A DNA stretch of 54,038 nt from a virus (lineage: Duplodnaviria > Caudoviricetes): IMG/VR virus record IMGVR_UViG_3300048590_000251, positions 1 to 54,038 of that record. One strand, given 5' to 3'. This document shows positions 1 to 54,038 of the stretch, piece after piece. How positions within the stretch are numbered: position 1 is the first letter of the stretch; each line of letters begins with the position of its first letter. Under the pieces are notes generated by a model, which had not been told where the DNA came from, searched no databases, and worked only from the letters and a program-made list of their open reading frames with translations. Position numbers and translations under genes: made by a program.

Positions 1-33
1 CGATTGTGGGCAGTCCAGAGGTCAGGGTTCATC

Positions 34-261
34 TCAAAACCCCTCCCTGATTGCGCGCAGATCGCTGCCTGCCTGCCGCATCGCCATGTCGAAAGCATCG
101 GCAAGGGTGCGGGCGTCGGCGGGGCCGGACGCGGGGACGGGGAGTTTCGGGGTGTAGTGGTGGTGCTGCGCGAAGCGGCAGAAGTCCTGCCAGCGGTGCA
201 GCGCGGGCCAGAGCCGCTTAACGATGGCGTCGAGGTCGGCGGTGGTCGGCAGCAGCAGCAT
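34..261 (-). CDS. Hypothetical protein (75 aa)
   Basis: Strong SD on the minus strand (aggaggatcatcATG) before ATG at 261; MLLLPTTADLDAIVKRLW... Confidence 0.6.
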   Translation of the reverse strand: MLLLPTTADLDAIVKRLWPALHRWQDFCRFAQHHHYTPKLPVPASGPADARTLADAFDMAMRQAGSDLRAIREGF

Positions 262-275
262 GATGATCCTCCTTG

Positions 276-313
276 AAAAGGCCCCGCCGGCGGGAAACGT
301 TAACCGGCGGGGC
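276..313 (-). terminator. Terminator-like hairpin
   Basis: CCCCGCCGG...CCGGCGGGG stem followed by TTTT on the minus strand. Confidence 0.45.
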
Positions 314-353
314 AAGTTGGCGGCGCGAGAGCAGTGACCGCGCCGCAGACGTT

Positions 354-665
354 TCAGTGGCTGTCGCTTCGGGCCGTTTTCAGATCCTCGATCCGCCGCG
401 CCAGCTTGTGTGCGACCGCCACGGCCTCGCTGCGCTTCCGGTAGGTGCCACGAAGCGGCTTCCCGACCCGCTCGGCGGCCCAGCCGATTATCCCGACGCA
501 TCCCTCCGGCATCGGGTCCGGATGCGACAAGACCCAGATCGGGCCGTATTCATCCATGTCCTCGGTGACGGTGAAACCGGGGCACCCTCGAACCTCGAAG
601 GATCTTCGCGGGGGTTCAGTGTCCGTCGATTTGCCGCTCATTTTGCCGCTCATTTTGCCGCTCAT
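354..665 (-). CDS. Hypothetical protein; start uncertain, N-terminal MSGK x3 is encoded by the arm-site repeats
   Basis: ORF 354..692 with protein-like composition. Confidence 0.45.
   Translation of the reverse strand: MSGKMSGKMSGKSTDTEPPRRSFEVRGCPGFTVTEDMDEYGPIWVLSHPDPMPEGCVGIIGWAAERVGKPLRGTYRKRSEAVAVAHKLARRIEDLKTARSDSH
629..664 (+). repeat. Three tandem 12-bp repeats (W)TTTGCCGCTCA, putative integrase arm-binding sites (left arm)
   Basis: Units at 629-640, 641-652, 653-664; near-identical units recur at 850-873. Confidence 0.75.
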
Positions 666-719
666 GTCCTTCATATCAGGAAGCGAGATCAATCTATTAG
701 GATAATTTCATCAGCGGTG

Positions 720-740
720 TGGCGGACACACTGTCCGCCA
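720..740. other. Putative attP core: TGGCGGA-CACACTG-TCCGCCA; right half resembles a tRNA 3' end (possibly tRNA-Ser)
   Basis: 7-bp inverted repeats around a 7-bp spacer, ends in CCA, flanked on both sides by arm repeats; IHF-like GATCAATCTATTA at 687-699; lies just upstream of the integrase. Confidence 0.7.
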
Positions 741-849
741 GCCTCAAGACTATCATCCCGAACCCCACAGCCTTGATCGCCCTTGTTTTCTTGTGGTTTC
801 GTCCACGCTATAGCACAAGACGGGCTAGATATGGTAGATATTTCTCCAA

Positions 850-873
850 CTTTGCTGCTCATTTTGCTGCTCA
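850..873 (+). repeat. Two tandem 12-bp repeats (Y)TTTGCTGCTCA, putative arm-binding sites (right arm)
   Basis: 850-861 and 862-873; one internal mismatch to the left-arm unit. Confidence 0.7.
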
Positions 874-916
874 AAACGCAGCGCCCAAATGCTTGCGGAA
901 TCGACAGGGACTTGCG

Positions 917-2227
917 ATGGAACAGGATGCTCAGACCACCGAACCGGCCGACATGACCATAACGCCCCGAGGCGCCGGGGGGATGCTGCACCTTCGCAAG
1001 CGGGTGCCGAAGCGATTCGCCTCGGTCGATGACCGGGCCTATGTCTGGATCAGCCTCAAGACAGACAGCCCCGAGATAGCCAGACAGAAGGCCCCCGTCG
1101 TCTGGAGCGAGATGTGCGCCGCATGGGAGGCGCGGCTCGCCGGAGATACGACAGGCGCCGAAGCCGCCTATGAGGCTGCCCGGAACCTCGCCCAGCGCCG
1201 CGGCTACCGATTCCTGTCTCCCTCCGAGATTGCCAGGCTGCCGCTGCCCGAAGTCCTCGACCGGATCGACGCGGTTCACGATCACCGCGGCCGCCCGATG
1301 AAGGCCGATGTCGGCGCGATCCTCGGTGCGGCGGCGCGACCGAAGATCACCGTCAGCGCCGCGCTGGAAACCTACTGGAAGCTGGCCGCTCCCGAGGTCG
1401 CCGGGAAGAGCCCGGATCAGATCCGGCGCTGGCGCAACCCGCGCATCAAGGCGTTCAGGAACTTCATCGACGTGATCGGGGACAAGCCCCTGGATGAGAT
1501 CACCGCCGACGACATGATCGACTTCACGACATGGTGGGGCGAGAAGATCGAGGCCGAAGGGCTGACCAGAAACAGCGGCAACAAGGATCTGGCCTATCTC
1601 GGCAGCACATGGCGCAAGGTGAACATGCGCAAGCGTCTCGGCCTGGTCCTGCCGCTCGACGGGATTTCGTTTGGCGAGGGAGAGGCGGCGCGGCGCCCGC
1701 CGTTCTCGGCCGACTGGATCAGGGACCGCCTGCTTGCTCCAGGCGCGCTGGACGGGCTGAACCCGGACGCCCGAGGCATCCTTCTCGGCATGGTCAACAC
1801 CGGCTATCGGCCCAGCGAGGGCGCCGCGCTGCGCCGCGCCCATATCCACCTGGACGACGAGACTCCCCATATCTCGATCGAGCCGGACGGGCGGCAGTTG
1901 AAGAGCCGCAATTCCCGCCGTCGCATCCCGCTGGTCGGCGTGAGCCTCGCGGCCTTCGAGGCGCACCCCGACGGCTTCCCCCGCTACTCCGACAACTCCG
2001 CGACCCTCTCGGCCACGGTCAACAAGTTCCTGCGCGAAAACGGCCTGATGGAGTCCCCGAAGCACGTCTTCTACTCGCTGCGCCACAGCTTCGAGAGCCG
2101 CATGATGAAGGCCGGGATTGACGACAGGATCAGACGAGAACTGTTCGGCCACGCCCTGAATCGGGAGCGATACGGCGAGGTCGATCTCGCCCATGCCGCC
2201 GAACTCCTGCGGGGGATCGCGCTCTGA
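917..2227 (+). CDS. int: Tyrosine integrase with DUF6538-like N-terminal domain
   Basis: LHLRKRVPKRF N-terminus; catalytic motifs GYRPSE, LKSRNS, FYSLRHSF, LFGH, ERYG. Start 917 or 953. Confidence 0.93.
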   Translation: MEQDAQTTEPADMTITPRGAGGMLHLRKRVPKRFASVDDRAYVWISLKTDSPEIARQKAPVVWSEMCAAWEARLAGDTTGAEAAYEAARNLAQRRGYRFLSPSEIARLPLPEVLDRIDAVHDHRGRPMKADVGAILGAAARPKITVSAALETYWKLAAPEVAGKSPDQIRRWRNPRIKAFRNFIDVIGDKPLDEITADDMIDFTTWWGEKIEAEGLTRNSGNKDLAYLGSTWRKVNMRKRLGLVLPLDGISFGEGEAARRPPFSADWIRDRLLAPGALDGLNPDARGILLGMVNTGYRPSEGAALRRAHIHLDDETPHISIEPDGRQLKSRNSRRRIPLVGVSLAAFEAHPDGFPRYSDNSATLSATVNKFLRENGLMESPKHVFYSLRHSFESRMMKAGIDDRIRRELFGHALNRERYGEVDLAHAAELLRGIAL

Positions 2228-2235
2228 GAGGCGCA

Positions 2236-2577
2236 TCAGAACCCGCCCTTCCGCTTGCCGGAAACGACCGTTCTGTCACGAGCCGTCCCGACATCGTAGC
2301 CAAATCTCTTCACGATATTTGTGGCTGCTGACGCATCCTCGTAAAGCCACGCGTCGCGCAGTTGCTGGATGGCGATTGCATATCGAAGCGCATCGCCACC
2401 GGCGGCGCAGGGACCGATTTCGATGCCACGATGCCACATTCTAAGCGGGTCGAATCCAGTTCCGGAGAAGGCTGTGAACTCCAGCGAAGACAAGTCCATT
2501 GCCACGGTCTCTTGCCCGACCCACCTGGGCGTAAGAAGGTGGGTGGCCCACGCCACGCTTCGGGATTCATCCGGCAT
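2236..2577 (-). CDS. Hypothetical protein
   Basis: Last ORF of the leftward operon; SD ggaggt before ATG at 2577. Confidence 0.55.
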   Translation of the reverse strand: MPDESRSVAWATHLLTPRWVGQETVAMDLSSLEFTAFSGTGFDPLRMWHRGIEIGPCAAGGDALRYAIAIQQLRDAWLYEDASAATNIVKRFGYDVGTARDRTVVSGKRKGGF

Positions 2578-2773
2578 GATCGTCACCTCCGGGATGGACG
2601 GTCCCCCCATGCTCTCCCATCACCTTCAGCCCCGGAAGAAGATCACAGTTATCGTCCAGTATCTGTTGCGGGTCCGACCCATGCAGGACGATGCTATAGC
2701 GCCCGTCCGGACCGTCATATTCGCAAACCCAAGCCGTCATGCCGGGGATGCGCTGCGGCGGAGTGAAAATCAT
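2567..2773 (-). CDS. Hypothetical protein (68 aa)
   Basis: ATGA coupling to the upstream ORF. Confidence 0.65.
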   Translation of the reverse strand: MIFTPPQRIPGMTAWVCEYDGPDGRYSIVLHGSDPQQILDDNCDLLPGLKVMGEHGGTVHPGGDDHAG

Positions 2774-2964
2774 CCCTCCGCCCTCTTGGCCCTGACCTTC
2801 ATCCGCGCCGCCGCAACCGGATCGCTCACCAGCGCGCTTTCGGCGGCGGCCAGTTCTTCATCCAGACGCTCGAAGATCGGCGCCAGCGCGTCATGCTCAA
2901 GCAGCAGGGCGGCGGCGCGGCGGTGCGCGAGGCGGAGACGGTCGATGCTTTCAGCGAGCGTCAT
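2770..2964 (-). CDS. Small helical protein, possible integrase accessory
   Basis: Coupled ORF containing LAPIFERLDEEL; function inferred from position only. Confidence 0.65.
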   Translation of the reverse strand: MTLAESIDRLRLAHRRAAALLLEHDALAPIFERLDEELAAAESALVSDPVAAARMKVRAKRAEG

Positions 2965-3344
2965 TGCACCCCCCGCAATCCCGCAATGATCGCTTCAAGC
3001 CGGCTCACCCCTTCGTTGGCACGAAGATCTTTAAGGGCCGCGTCCAACTCTTCGGAGACATCCTCGAACACTTTCCGCGCGATCCAACGGATCACCTCAT
3101 CGCGCGCCTCCTCGACACGGTAACGATGAGGCTCTGAACCGCGCCTGACAATCCTCGTCGCTCCAAGCCGGATGTCGAAGTGGTAGGTGGGGGCGTTGCT
3201 GTAATCATCCAGTTCCAGTCGCAACAGGGATTGCATGATCGGCGGCAGCAACGCGACATCCAGCGTCTTGCCGGGGGTGGATCGAACCCCTGCACGCAGA
3301 GCCGTCAGAAATCTCGGAATGAACGGGGCCGGGTTTTCCATCAC
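2961..3344 (-). CDS. Hypothetical protein (127 aa)
   Basis: Overlapping start/stop codons with both neighbours. Confidence 0.65.
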   Translation of the reverse strand: MMENPAPFIPRFLTALRAGVRSTPGKTLDVALLPPIMQSLLRLELDDYSNAPTYHFDIRLGATRIVRRGSEPHRYRVEEARDEVIRWIARKVFEDVSEELDAALKDLRANEGVSRLEAIIAGLRGVQ

Positions 3345-3601
3345 ATGCCCAGCGCGGCTTTATACATCTCAAGGATCGCCTCTTCCTCGGCGATGTCATC
3401 CTTGTCGCGCTTCCGGAGCGCGATCACCTTGCGCATGACCTTGGTGTCGTAGCCGCGCCCCTTGGCCTCGGCCATGACTTCCTTCTGCTGGTCGGCGATG
3501 TCCGTCTTTTCTGCGGCCAGCGCCTCGAATCTTTCGATGAACTGACGCAATTCGTCAGCGGTGACGCTGTAGGTCGCGTCGGGAATATTGGGGGTATTCA
3601 T
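3341..3601 (-). CDS. gapR: GapR / DUF2312 (UPF0335) nucleoid-associated protein
   Basis: ADELRQFIERFEALAAEK...KEVMAEAKGRGYDTKVMRKVIALRK...EEEAILEMYKAALGM. Confidence 0.92.
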   Translation of the reverse strand: MNTPNIPDATYSVTADELRQFIERFEALAAEKTDIADQQKEVMAEAKGRGYDTKVMRKVIALRKRDKDDIAEEEAILEMYKAALGM

Positions 3602-3626
3602 TCTGTTCTCCCTCTCGAAGCCTTCG

Positions 3627-3893
3627 TCACTCCGGCAGAACGCCGGACACCACCATGTCGCCGCCCGCATCCCGGACCGGCACCAGGTATTTCGTCACCG
3701 AGATTGCGCGGGTGCGGCTGGGCAGTCTCTCGATCAGCCCCTCCGACTCCAGCACGTCGAGCCCCAGAGAAACCCTGCTCTTCGACCGGACGCCCCATGC
3801 GTCCGCGATTTCGGCAAAGGACGGCCCGACACCGCGACCGGCGCGCATCAGGCGCAGCAGCGCCGCAAAGCGCCACCAGTCCAGAGTCCTCAC
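3627..3893 (-). CDS. LexA-like winged-HTH DNA-binding domain without peptidase domain
   Basis: PSFAEIADAWGVRSKSRV...LESEGLIERLPSRTRAISV resembles the alphaproteobacterial LexA N-domain. Confidence 0.75.
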   Translation of the reverse strand: MRTLDWWRFAALLRLMRAGRGVGPSFAEIADAWGVRSKSRVSLGLDVLESEGLIERLPSRTRAISVTKYLVPVRDAGGDMVVSGVLPE

Positions 3894-4102
3894 GGCAGCC
3901 CCGCAAGGTGCAGACTGGTGGCCCCGCCGCCGATCCCCACGGCCAGGAACGCAGTTGCCGCCCAGATCAGCGCCTGTGCGCGAGCCATGGCCTCGCCCCG
4001 GCTTTCCGGGCGCATCGCGCCGGCGCGGTGCGCATGGTGCAGCGATGCCGCCAGCGCGGCCAGCCCCGCGAAAGCCGCGGAGACAGCGATAGTCGCCATC
4101 AT
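3890..4102 (-). CDS. Small protein with two hydrophobic segments
   Basis: MMATIAVSAAFAGLAALAA...LIWAATAFLAVGIG; SD ggagga; coupled to neighbours. Confidence 0.6.
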   Translation of the reverse strand: MMATIAVSAAFAGLAALAASLHHAHRAGAMRPESRGEAMARAQALIWAATAFLAVGIGGGATSLHLAGLP

Positions 4103-4482
4103 TTCCTCCAAGCCTCCCTGATGATCCTGCCGGTGGCGCGCTCGATCACGGCGCCATTGATGCACCTCTTGAACGGCGAGGCTACGGACCCTGCCACGAT
4201 ATGCCGCGGCGCCCGGTAGGTGCCGTCGTGCTTCGCCTTCACGCGCTTCGCCTTGGCGATCTTCCGGATGTCCTTCGCAGTTTTTCCGGCGTGACATCCG
4301 ACATGCGCAGGGCGCCAGTTGTCGAACGTGTCGGCGCCACCAAGCGCGAGCGGAACGACATGCTCGACCTCGAAATCTTCGCGGGCGAGATTGATCCGAC
4401 TGCCGCAGATGTGGCACTCCCCGCCGTGCGCGTGATGCACGGCGAGGCGTTGCTTCTTCGTGAGGCGGCGACGGTCAGACAC
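4099..4482 (-). CDS. HNH endonuclease
   Basis: CHICG...EVEHVVPLALGGADTFDNWRPAHVGCH. Confidence 0.9.
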   Translation of the reverse strand: MSDRRRLTKKQRLAVHHAHGGECHICGSRINLAREDFEVEHVVPLALGGADTFDNWRPAHVGCHAGKTAKDIRKIAKAKRVKAKHDGTYRAPRHIVAGSVASPFKRCINGAVIERATGRIIREAWRK

Positions 4483-5605
4483 CGAGCGACCCCTGTTCCT
4501 CTTCGCTACCGCCGGTGTCTTCTCCGTTCAGGAGAAAAGCATCGGCCTCCTCCATCAGACGACCGTGAAGCGCCGGATCGGCGGCCTTCATCCGATCCAG
4601 GGTTTCGGACCTGTCTTCCAGATCCACGGCCGGATCGGCGCCATCCATCCATCCTGCGACAAGCATCTCATAGAAGGCGGTCCAGTCCTCGGCATCGGCC
4701 TTCGTGTTGGGCTTCTGTCCGGCTTGCGTCTTTTCTTCCGGTTTCGGCTTTGCCGCAGTCTTCCGCTCGGCCGGCGGCGCAACCTTTCGCTCCGGTTCCG
4801 GGTCGGGCTGGACCTCACCCGTCACCTCATCAAAGTCACCCTCGATCGTCATGTCATCGAGCGGGTTATAGCCGGGCTCCGGCAGAGTGTTCGCCCCGGC
4901 GCGCTCGTCGGCCCGGATCGCGGCCAGGAACTCGTTCGCCATCGGCATTTCGCCGGCATTCGCCAGCGCCCGCAGCGCGGTCTTTGCCGCCATCCTGTCG
5001 GTATGGGTGTGCCAAGGACTCTTGGCGGTCTTCCCGTATTTGACCGCCGACTGCCAGCCCTGCGACTGATCGCGGGTTTTCAGAACCTGCGCCCATGGCA
5101 GGACCGTGAAGGCTTCGCCATCACGCAGCTTCACGTAGCAATAGGCGTGCGTCGGCTTTCCCAGCCGCGGGCCGGGCTTGTGCCGAAGGTGAACGCCCGA
5201 GCCATATTCGTAGGTCCAGAGGTCATCATCGCTGTAGACGACATCGGAATGGATCGACACCACCGAGGGGTGGCGCCGTGCCAGATCGGCCATGCCCTTG
5301 TAGCCGATGACGAAGGTGCATTCCTTGCCGTAGGGGATAAGGAAGGCGTGCTGCTGGACCGTGTTCGGCTCCAGACCCAGAGTCGCGCACTGGATCATGG
5401 CGTTGAACACGCTCATCGGGTCGCAATCCCCGATCTTCGGGGTGCGGCGCAGGGCTTCGATGGTCAGCTTGACCAGCTTGTCGGCACCAAGCTGCTTGGT
5501 GGCGATGGAGGCAAGGCGCGTCTCGGCCTCCTTGTTGACCAGCAGTTGCCGGACATTCTGAACCTGGCGCAGAGGCAGCGCCTCGACCGTGGAAAGATCG
5601 CTCAC
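4475..5605 (-). CDS. recT: RecT-family single-strand annealing protein
   Basis: CATLGLEPN...AFLIPYG...FVIGYKGMADLARR...PW...DRMAAKTALR. Confidence 0.92.
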   Translation of the reverse strand: MSDLSTVEALPLRQVQNVRQLLVNKEAETRLASIATKQLGADKLVKLTIEALRRTPKIGDCDPMSVFNAMIQCATLGLEPNTVQQHAFLIPYGKECTFVIGYKGMADLARRHPSVVSIHSDVVYSDDDLWTYEYGSGVHLRHKPGPRLGKPTHAYCYVKLRDGEAFTVLPWAQVLKTRDQSQGWQSAVKYGKTAKSPWHTHTDRMAAKTALRALANAGEMPMANEFLAAIRADERAGANTLPEPGYNPLDDMTIEGDFDEVTGEVQPDPEPERKVAPPAERKTAAKPKPEEKTQAGQKPNTKADAEDWTAFYEMLVAGWMDGADPAVDLEDRSETLDRMKAADPALHGRLMEEADAFLLNGEDTGGSEEEQGSLGV

Positions 5606-6336
5606 GCGATGGACTCCTTTTCCTTGACGATGAAGCCGGGGATCTGCTTGCGTCCCTCCTTCGAGCGGATTTCGGCGGTGGCCAGGCGCTCCAGAACCGC
5701 AACCACTTCCGGATGGTCGCGGAACTGCATGAAGGCGAGGCTGGCGTTGTCGATCACGGCGAAGCGCATCGTGCGCAAGGCCATGGTCCGGCCGCCGCCG
5801 GTCGCGGATTGCACGTTGGTCTTCACCGGGCGGGCGGCCGCCTTGGCGGCCTTCTCGGCCTCCTTCGCGGCCGCTTCAGCCTCGGCCTGTCCGACGACAT
5901 CGTTTCGGGCCTGTGCCTCGCTCGCAAGGCGTGCGGCCTCTGCGGCGGCTTCAGCGGCGGCTCTCTGTTCGGCCATCCGCCTTTCTTCCGCCGCGCGCCG
6001 CTCCCGCGTCGCGAAGTCCGCCAGTTTCGGGCTGGTCTTCGACACCAGCAGATCGAGCGGCGCGATCAGGCGGGCGAAACTCTCCTGCACCGCCTTCGCC
6101 GCCTCATCGAAAGGTTTCTTCGCGGCGACGCGGGCGGCATCGACCTCCTTTTTCAGCGCCTTGGCGCCACTCAGGAAATCCGCAAGCAGGGATGCCTGTT
6201 CCGCATCCTCGATCGAGGCGACCTCGATCCACGCCGCGCCCTTGTCGGCATAGTCGTAGACCTTCCGGGCGATTTCCGCGGGCGGCGTCGTTACCGGGGG
6301 CATGTTGTGCCCGATGCCGGGCGTGAGTTCATTCAT
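5602..6336 (-). CDS. Coiled-coil hypothetical protein
   Basis: GIGHN N-terminal motif, Ala/Glu/Lys-rich helices, coupled to recT. Confidence 0.8.
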   Translation of the reverse strand: MNELTPGIGHNMPPVTTPPAEIARKVYDYADKGAAWIEVASIEDAEQASLLADFLSGAKALKKEVDAARVAAKKPFDEAAKAVQESFARLIAPLDLLVSKTSPKLADFATRERRAAEERRMAEQRAAAEAAAEAARLASEAQARNDVVGQAEAEAAAKEAEKAAKAAARPVKTNVQSATGGGRTMALRTMRFAVIDNASLAFMQFRDHPEVVAVLERLATAEIRSKEGRKQIPGFIVKEKESIA

Positions 6337-6338
6337 GG

Positions 6339-6692
6339 TCAGGCGTCCTTCCTGCTGGTTTTCTGTTCGAGGAGCGCGATTTCGAGCGTCAGCAGCGACA
6401 ACCTGTTCTCCAGGCTTTCGGCCGCATCGAGTTCGACCGGAACACGGCCCCGCAGGGCGCGCAGGATTGTCGCGCGGCTATGCCGCCGGCCGATCAGATC
6501 GCGGATCTCGCTGATCGGAAAGCCGCAGTCCCGCATCCGAAGGATGAAGGTGATCCGCTCGACCTGTTCCTCGTTGTAAATCCGGGACGTGCCGCGCCGC
6601 TCCGGCGCAAGAAGCCCCTGATCCTCGTAGAAGCGCAGAGCCCTCGCGGTCACGTCGAAGCGGCCACGCACCTGCTGAATGGTCAGGCCCAT
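6339..6692 (-). CDS. MerR-family HTH regulator
   Basis: LTIQQV...FDVTARALRFYEDQGLLAPERRGTSRIY...GFPISEI. Confidence 0.88.
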   Translation of the reverse strand: MGLTIQQVRGRFDVTARALRFYEDQGLLAPERRGTSRIYNEEQVERITFILRMRDCGFPISEIRDLIGRRHSRATILRALRGRVPVELDAAESLENRLSLLTLEIALLEQKTSRKDA

Positions 6693-7078
6693 GCCGACCT
6701 CCTTGGCTGCACGATGGTTCTGGTCAGGTCGATCTGGGCGTGAGTGGCGGCCATCGCTGCGGCGCTGCCATGCAGATCGACCAGCGCGATATAGGCATCC
6801 CGACTTATCGCGGTGCAGTAGGGCCAGACCCAGACAGGATCGACGGCGTTCCCGAGCCAGTCAGCCCGGACCTCTTCCGGCGCAACCAGTTCTCCAGTCA
6901 TCGGGTCGATGTCCTGGTCAAGCCAGATGCGGACCGGGACGAACGGGCCATCCTTGACGAACCGCCGCCGATACCAGCCTACCTCTGGCTCATCCTCGAA
7001 CCTTGGCGGGCGCAGGCCCGCGATGGTGGCTCGGTGCCACGCAAGTTGCGTTTCGATGGAGGTGGGTTGCCGTATCAT
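6683..7078 (-). CDS. Hypothetical protein (131 aa), first clear gene of the leftward operon
   Basis: Protein-like ORF (GWYRRRFVKDGPFVPVRIW). Confidence 0.75.
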   Translation of the reverse strand: MIRQPTSIETQLAWHRATIAGLRPPRFEDEPEVGWYRRRFVKDGPFVPVRIWLDQDIDPMTGELVAPEEVRADWLGNAVDPVWVWPYCTAISRDAYIALVDLHGSAAAMAATHAQIDLTRTIVQPRRSAWA

Positions 7079-7165
7079 CGGACGTTCCGTCCGATCCTGA
7101 GCGTCATCCTGACAGTCACCGGCAGTCTCCCGAAGATGGCAAAGCGTTCAAGCGCGCCCTACCCT

Positions 7166-7248
7166 CCGGTAAATGGACTTTTCTCCCTAGTCAAGAGTAT
7201 TCTCCACAAACCCTTGGCAAGGGCGAAACTGGAAACGGAGTATTCTCG
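7166..7248 (-). promoter_or_regulatory. Leftward promoter with three operator sites
   Basis: Minus-strand -35 TTGACT (7194-7189); 12-bp sites GGACTTTTCTCC 7175-7186, AGAGTATTCTCC 7194-7205, GGAGTATTCTCG 7237-7248. Confidence 0.65.
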
Positions 7249-7317
7249 TGCGGCTCATGGCAATCGGGCAGCAAGTCGTTACCACTAGGACGGGATAATC
7301 CAGAAAGGGAGGTCGCG

Positions 7318-7500
7318 GTGAAGGCGAGCGCAACGGACAAACCGGCGATTTCCGATCTTGTCGGGCAACTGGACGAATCGGAGCGGGCGTCGCTAAGGGC
7401 GGTCCTGACTCTGGCCCTCAGGTTTTCCGGCGATGAGAGAGCAGCCCTTCTAGTTGCGCTCGAACGATCTCTTGCTCCGTCGGGGTCAGCCGGGCGATGA
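7318..7500 (+). CDS. 60-aa protein antisense to the repressor 3' end; candidate antirepressor
   Basis: SD GGGAGG 5 nt before GTG at 7318; amphipathic helical sequence. Confidence 0.55.
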   Translation: MKASATDKPAISDLVGQLDESERASLRAVLTLALRFSGDERAALLVALERSLAPSGSAGR

Positions 7501-7738
7501 GCGTCAGAATGTCGCTGTTCTCGACCTCTGGAATGTCGCCGATGAACTCCTCGACGGTCTTCCCGAAAAACCGGGCGATCCGCAGAGCGTCATGGACATT
7601 CGTGCTGGCGACCTTGCGCTGACGCAGCTTCTCCATCTGGTCGCGAGACACGCCGGTCGCATCCGCCACCTGGCGTGTGTTGAAGCCGGCAGCGTCGAGA
7701 TGCGCGATGAACGCTTCGCGGAAACGTAACTTGTCCAT
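7418..7738 (-). CDS. XRE-family HTH immunity repressor (106 aa, no S24 peptidase domain)
   Basis: NTRQVADATGVSRDQMEKL...ALRIARFFGKTVEEFIG; divergent from a Cro-like gene. Confidence 0.85.
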   Translation of the reverse strand: MDKLRFREAFIAHLDAAGFNTRQVADATGVSRDQMEKLRQRKVASTNVHDALRIARFFGKTVEEFIGDIPEVENSDILTLIARLTPTEQEIVRAQLEGLLSHRRKT

Positions 7739-7754
7739 GAGGAAACTTGTAGCC

Positions 7755-7839
7755 GGACTATCCTCGCATGGCGATATCCCCTGCGAAAAACCGGTCGGGA
7801 TAAAACTCTCTTGACCGTTCTGGAGAAAAATCCTACTCG
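7755..7839 (+). promoter_or_regulatory. Rightward promoter with three operator sites
   Basis: TTGACC(7811)-N17-TACTCG(7834); sites GGACTATCCTCG 7755-7766, GGATAAAACTCT 7798-7809, GGAGAAAAATCC 7822-7833. Confidence 0.7.
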
Positions 7840-7847
7840 TCGCAATC

Positions 7848-8129
7848 ATGCTGAACATTCCCAAACTGATCCGGGACGTCAATGCCTTCTGCGAAGAGTT
7901 CGGCATCATCCCGGCGACGGTCGCCAACGCGGCCCTTGATGACACTTACGGCCTGGTCAGACTGATCCGGGCCGGAGAAAAGAACGACGCCAAGGCCAGA
8001 AAAATAAGGGCCTACATGGCTGAGAGGCGCCGCGCAGCCCGACGTAAAGTCGATCTCTCGCAAGAAAAAGTGCCGCAAGGGAAACAGTCGGTTTCGCGGA
8101 CGGCGCATGATGACCAGCGCGGGGAGTAG
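7848..8129 (+). CDS. Cro-like regulator
   Basis: Divergent from the repressor; short helical protein; no SD, ATG about 8 nt after the -10 (possibly leaderless). Confidence 0.7.
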   Translation: MLNIPKLIRDVNAFCEEFGIIPATVANAALDDTYGLVRLIRAGEKNDAKARKIRAYMAERRRAARRKVDLSQEKVPQGKQSVSRTAHDDQRGE

Positions 8130-8183
8130 GGCGACCCACCCGGTTCCGACCGTCCCGCCTGCGGGTTACGGCGGGCATCGGTA

Positions 8184-9038
8184 ATGAAGAACGGGCTCCC
8201 TTACTATCGGGCCTTTCCTCGTGATTTTCTGGAGGGCACGATCGGGATGCCGCTGGAACTCAAGGGCGCATACCGGCTCATTCTGGACTTGATCTACATG
8301 CAGGGCGGCGACCTGCCGGACGATGCCCGATACATTGCGGGGCTTCTGGGATGTTCGGTCCGGAGATGGCACGGGATAAGATCCGACCTCATCGCAAGAG
8401 GCAAGGTTGAGGTTTTCGACGGGATAATCTCGAATAAAAGAGCGCGAAACGAGCTCGAAACTCTCGCCAAATTTCAACATAAACAGAGCACAAATGCATC
8501 CCGACCCAATAAAAACAATAACTTGCAAAAGCCATGGCTTAACCAATCAGAGTCAGAGTCAGAACCAGAACCATATAGATCTGATGCTGAAGAAGAGGAC
8601 GCGCGCGCGGAAATCCTCACCCCACAGAACGAGCGTGAAGAACTGCTCGTCGCCATGGGATTCGACCCCAGTGGAGTGACGGCTTCTGGCCGCCTGATGG
8701 GAAACCGGGCCGATATGTCCGAGCGCGACCGATGGCGCAACGACCTCGGGCTGTCCCATGCCGACCAAATCGAGATCATCCGGGATGTCGTCGCCAAGAT
8801 GGGCGACCGTCGCCCAGGCAGTTTCAGGTATTTCACCAAAGCCATGGCCGAGGACGCGGGCCGCCGCGCCGCTTTGCCATTGACCCCGACACCACCCGAC
8901 GATGGAGGATTCCATGACCGATATTCCGGCAGTCCAGCAAGGTCTGCCCAAGGATCGAAACACCGGCCTGACCCTGCCCTTGAGCAGATCGCTAGACTCG
9001 CGGTCCTTAGACCGCCACCGCGCCCTTCTGGCGATTGA
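8184..9038 (+). CDS. Replication initiator, DUF1376/YdaU-like
   Basis: LPYYRAFPRDFL...LELKGAYRLILDLIY...LPDDARYIAGLLGCS; AT-rich internal linker near 8420-8590 may be the origin. Confidence 0.82.
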   Translation: MKNGLPYYRAFPRDFLEGTIGMPLELKGAYRLILDLIYMQGGDLPDDARYIAGLLGCSVRRWHGIRSDLIARGKVEVFDGIISNKRARNELETLAKFQHKQSTNASRPNKNNNLQKPWLNQSESESEPEPYRSDAEEEDARAEILTPQNEREELLVAMGFDPSGVTASGRLMGNRADMSERDRWRNDLGLSHADQIEIIRDVVAKMGDRRPGSFRYFTKAMAEDAGRRAALPLTPTPPDDGGFHDRYSGSPARSAQGSKHRPDPALEQIARLAVLRPPPRPSGD

Positions 9039-9402
9039 ACTTGAGGTTCTGGCAAAGAAACTCGACCGATGGGGTTGGGAGAGGGACCGTGGAACCGCCT
9101 CGCATGATCGGATCGTCACCGACTGGATGGACGCCTTGCAGGATTTCCCGCTGCACGAGGTTCGGGCGGCCTGCGCCGCGGCGATCCGGGACAACCCGAA
9201 CCGGATGCCGAACGAGGGGCATATTCTGGCCGGAATCATGGCAATCCGGCGTGACGCCGTGAGGGAGCGCCCGAAACCCTCAGCACCGCCGGAGCCGAAG
9301 CCCGTCACCGCCGAACAGGCCCGCGCGATCATGGAAAGGGCAGGGTTGTCGATCACCGACGACGGTCGCTTGGTCGGACTCGGGCCGGGAGCGCCGCGAT
9401 GA
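8914..9402 (+). CDS. Putative helicase-loader-like replication protein
   Basis: SD ggagga; overlaps the initiator 3' end; DWMDALQDFP...RMP motif; role inferred from position. Confidence 0.65.
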   Translation: MTDIPAVQQGLPKDRNTGLTLPLSRSLDSRSLDRHRALLAIELEVLAKKLDRWGWERDRGTASHDRIVTDWMDALQDFPLHEVRAACAAAIRDNPNRMPNEGHILAGIMAIRRDAVRERPKPSAPPEPKPVTAEQARAIMERAGLSITDDGRLVGLGPGAPR

Positions 9403-9638
9403 CGGCGCGCTGTGTTCTCTCCGCAGATCGGACTCGCGCCACGATTGCCGGAACGCTTTGGCGCGAAACCATCGGCGTTGATGAGCTTCCGGGTCGCCTG
9501 TCGCTCTATCGACGCCTGCGAGACCGCAAGGATGGCGCCTATGCCGGGTTCTACCGTCCGACCGTCGAGGCGATCGAGAAGGCGATGGCAAGAGCAGGGA
9601 TGACGATAAACCCAGGCTCAAGATCGAAAGGTGTGTGA
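9399..9638 (+). CDS. Hypothetical protein (79 aa)
   Basis: ATGA coupling to the upstream gene. Confidence 0.7.
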   Translation: MTARCVLSADRTRATIAGTLWRETIGVDELPGRLSLYRRLRDRKDGAYAGFYRPTVEAIEKAMARAGMTINPGSRSKGV

Positions 9639-10761
9639 TGTGGTGCTACCTCCCAAAATCGGCCTCAGCCTCTGTGCAGGCGGCGGCGGACTTGACGTGG
9701 GTCTTGGCCTTGCCGAGCCGGGCTTTGCCACCGCCTGCTACGTCGAGATTGAACCCTATCCCCGCCGAACCCTCATCGCAGGGCAGCGCGCCGGGTATCT
9801 CCACGCCGCCCCGATCTGGGACGACCTCAAGCTGTTCAGCGGCACCGCGTGGCGCGGTATCGCCGACACGATCCTCGCCGGATACCCATGCCAGCCGTTT
9901 TCCCAAGCGGGACAGCGCAAAGGGGCCGACGATCCCCGCCACCTTTGGCCGCACGTCGCCCGGATCATCCGCGAAGTGCAGCCCCGCTGGGTGTTCCTCG
10001 AAAACGTCGCGGGACACGTCAGCCTCGGCGCAGAAGCCGTGCTGCGAGACCTATGGCAAATGGGCTGGACGCCTGCGGCTGGCCTATTCTCGGCGCAAGA
10101 AACTGGCGCAACGCATGAAAGGCTCCGCTGGTTCTGCGTGGCCTACCGCGACGACGGAAGCCGGTCTCCACAACCGCAAAGGCGCGAGCGCGACCAGCGG
10201 CGACGGTCTGTCGACGGCAGCGAAGGCATGGGGCACACCGAGAGCCTCGGACGCGGAGAAGGGCGGACCGAACCAGGCATTCGGGGCGGGCGGGACGCCG
10301 CTTCCAGCACAGGCGGCGCAGTGGCCGACGCCAGCGGCGCGCGACCACAAGGGCGAGAACAGCCATGCGCATCTTCTGAACGGGACCGGGCGGCTGCATC
10401 TGGACCAACTGCCGAACGCAGTCGCCCATGCCTGGCACCACCCGGACCAGGTGACACGGACGCATGGGCTGCCGTCATCGACCACGCGCCCGATCTCGCG
10501 CCGGCTGTTTCGTTCGGCGGCATCAAGACTGCCGCAGATCATTTTGCGGCGCTGGTTGCGCAGGGGCGCCTGGCGGAACCGGAGGCTCAATCCCGCCTTC
10601 GTCTCATGGCTGATGGCATGGCCGCCCGGCCACGAACTCTGCGCCTGCTCGGAAACGGCGTTCACCCGCTGGCAGCGGGATATGCGTGGCGCACTCTCGC
10701 AACTGCCCACGGCCTCGGGCGCGTTGATTTGGCAACCGCCGAGGCCACTGATGAACCGTGA
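9631..10761 (+). CDS. C5-cytosine DNA methyltransferase, catalytic polypeptide (motifs I-VIII and X)
   Basis: SLCAGGGG (I), GYPCQPFS (IV), FLENV (VI), HERLRWF (VIII), LRLLGNGV (X). Start 9631 or 9640. Confidence 0.9.
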   Translation: MCDVVLPPKIGLSLCAGGGGLDVGLGLAEPGFATACYVEIEPYPRRTLIAGQRAGYLHAAPIWDDLKLFSGTAWRGIADTILAGYPCQPFSQAGQRKGADDPRHLWPHVARIIREVQPRWVFLENVAGHVSLGAEAVLRDLWQMGWTPAAGLFSAQETGATHERLRWFCVAYRDDGSRSPQPQRRERDQRRRSVDGSEGMGHTESLGRGEGRTEPGIRGGRDAASSTGGAVADASGARPQGREQPCASSERDRAAASGPTAERSRPCLAPPGPGDTDAWAAVIDHAPDLAPAVSFGGIKTAADHFAALVAQGRLAEPEAQSRLRLMADGMAARPRTLRLLGNGVHPLAAGYAWRTLATAHGLGRVDLATAEATDEP

Positions 10762-10798
10762 CCTTGGCAACCTGTTCGATTGGGGGTGGACCACATGA
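9638..10798 (+). CDS. Overlapping +1-frame protein, putative second methyltransferase subunit (target recognition plus motif IX)
   Basis: WPT/WGTP/WPTP repeats, RRLNPAFVSWLMAWPPG; TGATG coupling at the start and ATGA coupling at the end. Confidence 0.7.
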   Translation: MWCYLPKSASASVQAAADLTWVLALPSRALPPPATSRLNPIPAEPSSQGSAPGISTPPRSGTTSSCSAAPRGAVSPTRSSPDTHASRFPKRDSAKGPTIPATFGRTSPGSSAKCSPAGCSSKTSRDTSASAQKPCCETYGKWAGRLRLAYSRRKKLAQRMKGSAGSAWPTATTEAGLHNRKGASATSGDGLSTAAKAWGTPRASDAEKGGPNQAFGAGGTPLPAQAAQWPTPAARDHKGENSHAHLLNGTGRLHLDQLPNAVAHAWHHPDQVTRTHGLPSSTTRPISRRLFRSAASRLPQIILRRWLRRGAWRNRRLNPAFVSWLMAWPPGHELCACSETAFTRWQRDMRGALSQLPTASGALIWQPPRPLMNRDLGNLFDWGWTT

Positions 10799-11382
10799 CC
10801 GCCTACAACCGCTTCGAGGACATTCCTCTTTACCGCTTCGGGCTCATCATGGCGGATCCGCCATGGTCGTTCCAGAATTGGGGTGATCCTTCCGCTCGCG
10901 CTGCTGAAACGCATTACGGCACGATGAGCCTGGAGGACATCCGCGCGCTGCCAGTCGAGCGGATCGCGGCGCCGGATGCCTGGCTGTGGCTCTGGGCGAC
11001 GGGGGCAAACCTGCGGCTGGCGCTTGGCGTCCTCGACGCCTGGGGGTTTACCTACGTCACCTCCGGGCACTGGACCAAGACGCAGAAGGCAAATCCGGCG
11101 CGGCCGCGCATGGGCCTCGGGCACGTCCTGCGGGACTGCGGAGAACCCTATCTGATCGGGCGCATCGGCAGCCCGAAGGTCGAGGACAAGGGCATCCCGA
11201 GCGTCATCATGGCTCCGCGGCGCGAACACTCTCGCAAGCCGGAGGAGGCCTATTCAAACGCCGAGCGCCTCGCTCCGGAAGGATCGTGGATGCTGGACAT
11301 GTTCAGCCGCCAGGGCAGGCCGGGATGGGACTCATTCGGCAACGAAACCGGGAAATTCGAGACAGAGGGAGCGACGGCATGA
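10795..11382 (+). CDS. MT-A70-family adenine methyltransferase
   Basis: IMADPPW, HYGTMSLEDI, LWLWAT, WGFTY, REHSRKPEE, LDMFSR. Confidence 0.92.
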   Translation: MTAYNRFEDIPLYRFGLIMADPPWSFQNWGDPSARAAETHYGTMSLEDIRALPVERIAAPDAWLWLWATGANLRLALGVLDAWGFTYVTSGHWTKTQKANPARPRMGLGHVLRDCGEPYLIGRIGSPKVEDKGIPSVIMAPRREHSRKPEEAYSNAERLAPEGSWMLDMFSRQGRPGWDSFGNETGKFETEGATA

Positions 11383-11609
11383 TCCCGCGACGCATCTACG
11401 ACGCTACAGACAGAAGCACCCCGAACGACAGCGGTCGGACTGTCTACGTTTCACTGGCGTGCGAGCCATGGCTGCCTCCGGAGGAGGTCGTCCACCGCCG
11501 CCGCTGGATATGCGATGTCTGCGGCACGTCAGTCGGGACTGGCAACACGAGATGCGGCAAGCATCTCCGCTCAAGGCGCCATCATCGACGGAATGGGGGC
11601 GACGAATGA
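11379..11609 (+). CDS. Small putative Zn-binding protein
   Basis: CDVCG...CGKH; ATGA coupling at both ends. Confidence 0.6.
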   Translation: MIPRRIYDATDRSTPNDSGRTVYVSLACEPWLPPEEVVHRRRWICDVCGTSVGTGNTRCGKHLRSRRHHRRNGGDE

Positions 11610-11899
11610 GCCGGTATCGCCTGGAGAGCCGCCTCCGCAAGAACGCGGACTTCCAGGCGGTCACGCGCTATCTCGATGATGCCGGCCTTGAATGGCGGGT
11701 CGTCAAGCGCAACGCCAAGGGGCATCCGCACTTGAGGGTCGAGGACCAACTCGGAACCGTCGCATGGCTGATGATCGCATCGACCCCGATGGGGGGCTGC
11801 AACACGGCGAGCCGGGTTGCCGGCGCGCGGCGCATCCTTATCGCGGCCGGAATCGCGGCGCCTCTGCCAAAAAATGCGAGGGAAGACGGAGGCAAATGA
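11606..11899 (+). CDS. Hypothetical protein
   Basis: Coupled ORF with KGHPHL and STP motifs. Confidence 0.6.
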   Translation: MSRYRLESRLRKNADFQAVTRYLDDAGLEWRVVKRNAKGHPHLRVEDQLGTVAWLMIASTPMGGCNTASRVAGARRILIAAGIAAPLPKNAREDGGK

Positions 11900-11901
11900 A
11901 G

Positions 11902-11930
11902 TTGACACTGATACAATATTTCACCATAAG
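11902..11930 (+). promoter_or_regulatory. Sigma70-type promoter
   Basis: TTGACA-N17-CATAAG in an AT-rich gap. Confidence 0.65.
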
Positions 11931-11978
11931 GGCGGTAGGCGGCGCAGCAGCGCAGGCCGAAAGTCACAGGAGACTGAC

Positions 11979-12233
11979 ATGAACAAACCCGCTCGGGTCT
12001 GCACCCCTCACAACATCACCACCATCGCGGTCATCGACGGCCGCCCGACCGCCTGCCCGAACCGGGTGCAGGGTGTCGTCAGCGCCGCCGACTGGATGGA
12101 CATAGACCACCCCGACGCGCTGGAGGTCGAGTTCTACGAGGCCGCGCTGATCGAACCGCATCCGTTCCTGATCTGCGGCGGTGTCTACGAAACCCGCGCG
12201 CTGATCTCGGCGCTTGCCCGGTCGGAGGCCTGA
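11979..12233 (+). CDS. Hypothetical protein (84 aa)
   Basis: SD aggag before ATG at 11979. Confidence 0.65.
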   Translation: MNKPARVCTPHNITTIAVIDGRPTACPNRVQGVVSAADWMDIDHPDALEVEFYEAALIEPHPFLICGGVYETRALISALARSEA

Positions 12234-12236
12234 GAC

Positions 12237-12452
12237 ATGCCGCATCGCGTAGCCATGGTCTGCCGTGACTGCGGCAGCGAAAACGTCGCTGCCGACGCTT
12301 GGGCAAAATGGGACACCGTGGAGCAGGACTGGTCACTCGGAGTCGCATTCGATGAGGGTTTCTGCGACGATTGCGACGCGCCCACCAAGATCATCTCGCG
12401 CAACATTGCCGCGACCAAGCCCGCCTTGTCGAAAGGCCCTGCGCTGGACTGA
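12237..12452 (+). CDS. Zn-ribbon protein
   Basis: CRDCGSENV...FCDDC; SD ggagg. Confidence 0.75.
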   Translation: MPHRVAMVCRDCGSENVAADAWAKWDTVEQDWSLGVAFDEGFCDDCDAPTKIISRNIAATKPALSKGPALD

Positions 12453-12507
12453 CCATCGCCGACATGGCACAAGGCGGAATATCCTAACACCAGAGAAGGA
12501 TGCGAAG

Positions 12508-12885
12508 ATGACCCTCACCCCCGCCCAGGCAGTTGACGCCGCGATCGTGTTCCGAACGTGGCGCGGCTCTCGTCCGGGCGGGGCTGCTGGCGTGAGGGCG
12601 CGGGCTGACATCCAGCGCGCCGCCACCGCCGTTCCGCCGAGCGAAAGAGGCGCCGCAGAGGCGCGTCGGCTCATGGCGGTATCCATCGCCGACATGCCGG
12701 CCGATCCCGACGATGTGTCACTGCTGCTCGATGTGATCGGATTCCGTCATGGGCTGACCACCCGCGCCGACTGCTGGCGCCGCATCGGCATCAATCCGGA
12801 GCGCGGTCGCGCCCTGCTGACTCGCAACAAGACGGCGCTGGACTGGCCGATCTGGCGCGCCCTGGTCGCCGAAGCACTGGAGTGA
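12508..12885 (+). CDS. Hypothetical protein, possible HTH regulator
   Basis: SD aagga; TRADCWRRIGINPERGRALL is HTH-like. Confidence 0.6.
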   Translation: MTLTPAQAVDAAIVFRTWRGSRPGGAAGVRARADIQRAATAVPPSERGAAEARRLMAVSIADMPADPDDVSLLLDVIGFRHGLTTRADCWRRIGINPERGRALLTRNKTALDWPIWRALVAEALE

Positions 12886-12984
12886 CGCGAGCGCGCGACA
12901 TTCCGGCCGACGACCCCCGCTCTTGACCTTACGCAAACAAAAGCCAACATCACTCCCGTCGCGCTCCGCGGCGGGAGTTTCCAC

Positions 12985-13119
12985 ATGGCCACCAACGATG
13001 TCCCCTTCCTTTTCCTTCTCGACCCCGGTTTTCTCACCTTCCTCGTCATCGGCGGCGGCGCCCTCGTCCTCGTCCTCGTCCTCTGGTCCCTGATCGACCG
13101 CATCCGGGGCCGCGACTGA
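12985..13119 (+). CDS. 44-aa single-pass membrane peptide (absent from the ORF track)
   Basis: MATNDVPFLFLLDPGFLTFLVIGGGALVLVLVLWSLIDRIRGRD; SD GGGAG; upstream -35 TTGACC at 12923. Confidence 0.65.
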   Translation: MATNDVPFLFLLDPGFLTFLVIGGGALVLVLVLWSLIDRIRGRD

Positions 13120-13124
13120 TCCGC

Positions 13125-13204
13125 GCACAAGATGTGGTATCTGACGCAAGGATTTTTGTCCTTAAAAACCACATCTTGACGCGAGAATAATCCATCGCGA
13201 CAAT
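13125..13204 (+). promoter_or_regulatory. terS promoter with two NrdR-like boxes and two repressor-type operators
   Basis: TTGACG(13176)-N17-GACAAT(13199); boxes 13125-13140 and 13166-13181; operators 13150-13161 and 13182-13193. Confidence 0.7.
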
Positions 13205-13227
13205 GGCGCGGCCCGCAGGAGGCCCCA

Positions 13228-13797
13228 TTGGCGCGTCTGAAAAACCTCAAGCACGACGACTTCGCCCGTCAGTATGTCATTGATTTCAATGGCACTCAGG
13301 CCGCGATCAGGGCGGGGTATTCTCCCAAGGCCGCAGGGCAGATCGCCTGCGACCTCCTCAAGAATCCGAAGATCAAGGCCCGAATTGACGAGCTGGTCGA
13401 ACGCCGCAACGACCGTCTCGACATCAGTGCCGATCGCGTTCTCCAGGAAGTCGCCCGCACCGCCTTCGCCTCGCTGGGCGACTTCCTGAACATCAGCAAG
13501 GATGGTTCATTCGAGGTCAGTCTCGCCAATGCCACCCCGGATCAACTGACCGCCCTGACCGAAGCGACATCGGACAAGGAGACGATCAGGGGCAAGGAAG
13601 GCGGGAGATCGAAGACCATCGTGACCAACAAGGTCAAGATGTCTAACAAATTGGCCGCCCTGTCGAAGCTGGGCGAACATCTCGGGCTCTGGAAGCCGGA
13701 AGAGAGCAAGGCGATCGACGCCATGGCCGAGGCGCTGGCCGAGATCAACAGACGCGGATCCAGTGCGCCGATCGCCAAGCACAGGGGGAAGAAGTGA
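13228..13797 (+). CDS. terS: Terminase small subunit
   Basis: FARQYVIDFNGTQAAIRAGYSPK...LLKNPKI; TTG start with SD aggagg. Confidence 0.93.
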   Translation: MARLKNLKHDDFARQYVIDFNGTQAAIRAGYSPKAAGQIACDLLKNPKIKARIDELVERRNDRLDISADRVLQEVARTAFASLGDFLNISKDGSFEVSLANATPDQLTALTEATSDKETIRGKEGGRSKTIVTNKVKMSNKLAALSKLGEHLGLWKPEESKAIDAMAEALAEINRRGSSAPIAKHRGKK

Positions 13798-14102
13798 AGC
13801 CGCCAGAAACAGCCGCCGAGTGGCGGGCGTTTGCCGCCAAATGCGTCTGCGCCGATGATCTCCAGATCGCGCCGAACCGCCGGTCTTCTCGCTCGCCGAA
13901 CGGCATCGCCTTCACTGTGCCGTTCGAGTGGCAGCAGAACGGCAGCGTGGTGCGGAAGCACCTCTTCGGAGAGTCCGCAACGCAGCGGGATGCGTCGGGG
14001 ATAATCAACTTGGCCGTCGATTGGATGGCGCGCGAGATGCGCGATCACTTCACCGCCACCCAGCGGGGCGATGTCACTGGACCTGCGGAGGTCTCTCAGT
14101 GA
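13794..14102 (+). CDS. Hypothetical protein between terS and terL
   Basis: GTGA coupling at both ends. Confidence 0.65.
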   Translation: MKPPETAAEWRAFAAKCVCADDLQIAPNRRSSRSPNGIAFTVPFEWQQNGSVVRKHLFGESATQRDASGIINLAVDWMAREMRDHFTATQRGDVTGPAEVSQ

Positions 14103-15694
14103 CCACCGCCACCGCCACCCTCCCCGAGATGGTTCCGACCACGCCGGAAGAGCTGGTGGCCTGCCTGGCGTCCTGGGAGTGGCGGATATTCTCGGGCCAG
14201 ATATACAAGATCATCGTCAAGGACGACGACGATCCCGACGATCCGGGCGTCGTGAAGGCATTCATCCCGAACGCGATGCAGCGCGACCTTCTGATGAAGT
14301 TGCACCACCGCAACGTGGTCCTGAAGGCCCGGCAGCTCGGCTGCACCACTCTGGTCGCGATCCTCTGGCTCGACCACGCGCTTTTCAATGCCAACCAGCG
14401 GTGCGGCATCATCGCCCAGACCCTGCCTCTGGCATCAGCGATCCTGCGCGACAAGGTGAAATTCGCCTACGATCACCTCCCCGAGGGCTTGCGCGCCCGG
14501 ATGCCGACGATCCCGCCGACCAACGAGGAAGAGATCACTTTCGGCCACAACGGCTCCAGCATCGCCGTCGGCACCTCGTTCCGGTCGGGCACATTCCATC
14601 GCCTGCACGTCTCGGAAATGGGCAAGATCGCCGCCACCAGCCCGGCCAAGGCCCGCGAAGTGGTCGCAGGCTCGATCCCGACCGTCCCGTCATCCGGCAT
14701 CGCCATCGTGGAATCGACTGCGGAAGGCCAGAGCGGGGAGTTCTACACCATGGCGAGCCGGGCCGAGGCGCTGGCGCAGCGCGGCCTTCCTCTCGCAGCC
14801 GCCGAATACGCCTTCCACTTCTACGCCTGGTGGTTCTCGGACGAATACGAGGCCGACCCCGAAGGCGTCGAGATCAGTCCCGCCGACCATGCCTATTTCG
14901 CCGATGTCGAGAGCAAGATCGGGCGGCCGCTCAGCCCCCGCAAGCGCGCTTGGTATATCCTTCAGCGCGAGCAGACATTCGGCGGCGATGCCGAGAAGAT
15001 GTGGACAGAGTATCCTTCCACCTCGGCGGAGTGCTGGCAGCGATCCACCGAGGGCGCGTTCCTTGCGCCGCAGCTCGCCCGCGCCCGCGTCGAGGGCCGG
15101 ATCGGCCGGGTTCCGCATCTTCCTGGCGTCCCCGTCAACACCTTCTGGGACATCGGCGCATCGGACGGCACCGGAATCTGGCTGCACCAGCACGTCGCGG
15201 CCGAGAACCGCTTCCTGCGCTACATCGAGGGCTGGGACTCGGGCTACGACGAGTATGTAAGCGTCCTGAATGCCACCGGCTATGTCTGGGGCACCCATTT
15301 CATGCCTCACGATGTCATTCACGAGCGCCAGGGCGTGAATGGAACCGCGTCGCCGCTGTCGATGCTGCGAACCTTGGCGCCATCCTGGAATTTCTACGTC
15401 GTGCCACGGGTCCAGACCTTCGAGGCCGGGATGACCATGCTGCGGCAGACGTTCCCGACCTATCTCTTCGACGCCGAGGGATGCAAGGAGGGGCTGATCC
15501 ACCTCGCCGAGTATCGCAAGGCATGGAATAGCCAGTTAGGGGTCTGGAAGGACACACCGCCGCCGGACAGCCCGCACCGCGAAGCCGCCGACAGTCTGCG
15601 CCAGCACGCGCAGGGATTCCGGCCTGAACTTGTCGGCCGCACGGCCGCAACCGCGCGCCGCAGCCGCCGCGCCCTTGGAGGAATGGTGGTATGA
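14099..15694 (+). CDS. terL: Terminase large subunit
   Basis: LKARQLGCTT Walker A, LHVSE Walker B, IVEST, FWDIG nuclease, PHD, HREAADSLR; GTG at 14099 with SD ggaggt. Confidence 0.93.
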   Translation: MTTATATLPEMVPTTPEELVACLASWEWRIFSGQIYKIIVKDDDDPDDPGVVKAFIPNAMQRDLLMKLHHRNVVLKARQLGCTTLVAILWLDHALFNANQRCGIIAQTLPLASAILRDKVKFAYDHLPEGLRARMPTIPPTNEEEITFGHNGSSIAVGTSFRSGTFHRLHVSEMGKIAATSPAKAREVVAGSIPTVPSSGIAIVESTAEGQSGEFYTMASRAEALAQRGLPLAAAEYAFHFYAWWFSDEYEADPEGVEISPADHAYFADVESKIGRPLSPRKRAWYILQREQTFGGDAEKMWTEYPSTSAECWQRSTEGAFLAPQLARARVEGRIGRVPHLPGVPVNTFWDIGASDGTGIWLHQHVAAENRFLRYIEGWDSGYDEYVSVLNATGYVWGTHFMPHDVIHERQGVNGTASPLSMLRTLAPSWNFYVVPRVQTFEAGMTMLRQTFPTYLFDAEGCKEGLIHLAEYRKAWNSQLGVWKDTPPPDSPHREAADSLRQHAQGFRPELVGRTAATARRSRRALGGMVV

Positions 15695-16152
15695 GCGACT
15701 TGATTCTGCCGGACAGCGTGAACTTCCGGCCGGCGTTCGATCTGAACATCTACCACCGCCGCTACGATCATTCCGCGATCGTGGTCTGGATCACATGGGA
15801 CCGCGCCACGGGTGAGCCGGTGATGGTCCTGACGCCGAACACGGATCGTCCGGGGCACGAGCGCGTCATTCCTTGCGTCGTCCCGCTCTCGACCTCGTGG
15901 ATGTGGACCGAAGAGGTGGGCGATGCGAGACACTGTGCCACTGTCGCCCCGATCTTCGTCTCCAACCTCGGGCTGAACCCGAATTCGCCGCGCCACGTCT
16001 ATGGCGTCCTCAGCACCATCCGCGGTCATCTGGAGGATCTGGTGATGTGCCCGCCGATACCGGCGGAGGACCGCAGCAAGGCCGCCGAAATGCTGATCAC
16101 AAACAACGAGACCGAGACGGTCACGCACAGGGAGGTTTCGGACTATGCGTGA
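15691..16152 (+). CDS. Hypothetical protein (153 aa)
   Basis: Coupled between terL and portal. Confidence 0.8.
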   Translation: MSDLILPDSVNFRPAFDLNIYHRRYDHSAIVVWITWDRATGEPVMVLTPNTDRPGHERVIPCVVPLSTSWMWTEEVGDARHCATVAPIFVSNLGLNPNSPRHVYGVLSTIRGHLEDLVMCPPIPAEDRSKAAEMLITNNETETVTHREVSDYA

Positions 16153-18424
16153 CGACGACGAGCAGTTTGCCAACCAGACCTATGGTGCCGAAGCGCACCG
16201 CCCCGCATTCGATGAAACGACCTCGATCCTCGACTCATGGACCGTCGATCGCGTCGCAAAGGCCGCCGGGTCAGGCCGCACCCGTCTCGACGGCGCCCAT
16301 GCCCGGAAGATCTTCAACAGGATCATGGGGCACTATCTGCGGGAACTGGACATCCAGGCCGCGAACCGGGCTCAGATGGCGACCGACGAAGATTTCGGCG
16401 ACCACGAGCAATGGACCGAAGAGGAAAAGCAGGTCCTGGCCGAGCGCGGGCAGGATCCACTGGTGTTCGATGTCATCTCGACCTCCTGCAACTGGATCAT
16501 CGGCACCGAGAAGCGGAGCCGCACGGATTTCAAGGTGCTGGCGCGACGCAAGGAAGGCACGCAGGGCGCCGAAAAGAAATCGCAGCTCCTCAAATACCTC
16601 GGAGACGTGAACCGAACCGAGTTCTCGATCAGTGACGCCTTCACCGAGACGGTCAGGGCCGGCCTGTCGTGGCTGGAAAGCGGCGTCGTGGGCGATGACG
16701 GCGACGAACCGATCTATGACCGCTACGAGTCGTGGCGCAACGTCATCTACGACAGCAAGGCGCGCGAGAAGGATCTCGGGGATGCCCGCTACATCTTTCG
16801 CCACAAATGGGCCGACCTCGACACTGTGATGGCGACGTTTCCGGATCGCGCCGGCACCGTGCTGGCGGCCACCGTTCGCGGCCTTGACATGGTGGGCGGC
16901 ATCGACTCGATGGGCGATGACGCGATGGATTCGGGCGAGGACGATCTGATCCTCGGCGGATCCATGCGAGACGAAGACTATGGCGACGGCAACCGTCAGC
17001 GCCTGCGGATCATCGAGGCGTGGTTCCGCATCCCGGTCCAGGCAGAGCGCCTGGTTGGCGGCGATTTCCATGGCGAACTGTTCGACCCTTGGTCGGACGG
17101 GCATATCGGCGAGGTCAGCGCCGGTCGCGCCCGTGTCCGCAAGAGCCTGACCCATCGTGTCTATGTCGCGGTCATGACCACCGCCGGGCTCCTGACGCTG
17201 GAGGAATCGCCCTATCGGCACAACCGATTCCCGTTCACTCCCGTCGTCTGCTACCGCCGCAGCCGCGACGGCGCGTTCTACGGCATCATCCGCGGGATGC
17301 GCGACGCCCAGCGCGACATCAACAAACGGCATTCCAAAGCGACGGCCATCCTGTCCTCGAACAAGGTCATCATGGACAAGGGTGCCGTCGATGACCTTGA
17401 CGATTTCGAGGAGGAGATCGCGCGGCCGAACTCGATCATTGTCAAGAATCCCGGCACAAATTTGACGATCAACGCCGACCGCGACCTCGCGGCCTCGCAT
17501 CTGGCGCTGATGGAAATGTCGATGCGGATGATCCAGTCGCTGAGCGGCGTCACCGACGAGAACATGGGCCGATCGACCAACGCCAAGTCCGGCATCGCCA
17601 TCCAGCGCCGACAAGAGCAGGGCGCACTGACCACCGCCACGATTTTCGACAACCTGCGCTATGCGCGCCAGGTGCATGGCGAGAAGATGCTGAGCCTGGT
17701 GGAGCAATACATGGATGAGGGCAAGCAGTTCCGCATCACCAACAAGCGCGGGTCGCCCGACTATGTGACCATCAATGACGGTGCACCGGAAAACGACATC
17801 ACGCGCACCAAGGCCAGCTACATCATCTCGGAATCCGACTTCAACGCGACGATCCGCGAAAGTCAGGTTGCCGAACTCATGGCGCTGATGTCGCAACTCG
17901 CCCCGACGGCGCCGCAGATCGTCATGGTCATGCTGGATCTGCTGGTCGAGACGATGGACATTCCGGCCCGAGACGAGATCGTCAACCGCATCCGTCAGGT
18001 GACGGGCATGGAAGACCCGGACGCGGATCCGGATCAGCCGGACCCGGATCGCGATGCCCGCAAGGCGGCGCAGAGCGCGCAACAGGAGATGCAGATGCGC
18101 GGCGCCATGGCCAGTCTGGCAAAGCTGGAGGGTGAGGCAGCGCAGAAGCAGGCACAGGCTGCGAAGGCCAAGGCCGATGCAGCGAAGGTGCTGCACTCCA
18201 TGGCTGGCACCACGATCGAACAGCAGCGCAACGCGCTCGAACTTGCTATCGCCATGCTGGGTCAGGTCGCATCCGTCGATGTGGCTGACCGCCTCTATGC
18301 CAACGCCGTGTCGGGCGGAGGCGATATGCCGCAACCGCCGCCCGACCTGGCCGCCGCAGCGCCAGCGATGCCGCAGCAGCAGCAACCCCAACCGGCGCCC
18401 ACGCCGGACATGATCCCCGCCTGA
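16145..18424 (+). CDS. Portal protein, P22-like
   Basis: QWTEEE...L.ERGQ.PL, FPFTP, YGIIRGMRDAQRDINKR, SGIAIQRRQEQG; Q/P-rich tail. Confidence 0.9.
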   Translation: MRDDDEQFANQTYGAEAHRPAFDETTSILDSWTVDRVAKAAGSGRTRLDGAHARKIFNRIMGHYLRELDIQAANRAQMATDEDFGDHEQWTEEEKQVLAERGQDPLVFDVISTSCNWIIGTEKRSRTDFKVLARRKEGTQGAEKKSQLLKYLGDVNRTEFSISDAFTETVRAGLSWLESGVVGDDGDEPIYDRYESWRNVIYDSKAREKDLGDARYIFRHKWADLDTVMATFPDRAGTVLAATVRGLDMVGGIDSMGDDAMDSGEDDLILGGSMRDEDYGDGNRQRLRIIEAWFRIPVQAERLVGGDFHGELFDPWSDGHIGEVSAGRARVRKSLTHRVYVAVMTTAGLLTLEESPYRHNRFPFTPVVCYRRSRDGAFYGIIRGMRDAQRDINKRHSKATAILSSNKVIMDKGAVDDLDDFEEEIARPNSIIVKNPGTNLTINADRDLAASHLALMEMSMRMIQSLSGVTDENMGRSTNAKSGIAIQRRQEQGALTTATIFDNLRYARQVHGEKMLSLVEQYMDEGKQFRITNKRGSPDYVTINDGAPENDITRTKASYIISESDFNATIRESQVAELMALMSQLAPTAPQIVMVMLDLLVETMDIPARDEIVNRIRQVTGMEDPDADPDQPDPDRDARKAAQSAQQEMQMRGAMASLAKLEGEAAQKQAQAAKAKADAAKVLHSMAGTTIEQQRNALELAIAMLGQVASVDVADRLYANAVSGGGDMPQPPPDLAAAAPAMPQQQQPQPAPTPDMIPA

Positions 18425-18437
18425 AAGGAGACCCACC

Positions 18438-19451
18438 ATGGCCGATCCTAAAAGCACCCCACTTGAGGACGATGATTTCCTCACCCCGCAGGAACTCGAA
18501 GCCCTGCAACTCGGCGACAATCTCGATGCCGACGGCAATCTCGTCGCGGCAGAGGAAGAACCGGAGCGCGACCTCGACAAGGAGGATGCCGCAGAGGCCG
18601 AAATTCTCGCGAAGGAAGAGGCAGAACGCGCCGCGGCGAAAGCCAGAGGCGATGAAGCCGACGAAGAGGACGCCGATGAGGCGCCCGAGCCGGAGAAGAC
18701 TCCCGCCGACTCCCCCGAGGTGAAAGCCGATACAGATCCCGCGCTTGAGGTCGATCCCGAACCGGATGATGAAGCCATCGCCGCCGCCGAAGCCGCCGCC
18801 GAGGCCGAACGGCTCGCCACGCAGGATCGTATCGAGAAAGCGGTCGCCCAGCGTGCCAGCGCCGCCAAGAAGGCGGCCATCGAGGCGTTCGAGGAAGGGC
18901 AGACGACCTCCGAGGATTTCCAGGCCGCGCTGGATGCCGTGGACGATCAGGCGAAATGGGACCGCGAGGTGTGGACCTATATCGCCGAGAACAAGGGGCT
19001 GGCGGAAGAAGGCCACGCCTACACGTTCAGCGAAGCGGTGAAGCGCGTCGGCAACGACGAGGCGAGCGACAAGCTCAGCTATCGGCAGGTTCTGGAGAAG
19101 GCGCACGACCTCTATATCGGCGCCGCCGCCGTCGCGGGGCTGACCCCCGTTCCGAAGGCGGGCGCCAAGCCCGTCGCGCCAAAGCCGTCGGCCCCGGTGA
19201 AGGCCGAACAGCCGAAGCCTGAAGCGGCAAAGCCCGCCGCTGACGCCATGCCGAAGAAGGCGACGACTCCACGGCCGCCGCCGCCGACCACCATCGCGCG
19301 TATCCCGGCCGCCGAGGACAGCCTTGTCGTGGATGGACGCTACGGGCAACTCGCCCTTCTGGCAGAGGGGGACGATCCCGAGGCGCTGGAAGCGGCTCTC
19401 GCGAAGCTCACCCCCGATCAGCAGGAAGAGTTCGCCTCGCTCGACATCTGA
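18438..19451 (+). CDS. Putative scaffolding protein
   Basis: Highly acidic, extended; located between portal and capsid. Confidence 0.75.
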   Translation: MADPKSTPLEDDDFLTPQELEALQLGDNLDADGNLVAAEEEPERDLDKEDAAEAEILAKEEAERAAAKARGDEADEEDADEAPEPEKTPADSPEVKADTDPALEVDPEPDDEAIAAAEAAAEAERLATQDRIEKAVAQRASAAKKAAIEAFEEGQTTSEDFQAALDAVDDQAKWDREVWTYIAENKGLAEEGHAYTFSEAVKRVGNDEASDKLSYRQVLEKAHDLYIGAAAVAGLTPVPKAGAKPVAPKPSAPVKAEQPKPEAAKPAADAMPKKATTPRPPPPTTIARIPAAEDSLVVDGRYGQLALLAEGDDPEALEAALAKLTPDQQEEFASLDI

Positions 19452-19464
19452 CAGGAGTCGCCTC

Positions 19465-19650
19465 GTGTTCTTCAAGGTCATCAAGGACGGCGAAACCATA
19501 CAGATCGGTGACGACGTGCTGATGTCCGTGATCCGCGCGGGCGGTGGCCGGGTGCATCTGAAATTCGATGCGCCCGCCGCCGTCCGAATCCGATCTGCTG
19601 CGGAAAAGGCCACGCTCGCGACACCGGCGACACGACGAGATGACGCATAA
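19465..19650 (+). CDS. csrA: CsrA/RsmA-like RNA-binding protein (61 aa)
   Basis: KDGETIQIGDDVLMSVIRAGGGRVHLKFDAPAAVRI matches the CsrA pattern GE...IGD.V...V.....V.I...AP..V; SD aggag before GTG at 19465. Confidence 0.8.
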   Translation: MFFKVIKDGETIQIGDDVLMSVIRAGGGRVHLKFDAPAAVRIRSAAEKATLATPATRRDDA

Positions 19651-19731
19651 AGGACACATCTTGCGGATTCTGTTTTCAGGCACCACAAGATGTGCTAAGA
19701 CTACCCCAATCTGTCTGGTGCAGGACGCGCC
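19651..19731 (+). promoter_or_regulatory. Capsid upstream region: two NrdR-like boxes, putative -10 and a GGA-loop hairpin
   Basis: aggacacatcttgcgg 19651-19666, ccacaagatgtgctaa 19683-19698, GGTGC-AGGAC-GCGCC 19717-19731. Confidence 0.65.
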
Positions 19732-19752
19732 CTCTCTCAACTGGAGGCACGC

Positions 19753-20856
19753 ATGGCCGGCACTCTGATCCCCTGGGGACACCCTTCTGCGCAGAAGAAG
19801 TGGTCCGCAGTTCTCTCCAACGACATTCGCCGTCGCGGCTATTTCAAGCGCCGCTTCATGGGCAAGGGCGAGAACAACATCATCGAGGAAAAGACCGAGA
19901 TCAAGGAGGACGCGGGCGACCGCGTGTCGTTCGACCTGTCGGTCAAGATCAGGCAGGAACCGACCGAAGGCGATGCCCGCCTCAAGGGCAAGGAGGAGCA
20001 ACTGCGGTTCTATTACGATGAGGTCATCATCGACCAGTCCCGCCATTCGGTTTCGGCAGGCGGCCGGATGAGCCGCAAGCGCACCGTCCACGACATGCGC
20101 AAGATCGGCAAGTCGAAGCTCCAGGAGTATTGGGCCGCGTTCGAGGACGAGGTGATGTTCGCTTACCTCTCCGGCGCCCGCGGCGTGAATGCCGAATTCA
20201 TCGTCACGACCGCCTGGACCGGACGCGCGGGCAACCCGCTGCAAGCGCCCGATGCCGCGCATATCCTGTTCGGCGGGGACGCCACGCAGAAAAGCGAGAT
20301 CGTCGCGGCCGACACGATGACCAAGCAACTGGTCGAGCGCGCCAACACCCACGCGAAAATGATCAGGGAATACGACCCCGACGCGCAGGAAATGGCCCCG
20401 GTGGACATCGACGGCGGCGCGCACTTCGTCATCGTCATGTCCGAGTTCCAGGCTTATGACCTGCGGCAGGAAACCGGGGTCGTCGGCTGGGCAGACATCG
20501 CCAAAGCCGCTGCCGGCGCCGAGGGCCGCAACTCGCCGATCTTCAAGGGCGGCCTGGGCATGATCGACAACACGGTCCTGCACAGCCATGGCAACGTGAT
20601 CCGGTTCTCGGACTATGGCGTCGGTGTCAACCTTCCCGCCTCCCGCGCCCTCTTCATGGGGCGCCAGGCTGGCGTCATCGCCTACGGCACGCCGAAGGGG
20701 ATGCGCTACATGTGGCAGGAAGAACTGGAGGACTTCGGCAACGAGCCGACGATCGCCGGTGGCGCCATCTGGGGCTTCAAGAAGACCCGCTTCAACGGCA
20801 AGGACTTCGGCGTCATCGCCATCGACACCTACGCCAAGAACCCGCGTCTGGGCTGA
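19753..20856 (+). CDS. Major capsid protein (DUF4043 / N4-gp56-like)
   Basis: AGDRVSFDL...EGDARLKGKEEQL...IDQSRH...KKTRFNGKDFGVI; very strong codon bias. Confidence 0.9.
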   Translation: MAGTLIPWGHPSAQKKWSAVLSNDIRRRGYFKRRFMGKGENNIIEEKTEIKEDAGDRVSFDLSVKIRQEPTEGDARLKGKEEQLRFYYDEVIIDQSRHSVSAGGRMSRKRTVHDMRKIGKSKLQEYWAAFEDEVMFAYLSGARGVNAEFIVTTAWTGRAGNPLQAPDAAHILFGGDATQKSEIVAADTMTKQLVERANTHAKMIREYDPDAQEMAPVDIDGGAHFVIVMSEFQAYDLRQETGVVGWADIAKAAAGAEGRNSPIFKGGLGMIDNTVLHSHGNVIRFSDYGVGVNLPASRALFMGRQAGVIAYGTPKGMRYMWQEELEDFGNEPTIAGGAIWGFKKTRFNGKDFGVIAIDTYAKNPRLG

Positions 20857-20863
20857 CGAGATC

Positions 20864-20889
20864 GGGGCGCCCTTCGGGGCGCCCTTCCT
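20864..20889 (+). terminator. UUCG-tetraloop hairpin after the capsid gene
   Basis: GGGGCGCCC-TTCG-GGGCGCCCT; weak U-tract. Confidence 0.6.
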
Positions 20890-20934
20890 GACAACGACAG
20901 GGCCAGCACCGCCCGAACCCAAGGAGACACAAGC

Positions 20935-21387
20935 ATGGCCCTGAAGCGCACCACGATCGCCAAAGGCACCGCCCCCGTCCTGACGTCGTATGCGTCGGGA
21001 CTTGTCATGGTCCAGAGGGCACGTTTCGCCTTCACCGAGACATTCACCGCCGCGTCCGACAAGCTGGAGATGTTCTGCCTCCCCGCCGGGTGCGTCCCCA
21101 TCCGGTTCACCATCTGGGGCACCGGCGGTTCGCTCGGCACCCTCAACGTGGTGGCCGGCCTGGTTACGGGCGATTTCGGAAGTGATGACAACGCCCGCAC
21201 CGTCGGCGCGGAAATCCTCACCGCCACCGCCATCGGCTCCAGCGCGGTGGTCGAGGCGACGAAACCGCTGCTGGACCTGATTGCGGCAGACCAGACCAAG
21301 CATCGCGGCGTCGGCATCACGCTCTCCGCCAACGTTTCGGCCGGGGTTCTCGGGATCTCCGCCGCGATGGAATACGTCGCCGTCTGA
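20935..21387 (+). CDS. Virion structural protein (possible minor capsid)
   Basis: Follows the capsid gene; SD aaggag; beta-rich with an LPAG motif. Confidence 0.75.
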   Translation: MALKRTTIAKGTAPVLTSYASGLVMVQRARFAFTETFTAASDKLEMFCLPAGCVPIRFTIWGTGGSLGTLNVVAGLVTGDFGSDDNARTVGAEILTATAIGSSAVVEATKPLLDLIAADQTKHRGVGITLSANVSAGVLGISAAMEYVAV

Positions 21388-21520
21388 TCCATTGTCAGCG
21401 GACGGCGACGCCCCGCCCGCCCGTCTTCCAACGGGTGAGCGGGGGACCAGCCCGGCGGATGTCCTCCCCCATCCAGATGCCGGGCTGGACTGACCCCACC
21501 AGAACAGAGAACACCCACCC

Positions 21521-22138
21521 ATGTTGATCGAATGTCTCCGCCGCCGCACCAAGGGCACCGTCGTTTCGATCGGGGACGCGGTTTACACCTTCATCCCCCT
21601 TCCTGACGGCGCCCATGTCTGCGACGTGACGCACCCGGACCACATCAAGCGGCTTCTGATGGTCGAAGCATACGTTCCCTATGGTCCGGCCGCCACCGGC
21701 GCCCCGGTCGAGGAGGCGCCGCCTCCGGCCAATGTCCAGCCGCCGCGCGACCTGACCATCGACCCGGCGCTGTTCCTCGGGCTGCAGCCGGGCGGAGTGG
21801 CATCTGCGCCGTCGATCAAGACTGGAATCGTCGGGGCCGCCAATGCTGAACAGCAGAGCCAGCCCACGATCGAGGGCCATGCGGCCGACAGCCCCGATAT
21901 TGCACCCGTGCAGGGAGAAGCGAAGTCCGGCGCGGAAGATGACCCGCCAGCGTCGGACGACCCTGCCGCCGATGAGCAATCCGATGCAAGCCAGGGCGAG
22001 GAGGTCAGCGCGGCACCGGACTATGCCGCGCTGACCGACGAGGAACTCGCCGAGGCATATGAGGCGCGGTTCGACAAGCCGCCGCACAACCGCATGAAGC
22101 GCGAAACCATCATCGGCCATCTGACCAAGGAGGACTGA
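21521..22138 (+). CDS. Hypothetical virion-associated protein
   Basis: Folded N-terminus, acidic linker, short helical C-terminal domain. Confidence 0.75.
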   Translation: MLIECLRRRTKGTVVSIGDAVYTFIPLPDGAHVCDVTHPDHIKRLLMVEAYVPYGPAATGAPVEEAPPPANVQPPRDLTIDPALFLGLQPGGVASAPSIKTGIVGAANAEQQSQPTIEGHAADSPDIAPVQGEAKSGAEDDPPASDDPAADEQSDASQGEEVSAAPDYAALTDEELAEAYEARFDKPPHNRMKRETIIGHLTKED

Positions 22139-22143
22139 ACGAC

Positions 22144-22851
22144 ATGGCGCTGACCGCTGGCCTGATCCTCGGTCGCGCCCAGACCGCTCTGCAAGACCAG
22201 GCGGGAACGCGCTGGCCGCTGACCGAACTTCTCGGCTATCTCAACTCAGGCATTCAGGAGATCGCGCTTCAGAAGCCGACATCCTTCTCGAAAACCGTTC
22301 TGATCCCGCTTGCCGCCGGAACCTACCAGGTGGTGCCGACGGGCTATTCGGCCGTCATCCGCGGAATCCGCAACATCACGTCTGGCGTCGGCGTCACGCC
22401 TCGCATCGCCGGTCGCGCCATCCAGCCCGCCCGCCGCGCCGACCTCGACGCGCAATTCCTCGACTGGCACGATGTCGGAGAGGTGCCGATGGCAAAGAGC
22501 GTCATGCACATCATCGCGGACGAGGCCGACCCGCTGGTCTTCTACACCTTTCCACCCAACGACGGGACCGGGCTGATCGAGGCCGTGGCCGCTGAAATCC
22601 CCGCCGCGATTCCCGTTCCGGCCAGCCCGACAGTGCTGGCATCCTATACCGCCGTCCTGCCGCTCTCCGACATCTACGAAGGGCCGCTGGCCGATTATGT
22701 GATGTTCCGTGCGCTGTCGAAGGAAACCACCCTGGCGGGCGCCGGACAGAAGGCGCAGGCCCACTACCAGTTGTTCGCATCTGCCCTCGGTCTGAAGCAG
22801 CAGATCGAGGCGCAGGCCAACGTCAACGCCACAAAGCGTTCAGGAGGCTGA
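22144..22851 (+). CDS. Head-tail adaptor-like protein (DUF6682-like)
   Basis: LQDQAGTRWPLTELLGYLN...LADYVMFRALSKE...AHYQLF. Confidence 0.78.
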   Translation: MALTAGLILGRAQTALQDQAGTRWPLTELLGYLNSGIQEIALQKPTSFSKTVLIPLAAGTYQVVPTGYSAVIRGIRNITSGVGVTPRIAGRAIQPARRADLDAQFLDWHDVGEVPMAKSVMHIIADEADPLVFYTFPPNDGTGLIEAVAAEIPAAIPVPASPTVLASYTAVLPLSDIYEGPLADYVMFRALSKETTLAGAGQKAQAHYQLFASALGLKQQIEAQANVNATKRSGG

Positions 22852-22854
22852 TCC

Positions 22855-23517
22855 ATGGCCGCGACCGTCGCCCTGTCGAAGTTCCTTCCGCTGGTGCTGC
22901 CGCACGTCCCCGGCGTCCCGCAGTTCATGGCGACGTTCAACCTGAGACTCTCGGCCATCGAGTTCTGCAAGCGCACCCGCTGCTGGCGCCACGTCGTCTC
23001 GGTGCTGTTTGATGCGGCCACCGAAGCGGTTGTCGCCCCCGCCTATGCCGCGATCCACGAGTTCGAGACCGCGCTCTGGAACAACGAAACTTATCTTCGC
23101 CCGATCCAGTTCTCCGACGTGGATGAGCCGTCGGCAACCGCTGCCGCCGGATCGGTGCCGCAATATGTCACGCAGGCCGAGTCCAACACCGTCCGCGTCA
23201 TACCCGCCGCCGACGGGACGCTCGCTCTCACCCTGTTCCTGATGCCGGTGAACGGATCATCCTTCGCCGCGGATGCCGACGGCAACATGGTCGATCTCTA
23301 CGACGTGGTTCCGGATTTCCTCTACCTGCAACACGCGGAGGCTATCGCCGCCGGCGCCATCGCCCGGCTGATGTCCATGCCGGGAAAGGACTGGACCAAC
23401 CCGCAACTTGCCGCCGTTCATGCGGCCCGGTTCCACGACTCCGCCACGACCCATTTCAGCGTCAGCCTGCGCGGCCAGCATCGCGCCCGGCCCAGGGTGA
23501 AGCTGCAAACCTATTGA
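22855..23517 (+). CDS. Second adaptor-like virion protein
   Basis: AIEFCKRTRCW...AIAAGAIARLMSMPGKDWTNP. Confidence 0.72.
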   Translation: MAATVALSKFLPLVLPHVPGVPQFMATFNLRLSAIEFCKRTRCWRHVVSVLFDAATEAVVAPAYAAIHEFETALWNNETYLRPIQFSDVDEPSATAAAGSVPQYVTQAESNTVRVIPAADGTLALTLFLMPVNGSSFAADADGNMVDLYDVVPDFLYLQHAEAIAAGAIARLMSMPGKDWTNPQLAAVHAARFHDSATTHFSVSLRGQHRARPRVKLQTY

Positions 23518-23530
23518 GGGAGAGCGACCC

Positions 23531-25138
23531 ATGGCAATCCGCCTCTCCGGCTTCAAGGGCCAGTTCCCGCACATCACCCCGAGATTGCTCGACCCGTCCG
23601 CCGCGATCGAGTGCATCGACGCGATCCTGGAAGACGGAACCATCAAGCCGATCCGGGGGACAACCGCCGTCCATACCTTCGGGTCGGACATGGCCTCATT
23701 CGTCCAGTTCGGTGGGTCATGGATCGGCTTTGCGGCCGACACCTATGCCGTGCCCGGCCCGGTCGCCGCGGATCGGCTCTACATCGCCGACGGCGTGAAG
23801 CCCAAGATGAAGGTCGGGGCCACCACCTACGACCTTGCGCTGCCGCCGCCGCTCAACCCGGCCACGACCGAAACCCTCGGGACGCTGAACCCCGACCTGA
23901 TCGAGTCCGTCACCTACGTCTACACATGGGTCACGGGATTTGCCGAGGAATCGGCGCCGTCCCCGACCTCCTACCTCATCGACTGGTCCCCCGGACTGAC
24001 CGTTCGCCTGACCGCGATGGATGCGGCCCCTGCCGGACGCAACATCACGCTCCGCCGCATCTATCGCTCGCAGACCAGCGCCAGTGGCGTGACGGACTTC
24101 TATTTCGTGGCCGAACTCCCGGCCGCGACCCTGACCTATGATCACGACCTCGACCTCGCTCCGATCCAGAATGTTCTTCCGACGGCCGAATACGACGAGC
24201 CAGCCAACGGGCTGACCGGGATCATCGCGCTCCCCAACGGCGGAATGGCCGGGTTTCGCGGCAAGGAACTGATGTTCGCCGAGCCCTACCGGCCCCATGC
24301 CTGGCCGACGAAGTATCGCCGCACCGTCGATTACGAGATCGTGGCACTGGTGGCGTTCGGCTCCAGCGTGGCGATCCTGACCAAGGGCACCCCTTACATG
24401 GGGCAGGGCCGCAGCCCGGCAGATTTCGTCATCGAGAAGATGGAGTCCGGGCTCCCTTGCGTCTCGGCCCGAGGTGTCGTGGATCTGGGCTATGCCGCCG
24501 CCTATCCCTCGAATGACGGTCTGGTGACGATTTCTCCGCAAGGCGCGCAGATCGCGACCGCGGGATTGTTCACCCGCAAGCAATGGCGGTCGATGAACCC
24601 CTCCAGCTTCGCCGCCGCGCAATCAGAAGGCCGATACGTGTTCTCACACCAGGTCGGCGCCAGCCGCGCCATGGGCATCATCGACCTGACGATGGAGGCG
24701 CCATTCTTCACCCGCACGTCGGATGTGGCCGGGCAGATGATCTACGACCAGACGGACGCCGAAGTCTACATCCTGACCGGCCTTCGCGTGGTCAACCGAT
24801 GGAACGATGTCGCTGCCGCCGTCCGCACCGCGACATGGCGATCGAAGGTCTTCAACCTTGTCTCTCCGGAGAGTTTCGGCGCAGCGCAGATCGACATTGA
24901 CCCGCCCCTCGGGGCCGCTGCGATCGGCGTTCCGGCGGCCGACGCTGCGCCGGTTCTGTCGCTGGCCTGTCGCGTGTTCGCCAATGAAACCCTCGTCGCG
25001 ACCATCACGGAGGCCAACCGGCCGGTGCGGATGCCGGGTCAGAACCTCGCTGAACGCTGGATCGTGGAGATCATCACCAACACCCCTGTCGTCGGGTTCG
25101 CCATGGCCGGAACGATCGAGGGGCTGGGGACGGGCTGA
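23531..25138 (+). CDS. Tail nozzle/stabilisation-like protein
   Basis: FKGQFP.I.PRLL, YVYTWVT.F.EESAPSP, RRIYRS, EPYRPHAWP. Confidence 0.78.
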   Translation: MAIRLSGFKGQFPHITPRLLDPSAAIECIDAILEDGTIKPIRGTTAVHTFGSDMASFVQFGGSWIGFAADTYAVPGPVAADRLYIADGVKPKMKVGATTYDLALPPPLNPATTETLGTLNPDLIESVTYVYTWVTGFAEESAPSPTSYLIDWSPGLTVRLTAMDAAPAGRNITLRRIYRSQTSASGVTDFYFVAELPAATLTYDHDLDLAPIQNVLPTAEYDEPANGLTGIIALPNGGMAGFRGKELMFAEPYRPHAWPTKYRRTVDYEIVALVAFGSSVAILTKGTPYMGQGRSPADFVIEKMESGLPCVSARGVVDLGYAAAYPSNDGLVTISPQGAQIATAGLFTRKQWRSMNPSSFAAAQSEGRYVFSHQVGASRAMGIIDLTMEAPFFTRTSDVAGQMIYDQTDAEVYILTGLRVVNRWNDVAAAVRTATWRSKVFNLVSPESFGAAQIDIDPPLGAAAIGVPAADAAPVLSLACRVFANETLVATITEANRPVRMPGQNLAERWIVEIITNTPVVGFAMAGTIEGLGTG

Positions 25139-27831
25139 TGCGACAGCGGAGCGTCTTTTCAGCGCCGGGAGCCACATCGGACGGGACCGATATCGACGCC
25201 AGGCGGATCCGCGAGACTGTCGAAATCCTCGCCGGGTCGCGCGGCGCCGAAGGCGACAGGGCTGTCCGTCTCCGCGAGTTCAATCTCCTTCTGGATCGCG
25301 TCACCAATACCATCGCGGCGATCGACCGGCTCGCGGGGCGCGGCATCATCGAGAACCCTCGGGCCCCCTCTCCGGATATCGGAGGGATCATCGGCGACAT
25401 ACCGGGGATCAATACCGACCCGCCGGCCACCCCGACCAATCTCCTGGTCAATACCTTCATCCTGACCGATGGCGTCGCGCGGCTGGAGGCATCATGGGAT
25501 GCCGCGCCAGAACCGGATATCGGCTACTATGTCGCGGAGATCGGGTTCGACGGCGGGAACATGATTCCTTGGGTTGTCGCCGGTCCCCAATTCGGCATCA
25601 ACTGCCAGCCCGGCCAGACCTATTCCATCCGCGTCTTTGCTGTCGATGTGGCCGGAAACGTGTCCGGACCCACAACAGCCGCCACGGGAACGGTGGTCGC
25701 CGACGATGAGCCGCCGGCCGTTCCGACCGGACTCGCGATCACGAGCGGATTTCAGCTTCTCTGGCTGAAATGGAACCGCAACGCCGAGCCGGATCTGCAT
25801 CACTACGAAATCTACGAGGCGGCGACCTCGACACCGGCCCCGACGACGGGAACCGTCGCGACCTTCTCGGCGACAGCCGACCAGATGGCGCGCAGCGGCC
25901 TGCCCGACAGCGCGACCCGGCATTACTGGATCCGAGCCGTCGATACATCCGGAAACAAATCGGCTTGGTCTACGCGCGTGCAAGGCACGACGGCGACAAG
26001 TGCTGGTGTCGATCCTGTCGCGCTGGCGGACGCTCTTTCCGCAGCGGTCGGTATTGTCCCGAGTGCCGCGATCGCACCACGGGCGATCGTCTCGTCGCTG
26101 ATCGCCGTCACCGATCCGGAAAACCTGGTGCCGGACGGAACGTTCTCGCAGCAGGACAGCAGCCTGATTGCTGCCGGAGGTGGCACTTCGGCGTCGTTCC
26201 TTGCGGTGACGACGGCCAGTTCCGGCACCGTGCTGAGATGGCAGCGAGCTGGGGCCGGAATAGCCGCCGACGTTCGGCAACATTCTCTTTACAAGACTCC
26301 GGTGAGCGATACGCAGAAGCTCGCGCTTGAAATCCGCATGCGGGCCAGCAGTTCGGGGACCGGGCCGAACCTTCAGCCGCGCATCATCTTCCACGACTCC
26401 GCGGGCGCGGTTCTGTCGTCGGTTGTGATTGACGTCATCGCCTCCCTTCCTACCAGTTTCACCCCCTATGCCGGCCAGGTCACGCCGCCCGCCGGCGCCT
26501 GCTTCGCGTCATGGTCACTGCCCACATTCGATACGACCTCTCCTGTCGATGTGCAGATCGACTACGTTCGGATTCGCCGGGCCGGCCTCGGACAACTGCT
26601 CGTGGATGGCGAGATTCAAGCCAATCATCTGACGACGGGTGAGCTTCTCACCCTGACCGCGCAGATCAAGAACGCGATCATCACCGACGCCAAGATCGCC
26701 AACCTGTCGGCGGCCAAGCTGGTCGCGGGAACGGCGCTGACCAGCTCGCTCACGGTGAATGGCGATGCGCTCTCGACCATCCAGGGCCGGGCGGCCGATC
26801 CCGCGGCGCGGATCAACGCCGCTTCGACACAGATCGACCCCGGCAAGATCGTCATTTCCGGCGGCACCACTCTTGCCGACTGGCGCAAGGGCGGGGATCT
26901 GACGAAGATCGACGGCGGCAACATCTCGGCCAACACCATCGCCGCCAATTCCGCCGTGATCGGCATGCGGGGCATCTCGATCTCGGGCGTCCAGTTCGAG
27001 CACAACAGCCCGACTGCCAACAAGGTATCCTGGACCGGCGGCACCATCCAATACATCAACGACGCCGGCACCGCGACGACCGCGACGATCACCGCCTCGA
27101 ACGCGACCTGGACCAGTGGCACGCTCTATCTCTACTGGGAGAAGGGCACCACGACCATCGGCAGCACCACGACGCTTGCCAGCGCGATGCTGGACACGCG
27201 CATCGTGCTGGCGACCTATCGCGGCGGCGTCGATCTGATCACGAATTACGGCCGCACGGTCATCGACGGATCGATCATCAAGACCGGCACCGTGGATGCC
27301 GCGCAGATGGCAACCGGCGCCCTGTCGGTGCAGGGAATGGCGGCGTTCGGCGGAACGCTGCAATCGTCGCCGTTTACGCCCGGATCGACGGGATGGCAGA
27401 TCAAATCCGCCGGCGATGCCGAGTTCAACACGGCGATCATCCGAAATCCGACCATCATCCGACCTCTTGTTCTCGACAGCGGCACGATCACGGTCGGCGA
27501 CTTTACACCAACCTCCTCCGGGTCCGGCCTTCCCACCAGTGATGGATGGGGCACGATCGGCAAAAGCATCTGGGTCGATACAACGTCCGTCCCGATCTCT
27601 GCATGGGCTGGGACCAACAAGACCTATGTCTGCAACGTCGCAATGACGGCCGGGACTGTTTTCAGAGTTGGCGGAACGGAAGATATCTACTGGGGCTGGG
27701 TCGCCACGGTTCTGCCGCTGACCCGCTGGAACGTGCCGCAGACGCTCAGACTGCGGATCGACTTCTACAGTCATCTCGTGAGCAACGTCACGGGCTGCGA
27801 AATCACCTGGAAAATCTACGAGATCACCTGA
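25138..27831 (+). CDS. Tail fibre-like protein with FN3 and carbohydrate-binding-like domains
   Basis: PPAVPTGL...YWIRAVDTSGNKSAWS; IKNAIITDAKIANLSAAKL; GWQIKSAGDAEFN. Confidence 0.8.
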   Translation: MRQRSVFSAPGATSDGTDIDARRIRETVEILAGSRGAEGDRAVRLREFNLLLDRVTNTIAAIDRLAGRGIIENPRAPSPDIGGIIGDIPGINTDPPATPTNLLVNTFILTDGVARLEASWDAAPEPDIGYYVAEIGFDGGNMIPWVVAGPQFGINCQPGQTYSIRVFAVDVAGNVSGPTTAATGTVVADDEPPAVPTGLAITSGFQLLWLKWNRNAEPDLHHYEIYEAATSTPAPTTGTVATFSATADQMARSGLPDSATRHYWIRAVDTSGNKSAWSTRVQGTTATSAGVDPVALADALSAAVGIVPSAAIAPRAIVSSLIAVTDPENLVPDGTFSQQDSSLIAAGGGTSASFLAVTTASSGTVLRWQRAGAGIAADVRQHSLYKTPVSDTQKLALEIRMRASSSGTGPNLQPRIIFHDSAGAVLSSVVIDVIASLPTSFTPYAGQVTPPAGACFASWSLPTFDTTSPVDVQIDYVRIRRAGLGQLLVDGEIQANHLTTGELLTLTAQIKNAIITDAKIANLSAAKLVAGTALTSSLTVNGDALSTIQGRAADPAARINAASTQIDPGKIVISGGTTLADWRKGGDLTKIDGGNISANTIAANSAVIGMRGISISGVQFEHNSPTANKVSWTGGTIQYINDAGTATTATITASNATWTSGTLYLYWEKGTTTIGSTTTLASAMLDTRIVLATYRGGVDLITNYGRTVIDGSIIKTGTVDAAQMATGALSVQGMAAFGGTLQSSPFTPGSTGWQIKSAGDAEFNTAIIRNPTIIRPLVLDSGTITVGDFTPTSSGSGLPTSDGWGTIGKSIWVDTTSVPISAWAGTNKTYVCNVAMTAGTVFRVGGTEDIYWGWVATVLPLTRWNVPQTLRLRIDFYSHLVSNVTGCEITWKIYEIT

Positions 27832-28379
27832 TGGCACAGCGCGCGTCCTACATTCTGAACGGAGATGGCATCAGCATCGTGAACGATACGGGCGGTGCGA
27901 TGACCGTCTCGACGGTCTGGGCGGGGTCTCCGGGCTGGGATGACGCCGTGGCGCTGGTGGCTGCGTCTCCGGATCAGATGACGCCTGCGCCACCGCCGAC
28001 GCCGGAGCAGGCCGCTGCGAATCTGGCGAACGAACTGAAGCGCGAGATCAACGCCGAGCGCGATCGGCGCGTTCTCATGGGCGCCGACATCGACGTGTCC
28101 GGTTATGGCTCGATCCCGGTGCAAGGCGGTCCAACGGACCAGATCAACCTTTTGGCCCTGGGTGCCACGGCGATGGAGCTGATCGCGGCCGGGATCACCG
28201 GAGCCGTCATTCCCTTCCGCGACGCGCTGAACGTCATGCACCAGCTCACTCCCGCACAGATTGCGGAACTGGTGCGCAAGGGCAAGATGGTCGTGACTGC
28301 GATCTACGCCGCTTCCTGGGCGCTCAAGGACGCCAATCCGATCCCCGAAGACTTCACAGATGACAGCCACTGGCCGTAG
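27831..28379 (+). CDS. DUF4376-like tail-associated protein
   Basis: INAERDRR...FRDALNVMHQLTPAQI...IPEDFTDDSHWP. Confidence 0.75.
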   Translation: MAQRASYILNGDGISIVNDTGGAMTVSTVWAGSPGWDDAVALVAASPDQMTPAPPPTPEQAAANLANELKREINAERDRRVLMGADIDVSGYGSIPVQGGPTDQINLLALGATAMELIAAGITGAVIPFRDALNVMHQLTPAQIAELVRKGKMVVTAIYAASWALKDANPIPEDFTDDSHWP

Positions 28380-28388
28380 GAGAACCGC

Positions 28389-28673
28389 ATGACTTTCGAT
28401 CATCTGCCCCTGCTCGTCCTCGTCGTCCTGGTGATCCTCGACACGATCACCACGATCCGCGCCCTGCGCAGCCCGAGCCTGCGGGAGGCCAACCCGATCC
28501 TCGCATGGGCGATGCGGCACGGCCGGGTCTGGATTGCCCTGAAACTGGCGGTCAGCACCGGTGCGATCTGGCTGCTGCGCGACCAAACCAACCCCGTCAC
28601 TTTCTGGATGACTTGCGGTGTCGCGGCGCTCTATGCTGCGGTCGTCGCCAGCAACATCCACCATACCCGCTGA
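28389..28673 (+). CDS. Small membrane protein (DUF5658-like)
   Basis: LDTITT...REANPIL; three hydrophobic segments. Confidence 0.7.
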   Translation: MTFDHLPLLVLVVLVILDTITTIRALRSPSLREANPILAWAMRHGRVWIALKLAVSTGAIWLLRDQTNPVTFWMTCGVAALYAAVVASNIHHTR

Positions 28674-28686
28674 CGGAGGCCGTCAC

Positions 28687-29148
28687 ATGATCGTCACCTT
28701 CAAGTTGCAGGAGAGACTTCTCGCATGGGCGGCGCCCCGGTGCGATACCCATGAGTGGCCGAAAGAGAGCGTGGCCTTGGGCGTGATCGACCCGACAGGC
28801 GGCCGCATCCGCGCGGTCGTCGTCATCAATGCCCGCTACGGGCACACCCTCGCCATGCACATCGCCAGCGACGGCAGCCGCGCATGGGCGACGGAGGCCG
28901 TTCTGAGGTCCATCTTCACCTATGCCTTCGACACGCTCCAGGCGGGCCGGATCAACGCCGTCATCGCCGAGCGCGACATCAAGACAACGATCATGGCCCT
29001 CAAGCTGGGGTTCCGCATGGAGGGGACACTCAAGTCTGGTGCAAATGACGGCAGCGATGGTATACTGATGCGGATGTTGGCGCAGGAGTGCCCGTGGATC
29101 GAACACGAGGTTACTCCACATGGGCAAGAAATCCCCGCCGCCCGCTGA
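28687..29148 (+). CDS. GNAT-fold protein in the virion module
   Basis: MHIASDG...IFTYAFDTL...KLGFRMEGTL. Confidence 0.8.
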   Translation: MIVTFKLQERLLAWAAPRCDTHEWPKESVALGVIDPTGGRIRAVVVINARYGHTLAMHIASDGSRAWATEAVLRSIFTYAFDTLQAGRINAVIAERDIKTTIMALKLGFRMEGTLKSGANDGSDGILMRMLAQECPWIEHEVTPHGQEIPAAR

Positions 29149-30049
29149 CCCGAGGATCGGTGAGGCCGCCCTGGAGTCCGCGCGGCTCGGGACCGAATAT
29201 CTCGATTTCATGCGCGGGCAGGCCGATGTCACGAACCGGTGGGCGGAGGAAGACCGCAGCCGGTTCCAGACGGTTTTCCAGCCGCTGCAAGACCAGTTCA
29301 TCGCCGACGCGGCGTCCTACAACACGCCGGAGCGGCAGTCCGCGGCGGCGTCTGCCGCCGTCGGGGACGTGCGGCAGCAGGCCGAGATTGCCCGACAGTC
29401 GTCCGCGCGCAACCTTGCCTCGATGGGGGTTGATCCGAGGTCCGGAGCCTATGCCGCCGAAGCCCGCCGCAGCGCCACCGCAGAGACGCTTGGCGCGGCG
29501 GGTGCGGCGAACAGCGCCCGCCGCCAGGTCGAGGCGATAGGGGATGCCAAGCAGGCCGCCGCGATCAACATGGGCAACGGACTGGCCGTCAACCCTGCGA
29601 CCTCGATGCAGATTTCCAACGGCGCCACATCGGCCGGGTTCAATGGCGCCATTGGCGGCCAGCAGCAGATGGGCAATCTGCTCAACACTCAATACCAGCA
29701 GCAGTTGGAAAGCTGGCAGCAGCGCAACGCGATGCTGGGCGGCATCGGAAGTGCCCTCGGGCAACTTGGCGGCGCCTTCATCCTGTCCTCGAAAGAGGCG
29801 AAGACGGACAAGACGAAAGTCAGGGGGGCGCTCAAGGCGCTCAAGGATATGCCTGTCGAGGCGTGGACCTACAAGCCGGGTGCCGGAGACGGCAAGCGCC
29901 ATATCGGCCCCTATGCCGAGGACTTCCAGAAAGCGACCGGGCGGGGCGATGGCAAGACCATCGACTTGATCGACTCCATCGGCATCACGATGGCTGGAGT
30001 GAAGGAACTCGCCGACGAGGTGTCGGCGCTCAAGCGGAGGTCTGCGTGA
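29120..30049 (+). CDS. Ejection/internal virion protein with C-terminal Peptidase_S74-like domain
   Basis: MGKKSPPP start, A/G/Q-rich body, LSSKEAK...WTYK...HIGPYAEDF...GITMAGVKEL. Confidence 0.75.
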   Translation: MGKKSPPPADPRIGEAALESARLGTEYLDFMRGQADVTNRWAEEDRSRFQTVFQPLQDQFIADAASYNTPERQSAAASAAVGDVRQQAEIARQSSARNLASMGVDPRSGAYAAEARRSATAETLGAAGAANSARRQVEAIGDAKQAAAINMGNGLAVNPATSMQISNGATSAGFNGAIGGQQQMGNLLNTQYQQQLESWQQRNAMLGGIGSALGQLGGAFILSSKEAKTDKTKVRGALKALKDMPVEAWTYKPGAGDGKRHIGPYAEDFQKATGRGDGKTIDLIDSIGITMAGVKELADEVSALKRRSA

Positions 30050-30741
30050 TGGCCGCGAGTTTTCTCGAAGGCATGATCGGCGGTGTCGCCGACGCCAAGG
30101 AAAAGAAGACCTCGGAAGCTGAGCGCAAGCGGCAACTCGACATCGCGGAGCAGATGGCCAATCGGCCGGTCTGGGGCGGTGCCGATCAGGCTGTCGCGAT
30201 GAACGCCGGATCCGGTGGCGGCGGCGCTCATTCCAGCGCCACGTCCTACACCTATGACGGAAAGATCGGCGACCGCGCCGGGTATGCCTACAACTACTTC
30301 GTCAAGAATGGTGTCCCCCCGGCTGCCGCTGCCGGTCTGGTGGGCAATATGATGCAGGAGAGCGGAACGGACATCAATCCGGCCGCAGTCGGTGACAGCG
30401 GCAATGCCTTCGGCGCCGCGCAGTGGAACGGCCCCAGAAAGAGGGCCTATCTCGGCTTTGCCGCAGCGCGCGGCACCAGCCCGACCGATTACGACACGCA
30501 ACTCGATTTTCTTCTGCATGAAGGACGAACCTCTGAGAAGGGCGCATGGGGTGGTATCCTGGATGCGCGCACCCCGCGCGAGGCCGCCGTCTATGCCTCG
30601 GACAATTTCTGGCGCCCCGGTCTGCCGCACAACGATCGCCGGGCGGCCTATGCCGAAAAGGTCTACAACACCTACTACAAGCCGCAGCCAACCGAGAAAT
30701 GGCCGTGGTTCCAGAATTACAGCGGAGGCCAGCAGCCGTGA
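30049..30741 (+). CDS. Virion-associated lysozyme (Phage_lysozyme2-like)
   Basis: AAAGLVGNMMQES...FGAAQWNGPR...QLDFLLHE. Confidence 0.85.
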   Translation: MAASFLEGMIGGVADAKEKKTSEAERKRQLDIAEQMANRPVWGGADQAVAMNAGSGGGGAHSSATSYTYDGKIGDRAGYAYNYFVKNGVPPAAAAGLVGNMMQESGTDINPAAVGDSGNAFGAAQWNGPRKRAYLGFAAARGTSPTDYDTQLDFLLHEGRTSEKGAWGGILDARTPREAAVYASDNFWRPGLPHNDRRAAYAEKVYNTYYKPQPTEKWPWFQNYSGGQQP

Positions 30742-33119
30742 GTTTCTTCGATGGAGCGGTGTCCGGGTTCTTCGCCGGGCGGGATTGGCGCGAAGGCAGA
30801 GATGCCCGCAAGCGTCAGCGTGAACTTGCGGAGATCGAGGAAAACCGACGCGCCGAAGAGTTCGGGTGGCGCCGGGATGAGCAGAAATTCCGCGTCGATA
30901 CCCTCTCCGCCCAGAAACGCGCCCGCGAACAGGCCGAGAAAGACGCCGAGGAAGAGCGAAAGGCGTTTGCCGAAGCCTACGGGGACGCCAAGGCGGCATC
31001 CGAGGGCGATGCGGGCACAGAGGCCGGGCCCGGCGCCCCTGACCCCAATGTCGCGCCGGACACGCCTGCCGGCGAGAGCACGAGCCCGCAATCGGTGCGC
31101 GAGATCACCGCAGGGCGGTCTGCGCCTGCTTATGGCGACGTTGCCCCTCCGAGGCCGCAGAAGCCGCCGGCCATTGTCAGCGATGCCCCGTCGATCGGCG
31201 CCTCTCTCGCGTCCGGGCCGGACGCGCCGCAAATGCCGGCCATGCCCGATATGCCGATCCCGCGACAGGGAGGGAAGGCGCTGCACCCGCCCTATCTCGA
31301 TCCGGCGCCCAACGTGCCGCCGCCGGACGGAAAGACCGGGCGTGTGGTCTTCGCGGAGTCGAGTGGTCTTCCGCAGCCCTATATCGCCAAAGCCCGCGAA
31401 TTTGACGCCTTGCAGGCGTGGCTTGAGCGCGGAGTCAGCACCGATACCGGGCAGCCGCTCAGCGAGACCGAGCGCGCCAGCGCGATTGCACGGCTGGCCG
31501 AGTTCGACCGGACGCTGCGCGGCGCCGCCGACCAGGTGGCAGAGGCAACTGGAGGCAGAAAGAGCGTTGCCCCGTCGCAGGAGATGGCCCACAGACCGCA
31601 GCGCATCGGCGACCGGCCTTCCACCTATGCGCCGGACGCGGCTCCCGCCGCGCCACAACCGCCGCGACCCATACCATCGGACGGGCTTGGCCCCCGTGCC
31701 GCCTTCGCCGAGGGCAACGGACTCGACGCGCAGACGGTCCTGATGGCGCAGGAAGCCGACAGGATGGAGGCCATGTTGCAGGATTCCGCGATGGAACCCA
31801 ACATGCGCAAGACTGTCGAGGCACGCCTCGCCGCACATGAAGAGCGACTCAACGGAGCCGCGCTCGCCGCCGGAATTGCCCCGCCGCGCGATCCGCGCGC
31901 CACGGATGCCGCCGTTCTCGACCAGCGCGCCCCGCCGCCGCAAATGGCCGTGGTGCCTGCCGGGATGCCGTCTCCGCCGCCAGATACCGCGATGGATGCC
32001 GGGTTTGTGCGTCCCGCTCCGGAGGAGAAGGTAAGCCGGGAGGCGCGGATCACCAGGCCCGACCTGCCGATCCCGCGTCCCCGTCCAGCGACCGTGGGCG
32101 GCGTCCGGGTTCCGTTTGGAGAGAAAGGCGCGGTGGACGCGCCGCCGGTGGTGGATGGGCCGCCTGCGGGCCCCGTGAGCAGCGCGCCGCCGGCCGCCGC
32201 CCAGCCCCCGTCCGATCCGGCTGCACCGCAACCCATCGCGCAGACCCCGCCGCCGCCGCAGGCAGCGCCTGACGGCGTTCCGTTGACGGAGCAGGGAACA
32301 CCGGCAACATCGGTCGATGCGGCGCAGGCGACCGCGCCGAAGCGCGATCACCCCGCGAAGAAGGGCGTGATCGGAGAGGGGATGCCGGTCAAGGCCACGC
32401 AGAAGCAACGCGAAAAGGCGGGCAAGGACTTCCTGACCTACTACGCCGAGAAGGGCGCGCCCAGGATCATCGAACACTACCTGAAGACCGGGCAGGTCGA
32501 GAAGGCTGTCGCGTTCCGGGATTTCATCCAGGACGAGCAGGTGAAGGCGGGGATGAAGAGCTGGTCGATGGCAGCTCACGCCGCAGCGATCGGAGATGAC
32601 GAAGGGTTCGTCAAGTATCTGGCCGAAGCCTACAACAGGCGCGGCTATTTCGATGACGGGTTCTCCGTCGTGGCAGAGGACTCCGGCCTGATCCGCGACA
32701 AGAGCGGCAGCGTAACCGGCGCCCAGATCACCTACAAGAAGGACGGCACCGGCGAAATATTCGTGGAGAAGGTCGATTCTCTCGATAACCTCTACGAGCA
32801 GGGACTCTGGATGCTGTCACCGGAGAAGATATTCGAGACAGGGTGGAACGATGTCCAAGCGGGCAGGGCCGCGCGGGCTGAAGTGACCAAGAAACTGGCG
32901 GAGGCGGGTCTCCCCGCCACACGAGCGAAGGCGGTCCTCGACACAATGGAAAAACTCTCGAAGTCGAACCTCAACTTCTCGCAACTGCCAGTGGAGGAAC
33001 AGGTGTCGCAGGCCATCGCCTTCCTTGATAGTGGCGGCGCCACGCCGACACCACCTTCCGCCACCGCATCCGGCGTCGGCGCCAACCCGCAGGGCGGCAG
33101 CCTGCCCTTCTACAACTGA
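30738..33119 (+). CDS. Internal virion/ejection protein, Pro-rich centre
   Basis: GTGA coupling with SD ggagg; lies directly before the giant gene. Confidence 0.75.
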   Translation: MSFFDGAVSGFFAGRDWREGRDARKRQRELAEIEENRRAEEFGWRRDEQKFRVDTLSAQKRAREQAEKDAEEERKAFAEAYGDAKAASEGDAGTEAGPGAPDPNVAPDTPAGESTSPQSVREITAGRSAPAYGDVAPPRPQKPPAIVSDAPSIGASLASGPDAPQMPAMPDMPIPRQGGKALHPPYLDPAPNVPPPDGKTGRVVFAESSGLPQPYIAKAREFDALQAWLERGVSTDTGQPLSETERASAIARLAEFDRTLRGAADQVAEATGGRKSVAPSQEMAHRPQRIGDRPSTYAPDAAPAAPQPPRPIPSDGLGPRAAFAEGNGLDAQTVLMAQEADRMEAMLQDSAMEPNMRKTVEARLAAHEERLNGAALAAGIAPPRDPRATDAAVLDQRAPPPQMAVVPAGMPSPPPDTAMDAGFVRPAPEEKVSREARITRPDLPIPRPRPATVGGVRVPFGEKGAVDAPPVVDGPPAGPVSSAPPAAAQPPSDPAAPQPIAQTPPPPQAAPDGVPLTEQGTPATSVDAAQATAPKRDHPAKKGVIGEGMPVKATQKQREKAGKDFLTYYAEKGAPRIIEHYLKTGQVEKAVAFRDFIQDEQVKAGMKSWSMAAHAAAIGDDEGFVKYLAEAYNRRGYFDDGFSVVAEDSGLIRDKSGSVTGAQITYKKDGTGEIFVEKVDSLDNLYEQGLWMLSPEKIFETGWNDVQAGRAARAEVTKKLAEAGLPATRAKAVLDTMEKLSKSNLNFSQLPVEEQVSQAIAFLDSGGATPTPPSATASGVGANPQGGSLPFYN

Positions 33120-33156
33120 TCCGACCCGTTGCCCTCTCAGACGAAAGAGTGACCCT

Positions 33157-36100
33157 GTGGCCGACAACATCTTCGCCAAGAACCCTCTGGATGCCACCCT
33201 GGAGGGCATGACCGCCCTGAAAACGCCGCCGCAAAGCCCGCGCGCGGCGTTCGAGGCCGCGTCGCGCTCCAGCGGAGTGCCGATCAACATTCTGCTGGCG
33301 GCAGCGGAAGCCTCGGGGGCGAAGACGGGAGAGGATGCCATCCGCGTCGTAGAGGCTGTGTCCGGAGAGTGGGGCGGCAGGATCAGGGCCGGGGAACCGA
33401 TCGAGCGCGTCGTCGGCGCGACCCTTGGTGGCGACGAGGCGGCGACGGCACAGTTTCTGGACCGCGCCCGCGCTCTCGGCCGGGAGTATTACCCCGATCT
33501 GGCGCCGAAGGAGCCGGGTTTCGTCGGCAATGTCGGGCGGGTTCTCGGCGCCTCTCTGGTGCGCGGCGGCGGAATGGCCGCCGAAGGTGTTGCCAATGCG
33601 GCGGCCTCCGCCATGGACAGCCAGCGCGCCATCCTCGGTGGGATCGGCGATGCCGCCCGCAAGGCCGCCGATGCCCTCGGGGTCAAGGACTTCGGCGGCT
33701 ACGTTGCCGACGAACTCGGCGTCACCACAGCCGCGGAATGGGCAGACCGGGGCGCCAGAGAGGCCGCTGATCGGGCGCAGGATGCCGGACGCTTCGTCGG
33801 CGACGCCGCCGCAGACAAATCGGACAGCATCCGGGAAGGTCTGTCCGACCGCGCCAGGCAGGCAATGGCGGGCAGCACCCCTGACGGGGTGATCTACGAC
33901 CCGCGGACATGGAGTCTCGGCGAGAACGCATCGTTGGAGGGCTACACCTATCACGCCGTCGATGTGCTGGGATCCCTGATCCCCGTCATTCTCGCCGGGA
34001 TCGCCACGGGCGGTATCGGAGCGGCGGCAGTCGGCGCCGCCATGGGCGGCGGCGAGGGCTCGCAGACCGCGCGGCAAGTGGTCGATGAGGCTTACAAGAA
34101 CGGCACCCTCGACCAATCGCCGATGTTCAGGCGTCTGGTCGCGGAAGGCGCCAGCCCGGACGATGCCTATGACCGAGTGCGCCGCGAGGCAGCCAAGGCC
34201 GGGACGCTGTTCCAGGCCCCGGTGAGCGCCTTCGGCGGATACGCCACCGCCTCGATCGTCAAGGGAACGGTCGGAAAGGCCGTCGGCGGTGGGATCATGC
34301 GCCGCGCCATTGCCTCCGGCGTGGCCTCGGCCGCCGAGGAGGGCTTGCAGGAGGCGGCGGAAACCGTCTCCGCAAACCTTGGCATCAAGGCCACGACTGG
34401 CCTGAAAATCAACATCGCCGACGGCACGTTCGGCGATTTCGTCTTGGGCGCCATCGGCGGCGCCGGTCCGGGCGCGGTCGGTGGGGCGCTTGGGCGGGGT
34501 CATGCCGGTGATCCGTCCAGGCGGCCGCCTGTCGCGGCACCCCCCCAGGAACCACCGGAGCCGGAGCCGGATGGGGGCATTCCCGCGGCAGGCGGTCAAC
34601 AACCCGTTCCAGCGGCGCCCGACCTCGCGCCCGAGCCGTCGCCGCTCCGGGATGCCGCCCGCGCCGCACCGCCGCCGGCCGCCGGAGATATCGCGCCGGG
34701 GTCGCGCGTCATCCTGAAATCCTCCGACAGCGCGCCTCCCGGCGAGCGTGTCCCCGACATGACCGGAACCTTTGTCGGCGAAAAGGGCCGCATGGTCCTG
34801 ATTGCCGACGAGGACGGAGAGGTTGTCGAGATTCCGCGCAACGCTTTCGATCTGGGAGCAGTGTCGATGCAGGCACTTGCGCTAGATCCGATGCTGCCGG
34901 AAACAGACGCGCCGGCCGATCCGGAGGCTCCGCCGCAGCCAGATATGGCTCAAGCGCCCCAGCCTGACCTTCAGCCGCCCGCGCCGGCCGCAGAGGTGCC
35001 GCCGCCGCAAGAAATTCCGCCGGCCGTAGATGTGTCTCCCGCTCCGGACGTCCCCGAGGATGTGGTGCGCCGCCGCTTGCGCATGATCGAGGATATCGCC
35101 AAACGCGACGGATGGACCGCCGATCTGATCGCCCAGCGAGACGCAGCCCGTGAGGCAGTCGCCAGAATTGGCGCGTCCATGGGCGTGGGTCCGGAACCCA
35201 GGCCACCGAACCCAGAGACGGAGGATACAGGCGATGTGGTTGAACCTGGACGAGCTTCAGAGGGACAGGGTGATCACGGCGTGGGAAGCGACCGCGCTGC
35301 GCCAGTGGCTCGACTCCCCGACGCCGGAAGTCCTGCCGAAGGAATGCCCGCTGTCAGAGATCCTGAACCGGATCCGCCTCCATCAATGGACCCCGGACCG
35401 CGCGCACTGACTCAGGAGACTGCGGAGAAGAAGACGGTCACGCCCGATCTGGTGACGGTTCGGGATGTCTACGGCAAGAGACACCGCGTGAGAAAGCCGG
35501 ATCTGGACGGCGACCGGGCCATGCTGCCCACGTTCAACGCCAATGGCGAAAGGACGAATGGCACGCTGCTGCACCGCGACAACATCGACCCGGACGGGTC
35601 CGGGGTGCGCGCCACCTACGCATCCGCGCCTTACATCGCCAAGGAAAATGACCGGCCGTTCGCGACCGAGGCGGCGGCGAAGGCCGCTGTGCGACACGTC
35701 AATCAGGATTTGGCGGATTTCAAAATCAAGCCGGTCAATGGCGGCTTTGTCGCGGTGCGCAAGAAGGCAAAACCGGACGCGGAGACGGCGCCAGAGACCC
35801 CGGATGCCCTTTCGATCGAGGATATCCGCACCAAGGCGGCGATCCTGCGCGGCTGGACCGGCGACAAGCCGCCCGTGGTCGACGGCGTGCTGTTTTCCCA
35901 CGATGTGAAGGCGGGCGGGTATACCTTCTCCCGCAAGCACAAGGAGAAGGTCGGGGCGGCGCTCAAGGTGGGTGCGAAGCCCGCGGCAGGCGAACCCCTG
36001 ACGGGCGAGATCATCACCCCGGAAGATGACGCGGAAGCGCGGCGCAAGGCGGCCACTTCGGTCGGCATCGAGCTGACCGATGCGCCGTTGCCGGTGCGCG

Positions 36101-39100
36101 CGCCGTGGTGGACCGACGCCAGCCCCGAGGTTCGGGCGGCGATCCTCGACGCGGCAGGCCCGCAGGCCACCAGAGACGCGCGCCAGACCCACGGATGGGA
36201 AAACCTGAGCGATGCCACCCGCAGGGCGCTCCTTGACGCGCACGGCCGCCTCTATCGCGCGGGCGAGATCACCAATGTCGGCACCATCGAGGCGCCACGC
36301 TACGCGCTGGCGGGCGCGAAGCCTGACGGCAGCCCGGCCTTGCCGGACAAGGACGCCGCGCGGATCTGGAACGCCACCCCGCCAGCGCGACGCGAAGCCA
36401 TCGTTGTCGAAGCCGGATGGGTGGTGAGCTCCGGCGTGAACAAGGGCCATGCCAGCCCGGTGGGCCGCAAGATCGCGCAGCGAACATGGAAGGAGCACCC
36501 GGAGAACATCGCATCGGTGCTGAGCGCGGCGATGAACAGGCTCGGGATGCGTTCGGCTCTCGAAGACACGATTTCCGGGACCAACGCGGACACCGAATCG
36601 GCATCTCAGGAAAATCCCGCAACGACCGACCAGAGCGAACCGACGCAAACCGCCGCGTCTCCCGCTGTGCCGACCCCGGCGCAGGCCGAGGCCGGCAACT
36701 ACCGCATGAAGCACGTCAGCTTTCAGGGCCTCGACATCACCATCGAGACCGAGAAAGGCCAGGAGCGGCGCGGCAAGGACAAGGACGGCGAGGAATGGTC
36801 GGTCACGATGCCGGCCGATTATGGCTACATCAAGCGCACCGAGGGGGCCGACGGCGATCACGTCGACGCCTATCTCGGCGACATGGCCGACAGTGATTTC
36901 GTGCTGATCGTCAATCAGGTCGATGCCGACACCGGCGCCTTCGATGAACACAAGGTCATCCTCGGGGCGATGGGCCGCAATGCGGCGCTGGACATCTACC
37001 GCGGCGGGTTCTCGGATGGCCGCGCCAATGACCGGATCGGCTCTTTCACCGCGACCAACATCGCCGGGTTCAAGGCATGGCTGGCAGCGGGGCCGCACAA
37101 GGCCGCGACGCAGAATCTGGACTTCCCGTTCAAGAAGAAGGCCGCCGATACGGATCGGACTCAATCGACGCCGATCATTTCCGATGACAAGCCAGCAGCC
37201 GATCCCGACACCGCCGAACAGGCCGCGATTCGCGCCCGCATCGAGAAGGAAGAGAAGGCCAACCCGGATCCCAAGCCGGTCATCGACTTCCGCGACATGA
37301 CCCAAGGGGTCGAGGGCCTGGCGCTGATCCGCGCCCTGCGCCTCGCCGGGGATGACGCCGCAACCCGGCAGCGGACGGCGAATGAGTGGGTGCATGGGCA
37401 ATTCAAGCGCACCGGCATGGAGCATCTGGTCGTTCTCGACAGGGAGGGCAAACTGTTGGTGGCGGCCGAGGGATCGGTCAACCATGTCGGGTTCCCGAAC
37501 TGGCTGAGCAATTACGCCAAGACCAAGATGATCTCCTACAATATCCACAACCACCCCTCCAACAGGGGCCCGAGCCCGGGCGACCTGGCGGCGGCGGCCT
37601 CCGGTTTCCGACCGGTCCATATCATCGGTGCGGACAAGGCGCTGCGCGGCTACAGCCCGACCCCGACCTTCATGGAGGGAGCGCCCAAGAGCATCTTCGC
37701 CTATGATGCCATTCGGGAAATTATTGACACGATCGACGGCGCCGTCGTCGGCATCATTCAGGCCCAGATCACCAATGGCGCCGTCAAGATAGATGACGCC
37801 AACGTCCTGCACAGCCATGCTGTTGCCAGGGCGATGGCCGAGGCCGGGGCGCTGGAGATCACCGGCAATGACATGGCGGCCGAAATCGACGCCGCCGGCA
37901 TCAATCAGGGAGAGATCAATGAGCGAGTCGCAGAAATACTTGCCCCATGGCTTCGACGGACCGGACAGCCTGTCGCCAAAGTCGGAGATCAAGGCGCTGC
38001 TGAACCGGCTGAAAGCGATACCGGCACCGGACGGCGTGGTGAAGAGGCGGATACGGCAGACCGAGAAGATGCTGGGCGCGGCGACGCTCAAGGGCGGGTT
38101 CCGACCCCCGCCGCGGTAAAGCCGGCCAAGGCCGGTTCGGCTGCCGTCCAGTTGAAAAACTGGACCGGGCTGGAGGTCAACGCCTACGACGACGAGACTT
38201 CGGATGATGGCCGAAATTCCAAGGTCAAGAACGAGTGGAAGAGCGACGCCACCCGATTTGGCCGGGCCATTGCGGCGATCCTGAAAGATGCCGGGTTCAC
38301 CGCGCCGCTTCCGGGCGGCCGGGCGCAAAGGGGCAAGACACCGAAGCCGATCAACCCGGTATCGTGGAATGCCAGCGGCATCGCCGGGTCTGGTGAGGTC
38401 AGCGTTTCGCTCGACGGCCCGGATGGGTTCGGCGTCTATATCCACATGGATGCCGATGGTCGGTCCATGGGCGGGGAAAGCCCGGTCCGCATCTACTGGC
38501 GTGTTCGGAAGAACACCGACTCGCCCTACGGCGGCGAAATGAACCAGTGGGTTCAGGACAAGCAGATTGCCGCTGGCGACATCACTGACATGATCCTGAA
38601 AGCGATCGAGCGCCGGGCGGCACAGCCCGAGGCGGCAAAGCCAGAGCCGACTCCGCAGCCCATGACCGAAGACCCGAAGATCCCTCGCGGATACGAGTTG
38701 ACCTATATCAAGCGCGCGACCGGACCAGAGGCCCGAGCCAACGGCTTCACTCCGGGAGAGCCGCACAAGGCGGTCATCAGGCGCGACCAGCCCTACGGCG
38801 TCTACGATTTTGTTGGAAAGACCCGTGCGGATGCCATCGCAGGCGCTCTGAGACTGGCAATGAAGCCCGCGACCCGCCCGACGCCCCAGGTGCCGCCGAT
38901 GGCCGGAATGACCCCGATGGGGGCCAAGCCGGAGCCCGACGCGACCAAAAAGCCGTCAGATGTTGAGGCCGAACAGGCGGAGACAGATCCGGGCACTGTC
39001 CCCACTTCTTCGCAAACATCTCCCCCAACAAATGCCGATAATCCGGCGATTATCCCGATCACGGAGCCGCCGAAGAAGAGCGGCGCCCTGTCCAACCTGT

Positions 39101-42100
39101 CGCAGGCCAAGCAGGACCGGGCCGCTCTGCTGCGCGCCAGGATCGCCGACCGGCTCAAGAACCAGTTGAACACCGGCGTTGACCCGGCGCTGCTGGTCGA
39201 TGCGATCGAACTGGCCGGCATCTACATCGAATCCGGCTTCCGCAAATTCCGCGACGTGCTGAAAGCCGTCGCCGCCGACATGGGCCTGACCGAGGTCGAT
39301 GCCGAGCCGTGGGTGCGCGCCGGCTACAACGAGGCCCGCGACGGCCTCGAACTGGCGGATGAAGATGTCTCCGACATGGACGACAGCAAGGCCGTGCTGG
39401 CGCATGTCCGCGACATCAGGAAAGCCGCGAAAGAAGGTTTGGAAAAGCCGGTAGACGCACCTATATCTGACGCACCAGCCACCGAGGGTGAACCCGATGA
39501 GCCGCAGACAAGAACTGGTCGAGATGGCCGAGGAAATGAAGGCCGAGAGTCAGGCGCTGATCGACAAGGAAATCTCGGAACCGGGGAGCCGGATGGAAAC
39601 CGAGGCGATCGAGACCTGGAAGAACAACAACCCGACACTCTACCGGGTGATGAAGGAACGCGGCGCACTGGAGGCGACGGCACACGTCGTGGTCCATCGG
39701 ATACTGGAGCAGGCCAAGCGGATGACCAAAGCGGGGATGCCGCCGTCGGAAGCCCGGACGGAAGCCTACCGCGACCAGATGATGCTGGACTAGAAGCGCA
39801 AAAGCCCGACGAACCGGCATCGCCGGCGCGCTCGAACTACCGCATTGATGATCCCGAGGCTCTGGTCGGCGGAACGCCGAAGCGCCGCTTCGCGCGCAAC
39901 CGTGAAGCCATCGAAGCCTATCAGAGCATCAGGGACGAAGCCCGCGAGCCTACCCCGCAGGAACTGGATGCCATGGCATCCTATATCGGCTGGGGATCGT
40001 TCGGGCAGCAACTCTTTCAGGGAACCTGGACCCGGCCGCGGTTCGTGGACGGCTGGAAATCCGAGAACGAATGGCTGCGTCAGCACTTGGGCAAGGACGA
40101 GTGGGAAGACGCCCAGCGCAGCATCATCAATGCGCATTATACCGACCCGCCGACGGTCAGGGCAATGTGGGGCATGGTCGAGCGACTCGGCTTCAAGGGT
40201 GGCAGGGTGCTGGAGCCCTCCATGGGAATCGGCAACTTCTTCGGCATGATGCCCGCGCAACTGGCCGCCAATTCGCAGCTCACCGGAATCGAACTGGACT
40301 CGCTGACCGGCGGCATGGCGAAACTGCTCTATCCGCGCGCTGCCGTGTCCGTGATGGGCTATCAGGACAGCCGGACGCCTGACAACTTCTACGATCTCGT
40401 GATCGGCAACTGGCCCTTCGCCAATATCGAGGTGCCGGATCGGCGCTACATGAAGCTGAAGCCGAGCCTGCACGACTACTTCTTCCTCAAGGCGCTCGAC
40501 CAGGTGCGGCCCGGCGGCCTCGTGGTCGGCATCACCTCCGCCTTCACCATGGACAAGAAGGCCACCAATATCCGGGCGGCACTCGCCCGCCGCGCGGATC
40601 TTGTCGCCACCTTCCGCCTGCCAAGCGGTGCGTTCGAGAAATATGCCGGAACCAGCGTCGTCACCGACATCATCATCCTGCAAAAGCGGCAAGAGCCGAT
40701 CCTCGACATTTCCGGGGTTACGTGGGTTCGGACAGCAGAGGTGGACACCCCGGCAGGAACGCCGGTGACGGTCAACCAGACCTATGCCGACAACCCGGAT
40801 AAGGTTCTCGGCACCCTCAATTTCGGCACCGGATCGACCTATGGCGCCCCGAGCATGATCGTGGATCGACCGGCCGATCTCCTGGAGCGGCTGGAGGCGC
40901 TGCCGGCGACGCTGCCGGAAGGGGTCTACACCGCCACCCAGCGGGGCAAGGAGCCGCGGTTCATCTCAAACCACACGACCGCGCAGCAAAACAGCGTGAC
41001 CGAGGTCAAGGGTGTTCTCTACCAGGTCCAAGGCGAGCGGCTGGTCCGGTTCGAGGACGTGGCGAAATACAAGGTGAAGGACGCCAAGAAGACCGCAGCG
41101 CGCGAGGCCGAGATCATCGCCTTCATCGACATGCGCGAGAAGTTGGGCGCGGTCATCGACGCCGACCGGGCCGGCACCGAGGATGCCGACACCAAGCGCA
41201 AGGCGCTACGCAAAGCCTTCGATGCCTTCCGCAAGGCGCACGGGAATATCGCCGACTCGCTGGCGCTGTCGCTCCTGCTTCGGGCCAAAGACCCCGGCGC
41301 CCCGATGGTTCAGGCGCTGGAGGCCAAAGACGGCACGCCTGCGGCAATCCTGTCCCGGCCCACCATTCGGGCGCCCTCGACGCTGGAAAACCCCAGCATC
41401 CGTGACGCCTTCGTGATTGCGCGCAACGAGTCCGTGGCCTTCGACCTCGAACGGGTCGCAGCGCTTGCCAAGGCGAAGCCCGAAGAGGTGATCGCGGATC
41501 TGGCCGGATCCGGGGCAATTTATCGCACTCCCGGTGGCGCCTATGAGGTCGCCGATGCCTACCTGTCGGGGAACGTTCGGCAGAAGTTGCGGGAGGCAAA
41601 GGCCGCTGCCGAGGCTGGTGAGGATATGGCGGCTTCGATCTCGGCGCTGGAAAAAGTCCTGCCGCCGTTCCGGCCCTATTACGACATCGAGGCCAAACTT
41701 GGCGCGATGTGGATCCCCGATCAGGTCTATATGGACTTCCTGACCGAGAAACTCGGAATGTCGCCGATCCAGAGGCAGAACAGCGAAGTGCGCTGGTCAG
41801 CGGGCGCATGGCGGCCGCGCCTCGACCCGTCGCTCAACCACAAGCCGGAAGCGTCCTCGGTCGGTCACTCAGATGTCCGCATCGGCAGCTTCATCAGCCA
41901 CGCGATGAACAACCAGACCATCATCGTGAAATACCGGGACAACGAAGGGGAACACAAGGACGAGAAGGCGAGCGAGGAAGCCAACGCCAAGGCGGCCAAG
42001 CTGCGCGAGGACTTCTCCGAATGGGTCTGGTCCGATCCCGAGCGGCGCCACGACCTTGAACTGGCCTATAACGAGCAGATGAACGCCATCGCCACCCCGC

Positions 42101-45100
42101 AATTCGACGGGTCGTTCCTCGATTTTCAGGGCATGGCCCTGCAACGCGGCGATCAGGAGTTCAACCTGCGCCGGCACCAGGCCAATGCGATCTGGCGCGG
42201 CATCCTCAACGGGCGTGGCATCTATGCCCATGAGGTCGGCACCGGCAAGACCATCACCATGGCCGGCATCGCCGTCGAGAGCCGCCGCTACGGGAAGGCC
42301 AGAAAGCCGCTGGTCGTGGCGCATAACGCCAACTCCAAGGCTGTCGCCAACGAAATGCAGGAGACCTATCCGGGTGGGAAGTTCCTCTACATCGACAACC
42401 TGGCCCCCGGCGAAATCGAGGCCGAGATGCGCCGCATCGCCACCGACGATTGGGATGCGGTCATCATCCCGCACTCGCTGCTGGACCGGATGGCGTTGAG
42501 CCAGAAAACCCTCGAGGCTCTGGCCGCAAAGGAAATCGAGGCGCTGGAAGCCGAAGCTCTTGCCGCCGCCGCAGAGGATGGAGCCGACCTCACCCTTGAG
42601 GACATGGACGATCCGGACGCCATGAAGAAGGTTCGATCCCCGACCGCAAAGCAACTGGTCAAGGCGCGCGAGAACATCATCGCCTCGATCCAGAAGGCCG
42701 CGCTGCGCGCATCGAAAGACGGTGCCGTGCCATTCGAGGATCTTGGCATCGACATGCTGATCGTGGACGAGAGCCACGAGTTCAAGAAGCCCTCGATCGC
42801 CACGCGGATGACCGTGAAGGGCTTGAACAAGGCCACGTCGGCGCGCTCGATCCAGTTGAAATTCCTGTCGGATTATATCCGCGGCCAGAACAACGGACGC
42901 GGCGTCCACGTCTTCACTGGCACTCCGATCACCAACACCCTGACCGAAATCTACCATCAGATGCGCTATGTGATGGAAGACGTGATGGAGCAGAGCAACA
43001 TCTCGGCCTGGGACGGGTTCTTCAACACCTTCGCCGCCTCCGTGCCCGACATCGAGCTGACCTCGGCCGGCGATTACCAGAGTGTCGAGCGTCTTTCGTC
43101 CTTCGTGAACGTGCCCGAACTGCGCCGGATGGCCGGGCAATACATGGACATCGTGTTCGCCGACGACATGCCGGAAATGCAGCCACGGCGCGCGTCGAGC
43201 GGCAAGACGCTTCTCGACAGCGACCTCACCAAGGCTGACCGGGACGAATTGCGCAACGGGCGCCAGGAGAACCCCGAAGGCCGCCCCTACAAGGAGGTGA
43301 TCCACGACATCGCCGACATGGAGCCGGATCAGCGCCGCATCCTCGATCAATCCATTCGCTTCGCCAGGCAGTTTCGCGTCCTGTCGGGCAGGGATAAGAT
43401 TGACGTCATGCGCCGCGGTGGGCCTGATGCCCCGATCGTGTTCGATGCCGTGCCGTCCAGGGCCGGGCTCGATATCCGACTCCACGAGATCGACGCCGAG
43501 GACTCGCCGACCAGCAAGGCCAACCGCGCGGTGCGCAACGTCACCCAGATCTACAATGAGGACAAGCACACCACTCAGGTCATCTTCATGGACGAGGGCT
43601 ATTCGGACTCGGTAACGAGGGTGAAGAAGAAAGACGGTGAAGTCGTCAGCCGCGAGAAGGTCGAGAAGTTCAACCTTGCCAAGGATATCGTGGCAAAACT
43701 GGTGGCGGCCGGGATCCCCGAGGCTGAGATCGCCATTGTCAACAAGGATGTGTCGAAGGAACAGCGCGCCAAGATTTCCGAGCAGATGAACAACCTGCAA
43801 ACCCGCGTCGTGATCGGCCTGACCTCCACTCTTGGCGTCGGCGTGAACATGCAGAAATACCTGCGGGCCATGCACCACCTCGACGCGCCCTGGATGCCTG
43901 GCGATCTGGAGCAGCGCAACGGACGCGGCCAGCGTCAGGGCAACGAGTGGAACACGGTTCTGGAGTATCGCTATCTGACGGAAGGGCTGGACGGCCGCCG
44001 CTGGCAGGTTCTCACCATCAAGGACCGCTTCATCAAGGCATTCCTGAAAGCCGAGGATGGCGTGAGGGTGATCGAGGGCGACGCCACTGATGACGCCACC
44101 AGTATGGGCGCCGACGATCTGGCCGCAACGCTGTCCGAGGCGGCCGGCGATCCGCGCATCTTTCAGGTCAAGAAGTTGGAAAAGGACATCGAGCGCCTGC
44201 AACGGCGCGAACGGCTGCACGTCGATGGCGTCGCCGATGCCAGGCGCAAGGTCAAGAAGTTGCGCGATTCCATCCCGCGAACCGAGGATAGTGTCGCCGA
44301 CCTGGAGCGAGCGACAGAAGAAGTCGCGATGGCGCGCGAAAAGGGCTTTACCGCGACCATCGACGGAAAGACATTCGACAGTCGCGACGATGCGGCAAAA
44401 GCCATGGATGCGCTTGTCCAGCCGATCGTGGCGCGCGGGGGGCACAGCCTCTCGACAGAGTGGCGGGATATCCCGGCATCGGTGCAGGGCTTCCAGATCC
44501 AGATCAAGAGATCGAACCTGATGCGAGACGGTCAGGTCCTGGTCGATTTCCGCGTCAAATACGATGGCGTTGGCGATTATGACACCATGGGGGCGCCGAG
44601 CGTCGCATCCGCAGAGGCGGTGCTCCGCAAGATCGCGGATCGGCTGGAGAGGGCCCGCACCCAACTGGCAGAGGACCGCGCCAGTGCAGACCGCATCGAG
44701 AAAGCCGCCGCCGCTCCGTTCCAGCAAGCCGAAGCCCTGAAAAAGAAGAAGGTTCAGGTTGAAGCCCTGCTTCAGGATCTCAAGGATAATCCCGTTGCGC
44801 CGCCGTCGTGGTTGCGACAGGGCGCTCCGATCGACAGCGTGATCCACGTTGACAAAAAACCCCGCGCCGTGACCGGACATCGCTGGACCAAGGATGGGTG
44901 GTTCGTCAGCACGGAAGCGGGAGACGTTCCGTATCTCGACGCCCGAAGCGAGACGGGGGTTCCGCTCTATCAGGAACGCCCCTTCGAGCCGCCGCAGATC
45001 GAGGAAGGATCGAAGCTCCGGACCGGCGACGAGCGGGATGAAGCGGAGATGTCGGAACCGAGGCCCCCACCCGTCACATCCCTGACGGGTGATGAGCTTG

Positions 45101-48100
45101 GGATTGTGGCGGATATTCGGGAACTCGGCCGCGCCGCGGAAGGCTGGTATACGGACAACCTCATCGGGAAATCCGTGGTCAATGCCGAAACCGGCTGGGA
45201 TATCCGCTTCTCCCGTCGAGGCGCGAAGAAAATCGGCGGTCGAAAGGGTGAGTATCTCTATCGGATCGTGCCTGCCCTCGCCGAGATCGTGAGGGGCGGG
45301 CATCTGATCGGAACCGAGATAGACCGGGGCGCAGACGGCCAAACGACAAGGTGGCATCGGTTCTCGGCGGCTGTCGAACTCGCCGGGGTCATCAAGGACG
45401 TGATCATCACCGTCCGTGAGGCCCCGAACGGCAAGTTCCACTACGATCTATCCAGGGACACCAGCGACGGCGCCCGCTTCTTCCATGCCAGCCCTCCGGT
45501 ATCAGAAGCCGGTGCGAGGCAGGATGACGCGCGCGCCGCCTCACTGAATATAGATGAGGTATCTTCCTTCGGCAACGGGGCAGAGGAAATTCCTGATGCC
45601 GACATTGCCGCCATCGCGGCCGAGGTGGACAGCCTGATGCGCCGCATCGGACTCGCCGGAACGGTGCGGACCGACGTCGTGAGGGCGATCATCGACGCGG
45701 CCGGGACGGAGCGGGCCGGCGCCAGTGGACTCTACAGCCGCGGCGCTGGTCGCATCCAGATCCGGGCCGACGCGGTTGCGGGGCCGATTCCGACGTTGCG
45801 CCACGAGATCATCCATGCGCTGCGCGACGCCGCGCTCTGGGGGCGGGACTACGGCCTCTTCACCAGGGAAGAATGGCGGGCGCTGGTGCGCTCGGCGCGG
45901 GCCGACAAGGCGGCAGTCAAGGACGTTGACGCCCGCTACCCGAACCTGCCCGAGATCGGGCGCACCGAAGAACTGGTTGCCGAACTCTACCGCAAATGGG
46001 CGACAGGGGAAGTCTCGCCGGGCCTGGCGTCAACCGCCCTTGGCCGTATCCGGTCCTTCTTCATGGCGCTGGCAAATGCGCTGCGCGGCAGGGGCTTCAC
46101 TTCGACAGCCGCGATCTTTCGCGGCATCGAGCGCGGCGATATCGCCGCCAGAGCCATGCCGCGCGACGCCAGCGGGCAGTTCATCAGCCTGGCGGAAGCC
46201 GCGATGGTGGACATGTCCGCCGAACCGGAAGCCACCACCGAGACCGCGTTCGACCGCAAGGAACGCAAGTTCCTCTCGAACCTGTTGACCGATGCGATGG
46301 GCGGGCGCGGGCGCTTCAATCTGCTTGCGCTGGTTCCGGGCCGGCCACTGTTCACCGAACTCGGGCGGAAGATGCCGAGCGCGCTGACATTCCTGCGCAT
46401 CAAGGAGGAAATGGACGCGACACGGCAGGAGTGGCATGAAGCGTCCGACCGTCTGGCGACCGATTGGCGCGGGCACCTGTCCCGCGACGGTGCGGGAAAC
46501 CGCGCGATGATGGATCTCATGCACGATGCCACGATCGCCGGGCTGGACCCGTCCAAGCCTTACAAGTCCGCGGTCCGGGACGGTGATGAGCGCCTTGCGC
46601 ACGGCGACGACGAGCGGGCGGAGGCGGCGCGCGGGCGACTCATGGCAGAACCGAGGCGCCGGGCGAAATACGACCGTCTTCAAGCGAGGTTCCGGGATCT
46701 GTCTCCGGACTTCCAGCGCCTGTTCGGCGAAGTTCGCGACATGCACAAGAAGATGGGCGCCGACTTCGAACGCACCATCCTCGACAATGTGCGCAAGGCC
46801 ATGGAAATCGCCAGCGACCGGGCGCGAGAGGCTTATGACGACGAGATGCGGCGCATCCGCGACGAGGGCCTGCAAGGCGCAGAGCGGACCGAGGCCGAGA
46901 AGGAGGCGCGGAAGAAACGCGACGGCGCCCTGCGTCGCCAGCACGTCGCCAAGGCGGCGCGACTCGCATCCCTGCGCAGCATCTTCGAGACGAACAAGGT
47001 GGAGGAGCCGTATTTCCCCCTGATGCGCTTCGGAAAATACGTCGTGACCGTGCGCGATGAAGAGGGGAAGGTGATCTCCTTCTCCAAGTTCGAGAGCGAA
47101 GCCAAGCAGCAGGCTTTCGCGGCAGAGATGCGCGCGATCCGCGGGCAGACCGTCCAGATCGGAACGATGGACGACGATTTCACCGCCCGGAAGCATGTGG
47201 ACCCGAACTTCGTGGCCGATGTCGAGGAAATGATCGGAGATACCGTCGCCGATCCGGAGATCATGGACGCGATCTGGCAACGCTGGCTCGATACCCTGCC
47301 CGATATGTCGGTGCGCAAGAGCCGCATCCACCGGAAGGGGACGCCAGGCTATTCGGATGACGCCTTCCGCGCCTTCGGCTACCAGATGTTCCACGGCGCG
47401 CACCAGCTCGCGCGCCTGAAATACACCATGGACCTCGACAAGGCGGTGGAGGACGCGAAGCGCGAGGCGGCCGCATCCGACGACCCCAACCGGACGATGC
47501 TAGTCGTGTCGGAAATGGAGCGCCGCAAGGCGTTCACGATGAACCCGACCGGAAGCGCGACAGCGCAGATGTTCACCTCCGCCGCCTTCATCTACTATCT
47601 CGGGTTCACGCCCGCCGCGGCGATGGTGAACCTGACGCAGACTACAGTGGTCGGGATCCCGATCCTGTCGTCGGCTTTCGAGAAGGGCGGCGTGGCCCGC
47701 GCCAGCCGGGAACTGATGCGGGCCGCCGGCGACTTCGGTCGCGGGAAGGCGCACGCAGAACGCTCGTCGCGCCTGACCGAGGACGAGCGCGCTGCGCTGG
47801 CCGAAGCCTATCGGCGCGGCACGATCGACAAGAGCCAGGCGCACGATCTGGCCGGCGTCGGCGAAACCGGCATCGAGCCCGACTCCACGATGCTGCGCCG
47901 CATCCTGAGCGACCGGGCGGCCCATCAGTGGGTCGGGGTCCGCAAGAAGGCGATGGCCGGGATCTCCTTCATGTTCCATCACACCGAAAGGGCGAACCGA
48001 GAGATCACCTTCCTTGCCGCCTACCGGATGGCAAAGGACAACGGGTTCACCGGCGAGGCCGCGATCGACAAGGCTGGCGACGTGACGTGGAAGACGCATT

Positions 48101-49119
48101 TTGACTACCAGAACTCGTCCAGGCCCCGCCTGATGCAAAACGACACCGCAAAGGTTCTGCTGGTCTTCCGGAACTTCCAGTTGAACATGCTGTGGCGCCT
48201 GTTCCGCGACACGCACCAGGCATTCGCCGGAGAAACCCCGCAGCTTCGCCGCGAAGCGCGTGGGCAACTGATCGGGATCACGGCGATGCTGATGCTCCAT
48301 GCCGGAGTCCGCGGCGTCTGGGGCTATGCAATCATCATGGGGTTGCTAAGCCTCCTGCCGGGCGCCGGAACCGCCGATGATCTTGAGGACGAAATCAAGA
48401 CGGCGCTGGTCAATCTCTTCGGCCCTTATGTGGCTGGGCTCATTCTGAACGGCGTCCCCGGCCAGGTTCTCGGGGTCGATCTTACTGCCCGCATCGGGAT
48501 GCCGGAGCTTTGGTTCCGATCATCAGATCGAAACCTCGAAGGCGATGATGCCTACAATTACTGGCTGCAACAGATGGTCGGGGCGGTCCCCGGCATGTTC
48601 GAGAACGGCTGGCGCGGCATGAGCATGATTGGCGACGGCGAGGTCGCTCGCGGCATCGAGGCGATGATGCCGAAGGCGGCGCGGGACTGGATGAAGACCT
48701 ATCGCTATCTCCGCGAAGGCGTCACCACCTATCGCGGCGACCCGTTGATCGACAACCTCTCCGCAACTGATGCGATCAAGCAGGCGATCGGTTTCACGCC
48801 TGCAAAGGTATCGGAGCGATACGAGGAGAACACCAGGCTGCGGAACCGCGAAGGCGAAATCATGGGCGCACGGAAGCGGGTTCTCAATGATGCGGCGGCC
48901 GCGATCAAGAGGGGCAAGGGGCTACCGTCGAGCGTTCTGGAGTCGATCGACGCCTTCAACCGCGCGAACCCGGACTATCCGATCACCGGCGACACGATCC
49001 GCCAGTCGATGCGTTCGCGGCTGCGCTACAGCGACCAGACCGAAGGCGGAGTCCGGTTGAACCCGAAACTGAACGAGCGTCTGCGACGGGAGGCGGCGCC
49101 ACGCATCAGCGGCGGCTGA
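33157..49119 (+). CDS. Giant polyvalent DarB-like protein (~5320 aa): PPase-like, JAB-like, N6-adenine MTase, SNF2 helicase, LPD3-like, zincin HExxH and PLxRFG domains
   Basis: MPADYGYIKRTEGADGDHVD (~36810), HNHPS (~37546), VLEPSMGIGNF (~40207), IGNWPF (~40402), AHEVGTGKT (~42226), DESH (~42766), TGTP (~42916), HEIIH (~45802), YFPLMRFG (~47011). Start set to GTG 33157 after gaaagag. Confidence 0.92.
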   Translation: MADNIFAKNPLDATLEGMTALKTPPQSPRAAFEAASRSSGVPINILLAAAEASGAKTGEDAIRVVEAVSGEWGGRIRAGEPIERVVGATLGGDEAATAQFLDRARALGREYYPDLAPKEPGFVGNVGRVLGASLVRGGGMAAEGVANAAASAMDSQRAILGGIGDAARKAADALGVKDFGGYVADELGVTTAAEWADRGAREAADRAQDAGRFVGDAAADKSDSIREGLSDRARQAMAGSTPDGVIYDPRTWSLGENASLEGYTYHAVDVLGSLIPVILAGIATGGIGAAAVGAAMGGGEGSQTARQVVDEAYKNGTLDQSPMFRRLVAEGASPDDAYDRVRREAAKAGTLFQAPVSAFGGYATASIVKGTVGKAVGGGIMRRAIASGVASAAEEGLQEAAETVSANLGIKATTGLKINIADGTFGDFVLGAIGGAGPGAVGGALGRGHAGDPSRRPPVAAPPQEPPEPEPDGGIPAAGGQQPVPAAPDLAPEPSPLRDAARAAPPPAAGDIAPGSRVILKSSDSAPPGERVPDMTGTFVGEKGRMVLIADEDGEVVEIPRNAFDLGAVSMQALALDPMLPETDAPADPEAPPQPDMAQAPQPDLQPPAPAAEVPPPQEIPPAVDVSPAPDVPEDVVRRRLRMIEDIAKRDGWTADLIAQRDAAREAVARIGASMGVGPEPRPPNPETEDTGDVVEPGRASEGQGDHGVGSDRAAPVARLPDAGSPAEGMPAVRDPEPDPPPSMDPGPRALTQETAEKKTVTPDLVTVRDVYGKRHRVRKPDLDGDRAMLPTFNANGERTNGTLLHRDNIDPDGSGVRATYASAPYIAKENDRPFATEAAAKAAVRHVNQDLADFKIKPVNGGFVAVRKKAKPDAETAPETPDALSIEDIRTKAAILRGWTGDKPPVVDGVLFSHDVKAGGYTFSRKHKEKVGAALKVGAKPAAGEPLTGEIITPEDDAEARRKAATSVGIELTDAPLPVRAPWWTDASPEVRAAILDAAGPQATRDARQTHGWENLSDATRRALLDAHGRLYRAGEITNVGTIEAPRYALAGAKPDGSPALPDKDAARIWNATPPARREAIVVEAGWVVSSGVNKGHASPVGRKIAQRTWKEHPENIASVLSAAMNRLGMRSALEDTISGTNADTESASQENPATTDQSEPTQTAASPAVPTPAQAEAGNYRMKHVSFQGLDITIETEKGQERRGKDKDGEEWSVTMPADYGYIKRTEGADGDHVDAYLGDMADSDFVLIVNQVDADTGAFDEHKVILGAMGRNAALDIYRGGFSDGRANDRIGSFTATNIAGFKAWLAAGPHKAATQNLDFPFKKKAADTDRTQSTPIISDDKPAADPDTAEQAAIRARIEKEEKANPDPKPVIDFRDMTQGVEGLALIRALRLAGDDAATRQRTANEWVHGQFKRTGMEHLVVLDREGKLLVAAEGSVNHVGFPNWLSNYAKTKMISYNIHNHPSNRGPSPGDLAAAASGFRPVHIIGADKALRGYSPTPTFMEGAPKSIFAYDAIREIIDTIDGAVVGIIQAQITNGAVKIDDANVLHSHAVARAMAEAGALEITGNDMAAEIDAAGINQGEINERVAEILAPWLRRTGQPVAKVGDQGAAEPAESDTGTGRRGEEADTADREDAGRGDAQGRVPTPAAVKPAKAGSAAVQLKNWTGLEVNAYDDETSDDGRNSKVKNEWKSDATRFGRAIAAILKDAGFTAPLPGGRAQRGKTPKPINPVSWNASGIAGSGEVSVSLDGPDGFGVYIHMDADGRSMGGESPVRIYWRVRKNTDSPYGGEMNQWVQDKQIAAGDITDMILKAIERRAAQPEAAKPEPTPQPMTEDPKIPRGYELTYIKRATGPEARANGFTPGEPHKAVIRRDQPYGVYDFVGKTRADAIAGALRLAMKPATRPTPQVPPMAGMTPMGAKPEPDATKKPSDVEAEQAETDPGTVPTSSQTSPPTNADNPAIIPITEPPKKSGALSNLSQAKQDRAALLRARIADRLKNQLNTGVDPALLVDAIELAGIYIESGFRKFRDVLKAVAADMGLTEVDAEPWVRAGYNEARDGLELADEDVSDMDDSKAVLAHVRDIRKAAKEGLEKPVDAPISDAPATEGEPDEPQTRTGRDGRGNEGRESGADRQGNLGTGEPDGNRGDRDLEEQQPDTLPGDEGTRRTGGDGTRRGPSDTGAGQADDQSGDAAVGSPDGSLPRPDDAGLEAQKPDEPASPARSNYRIDDPEALVGGTPKRRFARNREAIEAYQSIRDEAREPTPQELDAMASYIGWGSFGQQLFQGTWTRPRFVDGWKSENEWLRQHLGKDEWEDAQRSIINAHYTDPPTVRAMWGMVERLGFKGGRVLEPSMGIGNFFGMMPAQLAANSQLTGIELDSLTGGMAKLLYPRAAVSVMGYQDSRTPDNFYDLVIGNWPFANIEVPDRRYMKLKPSLHDYFFLKALDQVRPGGLVVGITSAFTMDKKATNIRAALARRADLVATFRLPSGAFEKYAGTSVVTDIIILQKRQEPILDISGVTWVRTAEVDTPAGTPVTVNQTYADNPDKVLGTLNFGTGSTYGAPSMIVDRPADLLERLEALPATLPEGVYTATQRGKEPRFISNHTTAQQNSVTEVKGVLYQVQGERLVRFEDVAKYKVKDAKKTAAREAEIIAFIDMREKLGAVIDADRAGTEDADTKRKALRKAFDAFRKAHGNIADSLALSLLLRAKDPGAPMVQALEAKDGTPAAILSRPTIRAPSTLENPSIRDAFVIARNESVAFDLERVAALAKAKPEEVIADLAGSGAIYRTPGGAYEVADAYLSGNVRQKLREAKAAAEAGEDMAASISALEKVLPPFRPYYDIEAKLGAMWIPDQVYMDFLTEKLGMSPIQRQNSEVRWSAGAWRPRLDPSLNHKPEASSVGHSDVRIGSFISHAMNNQTIIVKYRDNEGEHKDEKASEEANAKAAKLREDFSEWVWSDPERRHDLELAYNEQMNAIATPQFDGSFLDFQGMALQRGDQEFNLRRHQANAIWRGILNGRGIYAHEVGTGKTITMAGIAVESRRYGKARKPLVVAHNANSKAVANEMQETYPGGKFLYIDNLAPGEIEAEMRRIATDDWDAVIIPHSLLDRMALSQKTLEALAAKEIEALEAEALAAAAEDGADLTLEDMDDPDAMKKVRSPTAKQLVKARENIIASIQKAALRASKDGAVPFEDLGIDMLIVDESHEFKKPSIATRMTVKGLNKATSARSIQLKFLSDYIRGQNNGRGVHVFTGTPITNTLTEIYHQMRYVMEDVMEQSNISAWDGFFNTFAASVPDIELTSAGDYQSVERLSSFVNVPELRRMAGQYMDIVFADDMPEMQPRRASSGKTLLDSDLTKADRDELRNGRQENPEGRPYKEVIHDIADMEPDQRRILDQSIRFARQFRVLSGRDKIDVMRRGGPDAPIVFDAVPSRAGLDIRLHEIDAEDSPTSKANRAVRNVTQIYNEDKHTTQVIFMDEGYSDSVTRVKKKDGEVVSREKVEKFNLAKDIVAKLVAAGIPEAEIAIVNKDVSKEQRAKISEQMNNLQTRVVIGLTSTLGVGVNMQKYLRAMHHLDAPWMPGDLEQRNGRGQRQGNEWNTVLEYRYLTEGLDGRRWQVLTIKDRFIKAFLKAEDGVRVIEGDATDDATSMGADDLAATLSEAAGDPRIFQVKKLEKDIERLQRRERLHVDGVADARRKVKKLRDSIPRTEDSVADLERATEEVAMAREKGFTATIDGKTFDSRDDAAKAMDALVQPIVARGGHSLSTEWRDIPASVQGFQIQIKRSNLMRDGQVLVDFRVKYDGVGDYDTMGAPSVASAEAVLRKIADRLERARTQLAEDRASADRIEKAAAAPFQQAEALKKKKVQVEALLQDLKDNPVAPPSWLRQGAPIDSVIHVDKKPRAVTGHRWTKDGWFVSTEAGDVPYLDARSETGVPLYQERPFEPPQIEEGSKLRTGDERDEAEMSEPRPPPVTSLTGDELGIVADIRELGRAAEGWYTDNLIGKSVVNAETGWDIRFSRRGAKKIGGRKGEYLYRIVPALAEIVRGGHLIGTEIDRGADGQTTRWHRFSAAVELAGVIKDVIITVREAPNGKFHYDLSRDTSDGARFFHASPPVSEAGARQDDARAASLNIDEVSSFGNGAEEIPDADIAAIAAEVDSLMRRIGLAGTVRTDVVRAIIDAAGTERAGASGLYSRGAGRIQIRADAVAGPIPTLRHEIIHALRDAALWGRDYGLFTREEWRALVRSARADKAAVKDVDARYPNLPEIGRTEELVAELYRKWATGEVSPGLASTALGRIRSFFMALANALRGRGFTSTAAIFRGIERGDIAARAMPRDASGQFISLAEAAMVDMSAEPEATTETAFDRKERKFLSNLLTDAMGGRGRFNLLALVPGRPLFTELGRKMPSALTFLRIKEEMDATRQEWHEASDRLATDWRGHLSRDGAGNRAMMDLMHDATIAGLDPSKPYKSAVRDGDERLAHGDDERAEAARGRLMAEPRRRAKYDRLQARFRDLSPDFQRLFGEVRDMHKKMGADFERTILDNVRKAMEIASDRAREAYDDEMRRIRDEGLQGAERTEAEKEARKKRDGALRRQHVAKAARLASLRSIFETNKVEEPYFPLMRFGKYVVTVRDEEGKVISFSKFESEAKQQAFAAEMRAIRGQTVQIGTMDDDFTARKHVDPNFVADVEEMIGDTVADPEIMDAIWQRWLDTLPDMSVRKSRIHRKGTPGYSDDAFRAFGYQMFHGAHQLARLKYTMDLDKAVEDAKREAAASDDPNRTMLVVSEMERRKAFTMNPTGSATAQMFTSAAFIYYLGFTPAAAMVNLTQTTVVGIPILSSAFEKGGVARASRELMRAAGDFGRGKAHAERSSRLTEDERAALAEAYRRGTIDKSQAHDLAGVGETGIEPDSTMLRRILSDRAAHQWVGVRKKAMAGISFMFHHTERANREITFLAAYRMAKDNGFTGEAAIDKAGDVTWKTHFDYQNSSRPRLMQNDTAKVLLVFRNFQLNMLWRLFRDTHQAFAGETPQLRREARGQLIGITAMLMLHAGVRGVWGYAIIMGLLSLLPGAGTADDLEDEIKTALVNLFGPYVAGLILNGVPGQVLGVDLTARIGMPELWFRSSDRNLEGDDAYNYWLQQMVGAVPGMFENGWRGMSMIGDGEVARGIEAMMPKAARDWMKTYRYLREGVTTYRGDPLIDNLSATDAIKQAIGFTPAKVSERYEENTRLRNREGEIMGARKRVLNDAAAAIKRGKGLPSSVLESIDAFNRANPDYPITGDTIRQSMRSRLRYSDQTEGGVRLNPKLNERLRREAAPRISGG
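35234..35410 (+). CDS. Nested +1-frame ORF 1 in the giant gene (58 aa)
   Basis: GGAGG 9 nt before ATG; codon bias switches to this frame. Confidence 0.6.
   Translation: MWLNLDELQRDRVITAWEATALRQWLDSPTPEVLPKECPLSEILNRIRLHQWTPDRAH
37919..38119 (+). CDS. Nested +1-frame ORF 2 in the giant gene (66 aa)
   Basis: AGGGAG 6 nt before ATG; codon bias switch. Confidence 0.6.
   Translation: MSESQKYLPHGFDGPDSLSPKSEIKALLNRLKAIPAPDGVVKRRIRQTEKMLGAATLKGGFRPPPR
39438..39467 (+). promoter_or_regulatory. Putative internal promoter for nested ORF 3
   Basis: TTTGGA-N17-CTATAT, close to the rhizobial RpoD consensus CTTGAC-N17-CTATAT. Confidence 0.5.
39497..39793 (+). CDS. Nested +1-frame ORF 3 in the giant gene (98 aa)
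   Basis: GAGGGT 7 nt before ATG; helical protein-like sequence; codon bias switch. Confidence 0.72.
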   Translation: MSRRQELVEMAEEMKAESQALIDKEISEPGSRMETEAIETWKNNNPTLYRVMKERGALEATAHVVVHRILEQAKRMTKAGMPPSEARTEAYRDQMMLD

Positions 49120-49129
49120 AACAGGGGGC

Positions 49130-49197
49130 TTTGCCGCCGCCCGTCTCTGTGCTATTTCTACCGGAGGTATCGTGCAGGACGCGCGCTTCAGGAAAGC
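49130..49197 (+). promoter_or_regulatory. Putative lysis promoter and two GGA-loop hairpins
   Basis: TTTGCC-N16-CTATTT; CGTGC-AGGAC-GCGCG 49171-49185; GCTT-CAGGA-AAGC 49185-49197. Confidence 0.55.
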
Positions 49198-49205
49198 AGC
49201 GTTCG

Positions 49206-49421
49206 GTGACGATCGACATACCCAGCCTCCTTTCTGCATACGGACTCCCCGGCCTCATCATCGGGGTTCTGCTCTATGCCGTCAGCGCGCTCTGGTCACG
49301 GAGCAATGTCGTGCAGGATGCCCGGATCGAGGACGGCAAGGCCGAGGCGCAAAGAACGCTTGAAATCACCCGGACACTGGAACGGGCCATCGCCGTCGTG
49401 GAGGGCCGCAACCGTGCTTGA
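49206..49421 (+). CDS. Holin-like membrane protein
   Basis: YGLPGLIIGVLLYAVSALW transmembrane segment; first gene of the lysis cassette. Confidence 0.6.
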   Translation: MTIDIPSLLSAYGLPGLIIGVLLYAVSALWSRSNVVQDARIEDGKAEAQRTLEITRTLERAIAVVEGRNRA

Positions 49422-49599
49422 AGCCCTGCGTCAATGGCGCGCGGCGCCACAGAAGGAGATGGCCCGCAGATCCGAGCTGGAAGAGACGCGGCGGAAGGCC
49501 GAGTTGCTGAGGCTGAAGCTGGAAGCCTCGATCGCCAGAGAGGCGGAAATCAACAGGCTGTTCGCCGCGGCGCTGCCGAAGCATGAGGACAAGACGTGA
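49414..49599 (+). CDS. Small coiled-coil hypothetical protein
   Basis: SD ggaggg before GTG; overlaps both neighbours. Confidence 0.55.
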   Translation: MLEALRQWRAAPQKEMARRSELEETRRKAELLRLKLEASIAREAEINRLFAAALPKHEDKT

Positions 49600-49988
49600 A
49601 CTTTCTGAGCGGAATTTCCGGAATCCTCGCCTCTGTCACGATGTTGTTGGTGGCGCGGGGTTTTGTGCCCTATCTGCGCTGGCGGATCTGGGACGATATT
49701 GCCTACATGCGTCTGTCCATCGTGTTGCTGTCGGCATTGTCTGTGACGCGCATGGCCTGGTGGGACGTGCTGCGCCCGGCGATGGGTAGCGCGATGCTGA
49801 TGAAGCCGTTTCGCCCCGACATTCTCAGCCAGTCGATCAACGCCGGCTTCAACCTGCTGACGCTGGCCGCAGCGGTGGCGGCGCTTGCGGCCCTGCACCA
49901 CTCTATCCCGCTTCGCTTTCGCAACCGATACAACTGGTTCACCGCTCCGTTCTATCCACCGCACCAACCGAGGGAGACCGACAAGTGA
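49596..49988 (+). CDS. Three-TM membrane protein (holin candidate)
   Basis: Three hydrophobic segments; GTGA coupling. Confidence 0.65.
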   Translation: MNFLSGISGILASVTMLLVARGFVPYLRWRIWDDIAYMRLSIVLLSALSVTRMAWWDVLRPAMGSAMLMKPFRPDILSQSINAGFNLLTLAAAVAALAALHHSIPLRFRNRYNWFTAPFYPPHQPRETDK

Positions 49989-50266
49989 AGATCGCCCTCG
50001 CCCTGATCTTTCTCGCCGCCCCGGTCGTCGCCGCACCCGTCTGCGCGCCGCGCGATGTGATCCAGCGCGTGCTGGTCGATCGCTACGGCGAGACGCCGCG
50101 GGTGGCCGGGCTGACGCCGGATGGCGCGCTGATGGAGGTCTACGGCAGCGAAGCCGGATCGTGGTCCGTCACCGTCACGGCGCCCGACGCCAGCCAGACC
50201 TGCGTGATTGGCGCCGGGGTGGCGCTGATGATCCTGCCGGCGGAAAAGAAGGGGAGCCTGAACTGA
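49985..50266 (+). CDS. Small secreted protein
   Basis: Signal peptide; CAPRD...YGE...GSWSV...TC with two Cys. Confidence 0.75.
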   Translation: MKIALALIFLAAPVVAAPVCAPRDVIQRVLVDRYGETPRVAGLTPDGALMEVYGSEAGSWSVTVTAPDASQTCVIGAGVALMILPAEKKGSLN

Positions 50267-50922
50267 TGGACTTCCAGGGCAAGGCCGAACGGCTGGCAGA
50301 CATCGACATTCCGCGCATCGGACACCGGATCGGCGTCGGCGAGGATGAAATCCATGCGGTGATGGACGTGGAGGCGCGGTCCTCGGGGTTCGACGGTGCC
50401 GGCCGTCCCGCCATGCTGTTCGAGCCACATATCTTCTGGCGCCAGCTTGGCCCCGGTGCGGCCCGCGAGGCCGCCGCCCGTGCAGGACTTGCCTATGCGT
50501 CATGGGGCGCCAAGCCATATCCGAAGGACAGCTACCCACGCCTTGAGGCGGCCATGGGTATCGAGGAGAACGCTGCGCTGCGCTCCTGCTCCTGGGGTCT
50601 CGGGCAGATCATGGGCTTCAACGCCGAACTGGCTGGATACCAGAACGCCTCTGCGATGGTCGAGGCGTTCAAGGACAGCGAAACCGCGCAGATGGATGCG
50701 ATGGTGCGTTTCATCGAGGCTGCGGGTCTGGACGACGAGTTGCGGCGCCACGATTGGGCGGGTTTCGCCAGAGGCTACAACGGCCCCGGCTACGCGAAGC
50801 ACGGCTACGACCGCAGGCTGGCCGAGCGGTTCCGCTGGTGGCAGGGCAAGCCCGATACGCCGTGGTCGCCCGCAAGCATGGGCTGCGCCTGCCCGCACCC
50901 CGACGAGGTGGTGCCCGGATGA
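50266..50922 (+). CDS. Endolysin, N-acetylmuramidase (DUF3380)
   Basis: AVMDVE...LFEPHIFWR...SCSWGLGQIMGFN...WAGFARGYNGPGY. Confidence 0.92.
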   Translation: MDFQGKAERLADIDIPRIGHRIGVGEDEIHAVMDVEARSSGFDGAGRPAMLFEPHIFWRQLGPGAAREAAARAGLAYASWGAKPYPKDSYPRLEAAMGIEENAALRSCSWGLGQIMGFNAELAGYQNASAMVEAFKDSETAQMDAMVRFIEAAGLDDELRRHDWAGFARGYNGPGYAKHGYDRRLAERFRWWQGKPDTPWSPASMGCACPHPDEVVPG

Positions 50923-50987
50923 TCGAAGATATGGTCATTGTCGTGGCCTGCATCGGGGCGCTCCTGCTGATCTGGGGGCTGTCCTGA
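50919..50987 (+). CDS. 22-aa hydrophobic peptide
   Basis: MIEDMVIVVACIGALLLIWGLS; ATGA and TGATG coupling; SD gaggtgg. Confidence 0.45.
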   Translation: MIEDMVIVVACIGALLLIWGLS

Positions 50988-51328
50988 TGTGGCGGCTTGG
51001 TGCCCTTGCCGCCGTCATGGCGATCCTTCTCGCCGGGCTGGCCTATGTCGCCTCCATGAGGGCCAACAACGCCCGCCTCAGCGCCTCGGTAGCGGCGCTA
51101 CAGGCCGAAGTCGCCATTGCAGAGCGGACGGCCGCGCAGAAGGCGGAAGCGGCACGGGTGGCCCGCGCAGAGGCCGAGAGGCTGCGGGCAGCCGCCGCCG
51201 AATATGACGCCATCCGCGAATGGATCATCAGGAGTGACGACAATGCGCCCATTCCCCCTCTGCTTCGCGCTGCTCTGGACCGCATCCTGCGCGGCCCCGG
51301 TGGTGCAAACCCGCATGGTAGTCCCTGA
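50987..51328 (+). CDS. Inner-membrane spanin (Rz-like)
   Basis: N-terminal TM segment plus coiled coil, after the endolysin. Confidence 0.8.
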   Translation: MWRLGALAAVMAILLAGLAYVASMRANNARLSASVAALQAEVAIAERTAAQKAEAARVARAEAERLRAAAAEYDAIREWIIRSDDNAPIPPLLRAALDRILRGPGGANPHGSP

Positions 51329-51521
51329 CGTGCCCGCCGAACTTCGCCAGCCATGTGTCGCGCCGGAACGGCCCTACGAGACGCTGGCCGATGTGGCGCT
51401 GATCCTGACCGATCAGGTCGAGGCGCTGGACTGCGCCAATGGCCGGATCGGCGCGATAGACACAATTCTGACCGAAGCTGAATCCGCTACCCGCGCCGCG
51501 CAGCCGAAAAAGGAACACTGA
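51243..51521 (+). CDS. Outer-membrane spanin lipoprotein (Rz1-like)
   Basis: Lipobox WTASC, VPAELRQPC; overlaps the Rz-like gene in the +1 frame; SD aggag. Confidence 0.8.
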   Translation: MRPFPLCFALLWTASCAAPVVQTRMVVPDVPAELRQPCVAPERPYETLADVALILTDQVEALDCANGRIGAIDTILTEAESATRAAQPKKEH

Positions 51522-51522
51522 C

Positions 51523-51810
51523 ATGGCCGCTACCGCTTACGACCCCACGACCGCTTGGACCGCAGCGGCACGCTACACCGCTGCGGCAGAAACGCCGGTG
51601 AAGATCTCGAACCCCAACATCCAAAGCCGCAGGTTCGTCGGGTGGACAATCACGACCAGCGACACGATCCCAACGATCGACCCGAGTTATGCCAACCCGA
51701 TTGCGCCCGGAGAGTCTGACTCGGCATCTCCGACGCTTGCGATCGGAGAGCGTCTCTGGCTGGTGATGATGAACGGATTCGGCGCCGGTCGCGCGACGAT
51801 CGAGATCTGA
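51523..51810 (+). CDS. Small beta-rich protein, possibly virion-associated
   Basis: SD aagga; precedes the large Ig-like gene. Confidence 0.7.
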   Translation: MAATAYDPTTAWTAAARYTAAAETPVKISNPNIQSRRFVGWTITTSDTIPTIDPSYANPIAPGESDSASPTLAIGERLWLVMMNGFGAGRATIEI

Positions 51811-51814
51811 CCTG

Positions 51815-54038
51815 ATGGCGCGGTTCGACTCATCCCCCCGGTTTTCGGCAACGAGATTCCACAGCGCCAGATTCGGCCGGAGCCCCGCCGCCCCCGCCGG
51901 TCCCGTTTTCACGGTCCAACCTGTCCTCACCGGCACCCCGACCGTGGGCCAGACGCTATCCGGCAGCACCGGCACGGCGACCGGCACCGGAACCGTCAGC
52001 TATGCGCGCCAGTGGCTGCGCGACGGCGTGGCGATCAGCGGGGCGACGGGCGCGACCTATGTCGCGCAGGCGGCGGATGACGGCACCACCGTGACCGTGC
52101 GGGTGGCCGCGACAGACGACAACGGCACCACCTATGCGACCTCGAACGGGCTGGCGATCAGCTATGCCAAGGCTGTCGCGGCTGGCGCGCTGGCGGATCA
52201 ATCCTACACGCAGGGCACCGGCGACCAGACCGTCAACGCGGCGACGGACTTCACCGGCGCGACTGGCGGCACATGGTCGGTCTCGGGCGGAGGTGCGTCG
52301 ATCGACGGCAGCGGCGTTGTCACCATCCCGACGACCTCGCTGCTGGCCGGGGTGACGATCACCGTCAGCTATACCAACTCGGGCGGCGTGGCATCGAGCG
52401 CGTTCCAAGTCACGGTCGCGGCGGCTGCCTCGTTCACCACGACGCTGGTATCCTCGCTCACCTATCGTGGCATCACCGCCAATTTCTCGCCCTCCGTTCT
52501 TCTGGGCTACGATGCGACGGGCCGACCGATTGTCGTCACCGACCGGGAAATCCGGCTCACCAGTTTCAGCACCCCGTCCACCGCCGACAAGCACGGCGCG
52601 ATGCGGCGTCCCCGAGCGACCGACAATGCCACGTCTGCGCAGGGATGGGATACCATCATCGGAACAGCCCCGGTGAGCGGGACCGGCAAGATTGCCTACG
52701 ACCCGGCGCTCAACGTCGATCCGGGCAAGACAGGAGCGGATTTTGTCGTCGCCTTGGGGGCGCGAGACAGCATCGTCAAATCGACGCGGCGGACCGATAC
52801 CTCGACCTATCGGCAACTGAACCAGTTGATGACGATCATGTTCCTGCCGCCTGGCGACTGCTTCGACGGCATGATTGCGCCCGGTCCGTCCGACCCGGAT
52901 GGCACGATCTACAACTCCGCCGATATCGACCTGACGGCGTTCCGCAACCTGTCGAAACCGAGCGGCTTCCCGACCGTCGCGGAGGTGATGTCGCTGGACG
53001 AGGAGGCATGGCCCTACTACGGCTGGTCCGGCGAGAACCTGCGCCGCATCCAGACGGCGGGCTGGGCCTCGGCCGAGAACTATTCCGGCAACATCGCCCA
53101 ATATACCAGCCAGTTGCTCTATGCCGGGCATTATGCGGGCAACGACACTGACCGCATGACCATCGCCCTGGCGCTGATCCGGCATGGCCTGGATATCGAC
53201 GCCGCCGTCACGGGCGCGGGATGGCCGGGAATCAAGGGGGCCGGACAGGGGCATATCCATGCCCAGCCGCACTACGCCGCCGCCTTCCTGCTTGGCGACA
53301 GCGATCTGCTGGATCGCGCGGTTGCGACCGAGAGCAATGCTTTCATGCACCCATCGCTGAACGGGTCGGAACTCGAGGGCATGTATGTGCAGTTTCCGTC
53401 CAGCAATGGGCAGAAATCGCATTACCAGCGGACGTTCTATGCCGACGACATAGGCAAGCCGTGGTGGATCGAGGTGCAGCGCGGGTCGCAGCCCTCTGCC
53501 CGCTATTCGACGCAGGCGCTGGTGCCGAACATCTATGAGGCGTTCCCCGTGTTCCTGTTGCAGAACGGGCCAAGCGGGGAAACCGGAGCGCAGGCGGCTC
53601 TGGACGGACCCAACGACAGCAGCAACCCGCGCAGCGCGCTGTTGAAGATCTACGACCGGATCAGGTCGTGGCCTGACCTTGCGCGTAGTTTCTCGACCAC
53701 CAGTCCGACCAGTTTCAGCTACGAGACGGCCTTTGCCGACTGGCGGTCCTACATCTCCGGTTTCGGATGGACCGGAACGCCTGACCTCTACGACAGGTCC
53801 GACGCGGCGAAACAGGATTTCACCACCGACATTACCGGCGGGTTCTCCTGGGCGATCCCCGGCACCGAGTATACCGGCAACCAGACGATCACCGAGGTCG
53901 GTGTCGAATACTCGCTGGACGGGGTGCAATACGTCGACACTGGCGTCACGACGCTGACCGGCAGCAAGACCGGGTTGCTGCGGGGCGTGGAGCATATCGG
54001 CCGGTTCCGGCAGAAGAACGCATCGGGGTTCGGGCCGT
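51815..54038 (+). CDS. Large Ig-like/FN3 protein, truncated by the window end (absent from the ORF track)
   Basis: TGTPTVGQTL...YARQWLRDGVAISGATGATY...VTVRVAAT Ig-like motif; same frame reads RQKNASGFGP at the edge. Confidence 0.82.
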   Translation, partial: MARFDSSPRFSATRFHSARFGRSPAAPAGPVFTVQPVLTGTPTVGQTLSGSTGTATGTGTVSYARQWLRDGVAISGATGATYVAQAADDGTTVTVRVAATDDNGTTYATSNGLAISYAKAVAAGALADQSYTQGTGDQTVNAATDFTGATGGTWSVSGGGASIDGSGVVTIPTTSLLAGVTITVSYTNSGGVASSAFQVTVAAAASFTTTLVSSLTYRGITANFSPSVLLGYDATGRPIVVTDREIRLTSFSTPSTADKHGAMRRPRATDNATSAQGWDTIIGTAPVSGTGKIAYDPALNVDPGKTGADFVVALGARDSIVKSTRRTDTSTYRQLNQLMTIMFLPPGDCFDGMIAPGPSDPDGTIYNSADIDLTAFRNLSKPSGFPTVAEVMSLDEEAWPYYGWSGENLRRIQTAGWASAENYSGNIAQYTSQLLYAGHYAGNDTDRMTIALALIRHGLDIDAAVTGAGWPGIKGAGQGHIHAQPHYAAAFLLGDSDLLDRAVATESNAFMHPSLNGSELEGMYVQFPSSNGQKSHYQRTFYADDIGKPWWIEVQRGSQPSARYSTQALVPNIYEAFPVFLLQNGPSGETGAQAALDGPNDSSNPRSALLKIYDRIRSWPDLARSFSTTSPTSFSYETAFADWRSYISGFGWTGTPDLYDRSDAAKQDFTTDITGGFSWAIPGTEYTGNQTITEVGVEYSLDGVQYVDTGVTTLTGSKTGLLRGVEHIGRFRQKNASGFGP

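Follow-up and report, generated by a model that had tools for sequence, protein, structure and literature searches.

A phage C5 cytosine methyltransferase probably split between two reading frames that overlap over their full length

M.EcoHK31I (YGGCCR) is a DNA methyltransferase made of two polypeptides. By its descriptions, motifs I-VIII and X are on the alpha subunit and motif IX is on the beta subunit, which is read within the alpha gene in a different frame; activity requires both alpha and beta (PMC2836561, PMC3404938). The precedent on which the initial annotation of the present locus had leaned, a motif-IX subunit read from an alternative frame, agrees with these accounts. A second split enzyme is M.AquI, in which the catalytic part (motifs I-VIII) is separated from the variable region with motif IX; the small subunit also has motif X, and the passage describing it mentions no overlap of frames (PMC3404938). 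Partner proteins from overlapping frames are also found outside methyltransferases. At the mammalian GNAS locus, overlapping frames of one transcript give XLalphas and ALEX, two proteins that bind each other (PMC1186735).

Here, we analyze a 54,038-nt stretch of viral DNA from the Caudoviricetes (IMG/VR record IMGVR_UViG_3300048590_000251; hereafter the window), which has a GC content of 64.6% and carries what is probably a further split C5 methyltransferase. Its likeness to M.EcoHK31I is one of layout and motifs: in both, the second subunit lies in an alternative frame within the gene of the first. The M.EcoHK31I beta subunit, as described, comes from a short ORF that lies inside the alpha gene and begins at a start codon there, whereas the beta ORF of the window equals alpha in length, begins only 2 nt from the start of alpha and passes the alpha stop. 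Moreover, the described M.EcoHK31I alpha holds the target-recognition domain (TRD), whereas in the window the variable WxTP modules are on beta and the variable region of alpha is a passenger; long passenger segments in each chain set the window pair apart. With M.AquI, the pair shares the natural division into a catalytic and a variable part, but in the window alpha retains motif X and the overlap of the two genes is complete. The two M.AquI genes are reportedly adjacent. The mutual binding of XLalphas and ALEX, as described, parallels that predicted here, but these are structurally unrelated partners from a eukaryotic signalling locus and not two halves of one enzyme fold. A literature search, with supplements outside its scope, did not yield a description of a methyltransferase arrangement with full-length overlap. 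In PHROGs, the families that match alpha (phrog_363) and beta (phrog_1008, phrog_27243) are separate, and no statement that members of two of them share their DNA was found in the sources searched.

Both ORFs are on the plus strand. Frame A is open from 9610 to 10761, with GTG candidates at 9631, 9640 and 9643, and encodes alpha (373 aa from GTG 9640; 9640-10761). The +1 frame, frame B, is open from 9485 to 10798 and encodes beta (386 aa from ATG 9638; 9638-10798). The starts meet in a TGATGTG junction (9636-9642) that combines the stop of the upstream ORF (9399-9638), the beta ATG and the alpha GTG. At the other end, the beta stop overlaps the ATG of a downstream MT-A70 family (N6-adenine type) methyltransferase gene (10795-11382; Pfam PF05063, 5.3e-30) in an ATGA at 10795-10798. 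The two junctions of the proposed coupling of the +1 frame to its neighbors, TGATG at 9636-9640 and this ATGA, are present in the sequence. A Shine-Dalgarno-like GAAAGG at 9626-9631 is positioned for both starts and is a plausible shared site, judged from the sequence; purine-rich GGAG/GAGG-type sites occupy the equivalent position in most of the homologous loci displayed. The earlier idea that one such site serves ATG 9638 and GTG 9640 therefore stands as a plausible one, whereas GTG 9631 is not retained as the alpha start because the ATG of relatives aligns with GTG 9640. Paired starts are the rule among relatives: in all 25 inspected loci a frame-B ATG, GTG or TTG overlaps or closely follows a stop codon, with a frame-A ATG or GTG 2-5 nt from that frame-B start (25/25).

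Alpha is recognizable as the catalytic part of a C5 methyltransferase. Pfam PF00145 matches residues 12-184 above its gathering threshold (99 bits, cut-off 22; 4.6e-28), covering only profile positions 4-175 of 324, and the DNA methyltransferase family phrog_363 matches residues 12-359, i.e., the N-domain and motif X (1.3e-52). In NCBIfam, only a sub-threshold dcm superfamily model was found for alpha (65 bits, cut-off 100.65). Across 24 alpha sequences, G14, G17, P83-C84-Q85, E121-N122-V123, G338-N339 and V341 are invariant, G340 is nearly so, and P268, P270 and W276 are invariant or almost invariant. By the usual motif names and consensus sequences, we take these to include the GxG AdoMet loop of motif I, the catalytic Cys of motif IV (PCQ), motif VI (ENV) and the motif X helix (GN[AG]V). 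Motif X, LLGNGV near the alpha C-terminus, shares its ORF with the N-domain in 12/12, 12/12 and 68/71 complete loci of the three sets described below. The TRD and motif IX expected between motifs VIII and X are absent from alpha; in their place, a low-complexity stretch rich in R, G, E and D forms an unconstrained linker, predicted to be disordered, between the PF00145 region and LLGNGV, followed by PPGPGD..W and PDLAPA elements. The initial reading of frame A, motifs I, IV, VI, VIII and X with low complexity in the TRD/motif IX place, was thus found in full in the sequence. In the structural model of alpha, residues 192-267 have pLDDT below 50 (a predicted disordered linker), and in a Foldseek search M.HaeIII (1dct_A) was the best match (4.8e-12), followed by M.HhaI. 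On this model, alpha by itself is predicted to fold as a C5 methyltransferase catalytic domain plus disordered linker, and from frame A alone an enzyme without recognition domain would be predicted.

Beta carries the elements that alpha lacks, and the early description of the +1 frame as open throughout with WPT-type repeats and a motif-IX-like segment holds. Behind a passenger N-terminal part and a basic helix come WPTA, WGTP and WPTP modules, then the motif-IX-like RRLNPAFVSWLMAWPPGH (nt 10580-10633), and finally a conserved C-terminal helix and tail; the motif-IX-like RRLNPxFVEWLMGWP occurs in frame B and not in alpha. Homologues have three to six WxTP modules, which are likely the DNA-recognition part of the predicted enzyme; this variation in number is the one observation that bears on the earlier suggestion of a multispecific enzyme, which stays speculative. 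For beta residues 169-387, a search at E<=1e-3 gave 1172 relatives, and 3364 clusters were matched in a 50% library. Beta is matched by phrog_27243 of unknown function (3.5e-39) and, in its middle and C-terminal part, by the DNA methyltransferase family phrog_1008 (1.8e-15). Elsewhere it is annotated as 'hypothetical protein' or shortened to an internal Met. Searches of Pfam (E<=1) and NCBIfam gave no beta match. AlphaFold2 modeled beta by itself with low confidence (pLDDT 66, pTM 0.30), Foldseek of this model against the PDB returned nothing significant (best E 4.8), and the one match to PDB sequences in phmmer (cellobiose 2-epimerase, E 0.031) was at the level of chance. Given this poor lone fold and the lack of a PDB match, the identity of beta as 'TRD plus motif IX' rests on position, the motif consensus and the complex model.

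The two-frame layout is shared by about 100 independent assemblies of phages and prophages, down to ~35-40% protein identity. Both ORFs are open end to end in the window and in 12/12 complete genome loci, in 12/12 complete viral loci, and in 68 of 71 complete loci (69 on inspection) among 77 further viral loci. Grouped by alpha identity, the 93 complete loci make up 72 clusters at 90% and 25 at 70%; viral loci number 299 in total. Carriers include a complete chromosome, that of Aliisedimentitalea scapharcae KCTC 42119 (L008), Paracoccus litorisediminis NBRC 112902 and a cultured Synechococcus phage, Yong-M2-251 of host PCC 7002, in which only frame A is annotated; a tblastn search of cultured phages returned just two records, both from Synechococcus phages. 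The alpha N-domain and motif-X part are in one frame in every locus with hits, and the beta part is in +1 of alpha everywhere except in L015 and L103, disrupted loci in which the offset is 2. Among other irregular loci, a 1-nt shift in a G8 run of L012 swaps the two 5' ends. The count of +1-frame stops in homologues, set beforehand as a refutation test, found the WPT/LNP region, like the rest of the frame, stop-free in nearly all complete loci.

Double openness by chance is very unlikely. When codons were shuffled synonymously, the observed openness of frame B over the A-coded N-domain (13/13 loci) had P values of 0.009-0.57 (product 1.9e-20), and that of frame A over the B-coded middle (13/13 loci) had P values of 0.001-0.37 (product 3.2e-19), products that count loci as independent despite their shared ancestry. 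The alpha +2 frame has 10 stops, which means that stop trinucleotides as such are not avoided. The +1 frame of the long high-GC3 ORFs in the window, taken as its real genes, has a stop density of ~2.4 per 100 codons (the largest has 131 over 5410 codons), and the +1 frame of frame A has none in 383 codons. Long shadow ORFs are common in the window, e.g., 508 codons at 14005-15531, and lie in the -1 frame of high-GC3 ORFs. Such -1 shadowing could in part explain the openness of frame A over frame-B coding; it does not explain the openness of frame B over frame-A coding. Noise in a GC3 frame plot restricted to the window prevented the assignment of frames from it.

Constraint at the level of protein is seen in both frames, in some segments singly and in others jointly. 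For 23 loci, we compared the identity in the alternative frame with that after synonymous randomization; the excess was 0.06-0.07 for a passenger frame and 0.23-0.50 for a coding frame, giving an order along the DNA of A-only, dual, B-only, A-only and dual coding. The first segment (S1, 9670-10050) encodes protein in frame A only (excess 0.371 for A, 0.064 for B); frame-A third positions are most variable (~0.53), and frame B, whose excess is at baseline, is kept open without protein conservation, as the beta passenger. The second (S2, 10051-10140) is dual-coded (0.363 A, 0.229 B) and encodes, in the alpha chain, a helix and a strand that lead to motif VIII, GLFSAQETGATHERLRWFCVAY, and in beta the sequence WAGRLRLAYSRRKKLAQR. 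The B-only segment (S3, 10139-10345) spans the WxTP modules (WPTA 10139, WGTP 10229, WPTP 10322), has an excess of 0.502 for B versus 0.069 for A over 10236-10345, and is most variable at frame-A position 1, which is frame-B position 3. The frame-A reading of the modules gives the low-complexity alpha passenger linker (10213-10440), predicted to be disordered. Constraint returns to frame A only in S4 (10420-10500; 0.283 A, 0.062 B), which encodes PPGPGDTDAW ... PDLAPA. In the dual-coded S5 (10576-10722; 0.270 A, 0.278 B), which encodes beta RRLNPAFVSWLMAWPPGHELCACSETAFTRWQRDMRGALSQLPTASG and alpha RLMADGMAARPRTLRLLGNGVHPLAAGYAWRTLATAHGLG with motif X, all three codon positions are conserved (0.14-0.33).

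A structure prediction of the complex, proposed in the initial annotation, favors alpha-beta binding, with ipSAE values of 0.92, 0.90 and 0.90 and a best value of 0.00 among three controls. The calibration mark for this score was reached by 58/80 solved complexes and 2/110 mismatched pairs, a calibration that holds only roughly as the alignments for the complex were self-made. Contact agreement between runs was at least 61% and partner pLDDT at least 57. The predicted interface consists of exactly the constrained segments: S2 contributes both alpha 127-160 and beta 125-161, two stretches read from one piece of DNA, alpha 260-270 and 285-296 come from S4, and the contacts of least error are those of beta 317-327 on alpha 334-344 in S5. 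The model supports binding of alpha to beta, and part of the score may stem from single-chain C5 methyltransferase folds that the prediction model has memorized.

Openness, dual constraint, 5'-proximal starts and the predicted complex back the earlier proposal of a two-polypeptide enzyme with full-length overlap, and we assign a probability of about 0.72 to a split C5 methyltransferase of the M.EcoHK31I kind with full-length interleaved overlap. Under this proposal, two same-strand genes, one base out of phase, would both be translated end to end off one mRNA, with a single Shine-Dalgarno site preceding two start codons separated by 2 nt; initiation at the beta start would also be coupled to termination of the upstream gene. 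The contribution of alpha would be the Rossmann-type catalytic domain with motifs I-VIII and, beyond its disordered passenger linker, PPGP/PDLAPA and the motif X helix. Beta would begin with ~125 passenger residues, followed by the basic helix, three WxTP modules, the motif-IX-like LNPxFVEWLMGWP segment and the C-terminal helix. The chains would assemble as one C5 cytosine methyltransferase in which beta replaces the small domain (TRD and motif IX) missing from alpha. The passenger segment of each protein would be the other frame's reading of the functional segment of its partner, kept stop-free because translation must pass through, and only at 10051-10140 and 10576-10722 would both frames encode functional peptide. 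We infer translation of both frames, a need for both chains, and phage DNA as the substrate of methylation, probably for evading host restriction like the adjacent MT-A70 enzyme.

Carriage of ~125 (beta) and ~90 (alpha) unconstrained passenger residues is costly and unusual, and counts against the full-length reading. By analogy with M.EcoHK31I beta, an internal beta start would seem simpler, and the alternative of two polypeptides with beta starting internally near 10000-10115 would imply another cause for the openness of frame B over the N-domain. It draws on M.EcoHK31I beta, which starts internally and even tolerates alternative internal starts (PMC2836561), on the many frame-B proteins of 212-300 aa from gene callers, including P0001, which begins at ATG 10115, and on L049, which keeps the remainder of beta despite a frame-B stop ~45 codons in. 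However, the P0001 Met is exchanged with Thr in homologues (a synonymous CAT/CAC change in frame A) and lies 3' of the constrained, predicted interface-forming beta segment 125-161, ahead of which no internal Met is conserved; nor is any other internal start. In nearly all loci the open stretch of frame B reaches back to the 5' end, in many cases directly behind an in-frame stop, and another cause for this is not apparent. We therefore regard an internal start as unlikely. That the open frames are an artefact or decay, i.e., sequencing frameshifts, a pseudogene or chance shadow ORFs, might be suggested by the frequent long shadows and the GC-rich DNA of the window. Recurrence of the layout in the ~100 independent assemblies, including the complete chromosome and the cultured phage genome, the -1 rather than +1 frame of typical shadows and the constraint in both frames lead us to reject sequencing error or a pseudogene and leave this explanation a negligible probability.

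Programmed ribosomal frameshifting would start in frame A, shift +1 near motif VIII and perhaps return by -1 before motif X, thereby producing one polypeptide of canonical order (I-VIII, WxTP modules, IX, X), either as the sole product or in addition to alpha and beta. Along the DNA, the functional segments (A, B, A) indeed follow one another as in a single-chain C5 methyltransferase. In-frame alpha-N/beta-C fusions, found in 7/257 beta relatives by local phmmer of frame-A and frame-B segments of the window against these 257 proteins, indicate that assembly or gene calling, at the least, can yield fused forms, and two have their junction near motif VIII. But the junctions differ, the alpha N-domain being matched to residue 88, 112, 158, 167, 170, 174 or 184, which looks like sporadic indels or assembly errors. 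Furthermore, S2 has no conserved slippery heptamer or stop-codon-type +1 site, and the sole XXXYYYZ heptamer of the window's gene (CCCAAAA, 9652) is missing from homologues. Openness of frame B over the N-domain and of frame A over the middle is not required for frameshifting, yet it is maintained in both cases. The beta tail past the would-be return point is also conserved, even where an HNH endonuclease gene lies within the C-terminal overlap (L022 and L023). There, alpha terminates ahead of the HNH gene, and frame B is open through all 144 and 140 HNH codons (shuffle P 0.002 and 0.12) and then enters the conserved tail again; the third frame across the gene has six and two stops, respectively. 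The HNH ORF gave no match in NCBIfam. Taken together, we consider frameshifting improbable.

A more far-reaching version of the two-polypeptide proposal is conceivable, and we put it forward tentatively, as doubtful in its entirety. Alpha and beta would form an obligate heterodimer, read in parallel from one mRNA with one ribosome-binding site and two competing starts 2 nt apart, over a full overlap of 1.1-1.5 kb with stop-free passengers; the dual-coded DNA would correspond to the mutually touching stretches, and a Q-L-x-L-F-like beta end would tether the enzyme to the host sliding clamp for methylation at the replication fork. The consensus for beta-clamp binding is a C-terminal pentapeptide of the QL(S/D)LF type (PMC9690074). 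Q[LM]x[LM]F is present within the last 14 residues of 23/77 beta tails and a looser pattern in 56/77, and the window's own tail, DLGNLFDWGWTT, fits neither.

If this is true, few conserved same-strand overlaps in phages or bacteria would be longer. Annotation pipelines normally dismiss long same-strand overlaps, and this one, conserved in thousands of database proteins and about a hundred loci, is half-annotated at best. This affects methylome annotation, as frame A alone suggests an enzyme without recognition domain. The pair would also offer a natural split C5 methyltransferase for the engineering of targeted methylation, for which M.EcoHK31I has been used (PMC2836561). The locus would combine a frame held open by selection purely for the passage of ribosomes with real dual coding, and would thus be a clean natural system for the study of two proteins that share DNA, enlarging the oddity of M.EcoHK31I into a widespread phage family.

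Two frames are simultaneously open at 9631-10798 (+) of the window, a 54-kb IMG/VR viral record with an estimated completeness of 88% and a GC content of 64.6%. Alpha, the frame-A ORF (9640-10761, +), matches PF00145 with its first half only (residues 12-184, 99 bits, cut-off 22), followed by a low-complexity R/G/E/D stretch, PPGPGDTDAW, PDLAPA and LLGNGVHPLAAGYAWRTL (motif X). Beta, the ORF in frame B (9638-10798, +; +1 relative to frame A), has no match in Pfam or NCBIfam and carries, in this order, WPTA, WGTP, WPTP, RRLNPAFVSWLMAWPPGH and an additional conserved tail. Both start codons lie downstream of GAAAGG (9626-9631, +); TGATG (9636-9640, +) forms the junction on the 5' side of the pair and ATGA (10795-10798, +) that with an adjoining MT-A70 methyltransferase gene, in phage replication-module surroundings with DUF1376 upstream. 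The double-open stretch, the named motifs and both junctions are present in the sequence as the initial annotation had described them.

Residues 169-387 of beta retrieved 1172 relatives at E<=1e-3 from a 90% library, with a precomputed PF00145 domain in only two among the 120 relatives listed, and 3364 clusters of a 50% library match beta at E<=1e-3. Long frame-B ORFs starting with 'MTWCYLP...', i.e., the methyltransferase N-domain read in +1, account for many database entries. Homologous loci were fetched in three sets: 15 loci from named genomes (Paracoccus, Celeribacter, Neotabrizicola, Aliisedimentitalea, Rhizobium, Bradyrhizobium, Neorhizobium, and several MAGs), 14 viral loci, and 77 more viral loci from 299 encoding a relative, six of them on contigs sampled before. 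The N-domain and the C-terminal part of alpha share one frame in every locus with matches, and the beta part is in +1 in all such loci except L015 and L103, where the offset is 2 and the gene is disrupted. Stops in the +1 frame of homologues had been named as an observation that would count against a split enzyme; nearly all complete loci are stop-free end to end, with both frames open in the window and 12/12 complete genome loci, in 12/12 complete viral loci of the second set and in 68/71 of the third (69/71 on inspection). A further exception to the layout is L049, where frame B meets a stop after about 45 codons. These counts leave out loci truncated at contig ends (L009, L016, L020, L052, L064, L104) or with the N-domain or beta unmatched at 1e-4 (L094, L096, L100). 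In L012 (Rhizobium lusitanum P1-7, 2470-2530), a G8 run in motif I puts the reading frame 1 nt out of register, so that translation from the beta-type ATG would enter the body of alpha and translation from the alpha-type start that of beta; either the homopolymer was misread in sequencing or the variant is natural. Clustered by alpha identity, the 93 conforming complete loci give 72 groups at 90% and 25 at 70%. The cultured Synechococcus phage Yong-M2-251 (OM868082.1) carries the same pair (L031:1107-2246), its frame A (379 aa) being annotated as a cytosine-specific DNA methyltransferase and its frame-B ORF (1114-2229, 371 aa) being without annotated feature; the corresponding stretch of a related phage, Ssp-JY39, is labelled 'hypothetical protein'.

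Coding constraint was assigned in 23 loci by a randomisation test, in which the proteins of one frame were fixed, synonymous codons were redrawn and identity in the other frame was compared with the simulation. Against a baseline of 0.06-0.07 from shared ancestry, the identity excess assigns 9670-10050 (A 0.371, B 0.064) and 10420-10500 (A 0.283, B 0.062) to frame A only, 10236-10345 (A 0.069, B 0.502) to frame B only, and 10051-10140 (A 0.363, B 0.229) and 10576-10722 (A 0.270, B 0.278) to both frames (all +). Codon-position diversity phased on frame A is consistent with this assignment. Each protein thus comprises functional segments and 'passenger' segments, which are open and unconstrained as protein, and genuine dual coding occurs in two short stretches. 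Three to six WxTP modules per locus were found in 21 of 22 loci.

Frame B is stop-free across the A-coded N-domain in 13/13 loci (per-locus probability 0.009-0.57, product 1.9e-20) and frame A across the B-coded middle in 13/13 loci (0.001-0.37, product 3.2e-19), as judged by permuting synonymous codons per locus with the coding-frame protein held constant, although both products overstate independence because of common ancestry of the loci. Synonymous sites across loci are close to saturation. Stop-codon avoidance in both frames, a check proposed in the initial annotation, is thus seen in the shuffles, and on this comparative evidence the stop-free state of both frames is selected. Read in +1, long window ORFs with high GC3, which we assumed to be real genes, contain ~2.4 stops per 100 codons; over 383 codons, alpha has 0 in +1 and 10 in +2. 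The frequent long shadow ORFs in the window are -1 shadows. A 508-codon shadow (14005-15531, +), lying at -1 within a 611-codon high-GC3 ORF (13859-15694, +), served as control, and several further shadow ORFs of 200-356 codons occur elsewhere. The window also holds one stop-free frame of 5410 codons (32887-49119, +; GC3 0.79), which would correspond to a phage protein of giant size (~5400 aa).

By eye, the frame-B start (ATG, GTG or TTG) overlaps the upstream stop (xTGA) or directly follows an in-frame stop in 25/25 loci, and a frame-A ATG or GTG lies 2-5 nt off in all 25, mostly downstream of a GGAG-type site; ATG 9638 (beta) and GTG 9640 (alpha) in the window (both +) match this pattern. 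The database frame-B protein P0001 has its called start at ATG 10115, downstream of the constrained beta segment; relatives vary between Met and Thr at this position, a change that exchanges synonymous His codons in frame A, and no other internal beta start is conserved among aligned relatives. That programmed ribosomal frameshifting joins A and B at the A-to-B transition appears quite improbable, as this transition has no conserved slippery site and the sole XXXYYYZ heptamer of the window's gene is not shared by homologues. This CCCAAAA (9652-9658), read C_CCA_AAA in frame-B phase five codons past the beta start, is of -1 slippery type and, being missing from homologues, probably a coincidence. 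In-frame alpha-N/beta-C fusions occur in 7/257 beta relatives, with junctions at seven distinct positions, and a B-to-A fusion with a deletion in 1/257; sporadic indels or misassembly would seem to account for them.

The model of alpha alone has an N-domain with pLDDT ~90, residues 192-267 below 50 and partly confident C-terminal helices, and Foldseek matched it to M.HaeIII (1dct_A, E 4.8e-12, 171 columns) and also M.HhaI. Beta alone was poorly predicted and gave no fold or sequence match in structure searches. When the two chains were modelled together, as had been suggested, binding was predicted: alpha with beta 125-386 reached ipSAE values of 0.92, 0.90 and 0.90, against 0.00 for the best of three controls, passing a mark attained by 58/80 solved complexes and 2/110 mismatched pairs, a pass that may mirror similarity to solved single-chain methyltransferases and used custom alignments outside the score's calibration. 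Contact agreement between runs was at least 61% and partner pLDDT at least 57. In the predicted interface, beta LNPAFVSWLMA (317-327) packs on alpha motif X (L334, L337, H342-L344), L286-P288 and P267, the beta C-terminal helix (F342-L353) on alpha L24, A47, Y53 and Y348, and beta 125-161 on alpha 127-160. The latter pair is encoded by one DNA that coincides with dual-coded 10051-10140, and so is the 311-367/313-367 pair, coinciding with dual-coded 10576-10722. A ~100-nt segment of Rhodobacterales-type loci (window 10500-10575), missing from Rhizobium-type loci in both frames, reads VSFGGIKTAADHFAALVAQGRLAEPEAQS in alpha and RPISRRLFRSAASRLPQIILRRWLRRGAW in beta, and both readings fall within the predicted interface.

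Two loci carry an HNH endonuclease-like gene (EHVHHKNGNKRDNRIENL motif) inside the C-terminal overlap, in the third + frame (L022:3084-3518, 144 aa; L023:3339-3761, 140 aa; 81/140 residues identical). Alpha there terminates where the HNH gene starts (ATGA) and has a motif X of its own, and a remnant of the former alpha C-terminus lies 3' of the insert. Frame B is stop-free across the entire HNH gene (shuffle P 0.002 in L022, 0.12 in L023) before 'WQRDMRGALSQLPTASG...' resumes, so this DNA is again open in two frames; the third frame has six stops in L022 and two in L023. The beta C-terminus is Q-[LM]-x-[LM]-F-like (QLALF, QMSLF, QLTLF etc.), similar to the beta-clamp-binding pentapeptide, for which an excerpt of one report gives the bacterial consensus QL(S/D)LF (PMC9690074). 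This pattern occurs in 23/77 beta tails in strict and 56/77 in loose form, and the window's tail (DLGNLFDWGWTT, 10723-10795, +) matches neither.

We propose that a single mRNA with a single ribosome-binding site would feed two start codons in different frames, that alpha would supply the catalytic domain and motif X and beta the motif-IX-like element along with the recognition modules, that the alpha-beta heterodimer would be the enzyme, and that passenger segments may be kept stop-free because ribosomes have to traverse them. Two-frame conservation, shuffles, frame constraint, starts and the predicted complex support the two-polypeptide enzyme with full-length overlap proposed in the initial annotation; we regard it as having good comparative and predictive support, with a probability of about 0.7. 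The nearest known case is M.EcoHK31I, cited there as precedent and described accordingly in the consulted portions of two reports (PMC2836561, PMC3404938): its beta, which carries motif IX, is encoded in another frame within alpha, and neither chain is dispensable. In contrast to M.EcoHK31I, the overlap of the window pair is full-length with adjacent start codons, the variable modules are on beta, and there are passengers in both chains and two dual-coded segments. In PHROGs, alpha (phrog_363) and beta (phrog_27243/phrog_1008) are filed as unrelated families, and a literature search, with supplements and REBASE outside its scope, found the layout nowhere described. The MT-A70 neighbour and the replication-module context are consistent with an orphan anti-restriction methyltransferase, a role that would fit the pair.

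What the first reader, a model, noticed from the sequence alone, without database searches (positions are those of the whole stretch)
19450..19752. Phage CsrA-like protein with candidate cognate RNA sites: a phage-internal post-transcriptional circuit
Seen: a 61-aa CsrA-like gene directly before the capsid gene. Its own SD lies in GAC-AGGA-GTC (19450-19459). The capsid leader has GGTGC-AGGAC-GCGCC, adjacent to and partly competing with a CCTCT/GGAGG stem that hides the SD. Similar GGA loops occur at 11962, 13210, 49171 and 49185. Established: CsrA/RsmA dimers bind GGA in hairpin loops, and most Alphaproteobacteria lack a chromosomal Csr system. Inference: the phage supplies its own regulator to time capsid, packaging and lysis translation. 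Caveats: SDs contain GGA anyway, and the N-terminus (FFKVIK) and C-terminus diverge from CsrA.
Basis: partly seen in the sequence, partly recalled or inferred. Interest (0 to 1): 0.8.

Follow-up and report, generated by a model that had tools for sequence, protein, structure and literature searches.

The report
Phage CsrA gene with capsid-leader hairpin
This phage and well over a hundred relatives carry a small CsrA-type RNA-binding gene next to the capsid gene, together with a conserved RNA hairpin in the capsid message that looks like its binding site, which suggests the phage sets the translation of its own shell protein.

Summary
The 61-aa ORF 19465-19650 belongs to the CsrA family: Pfam 34 bits against a cut-off of 27, family profile vs RsmE E 9e-14, and CsrA fold at TM 0.77-0.86. 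Its position after the scaffold gene is already annotated in Bcep22-like phages. What I found in no paper is the RNA side. The stems covary and keep a conserved G.U pair. In most relatives the loop and 3' half can instead pair with the bases just before the AUG. Cognate pairings are 5.2 kcal/mol better than non-cognate ones, which indicates a fold-back that hides the start site. A second copy sharing the same 13-mer lies at 49171-49185, before the lysis cassette. The GGA sites at 19450, 11962 and 13210 do not exceed chance. Protein-RNA binding is untested, and the window's protein lacks L4 and R44. In the window itself the fold-back is not significant. Three earlier notes of this scan describe the same module on other DNA.

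The parts
18438..19451 (+). scaffold-like gene (337 aa), directly after the P22-type portal gene 16145-18424
   Evidence: phrog_8246; portal PF16510 E 1.6e-175. In Rhizobiales prophages the csrA-like gene stays attached to this gene even when the capsid gene lies about 30 kb away.
19450..19459 (+).
   Evidence: The sequence is present. The stem has 3 bp and is not in the MFE; the region folds worse than shuffles, z +1.86. Treated as an ordinary SD.
19465..19650 (+). csrA-like gene, 61 aa, GTG start
   Evidence: Pfam PF02599 34 bits (cut-off 27), E 2.9e-8. PHROG 9500 'CsrA-like regulator'. Family profile vs RsmE 2JPP E 9.2e-14 over positions 1-47. AF2 pLDDT 85.7. Foldseek top 10 all CsrA/RsmA/RsmE, TM 0.77-0.86 for full-length chains.
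19652..19696 (+). long stem-loop right after the csrA stop codon (9-bp core CACAUCUUG/CAAGAUGUG); carries two further GGA at 19652 and 19665
   Evidence: MFE of 19651-19770, z -1.99 for the whole 120 nt. No terminator or sigma-70 promoter was called. Function unknown.
19717..19731 (+). capsid-leader hairpin A: GGUGC / loop AGGAC / GCGCC, 22-36 nt upstream of the capsid ATG
   Evidence: -7.2 kcal/mol alone. Best hit of covariance model R1 in the window, 20 bits, E 0.0078; the window was in the training set. Counterparts in 71 of 89 distinct leaders of relatives. Covariation.
19743..19747 (+). capsid SD GGAGG, a second GGA 21 nt after the loop GGA; start codon at 19753
   Evidence: In the MFE, GGAG pairs with CCUC 19731-19734 and CGC 19750-19752 pairs with GCG 19727-19729. 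Not significant against shuffles.
19753..20856 (+). major capsid gene (367 aa)
   Evidence: PF13252 E 2.3e-53. 60% identity to Bcep22 and Ralstonia GP4-type capsids. 63-66% identity to Rhodobacterales prophages.
49171..49185 (+). second copy of hairpin A: CGUGC / AGGAC / GCGCG; the outer pair is changed on both sides relative to the capsid copy
   Evidence: second-best hit in the window, 14.6 bits, E 0.18. Shared 13-mer present in 3 of 300 shuffles. Folds alone at -6.0 kcal/mol.
49190..49421 (+). SD AGGAAAG (49190-49196) and a 71-aa ORF with an N-terminal hydrophobic segment (GTG 49206 to stop 49421). First gene of the putative lysis cassette; hairpin at -35..-21 of its start.
   Evidence: Stop-to-stop frames, sequence. 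No family hit. The start codon and the holin role are inferred.
49885..50922 (+). ORF containing the endolysin (N-acetylmuramidase)
   Evidence: PF11860 E 1e-52, residues 155-319. phrog_1224 endolysin E 6.2e-79.

Best explanation
The 61-aa protein is a phage-borne member of the CsrA/RsmE family. It is made from the portal-scaffold operon and acts in trans on the phage's own late messages. Its proposed operator is the small A(N)GGA-loop hairpin in the 5' leader of the capsid mRNA (19717-19731), with a second copy before the lysis cassette (49171-49185). In most relatives the loop and 3' half of that hairpin can instead pair with the bases just upstream of, or including, the start codon. That alternative is the thermodynamically preferred state, and it hides the ribosome-binding region. 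I therefore commit to activation. Binding of the CsrA-like dimer to the hairpin loop, possibly together with the GGA in the SD, holds the leader in the hairpin form. This frees the start site, so capsid (and lysis) translation is licensed only once the portal-scaffold-csrA operon has been expressed.

Shown: family membership and fold; conservation and covariation of the hairpin; covariation of the fold-back; co-occurrence of gene and hairpin.

Inferred: that the protein binds the hairpin, and the sign of the effect. In the window itself only the hairpin and the two-GGA geometry are seen. The fold-back there is weak.
For: Protein. Pfam CsrA is above its cut-off. The profile of 51 family members matches RsmE/CsrA chains at E 9e-14 to 2e-9 over positions 1-47, with consensus L2, L4, K7, V40, I42 and R44 as in RsmE. 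The AF2 model superposes on CsrA/RsmA/RsmE at rmsd about 1 A over 50 residues.

Synteny. A family member lies upstream of the capsid gene in 71 of 88 loci and in 22 of 36 further loci. In the Rhizobiales clade that lacks it there, 4 of 5 genomes carry it 28-37 kb away, directly after the scaffold-like gene, while the capsid leader keeps the hairpin.

Hairpin. The motif with a stem of >=4 bp occurs in 71 of 89 distinct leaders. Shuffles give 1.12+-0.96 (max 5), the reverse complement 0, coding windows 0-2, and outgroups without the adjacent gene 0 of 9. In 28 hairpins with 5-nt loops, 83.2% of cells are paired against 72.3% shuffled, and the covariation score is 0.314 against 0.140 (0 of 500 shuffles for each); slid controls give 20-55%. 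An independent set of 27 hairpins with 4-nt loops gives 76.2 vs 68.5% and 0.265 vs 0.149 (0 of 500). A G.U pair is kept in 26 of 28 and 24 of 27 sequences, so the element is read on the mRNA strand.

Fold-back. It beats 95% of shuffles in 57 of 82 leaders, mean z -2.73. Cognate duplexes are 5.2 kcal/mol better than non-cognate ones, and better than 90% of them in 49 of 82. The loop pairs with the RBS in the MFE in 63 of 82 leaders. The median cost of forcing the hairpin is 7.9 kcal/mol. RBS pairing is 0.72 in the MFE and 0.54 with the hairpin forced.

Loop shape. GGA in the loop of a short hairpin, plus a second GGA at the SD, is the canonical CsrA/RsmE target (Duss 2014, PMC4005645, passages). 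CsrA activating translation by opening an SD-sequestering structure has a precedent in ymdA (PMC7492729, abstract).

Protein-RNA association. R44 occurs in 29 of 34 rows with GGA loops and in 1 of 20 with UGA/AGA/CGA loops.

Second copy. It has the same geometry before the lysis cassette.
Against: No binding or expression data exist. Gene and hairpin are both clade-wide, so their co-occurrence amounts to roughly one evolutionary event plus the outgroup contrast.

The R44/GGA association reduces to about 5 independent changes on the capsid tree. Only 2 independent pairs lie on well-supported branches, so it is not significant. Further prophages add GGA loops without R44 (L124, L094, L114, L118, L116; read by eye). 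In RsmE, Arg44 contacts the loop backbone or stacks on the A; it does not read the first G.

The window's own protein has K4 and S44. It reaches only 27.6 bits against the 70.1-bit cut-off of the CsrA equivalog model.

In the window the fold-back test fails: z 0.07, rank 0.43, and the 61-nt fold has z -0.35.

The two-GGA geometry, 21 nt apart with one site on the SD, is also the classical repressor layout.

The second copy was not found near the lysis genes of the 4 nearest prophages.

A third CM hit, at 29081-29094, proved to be coding-constrained and is not conserved as a hairpin in 21 relatives. Single hits of this small model therefore mislead.
Confidence: 0.35

Rival explanations
1. Classical CsrA-type repression. 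The dimer bridges the GGA in the hairpin loop and the GGA in the SD, blocks 30S binding, and limits or delays capsid (and lysis) translation. This could, for example, keep the capsid:scaffold ratio right or hold lysis back.
For: The window has exactly this layout: loop GGA at 19723 and SD GGA at 19744, 21 nt apart, and likewise 49177 and 49191. In the first set of relatives, 33 of 60 distinct intergenic regions also have a GGA within 15 nt of the start, alongside the loop motif (read). Most characterised CsrA targets are repressed (PMC7492729, abstract). In the window the fold-back that activation would need is not significant.
Against: Repression does not explain why a start-site-hiding fold-back that uses the very loop bases is conserved and covaries in most relatives. 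With the leader already closed by default, a repressor would be redundant. Many relatives have no GGA in the SD (GAGG or GAGGG).
Confidence: 0.22
2. The leader element works without the CsrA-like protein. It would be a cis-acting 5' stem-loop and fold-back that sets mRNA stability or a co-transcriptional folding window for ribosome loading. The CsrA-like protein would then act on other targets (host mRNAs, other phage genes) or be an accessory 'moron'.
For: In 35 of 93 upstream regions of relatives, a near-consensus TTGCAA-N17-GATAAT promoter ends about 15-20 nt before the hairpin. The hairpin would therefore sit at the very 5' end of the capsid mRNA, where stem-loops protect against decay (the protective role is general knowledge). 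Loop variation (GGA, UGA, AGA) is fully accounted for by pairing with the bases before or in the AUG. The gene-hairpin link is clade-wide rather than repeatedly tested by evolution. The JC1 authors file the gene as a moron (PMC9144972, passages).
Against: The gene is a fixed member of the portal-scaffold block in hosts that have no Csr system. Sobrero & Valverde note the same for Burkholderia (PMC7366521, passages). This argues for a phage-internal job. The loop keeps A-N-G-A, and in 34 of 54 rows a full GGA, in a 4-6 nt loop closed by C-G, which is the known CsrA/RsmE target shape. The one genome with no family match (Ciceribacter, L112) is also the one whose loop has lost the GA; this is n=1 and the genome may be incomplete.
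Confidence: 0.25
3. The CsrA-fold protein is a virion or assembly component with no regulatory role.
For: Its position is inside the head-morphogenesis block. One unique peptide was found in CsCl-purified JC1 virions (PMC9144972, passages).
Against: There was a single peptide, and the authors call the result unconfirmed. The family consensus keeps the RNA-contacting positions of RsmE. Nothing explains the co-resident hairpin.
Confidence: 0.05

Closest known systems
CsrA/RsmA/RsmE translational regulators with A(N)GGA hairpin operators (e.g. RsmE bound to the hcnA SD, PDB 2JPP; RsmE-RsmZ stem-loops, 2MF0 series)
   Same: Same family by HMM and fold. The candidate operator is a 4-6 nt A(N)GGA-type loop on a short stem, with a second GGA at the SD.
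   Different: The gene is carried by a phage whose likely hosts lack a Csr system. The proposed target is the phage's own capsid and lysis mRNA. No sponge RNA was found: Rfam gave nothing above threshold. The window's protein has K4/S44 instead of L4/R44. About a third of relatives use UGA, AGA or CGA loops.
[quoted passage not shown] 2020, PMC7492729; abstract read)
   Same: Two CsrA sites in a 5' leader, where binding destabilises a structure that blocks ribosome binding. This is the mechanism proposed here.
   Different: ymdA is a host gene under a global regulator. Here a dedicated regulator and operator travel together in a phage morphogenesis module. Activation here is inferred from structure conservation only.
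Annotated 'CsrA-like regulator' / 'carbon storage regulator' genes of Bcep22-like phages (Bcep22 gp54, Gervaise gp09, DC1, JC1 gp47, GP4)
   Same: Homologous gene at the same place, after the scaffold gene and before the capsid gene. The capsids are 58-61% identical.
   Different: The literature I could read treats it as a moron or as a possible host or CRISPR manipulator. None of the papers found describes the leader hairpin. This window is an alphaproteobacterial-type member with a divergent protein: only 36 relatives at E<=0.001 among 1.8 billion representatives.
Phage Mu Com activating mom translation (recalled; no paper read)
   Same: A small phage protein binds a leader hairpin and thereby opens a neighbouring structure that hides the start site.
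   Different: Com is a zinc-finger protein unrelated to CsrA. The comparison is one of logic only.

Membership tests
CsrA/RsmA family (Pfam PF02599) | HMM score above the curated gathering cut-off | tested here: met
   34 bits against 27, E 2.9e-8, positions 7-42 of 53. 32.8 bits in the six-frame search.
CsrA/RsmA family (Pfam PF02599) | CsrA fold: five strands and a C-terminal helix | tested here: met
   AF2 with 51 sequences, pLDDT 85.7; strands 11-14, 18-26, 29-35 and helix 45-51. Strands 1 and 5 are not called in a monomer. Foldseek ranks 1-10 are all CsrA/RsmA/RsmE, probability 1.00, TM 0.74-0.86 for full-length chains.
CsrA/RsmA family (Pfam PF02599) | Interdigitated homodimer that forms the two RNA-binding faces | not testable with these tools
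Needs SEC-MALS, cross-linking or a structure.
CsrA/RsmA family (Pfam PF02599) | RNA-contact residues of strands 1 and 5 (L2, L4, R/K7, V40, V/I42, R44 in RsmE numbering) | tested here: inconclusive
   The consensus of the 51-member phage family keeps L2, L4, K7, V40, I42 and R44. The window's protein has F2, K4, K7, V40, I42, R43 and S44. Its nearest relatives have R43 with N44 (P0003; L124).
CsrA/RsmA family (Pfam PF02599) | Sequence-specific binding to GGA in hairpin loops | not testable with these tools
   Only indirect evidence: a conserved candidate site and the R44/GGA association, which is not significant after tree correction.
Bacterial CsrA proper (NCBIfam TIGR00202 / NF002469 equivalogs) | Score above the equivalog cut-off | tested here: not met
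   27.6 bits against 70.1, and 27.0 against 73. It is a family member, not an equivalog of the host global regulator.
Bcep22-like phage head module with csrA-like gene | Order portal - scaffold - csrA-like - capsid, with a giant virion-protein gene downstream | tested here: met
   portal, capsid; 5364-aa ORF 33025-49119; same order annotated in Bcep22 and Gervaise.
Known RNA families (Rfam 15) | Leader matches a curated RNA family | tested here: not met
   Nothing at gathering thresholds in the whole window. In 19300-19900 only chance-level hits, E 0.26 and 1.

The most novel reading that the evidence does not exclude
A phage-encoded CsrA-family protein is a dedicated translational activator. 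It captures a 5' hairpin of the capsid mRNA (and, in this phage, of the lysis-cassette mRNA) and so prevents a conserved fold-back from burying the start codon. Shell and lysis protein synthesis would then depend on prior expression of the portal-scaffold operon. Within the family, protein and operator have re-tuned each other, from R44 with GGA loops to other residues with UGA/AGA loops. That would make it a natural series of orthogonal CsrA-operator pairs working in hosts that have no Csr system.
Probability: 0.3. Interest if true: 0.85.

Novelty: new variant of a known kind. Interest (0 to 1): 0.7.

Why it matters
Phage csrA genes have been catalogued since 2011-2020, but their role is still called untested. 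The CRISPRi-ART paper of 2025 says so while reporting small plaques after knock-down of one such gene (PMC11879866, passages). Published ideas centre on host manipulation. This work gives the gene a concrete, testable target inside the phage: a covarying leader switch on the capsid message, shared by a large clade infecting Burkholderia, Ralstonia, Pseudomonas, Rhizobiales and Rhodobacterales. If confirmed, it would be a protein-operated RNA switch controlling virion assembly order. It would also be a case of CsrA working without any host Csr circuitry, and a source of compact, possibly orthogonal, translational regulator-operator pairs.

Tried and rejected
1. Complex prediction with two copies of the protein gave 'no answer' (score 0.30, mark 0.42). 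This is no evidence either way on dimerisation.

2. The look-up of sequencing runs listed no RNA holder, so nothing can be said on expression or 5' ends. Only DNA contigs were laid. Between 19451 and 19752 they differ from the window at 19545 (third codon position) and 19711 (6 nt before the hairpin). These are too few differences to test conservation.

3. The CM hit at 29072-29099 (GGCGC-AGGA-GUGCC, 26-39 nt before ATG 29120 of a virion protein, phrog_8003) is rejected. In 21 relatives the stretch encodes the C-terminus of the upstream acyltransferase and does not form the hairpin.

4. The whole-genome search of five host genomes with the 29-position model gave only background, 26-50 matches per genome. 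It is unusable.

5. I looked for a second copy of each relative's own hairpin core (<=2 mismatches) in 30-60 kb around four related prophages. None was convincingly placed before lysis genes.

6. Direct searches with the 61-aa protein found nothing in INPHARED phages or IMG/VR, and 2 close relatives in the 5.8-billion collection. Relatives had to be reached through the capsid gene.

7. MAFFT alignment of hairpins with mixed loop lengths misplaced the 3' halves. Loop-length classes were therefore analysed separately.

8. Tree-corrected test of the R44/GGA link: too few independent pairs.

9. Whether phage PTXU04 (knock-down phenotype) belongs to this clade was not established; it did not appear among 40 listed hits of 47.

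10. The Gill et al. 2011 Bcep22 paper is not held. Supplementary tables listing csrA-positive phages (PMC7366521, PMC8450108) were not seen and might hold further members.

11. Literature searches: no paper holds CsrA + bacteriophage + major capsid + translational + hairpin. None of the listed titles or abstracts describes the leader element. That is the basis for 'not in print', within that library only.
Full report
WHAT IS IN THE WINDOW. The window is a 54,038-bp IMG/VR virus record, estimated 88% complete. Around the finding the + strand carries four genes in order:
- a P22-type portal gene (16145-18424; PF16510, E 1.6e-175);
- a scaffold-like gene (18438-19451);
- a 61-codon ORF with a GTG start (19465-19650);
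- the major capsid gene (19753-20856; PF13252, E 2.3e-53).

A 5364-aa ORF (33025-49119) and an endolysin (PF11860 within 49885-50922) lie downstream. The capsid is about 60% identical to those of Burkholderia Bcep22-like and Ralstonia GP4/Gervaise-like podophages. It is 63-66% identical to prophages of Rhodobacterales (Pararhodobacter, Roseinatronobacter, Yoonia, Salipiger). The host is therefore probably an alphaproteobacterium, though this is not shown.

THE PROTEIN. The ORF matches Pfam CsrA at 34 bits against a cut-off of 27, and PHROG 9500 'CsrA-like regulator'. It aligns without gaps to residues 7-43 of solved CsrA/RsmE chains. It stays far below the cut-offs of the bacterial CsrA equivalog models (27.6 vs 70.1 bits). 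It is also an outlier in sequence space: 36 relatives at E<=0.001 among 1.84 billion representatives.

I built a profile from 51 syntenic phage and prophage homologues (A5). It matches RsmE (2JPP) at E 9.2e-14 over positions 1-47, and the family consensus keeps L2, L4, K7, V40, I42 and R44. An AlphaFold2 model (pLDDT 85.7) has CsrA/RsmA/RsmE as its ten best PDB matches (TM 0.74-0.86 for full-length chains, rmsd about 1 A over 50 residues).

The window's own protein deviates at two positions. It has K4 and S44, with R43. Its nearest relatives have R43 with N44. Arg44 of RsmE contacts the loop backbone or stacks on the A of A(N)GGAX (Duss 2014, PMC4005645, passages). That L4 and R44 are the most damaging alanine substitutions in E. 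coli CsrA is recalled, not checked.

WHAT WAS ALREADY KNOWN. RefSeq annotates a 'CsrA-like regulator' at this same place in Bcep22 and Gervaise. From the papers I read passages only:
- The JC1 paper calls it a moron and reports one peptide in virions (PMC9144972).
- Sobrero & Valverde list 30 csrA-positive phages, including GP4, DC1 and F116, and note that Burkholderia hosts lack csrA (PMC7366521).
- Campa et al. propose that such genes manipulate host CRISPR-Cas (PMC8450108).
- The CRISPRi-ART paper states that the role of CsrA in a phage life cycle had not been tested, and reports small plaques after knock-down in phage PTXU04 (PMC11879866).

The gene and its position are therefore known. 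I found no description of an RNA target.

THE GENE IS A FIXED PART OF THE HEAD MODULE. Using the capsid as a handle, I collected 80 IMG/VR loci and 32 prophage loci. A family member lies upstream of the capsid gene in 71 of 88 loci. The 17 misses break down as follows: 4 are distant capsids (about 25% identity), 7 have under 450 nt of upstream sequence, and 6 have enough sequence but no gene. Among 36 further loci, 22 have it. Those misses include 5 outgroups (L089, L090, L092, L122, L123), a Rhizobiales clade of 8, and L120.

For 5 genomes of that Rhizobiales clade I searched the whole genome. Four have a family member 28-37 kb away on the other strand, directly after a scaffold-like ORF. The gene thus stays with portal and scaffold, while the capsid gene sits elsewhere. 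That arrangement fits a trans-acting product.

More distant relatives with the same capsid fold have no csrA next to the capsid. These are the Stx phages and Vibrio D96a. In F116 the gene lies further down the structural module.

THE CAPSID-LEADER HAIRPIN. The intergenic regions of the relatives show the same object at -72 to -25: a stem whose inner pairs are nearly always GCGC/GUGC, closing a 4-6 nt loop A(N)GA(N). Loops seen include AGGA, AGGAC, AGGAU, AUGGAU, AUGAU and AAGAC.

Counts are as follows.
- The motif with a stem of >=4 bp is present in 71 of 89 distinct leaders.
- Dinucleotide shuffles give 1.12+-0.96 (maximum 5 in 200).
- The reverse complement gives 0.
- Five windows inside capsid genes give 0-2.
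- Outgroup leaders give 0 of 9.

Covariation was tested in two non-overlapping sets.
- For 28 hairpins with 5-nt loops aligned without gaps, 83.2% of cells pair against 72.3+-2.1% after shuffling (0 of 500). The covariation score is 0.314 against 0.140 (0 of 500), and slid registers give 20-55%. The outer pairs change on both sides in 10 and 12 sequences.
- A set of 27 hairpins with 4-nt loops gives 76.2 vs 68.5% and 0.265 vs 0.149 (0 of 500 each).

The caveat stated by the tool applies: related sequences can beat the shuffles without structure. The slid controls and the two-sided changes argue against that here. The conserved G.U pair (26 of 28; 24 of 27) and the empty reverse strand place the element in the mRNA, not in duplex DNA. 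Rfam has no matching family.

A SECOND, COMPETING HELIX. In most relatives the loop plus the 3' half of the hairpin is complementary to the bases just before the start codon. In the AUGA-loop group the complementarity includes the AUG itself. Examples read are GGAUGUGC/GCACAUCC-AUG (Bcep22 type), GGAGCUGCC/GGCAGCUCC-AUG and CAUGACGUG/CACGUC-AUG.
- The duplex is stronger than 95% of shuffled partners in 57 of 82 distinct leaders, mean z -2.73.
- Each leader's own partner is on average 5.2 kcal/mol better than partners from unrelated leaders. It beats 90% of them in 49 of 82 and the median in 76 of 82.
- In minimum-free-energy folds the hairpin itself appears in 1 of 82 leaders, whereas the loop pairs with the -12..+3 region in 63 of 82.
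- Forcing the hairpin with an open loop costs a median of 7.9 kcal/mol. It lowers pairing of the ribosome-binding region from 0.72 to 0.54.

Two mutually exclusive conserved structures, one of which hides the start site, make up a switch. Loop-sequence variation is thus constrained by the fold-back as well as by any protein.

THE WINDOW ITSELF IS A WEAK EXAMPLE. The hairpin folds on its own at -7.2 kcal/mol. The fold-back test fails there (z 0.07; rank 0.43). That fold is no better than shuffles (z -0.35). What the window does show is the two-site geometry: a loop GGA and an SD GGA 21 nt apart.

- Own SD (19450-19459): a 3-bp stem that is not in the MFE, in a region less structured than shuffles.
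- 11962 and 13210: SDs in weak stems. Such GGA-loop hairpins are as common as chance allows (243 vs 247+-14; 116 vs 98+-9.6).
- 49171: real. CGUGC-AGGAC-GCGCG shares a 13-mer with the capsid hairpin, and that 13-mer was present at all in 3 of 300 shuffles. The outer pair is changed on both sides. It is the second-best model hit in the window.
- 49185/49191: this is the SD (AGGAAAG) of a 71-aa ORF starting at GTG 49206. That ORF has an N-terminal hydrophobic stretch and is followed by another membrane ORF and the endolysin.

The hairpin therefore sits at -35..-21 of the first gene of the probable lysis cassette. That is the same geometry as at the capsid gene, within 1 nt. In its MFE the loop GGACGC pairs with GCGUUC just before the start. 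I could not find an equivalent second copy in the four nearest prophages.

A third model hit, at 29081-29094, is a coding-sequence coincidence.

DOES THE PROTEIN BIND THE HAIRPIN? This is inferred, and rests on five lines.
1. The loop has the shape of a CsrA/RsmE target.
2. Gene and hairpin occur together throughout the clade and are both absent from the outgroups. That amounts to about one evolutionary event.
3. When the gene is moved 30 kb away, both are still retained.
4. The one genome without a family match (L112) is also the one whose loop has lost the GA. This is n=1, and the genome may be incomplete.
5. Residue 44 follows the loop: R44 occurs in 29 of 34 rows with GGA loops (1 K, and 4 others that all have R43) and in 1 of 20 rows with UGA/AGA/CGA loops.

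On the capsid tree the loop state changes at least 5 times and R44 at least 7 times. Only 2 independent pairs lie on well-supported branches, so no significance can be claimed. The prophage set adds GGA loops without R44 (read by eye). The defensible statement is that R44 almost always goes with GGA, while non-R44 proteins go with either.

MECHANISM. I commit to activation (about 0.35). The leader closes itself by default. The CsrA-like dimer, made with portal and scaffold, captures the 5' hairpin as it is transcribed and keeps the start site open. The precedent is CsrA at ymdA (PMC7492729, abstract).

A near-consensus sigma-70-type promoter (TTGCAA-N17-GATAAT) lies in front of the hairpin in 35 of 93 relatives. 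None was called in the window. With such a promoter, a default-off leader that needs a phage protein would make sense.

Classical two-site repression (about 0.22) fits the window's geometry at least as well, but it leaves the conserved fold-back unexplained. A protein-independent cis element (about 0.25) remains fully possible. A structural role for the protein is unlikely (about 0.05).

EARLIER NOTES OF THIS SCAN. After my analysis I looked up earlier notes. Three describe the same module on other genomes:
- e1-5948519: a hairpin that stands alone or buries the start codon, found in about 100 relatives, always with the csrA-like gene;
- e1-5867588: a repeated motif before the capsid, giant-protein and lysis genes;
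- e1-5849030: a Bcep22-like phage with hairpins in the scaffold and capsid leaders.

They agree with what I found independently here. In this window I see the capsid and lysis copies. There is none before the giant ORF, and no scaffold leader exists because the gap there is only 13 nt.

VERDICT. The gene is a known kind at a known place. The conserved, covarying leader switch that travels with it is not in the papers I could search, and it gives the gene a testable target. Binding and direction remain to be shown, and the window's own protein and fold-back are the weakest members of the series.

Noticed in passing
window 19652-19696: A strong stem-loop (9-bp core plus extensions) starts 2 nt after the csrA stop codon and carries GGA at 19652 and 19665. 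No terminator or promoter was called. Its 3' arm (CCACAAGAUGUGCUA) resembles a CCACAACAU(C/A)UGGUA motif seen upstream of the hairpin in several alphaproteobacterial-type relatives.
   Followed up: partly
L003, L015, L020, L046, L069 and others, about -120 to -65 from the capsid ATG: A near-consensus sigma-70-type promoter TTGCAA-N17-GATAAT lies between the csrA-like gene and the capsid gene in 35 of 93 distinct upstream regions. It ends about 15-20 nt before the hairpin, so the hairpin would be at the very 5' end of the capsid mRNA.
   Followed up: partly
L099, L102-L105, L110-L112 (Rhizobiales prophages); L125-L128: The head module is split. The capsid gene, with promoter-like motif and hairpin, lies 28-37 kb from the portal-scaffold-csrA block, on the opposite strand.
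   Followed up: partly
L112 (Ciceribacter prophage), capsid leader: This is the only one of five Rhizobiales genomes with no csrA-family match. It is also the only one whose hairpin loop lacks the GA (AUCAA instead of AUGA). It is a single case, and the genome may be incomplete.
   Followed up: no
family alignment, position 44 (RsmE numbering) vs hairpin loop: Finer pattern within the non-GGA loops. AUGAU loops go with N or H at position 44. AAGAC loops go with G at position 44 in three of four rows and K in the fourth. The single ACGAC loop has K. The pattern is confounded by phylogeny.
   Followed up: partly
window 33025-49119: A 5364-aa ORF, the giant virion-associated protein typical of Bcep22-like phages. 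It is larger than the roughly 4600-aa Bcep22 protein; that size is recalled, not checked.
   Followed up: no
window 28389-29148: Two small accessory genes lie between tail/virion genes: a DUF5658 membrane protein (28389-28673) and an acyl-CoA N-acyltransferase (28687-29148, phrog_4470). The latter corresponds to the 'moron' acetyltransferase described for JC1.
   Followed up: partly
L089 (Pseudomonas phage F116) 6729-6935: F116 carries its CsrA-like gene inside the structural module but about 2 kb downstream of the capsid gene. Its capsid gene follows the preceding gene by 12 nt, with no leader hairpin.
   Followed up: no
window 18400-21000 in runs X1-X4: Near-identical phage DNA is present in contigs of seawater and wastewater metagenome runs. 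One 24-kb contig spans the stretch with 24 differences. Only two fall between 19451 and 19752, and neither lies in the hairpin or SD. One of these runs may be the window's own source.
   Followed up: partly
G008 contig C243:2842-2988 (Yoonia MAG): A second PF02599 match (37.8 bits) lies on another contig of a host genome that already carries the prophage copy. Its context was not examined; it could be another prophage.
   Followed up: no

Follow-up and report, generated by a model that had tools for sequence, protein, structure and literature searches.

A probable dual-coding locus in a giant DarB-like phage gene: a TnpV-like small protein in the +1 frame of an interdomain linker

Overview of the Locus

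The stretch of DNA analyzed here, a 54,038-nucleotide Caudoviricetes sequence from IMG/VR (record IMGVR_UViG_3300048590_000251; hereafter, the window), in all likelihood contains a dual-coding locus, in which a folded small protein is encoded in the +1 frame inside the linker of a giant gene, as judged from sequence comparisons. The giant polyvalent gene would be read straight across 39439–39828 as a low-complexity linker leading from its N-terminal modules to its MTase–helicase modules, and the same DNA, shifted one base to the right, would form a complete small gene (39497–39793) for a five-helix protein. Translation of the nested gene most likely starts internally on the mRNA of the giant gene, at the Shine–Dalgarno sequence and ATG of the nested gene itself, and no dedicated promoter would be involved. 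This overlap is probably old, and would be a property of the MTase–helicase family rather than a local accident. The features of the locus are as follows.

33025–49119, + strand: outer gene, a polyvalent DarB-like ORF of 5364 codons, with Pfam InPase, ResIII/SNF2, Helicase_C, LPD3, and LPD39 domains
39438–39466, + strand: promoter-like string TTTGGA-N17-CTATAT, present, weak, and not conserved
39439–39828, + strand: giant-frame linker of 130 residues, from the N-terminal modules to the MTase module
39449–39451, + strand: TAG, the upstream limit of the nested frame, with 14 sense codons 5' of the nested ATG
39484–39489, + strand: Shine–Dalgarno-like GAGGGT, 7 nt 5' of the ATG at 39497
39497–39793, + strand: nested gene of 98 sense codons and a TAG stop, +1 relative to the outer gene, with a putative TnpV-like five-helix product
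39829–42159, + strand: MTase module of the outer protein, starting SNYRIDDPEALVGG..., followed by the helicase from about 42160

The Giant Outer Gene

The outer gene encodes a polyvalent protein, in which several unrelated conflict-type domains, LPD domains included, are joined in one polypeptide; the Pfam matches are InPase (E = 3.5e-46), LPD39 (E = 1.1e-59), LPD3 (E = 4e-26), ResIII, and Helicase_C. By homology of its MTase and helicase module, the gene appears to be DarB-like, and a tblastn search with the MTase part matched 88 phage records, many of them annotated as DarB-like; P1 darB was not among the matches listed. The linker that precedes this module consists largely of Gly (23), Asp (19), Pro (15), and Glu, Ala, and Arg (12 each), and contains no aromatic residue, Met, Cys, or His.

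Coding Signal of the Nested Gene

The inner ORF is fully enclosed by the outer ORF on the same strand and in a different (+1) frame, and ends with the TAG codon at 39791–39793. A preliminary description of this DNA had placed an ORF of 98 amino acids directly before the MTase–helicase, and both the 98 codons and the peptide that it quoted were recovered from the sequence; its hand count of about 81 codons ending in G or C was reproduced as exactly 81 of 98. Over 39452–39791, GC3 is 0.82 in the nested frame versus 0.40 in the giant frame. Across its upstream 2138 codons the giant frame has a GC3 of 0.775, and the preference switches from the giant to the nested frame precisely across the nested ORF. 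Judged by this coding signal, which lies far above chance, the nested 98-codon ORF appears to be a genuine protein-coding gene.

Distribution of the Overlap

Three relatives of the nested protein have been called as stand-alone genes (89–101 aa), two of which are approximately 64–65% identical to it and share its start and stop. An exhaustive HMMER search yielded 37 representatives at E ≤ 1e-3, 34 of them 78–185 aa long. The survey of +1 ORFs upstream of DarB MTase domains that had been proposed as a check on the preliminary description found equivalents in many related genes. Of 24 related viral contigs, 22 carry a +1 homologue immediately 5' of the MTase module, as do at least 11 of the 16 annotated phages examined; phages with this arrangement include Bcep22, Pseudomonas phage USP_25, Gervaise, Pavtok, Itty13, VvAW1, Atu_ph08, POI1126, and SopranoGao. 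Listeria plasmids also carry a homologous +1 ORF upstream of the MTase module. Bacterial genomes were surveyed at 80 loci with HMMs built from the nested ORFs of this same analysis, the three forward frames being searched equally, and the nested HMM matched in 53; all 53 matches fall in the +1 frame, and none in frame 0 or +2. An open MTase frame spans the nested ORF in every one of these 53 loci, low-GC ones included, and the GC3 of the nested frame exceeds that of the MTase frame in all 53. The overlap thus extends over many phyla, occurring on phages, plasmids, and chromosomal elements, and is present also in minimal forms, in which the MTase–helicase ORF begins only about 100–250 nt 5' of the nested gene.

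The nested gene is absent from locus L022, four Lachnospiraceae-type loci, two annotated phages (L037 and L041), and P1 darB; therefore, the MTase–helicase can exist without it. The 98-aa protein of the window had no tblastn match in the phage or plasmid collections, and scans for related loci found no viral, metagenome, or genome contig with this protein or a three-sequence alignment, and none when the query was the 320 aa that lie upstream in the giant protein. The giant gene has two other +1 ORFs, and neither had a tblastn match in the related loci. In the records examined, the annotated feature is the giant gene or, rarely, TnpV; none annotates the two together. One sequencing run labeled RNA-Seq probably represents DNA, and covers only short conserved parts.

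Selection on the Two Frames

The giant frame contains no stop codon across the nested gene in any of 34 loci, whereas synonymous shuffling of the nested codons predicts approximately 51 stops when summed by hand over the loci; the third frame contains 3–15 stops per locus. For the window by itself, openness is not significant, as 51% of such shuffles leave the giant frame without a stop, and the argument from openness rests on the locus set, which includes the close kin L019/L020, L008/L024, and L007/L010. Of the 89 locus pairs with 45–99.9% nested identity, 87 show stronger conservation of the nested than of the giant frame, and pooled differences per site at nested codon positions 1, 2, and 3 are 0.37, 0.32, and 0.44. 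Among near-identical metagenome contigs, for which 40 of 158 differences were listed, 8 of the 11 listed variants within the ORF fall at nested position 3, and 21 of the 27 outside it fall at giant position 3. When all 435 locus pairs are considered, distant ones included, the nested frame has a mean identity of 0.325 versus 0.344 for the giant one, and only 175 pairs favor the nested frame; this is attributed to a low-complexity composition shared by the linkers, which align at approximately 34% by composition, and the all-pairs identities are uninformative at long distance. Taken as a whole, the locus comparisons indicate that both frames are maintained by selection, as in an embedded overlapping gene.

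The possibility that the nested ORF is a shadow ORF, a by-product of high GC content whose conservation only mirrors constraint on the giant frame and which yields no small protein, deserves mention in a window of 64.6% GC that holds many long alternative-frame ORFs, for example two that run antisense to the giant ORF for 1127 and 1190 codons. However, GC3 favors the nested frame, this frame is the better conserved of the two in nearly all of the closer pairs, and variants fall at its own third positions. Its start, stop, and Shine–Dalgarno sequence are conserved, the ORF is present also in low-GC elements with matches to Pfam TnpV, its product is modeled by AlphaFold2 with a pLDDT of 95.7, and it is the giant-frame reading that is the low-complexity linker. 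The shadow reading can accordingly be given next to no probability.

The converse proposal is that the locus comprises three separate genes, encoding the N-terminal part, the small protein, and the MTase–helicase, with the giant frame untranslated over 39440–39830 and open only incidentally. The shuffling result for the window by itself would allow this, and in Listeria plasmids PGAP sometimes annotates TnpV and the flanking pieces instead of the long ORF. Against this stand the complete lack of giant-frame stops in the 34 loci and the open frame in all 53 genome loci. Moreover, the giant frame of the window offers no ATG, GTG, or TTG between the nested stop and the MTase motif, and a single giant protein has been reported by mass spectrometry as virion-associated in the Bcep22-like phage JC1 (PMC9144972). 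Separate genes therefore appear exceedingly improbable.

Initiation of the Nested Gene

The spacing GAGGGT-N7-ATG given in the preliminary description is present, with the ATG of the nested gene at its end. In 29 of 32 loci, a Shine–Dalgarno core is located 4–18 nt 5' of the nested ATG, whereas such a core occurs at 13.4% of positions in the background and before 186 of 1673 other ATGs.

The earlier version of the finding went further and proposed a regulator or partner of the DarB module that is transcribed independently from its own promoter and potentially expressed in the lysogen; this would be a sigma-70 promoter at 39438–39466. Both strings lie where it placed them, about 30 nt upstream: TTTGGA at 39438–39443 is followed, after 17 nt, by CTATAT at 39461–39466. 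When read by eye, however, the hexamers match TTGACA and TATAAT at only 3/6 and 2/6 positions, or 5/12 altogether. A consensus scan of 38800–40200 gives no promoter-like site on the + strand, and by the same criteria only 2 of 32 loci contain such a site in the 200 nt that precede the nested ATG. The promoter claim is not supported by these comparisons, and independent transcription is very improbable.

Recoding could also bring the nested frame into expression. The TnpV-like segment would then be made only as a C-terminal extension of the giant N-terminal part, through a +1 ribosomal frameshift shortly 5' of 39497, or the giant protein itself would need frameshifting. The nested frame of the window is indeed open for 14 codons 5' of its ATG, and orf33 in the record of Sinorhizobium phage PBC5, which is the N-terminal part, continues in frame into the TnpV-like segment and terminates at the stop of that segment. 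The best structural match of the nested protein in BFVD, Q8W6J4_2 (E = 0.28, probability 0.99, TMq 0.62), is a segment of a long protein, and would correspond to PBC5 orf33, from a half-length of 1093 residues. The PBC5 arrangement, however, is limited to a single record, in which a 1-nt gap relative to the related phage Atu_ph08, located about 48 nt 5' of the nested ATG, looks like an indel or a sequencing error. The nested frame has a stop 1–10 codons 5' of the ATG in 11 of 32 loci, the Shine–Dalgarno sequence and ATG are widely kept, the outer ORF of the minimal forms begins only shortly before the nested gene, and the giant frame is open in all loci. Recoding is therefore quite improbable, and internal initiation within the giant mRNA is the more likely mode of expression.

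Fold and Relation to TnpV

The AlphaFold2 model of the nested protein comprises five helices (pTM 0.86), and the product would thus be a small all-helical protein of 98 aa on a virus contig, in keeping with the size, fold, and mobile-element setting of TnpV. Searches for named relatives of the window's protein were largely negative. PHROGs and NCBIfam provided no meaningful family, PDB sequence profiles gave only SOX-17 (E = 0.14), and Foldseek against the PDB and the structure search of BFVD gave no match at E ≤ 0.001. TAL-effector rows contained 0 significant stretches and were taken as repeat noise.

A resemblance to TnpV had been tentatively suggested in the preliminary description, and direct matches to TnpV are found among positional homologues rather than for the protein itself. 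The window's protein has no match to Pfam TnpV (PF14198) at E ≤ 1, and a six-frame search of the whole record with PF14198 gave none at E ≤ 10. In contrast, three positional homologues exceed the PF14198 gathering cut-off of 27 bits (L019, 32.5; L021, 33.4; L039, 29.0), and four others score below it in the same register (L029, 21.9; L034, 17.7; L030, 15.7; L027, 14.2); some of the nested ORFs that match Pfam TnpV sit in low-GC elements. The subfamily of the window's protein (A4, 51 sequences) is linked by hhalign to A5 with a probability of 95.3% (E = 2.2e-8, 67 columns), where A5 holds only 6 sequences, 3 of them sub-threshold TnpV matches, and to A3, a mixed set of 11 sequences including three true TnpV matches, with a probability of 57% (E = 1e-4). 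A homology search with the TnpV-type ORF of L021 found one near-identical protein only, too few for a TnpV profile, and an Atlas cluster with TnpV on 11% of its members (rank 12, score 0.79) serves as a lead only. The assignment of the nested protein to a TnpV-like superfamily is thus partly supported, as a remote homology.

Comparison with Known Systems

The Rz1 gene of phage lambda, which lies inside Rz, is an embedded out-of-frame phage gene. As in that pair, a small complete gene lies here wholly within a larger one on the same strand, shifted to the +1 frame and preceded by a ribosome-binding site of its own, and both products presumably arise from one mRNA. Unlike in Rz, the outer reading is predicted to be a disordered spacer of a giant multidomain protein instead of a folded partner domain; conservation of the pair extends over phages, plasmids, and chromosomal elements in many phyla, and the two products have no known interaction.

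P1 DarB is an MTase–helicase packed in the virion, a role also given in the note of the P1 record. The outer gene shares with it a homologous MTase and helicase module, and cultured relatives are annotated as DarB-like; among its homologues, association with the virion is reported for that of JC1 only. In contrast to the outer gene, P1 darB has 2255 codons, with the MTase domain almost directly at its start, and has neither the linker nor the nested TnpV-like ORF.

The embedded Rz1 class is itself stated for Bcep22-like phages in PMC9144972. The TnpV proteins of Tn4451-type elements (PF14198) are, like the nested protein, small (approximately 100–120 aa), all helical, and carried on mobile elements, and share with it the pattern W-K-x3-P-x2-Y ... 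G-x-L. Unlike TnpV, the window's protein has GMPxxxAR(T/E)EA..., which in its subfamily reads GMPxTDAREQAER..LMLEPE, and classical TnpV is a free-standing gene. TnpV has also been found alone on small plasmids, and is described on transposons in PMC3158075.

The combination of InPase, MTase, SNF2-type helicase, LPD3, and LPD39 in one polypeptide resembles the polyvalent proteins of phages and conjugative elements, as far as their description could be searched (Iyer et al. 2017, PMC5512222). In the searchable main text of that paper, a term search found TnpV, overlap, and frameshift absent, and a second reading frame in the linker would, within this scope, set the present gene apart from the published polyvalent proteins. 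No paper on the nested-gene arrangement was found in a literature search of openly accessible main texts.

Implications for Function and Annotation

Since recombination cannot separate the two genes, a joint action of the small protein with the MTase–helicase is probable, for which it would act as a chaperone, an adaptor, or a regulator. A complex prediction of the nested protein with the 780-aa MTase module gave a score of 0.00 without controls, which speaks neither for nor against such a role. A more specific proposal, put forward tentatively and with well under an even chance of being right, casts the TnpV-like protein as the obligate partner of DarB-like MTase–helicases, a small chaperone or anti-activator that might maintain the giant enzyme in a soluble or inactive state within the cell that produces it, up to its packing into capsids or its transfer through a conjugation channel.

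The dual-coding reading has consequences for annotation, as one DNA stretch would encode two proteins, the smaller of which is missed by routine annotation. Prokaryotes and their viruses rarely contain long overlapping genes with conservation across phyla, and gene callers are designed to discard such overlaps. As the present locus illustrates, genes can lie concealed in the "linkers" of polyvalent proteins. The same pair is found in dozens of sequenced phages (Bcep22-like, Ralstonia, Erwinia, Klebsiella, Vibrio, and Pseudomonas), on Listeria plasmids, and in chromosomal elements of bacteria that range from Proteobacteria to Clostridia and Verrucomicrobia, and would provide a clean natural case in which one frame is merely kept free of stops and the other retains a fold. 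The uncharacterized TnpV family would thereby be physically tied to an antirestriction MTase–helicase module, which offers a testable functional lead. To our knowledge, TnpV has gone unexplained for some thirty years, and it would gain a function if the partnership is true. Placement in the linker of the enzyme would then fix the co-inheritance of the two proteins and couple synthesis of the small one to translation of the giant mRNA, and the pair would be among the most deeply conserved same-strand overlapping gene pairs of prokaryotic mobile elements.

Nested reading frame and coding signal

The window has a GC content of 64.6% over its 54,038 bases and carries a giant ORF with InPase, ResIII/SNF2, Helicase_C, LPD3, and LPD39 domains (Pfam), a domain set that is the make-up of a polyvalent protein. 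A second reading frame lies inside it, directly upstream of the methyltransferase (MTase) module:

33025–49119, + strand: giant ORF, 5364 codons
39497–39793, + strand: nested ORF, 98 codons, in the +1 frame inside the giant ORF; ATG at 39497, TAG at 39791–39793
7 bases before the nested ATG, + strand: Shine–Dalgarno-like GAGGGT, read in the sequence

The nested ORF, its GAGGGT spacing, and its 81 G/C-ending codons out of 98, all noted in the preliminary description, are confirmed in the sequence. The GC3 of the giant frame is about 0.78 along the gene and 0.34–0.48 between ~39440 and 39790, where that of the +1 frame is 0.78–0.85, and the signal switches back afterwards. The giant frame reads this stretch as a 130-residue Gly/Asp/Pro/Glu/Ala/Arg linker devoid of aromatic residues, Met, Cys, and His, and the +1 frame reads it as an ordinary helical protein.

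Two further +1 ORFs reside in the giant gene (+ strand), one at 35234–35410 (58 codons; GGAGG 8 nt before the ATG) with a GC3 switch over 35126–35408 (giant 0.53, +1 0.84), and one at 37919–38119 (66 codons; GGGAGAG upstream) with a switch at ~37885–38090; tblastn found no relatives of either in the fetched loci. Antisense ORFs of 1127 and 1190 codons (35383–38766 and 41869–45441, − strand) are taken for high-GC shadow frames.

Selection on both frames

Across 34 related loci (L-numbers below), whose mutual relatedness makes these counts non-independent trials, the giant frame contains no stop over the nested ORF in any locus (34/34), compared with 0.0–4.0 stops per locus, about 51 summed over the loci, when the nested ORF is shuffled among synonymous codons. 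At 12 of the 34 loci, no more than 10% of shuffles leave it open, and for the window alone 51% do; the third frame contains 3–15 stops per locus. The nested translation is better conserved than the giant one in 87 of 89 locus pairs with 45–99.9% nested identity, and close pairs differ mainly at nested position 3 (L008 versus L024: 0.13/0.02/0.26 over the three positions). Contigs of three metagenome runs are ~90–95% identical to the window; among the 40 listed of 158 contig–window differences, 11 fall inside the nested ORF, 8 of them on nested position 3, and 21 of the 27 outside it fall on giant position 3. A contig of one run (X2) lacks the base at 39484 and has a T inserted after 39491; these two indels, in the spacer between the Shine–Dalgarno sequence and the ATG, compensate each other, and both frames are regained after 7 nt.

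Relatives of the small protein

A word-indexed search with the nested protein returned three proteins of 89–101 aa, two of which are ~64–65% identical to it and begin and end at equivalent positions. An exhaustive HMMER search gave 37 cluster representatives at E ≤ 1e-3, of which 34 are 78–185 aa long and share the pattern W-K-x3-P ... G-x-L ... AGMPxTDAREQAER..LMLEPE; none of the representatives is an in-frame fusion to a long enzyme. The remaining three are long and match in numerous short segments (4–13 each); they were set aside. AlphaFold2 (53 sequences) models five helices with a pLDDT of 95.7 and a pTM of 0.86; no resembling solved structure was found by Foldseek against the PDB or with PDB sequence profiles. 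In BFVD, the best structural match lies within a long protein, putatively PBC5 orf33.

The resemblance to TnpV raised in the preliminary description probably holds, at a remote level. The window's protein does not match Pfam TnpV (PF14198), but the nested ORFs of three loci (L019, L021, and L039) pass the cut-off and four others fall below it in the same register, and in hhalign the window's subfamily pairs with the Erwinia/Klebsiella/Vibrio-type subfamily at 95.3% probability and with the mixed TnpV set at 57%. On these grounds of sequence kinship, the protein is called TnpV-like and placed outside PF14198.

Distribution in phages, plasmids, and bacterial genomes

A survey upstream of DarB-type MTase parts, as the preliminary description proposed, finds equivalent +1 ORFs in other phages. 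The MTase part of the window (39820–40899) recovered 24 viral contigs at 38–65% identity, in each of which the MTase frame continues upstream without a stop for 1140 nt or more. In 22 of them, a homologous +1 ORF of ~90–140 codons lies just before the MTase module, with GC3 high in its own frame and low in the giant one; the exceptions are L025, with a different +1 ORF at the site, and L022, with none. Of the 16 annotated phage regions compared, those of nine phages show the arrangement clearly: Burkholderia Bcep22 (gp75), Pseudomonas vB_PaeM_USP_25 and Itty13, Ralstonia Gervaise, Erwinia Pavtok, Vibrio VvAW1, Agrobacterium Atu_ph08, Ochrobactrum POI1126, and Klebsiella SopranoGao. It is further present in Pseudoalteromonas phage Y7 and a Listeria contig, +1 ORFs of uncertain kinship occur in a Bacteroides phage and a Helicobacter prophage, and the ORF is absent from a Streptococcus and a Bordetella phage. 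Unlike the window's giant gene, P1 darB has neither linker nor nested ORF. None of the annotated phage records compared lists the nested ORF. The Itty13 record (L030, NC_070969.1) places three hypothetical CDS on the other strand from the MTase match and the open giant frame; these are probably shadow ORFs of a high-GC giant gene, annotated by mistake.

In Listeria plasmids, the nested ORF lies in the +1 frame inside an ArdC-like/MTase/SNF2 gene, and the records annotate the long gene or a "TnpV protein", never both together: of L042 and L043 (CP044431.1, NC_022047.1), one has the "TnpV protein" with small hypotheticals and the other a 1503-nt ArdC-like CDS. The long gene there is truncated close to an IS21-type element. 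The TnpV of PMC9815147 is a candidate for the nested gene of the interrupted snf2-type giant gene.

A genome scan with the MTase alignment gave 80 bacterial loci from many phyla. HMMs from three nested-protein alignments (A3, mixed with true TnpV matches; A4, the window's subfamily; A5, the Erwinia/Klebsiella/Vibrio type), searched over 2.5 kb of upstream sequence in each of the three forward frames, match in 53. Every one of the 53 matches falls in the +1 frame, and frames 0 and +2 give none; in all 53, the MTase frame is open across the match and GC3 is higher in the nested frame. Five of the 27 loci without a match have <400 nt of upstream sequence, and three others (L098, L110, and L114) have a +1 ORF of a different family, likewise with the GC3 switch. 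This family, at the place of the nested ORF (L025 5639–5993, L098 3639–3987, L110 3627–3993, L114 3696–3990), has the motifs W.LGWP / W.LN.P ... HEI; it is undetected by the A3–A5 HMMs and could represent an additional branch of the superfamily.

Several verrucomicrobial-type elements have an MTase–helicase ORF that starts at its own ATG only ~100–250 nt before the nested gene. Because these minimal ORFs begin just there, the overlap appears to belong to the MTase–helicase gene itself and not to be a by-product of phage gene fusions. In the minimal forms L084, L123, L076, L089 (~3620–4000), and L109 (2030–2360), where the ORF starts shortly before the nested gene, the N-terminus of its product contains QLSLF, QLDLF, or QLDFF, resembling a sliding-clamp-binding motif.

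Predicted expression of the nested gene

The preliminary description gave the nested ORF its own promoter, which the present results do not support: its TTTGGA and CTATAT hexamers exist and match 5 of 12 sigma-70 consensus positions (read by eye), a promoter scan returned no + strand site between 38800 and 40200, and just 2 of 32 loci have a promoter-like site. A Shine–Dalgarno core lies 4–18 nt before the nested ATG in 29 of the 32, against a background of 13.4% of positions and 186 of 1673 other ATGs. Frameshifting from the giant frame has little room, as 11 of the 32 loci have a nested-frame stop no more than ten codons from the ATG. A single record, that of Sinorhizobium phage PBC5 (L036, AF448724.1), shows an apparent fusion of the N-terminal part with the TnpV-like segment, in orf33. 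The giant gene is divided there (~1126–1482) into orf33 and orf23; compared with the related Atu_ph08, a 1-nt gap ~48 nt upstream of the nested ATG brings the N-terminal part into the TnpV-like frame, reflecting a sequencing error or a genuine frameshift. Given the Shine–Dalgarno cores, the stops near the ATG, and the scarcity of promoter-like sites, the nested gene is most probably translated by internal initiation on the mRNA of the giant gene.

Functional implications

A search of the openly accessible literature found no description of the nested TnpV-like/MTase–helicase arrangement, and the main text of Iyer et al. 2017 (PMC5512222), searched by term, mentions neither TnpV nor overlap nor frameshift. 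The JC1 giant protein is described as a single giant virion protein in PMC9144972, and a role of TnpV in excision is postulated from likeness to Xis in PMC3158075. TnpV-like genes also occur free-standing, and some MTase–helicase genes have no nested gene. The obligatory linkage of the two frames suggests that the small protein may act with the MTase–helicase.
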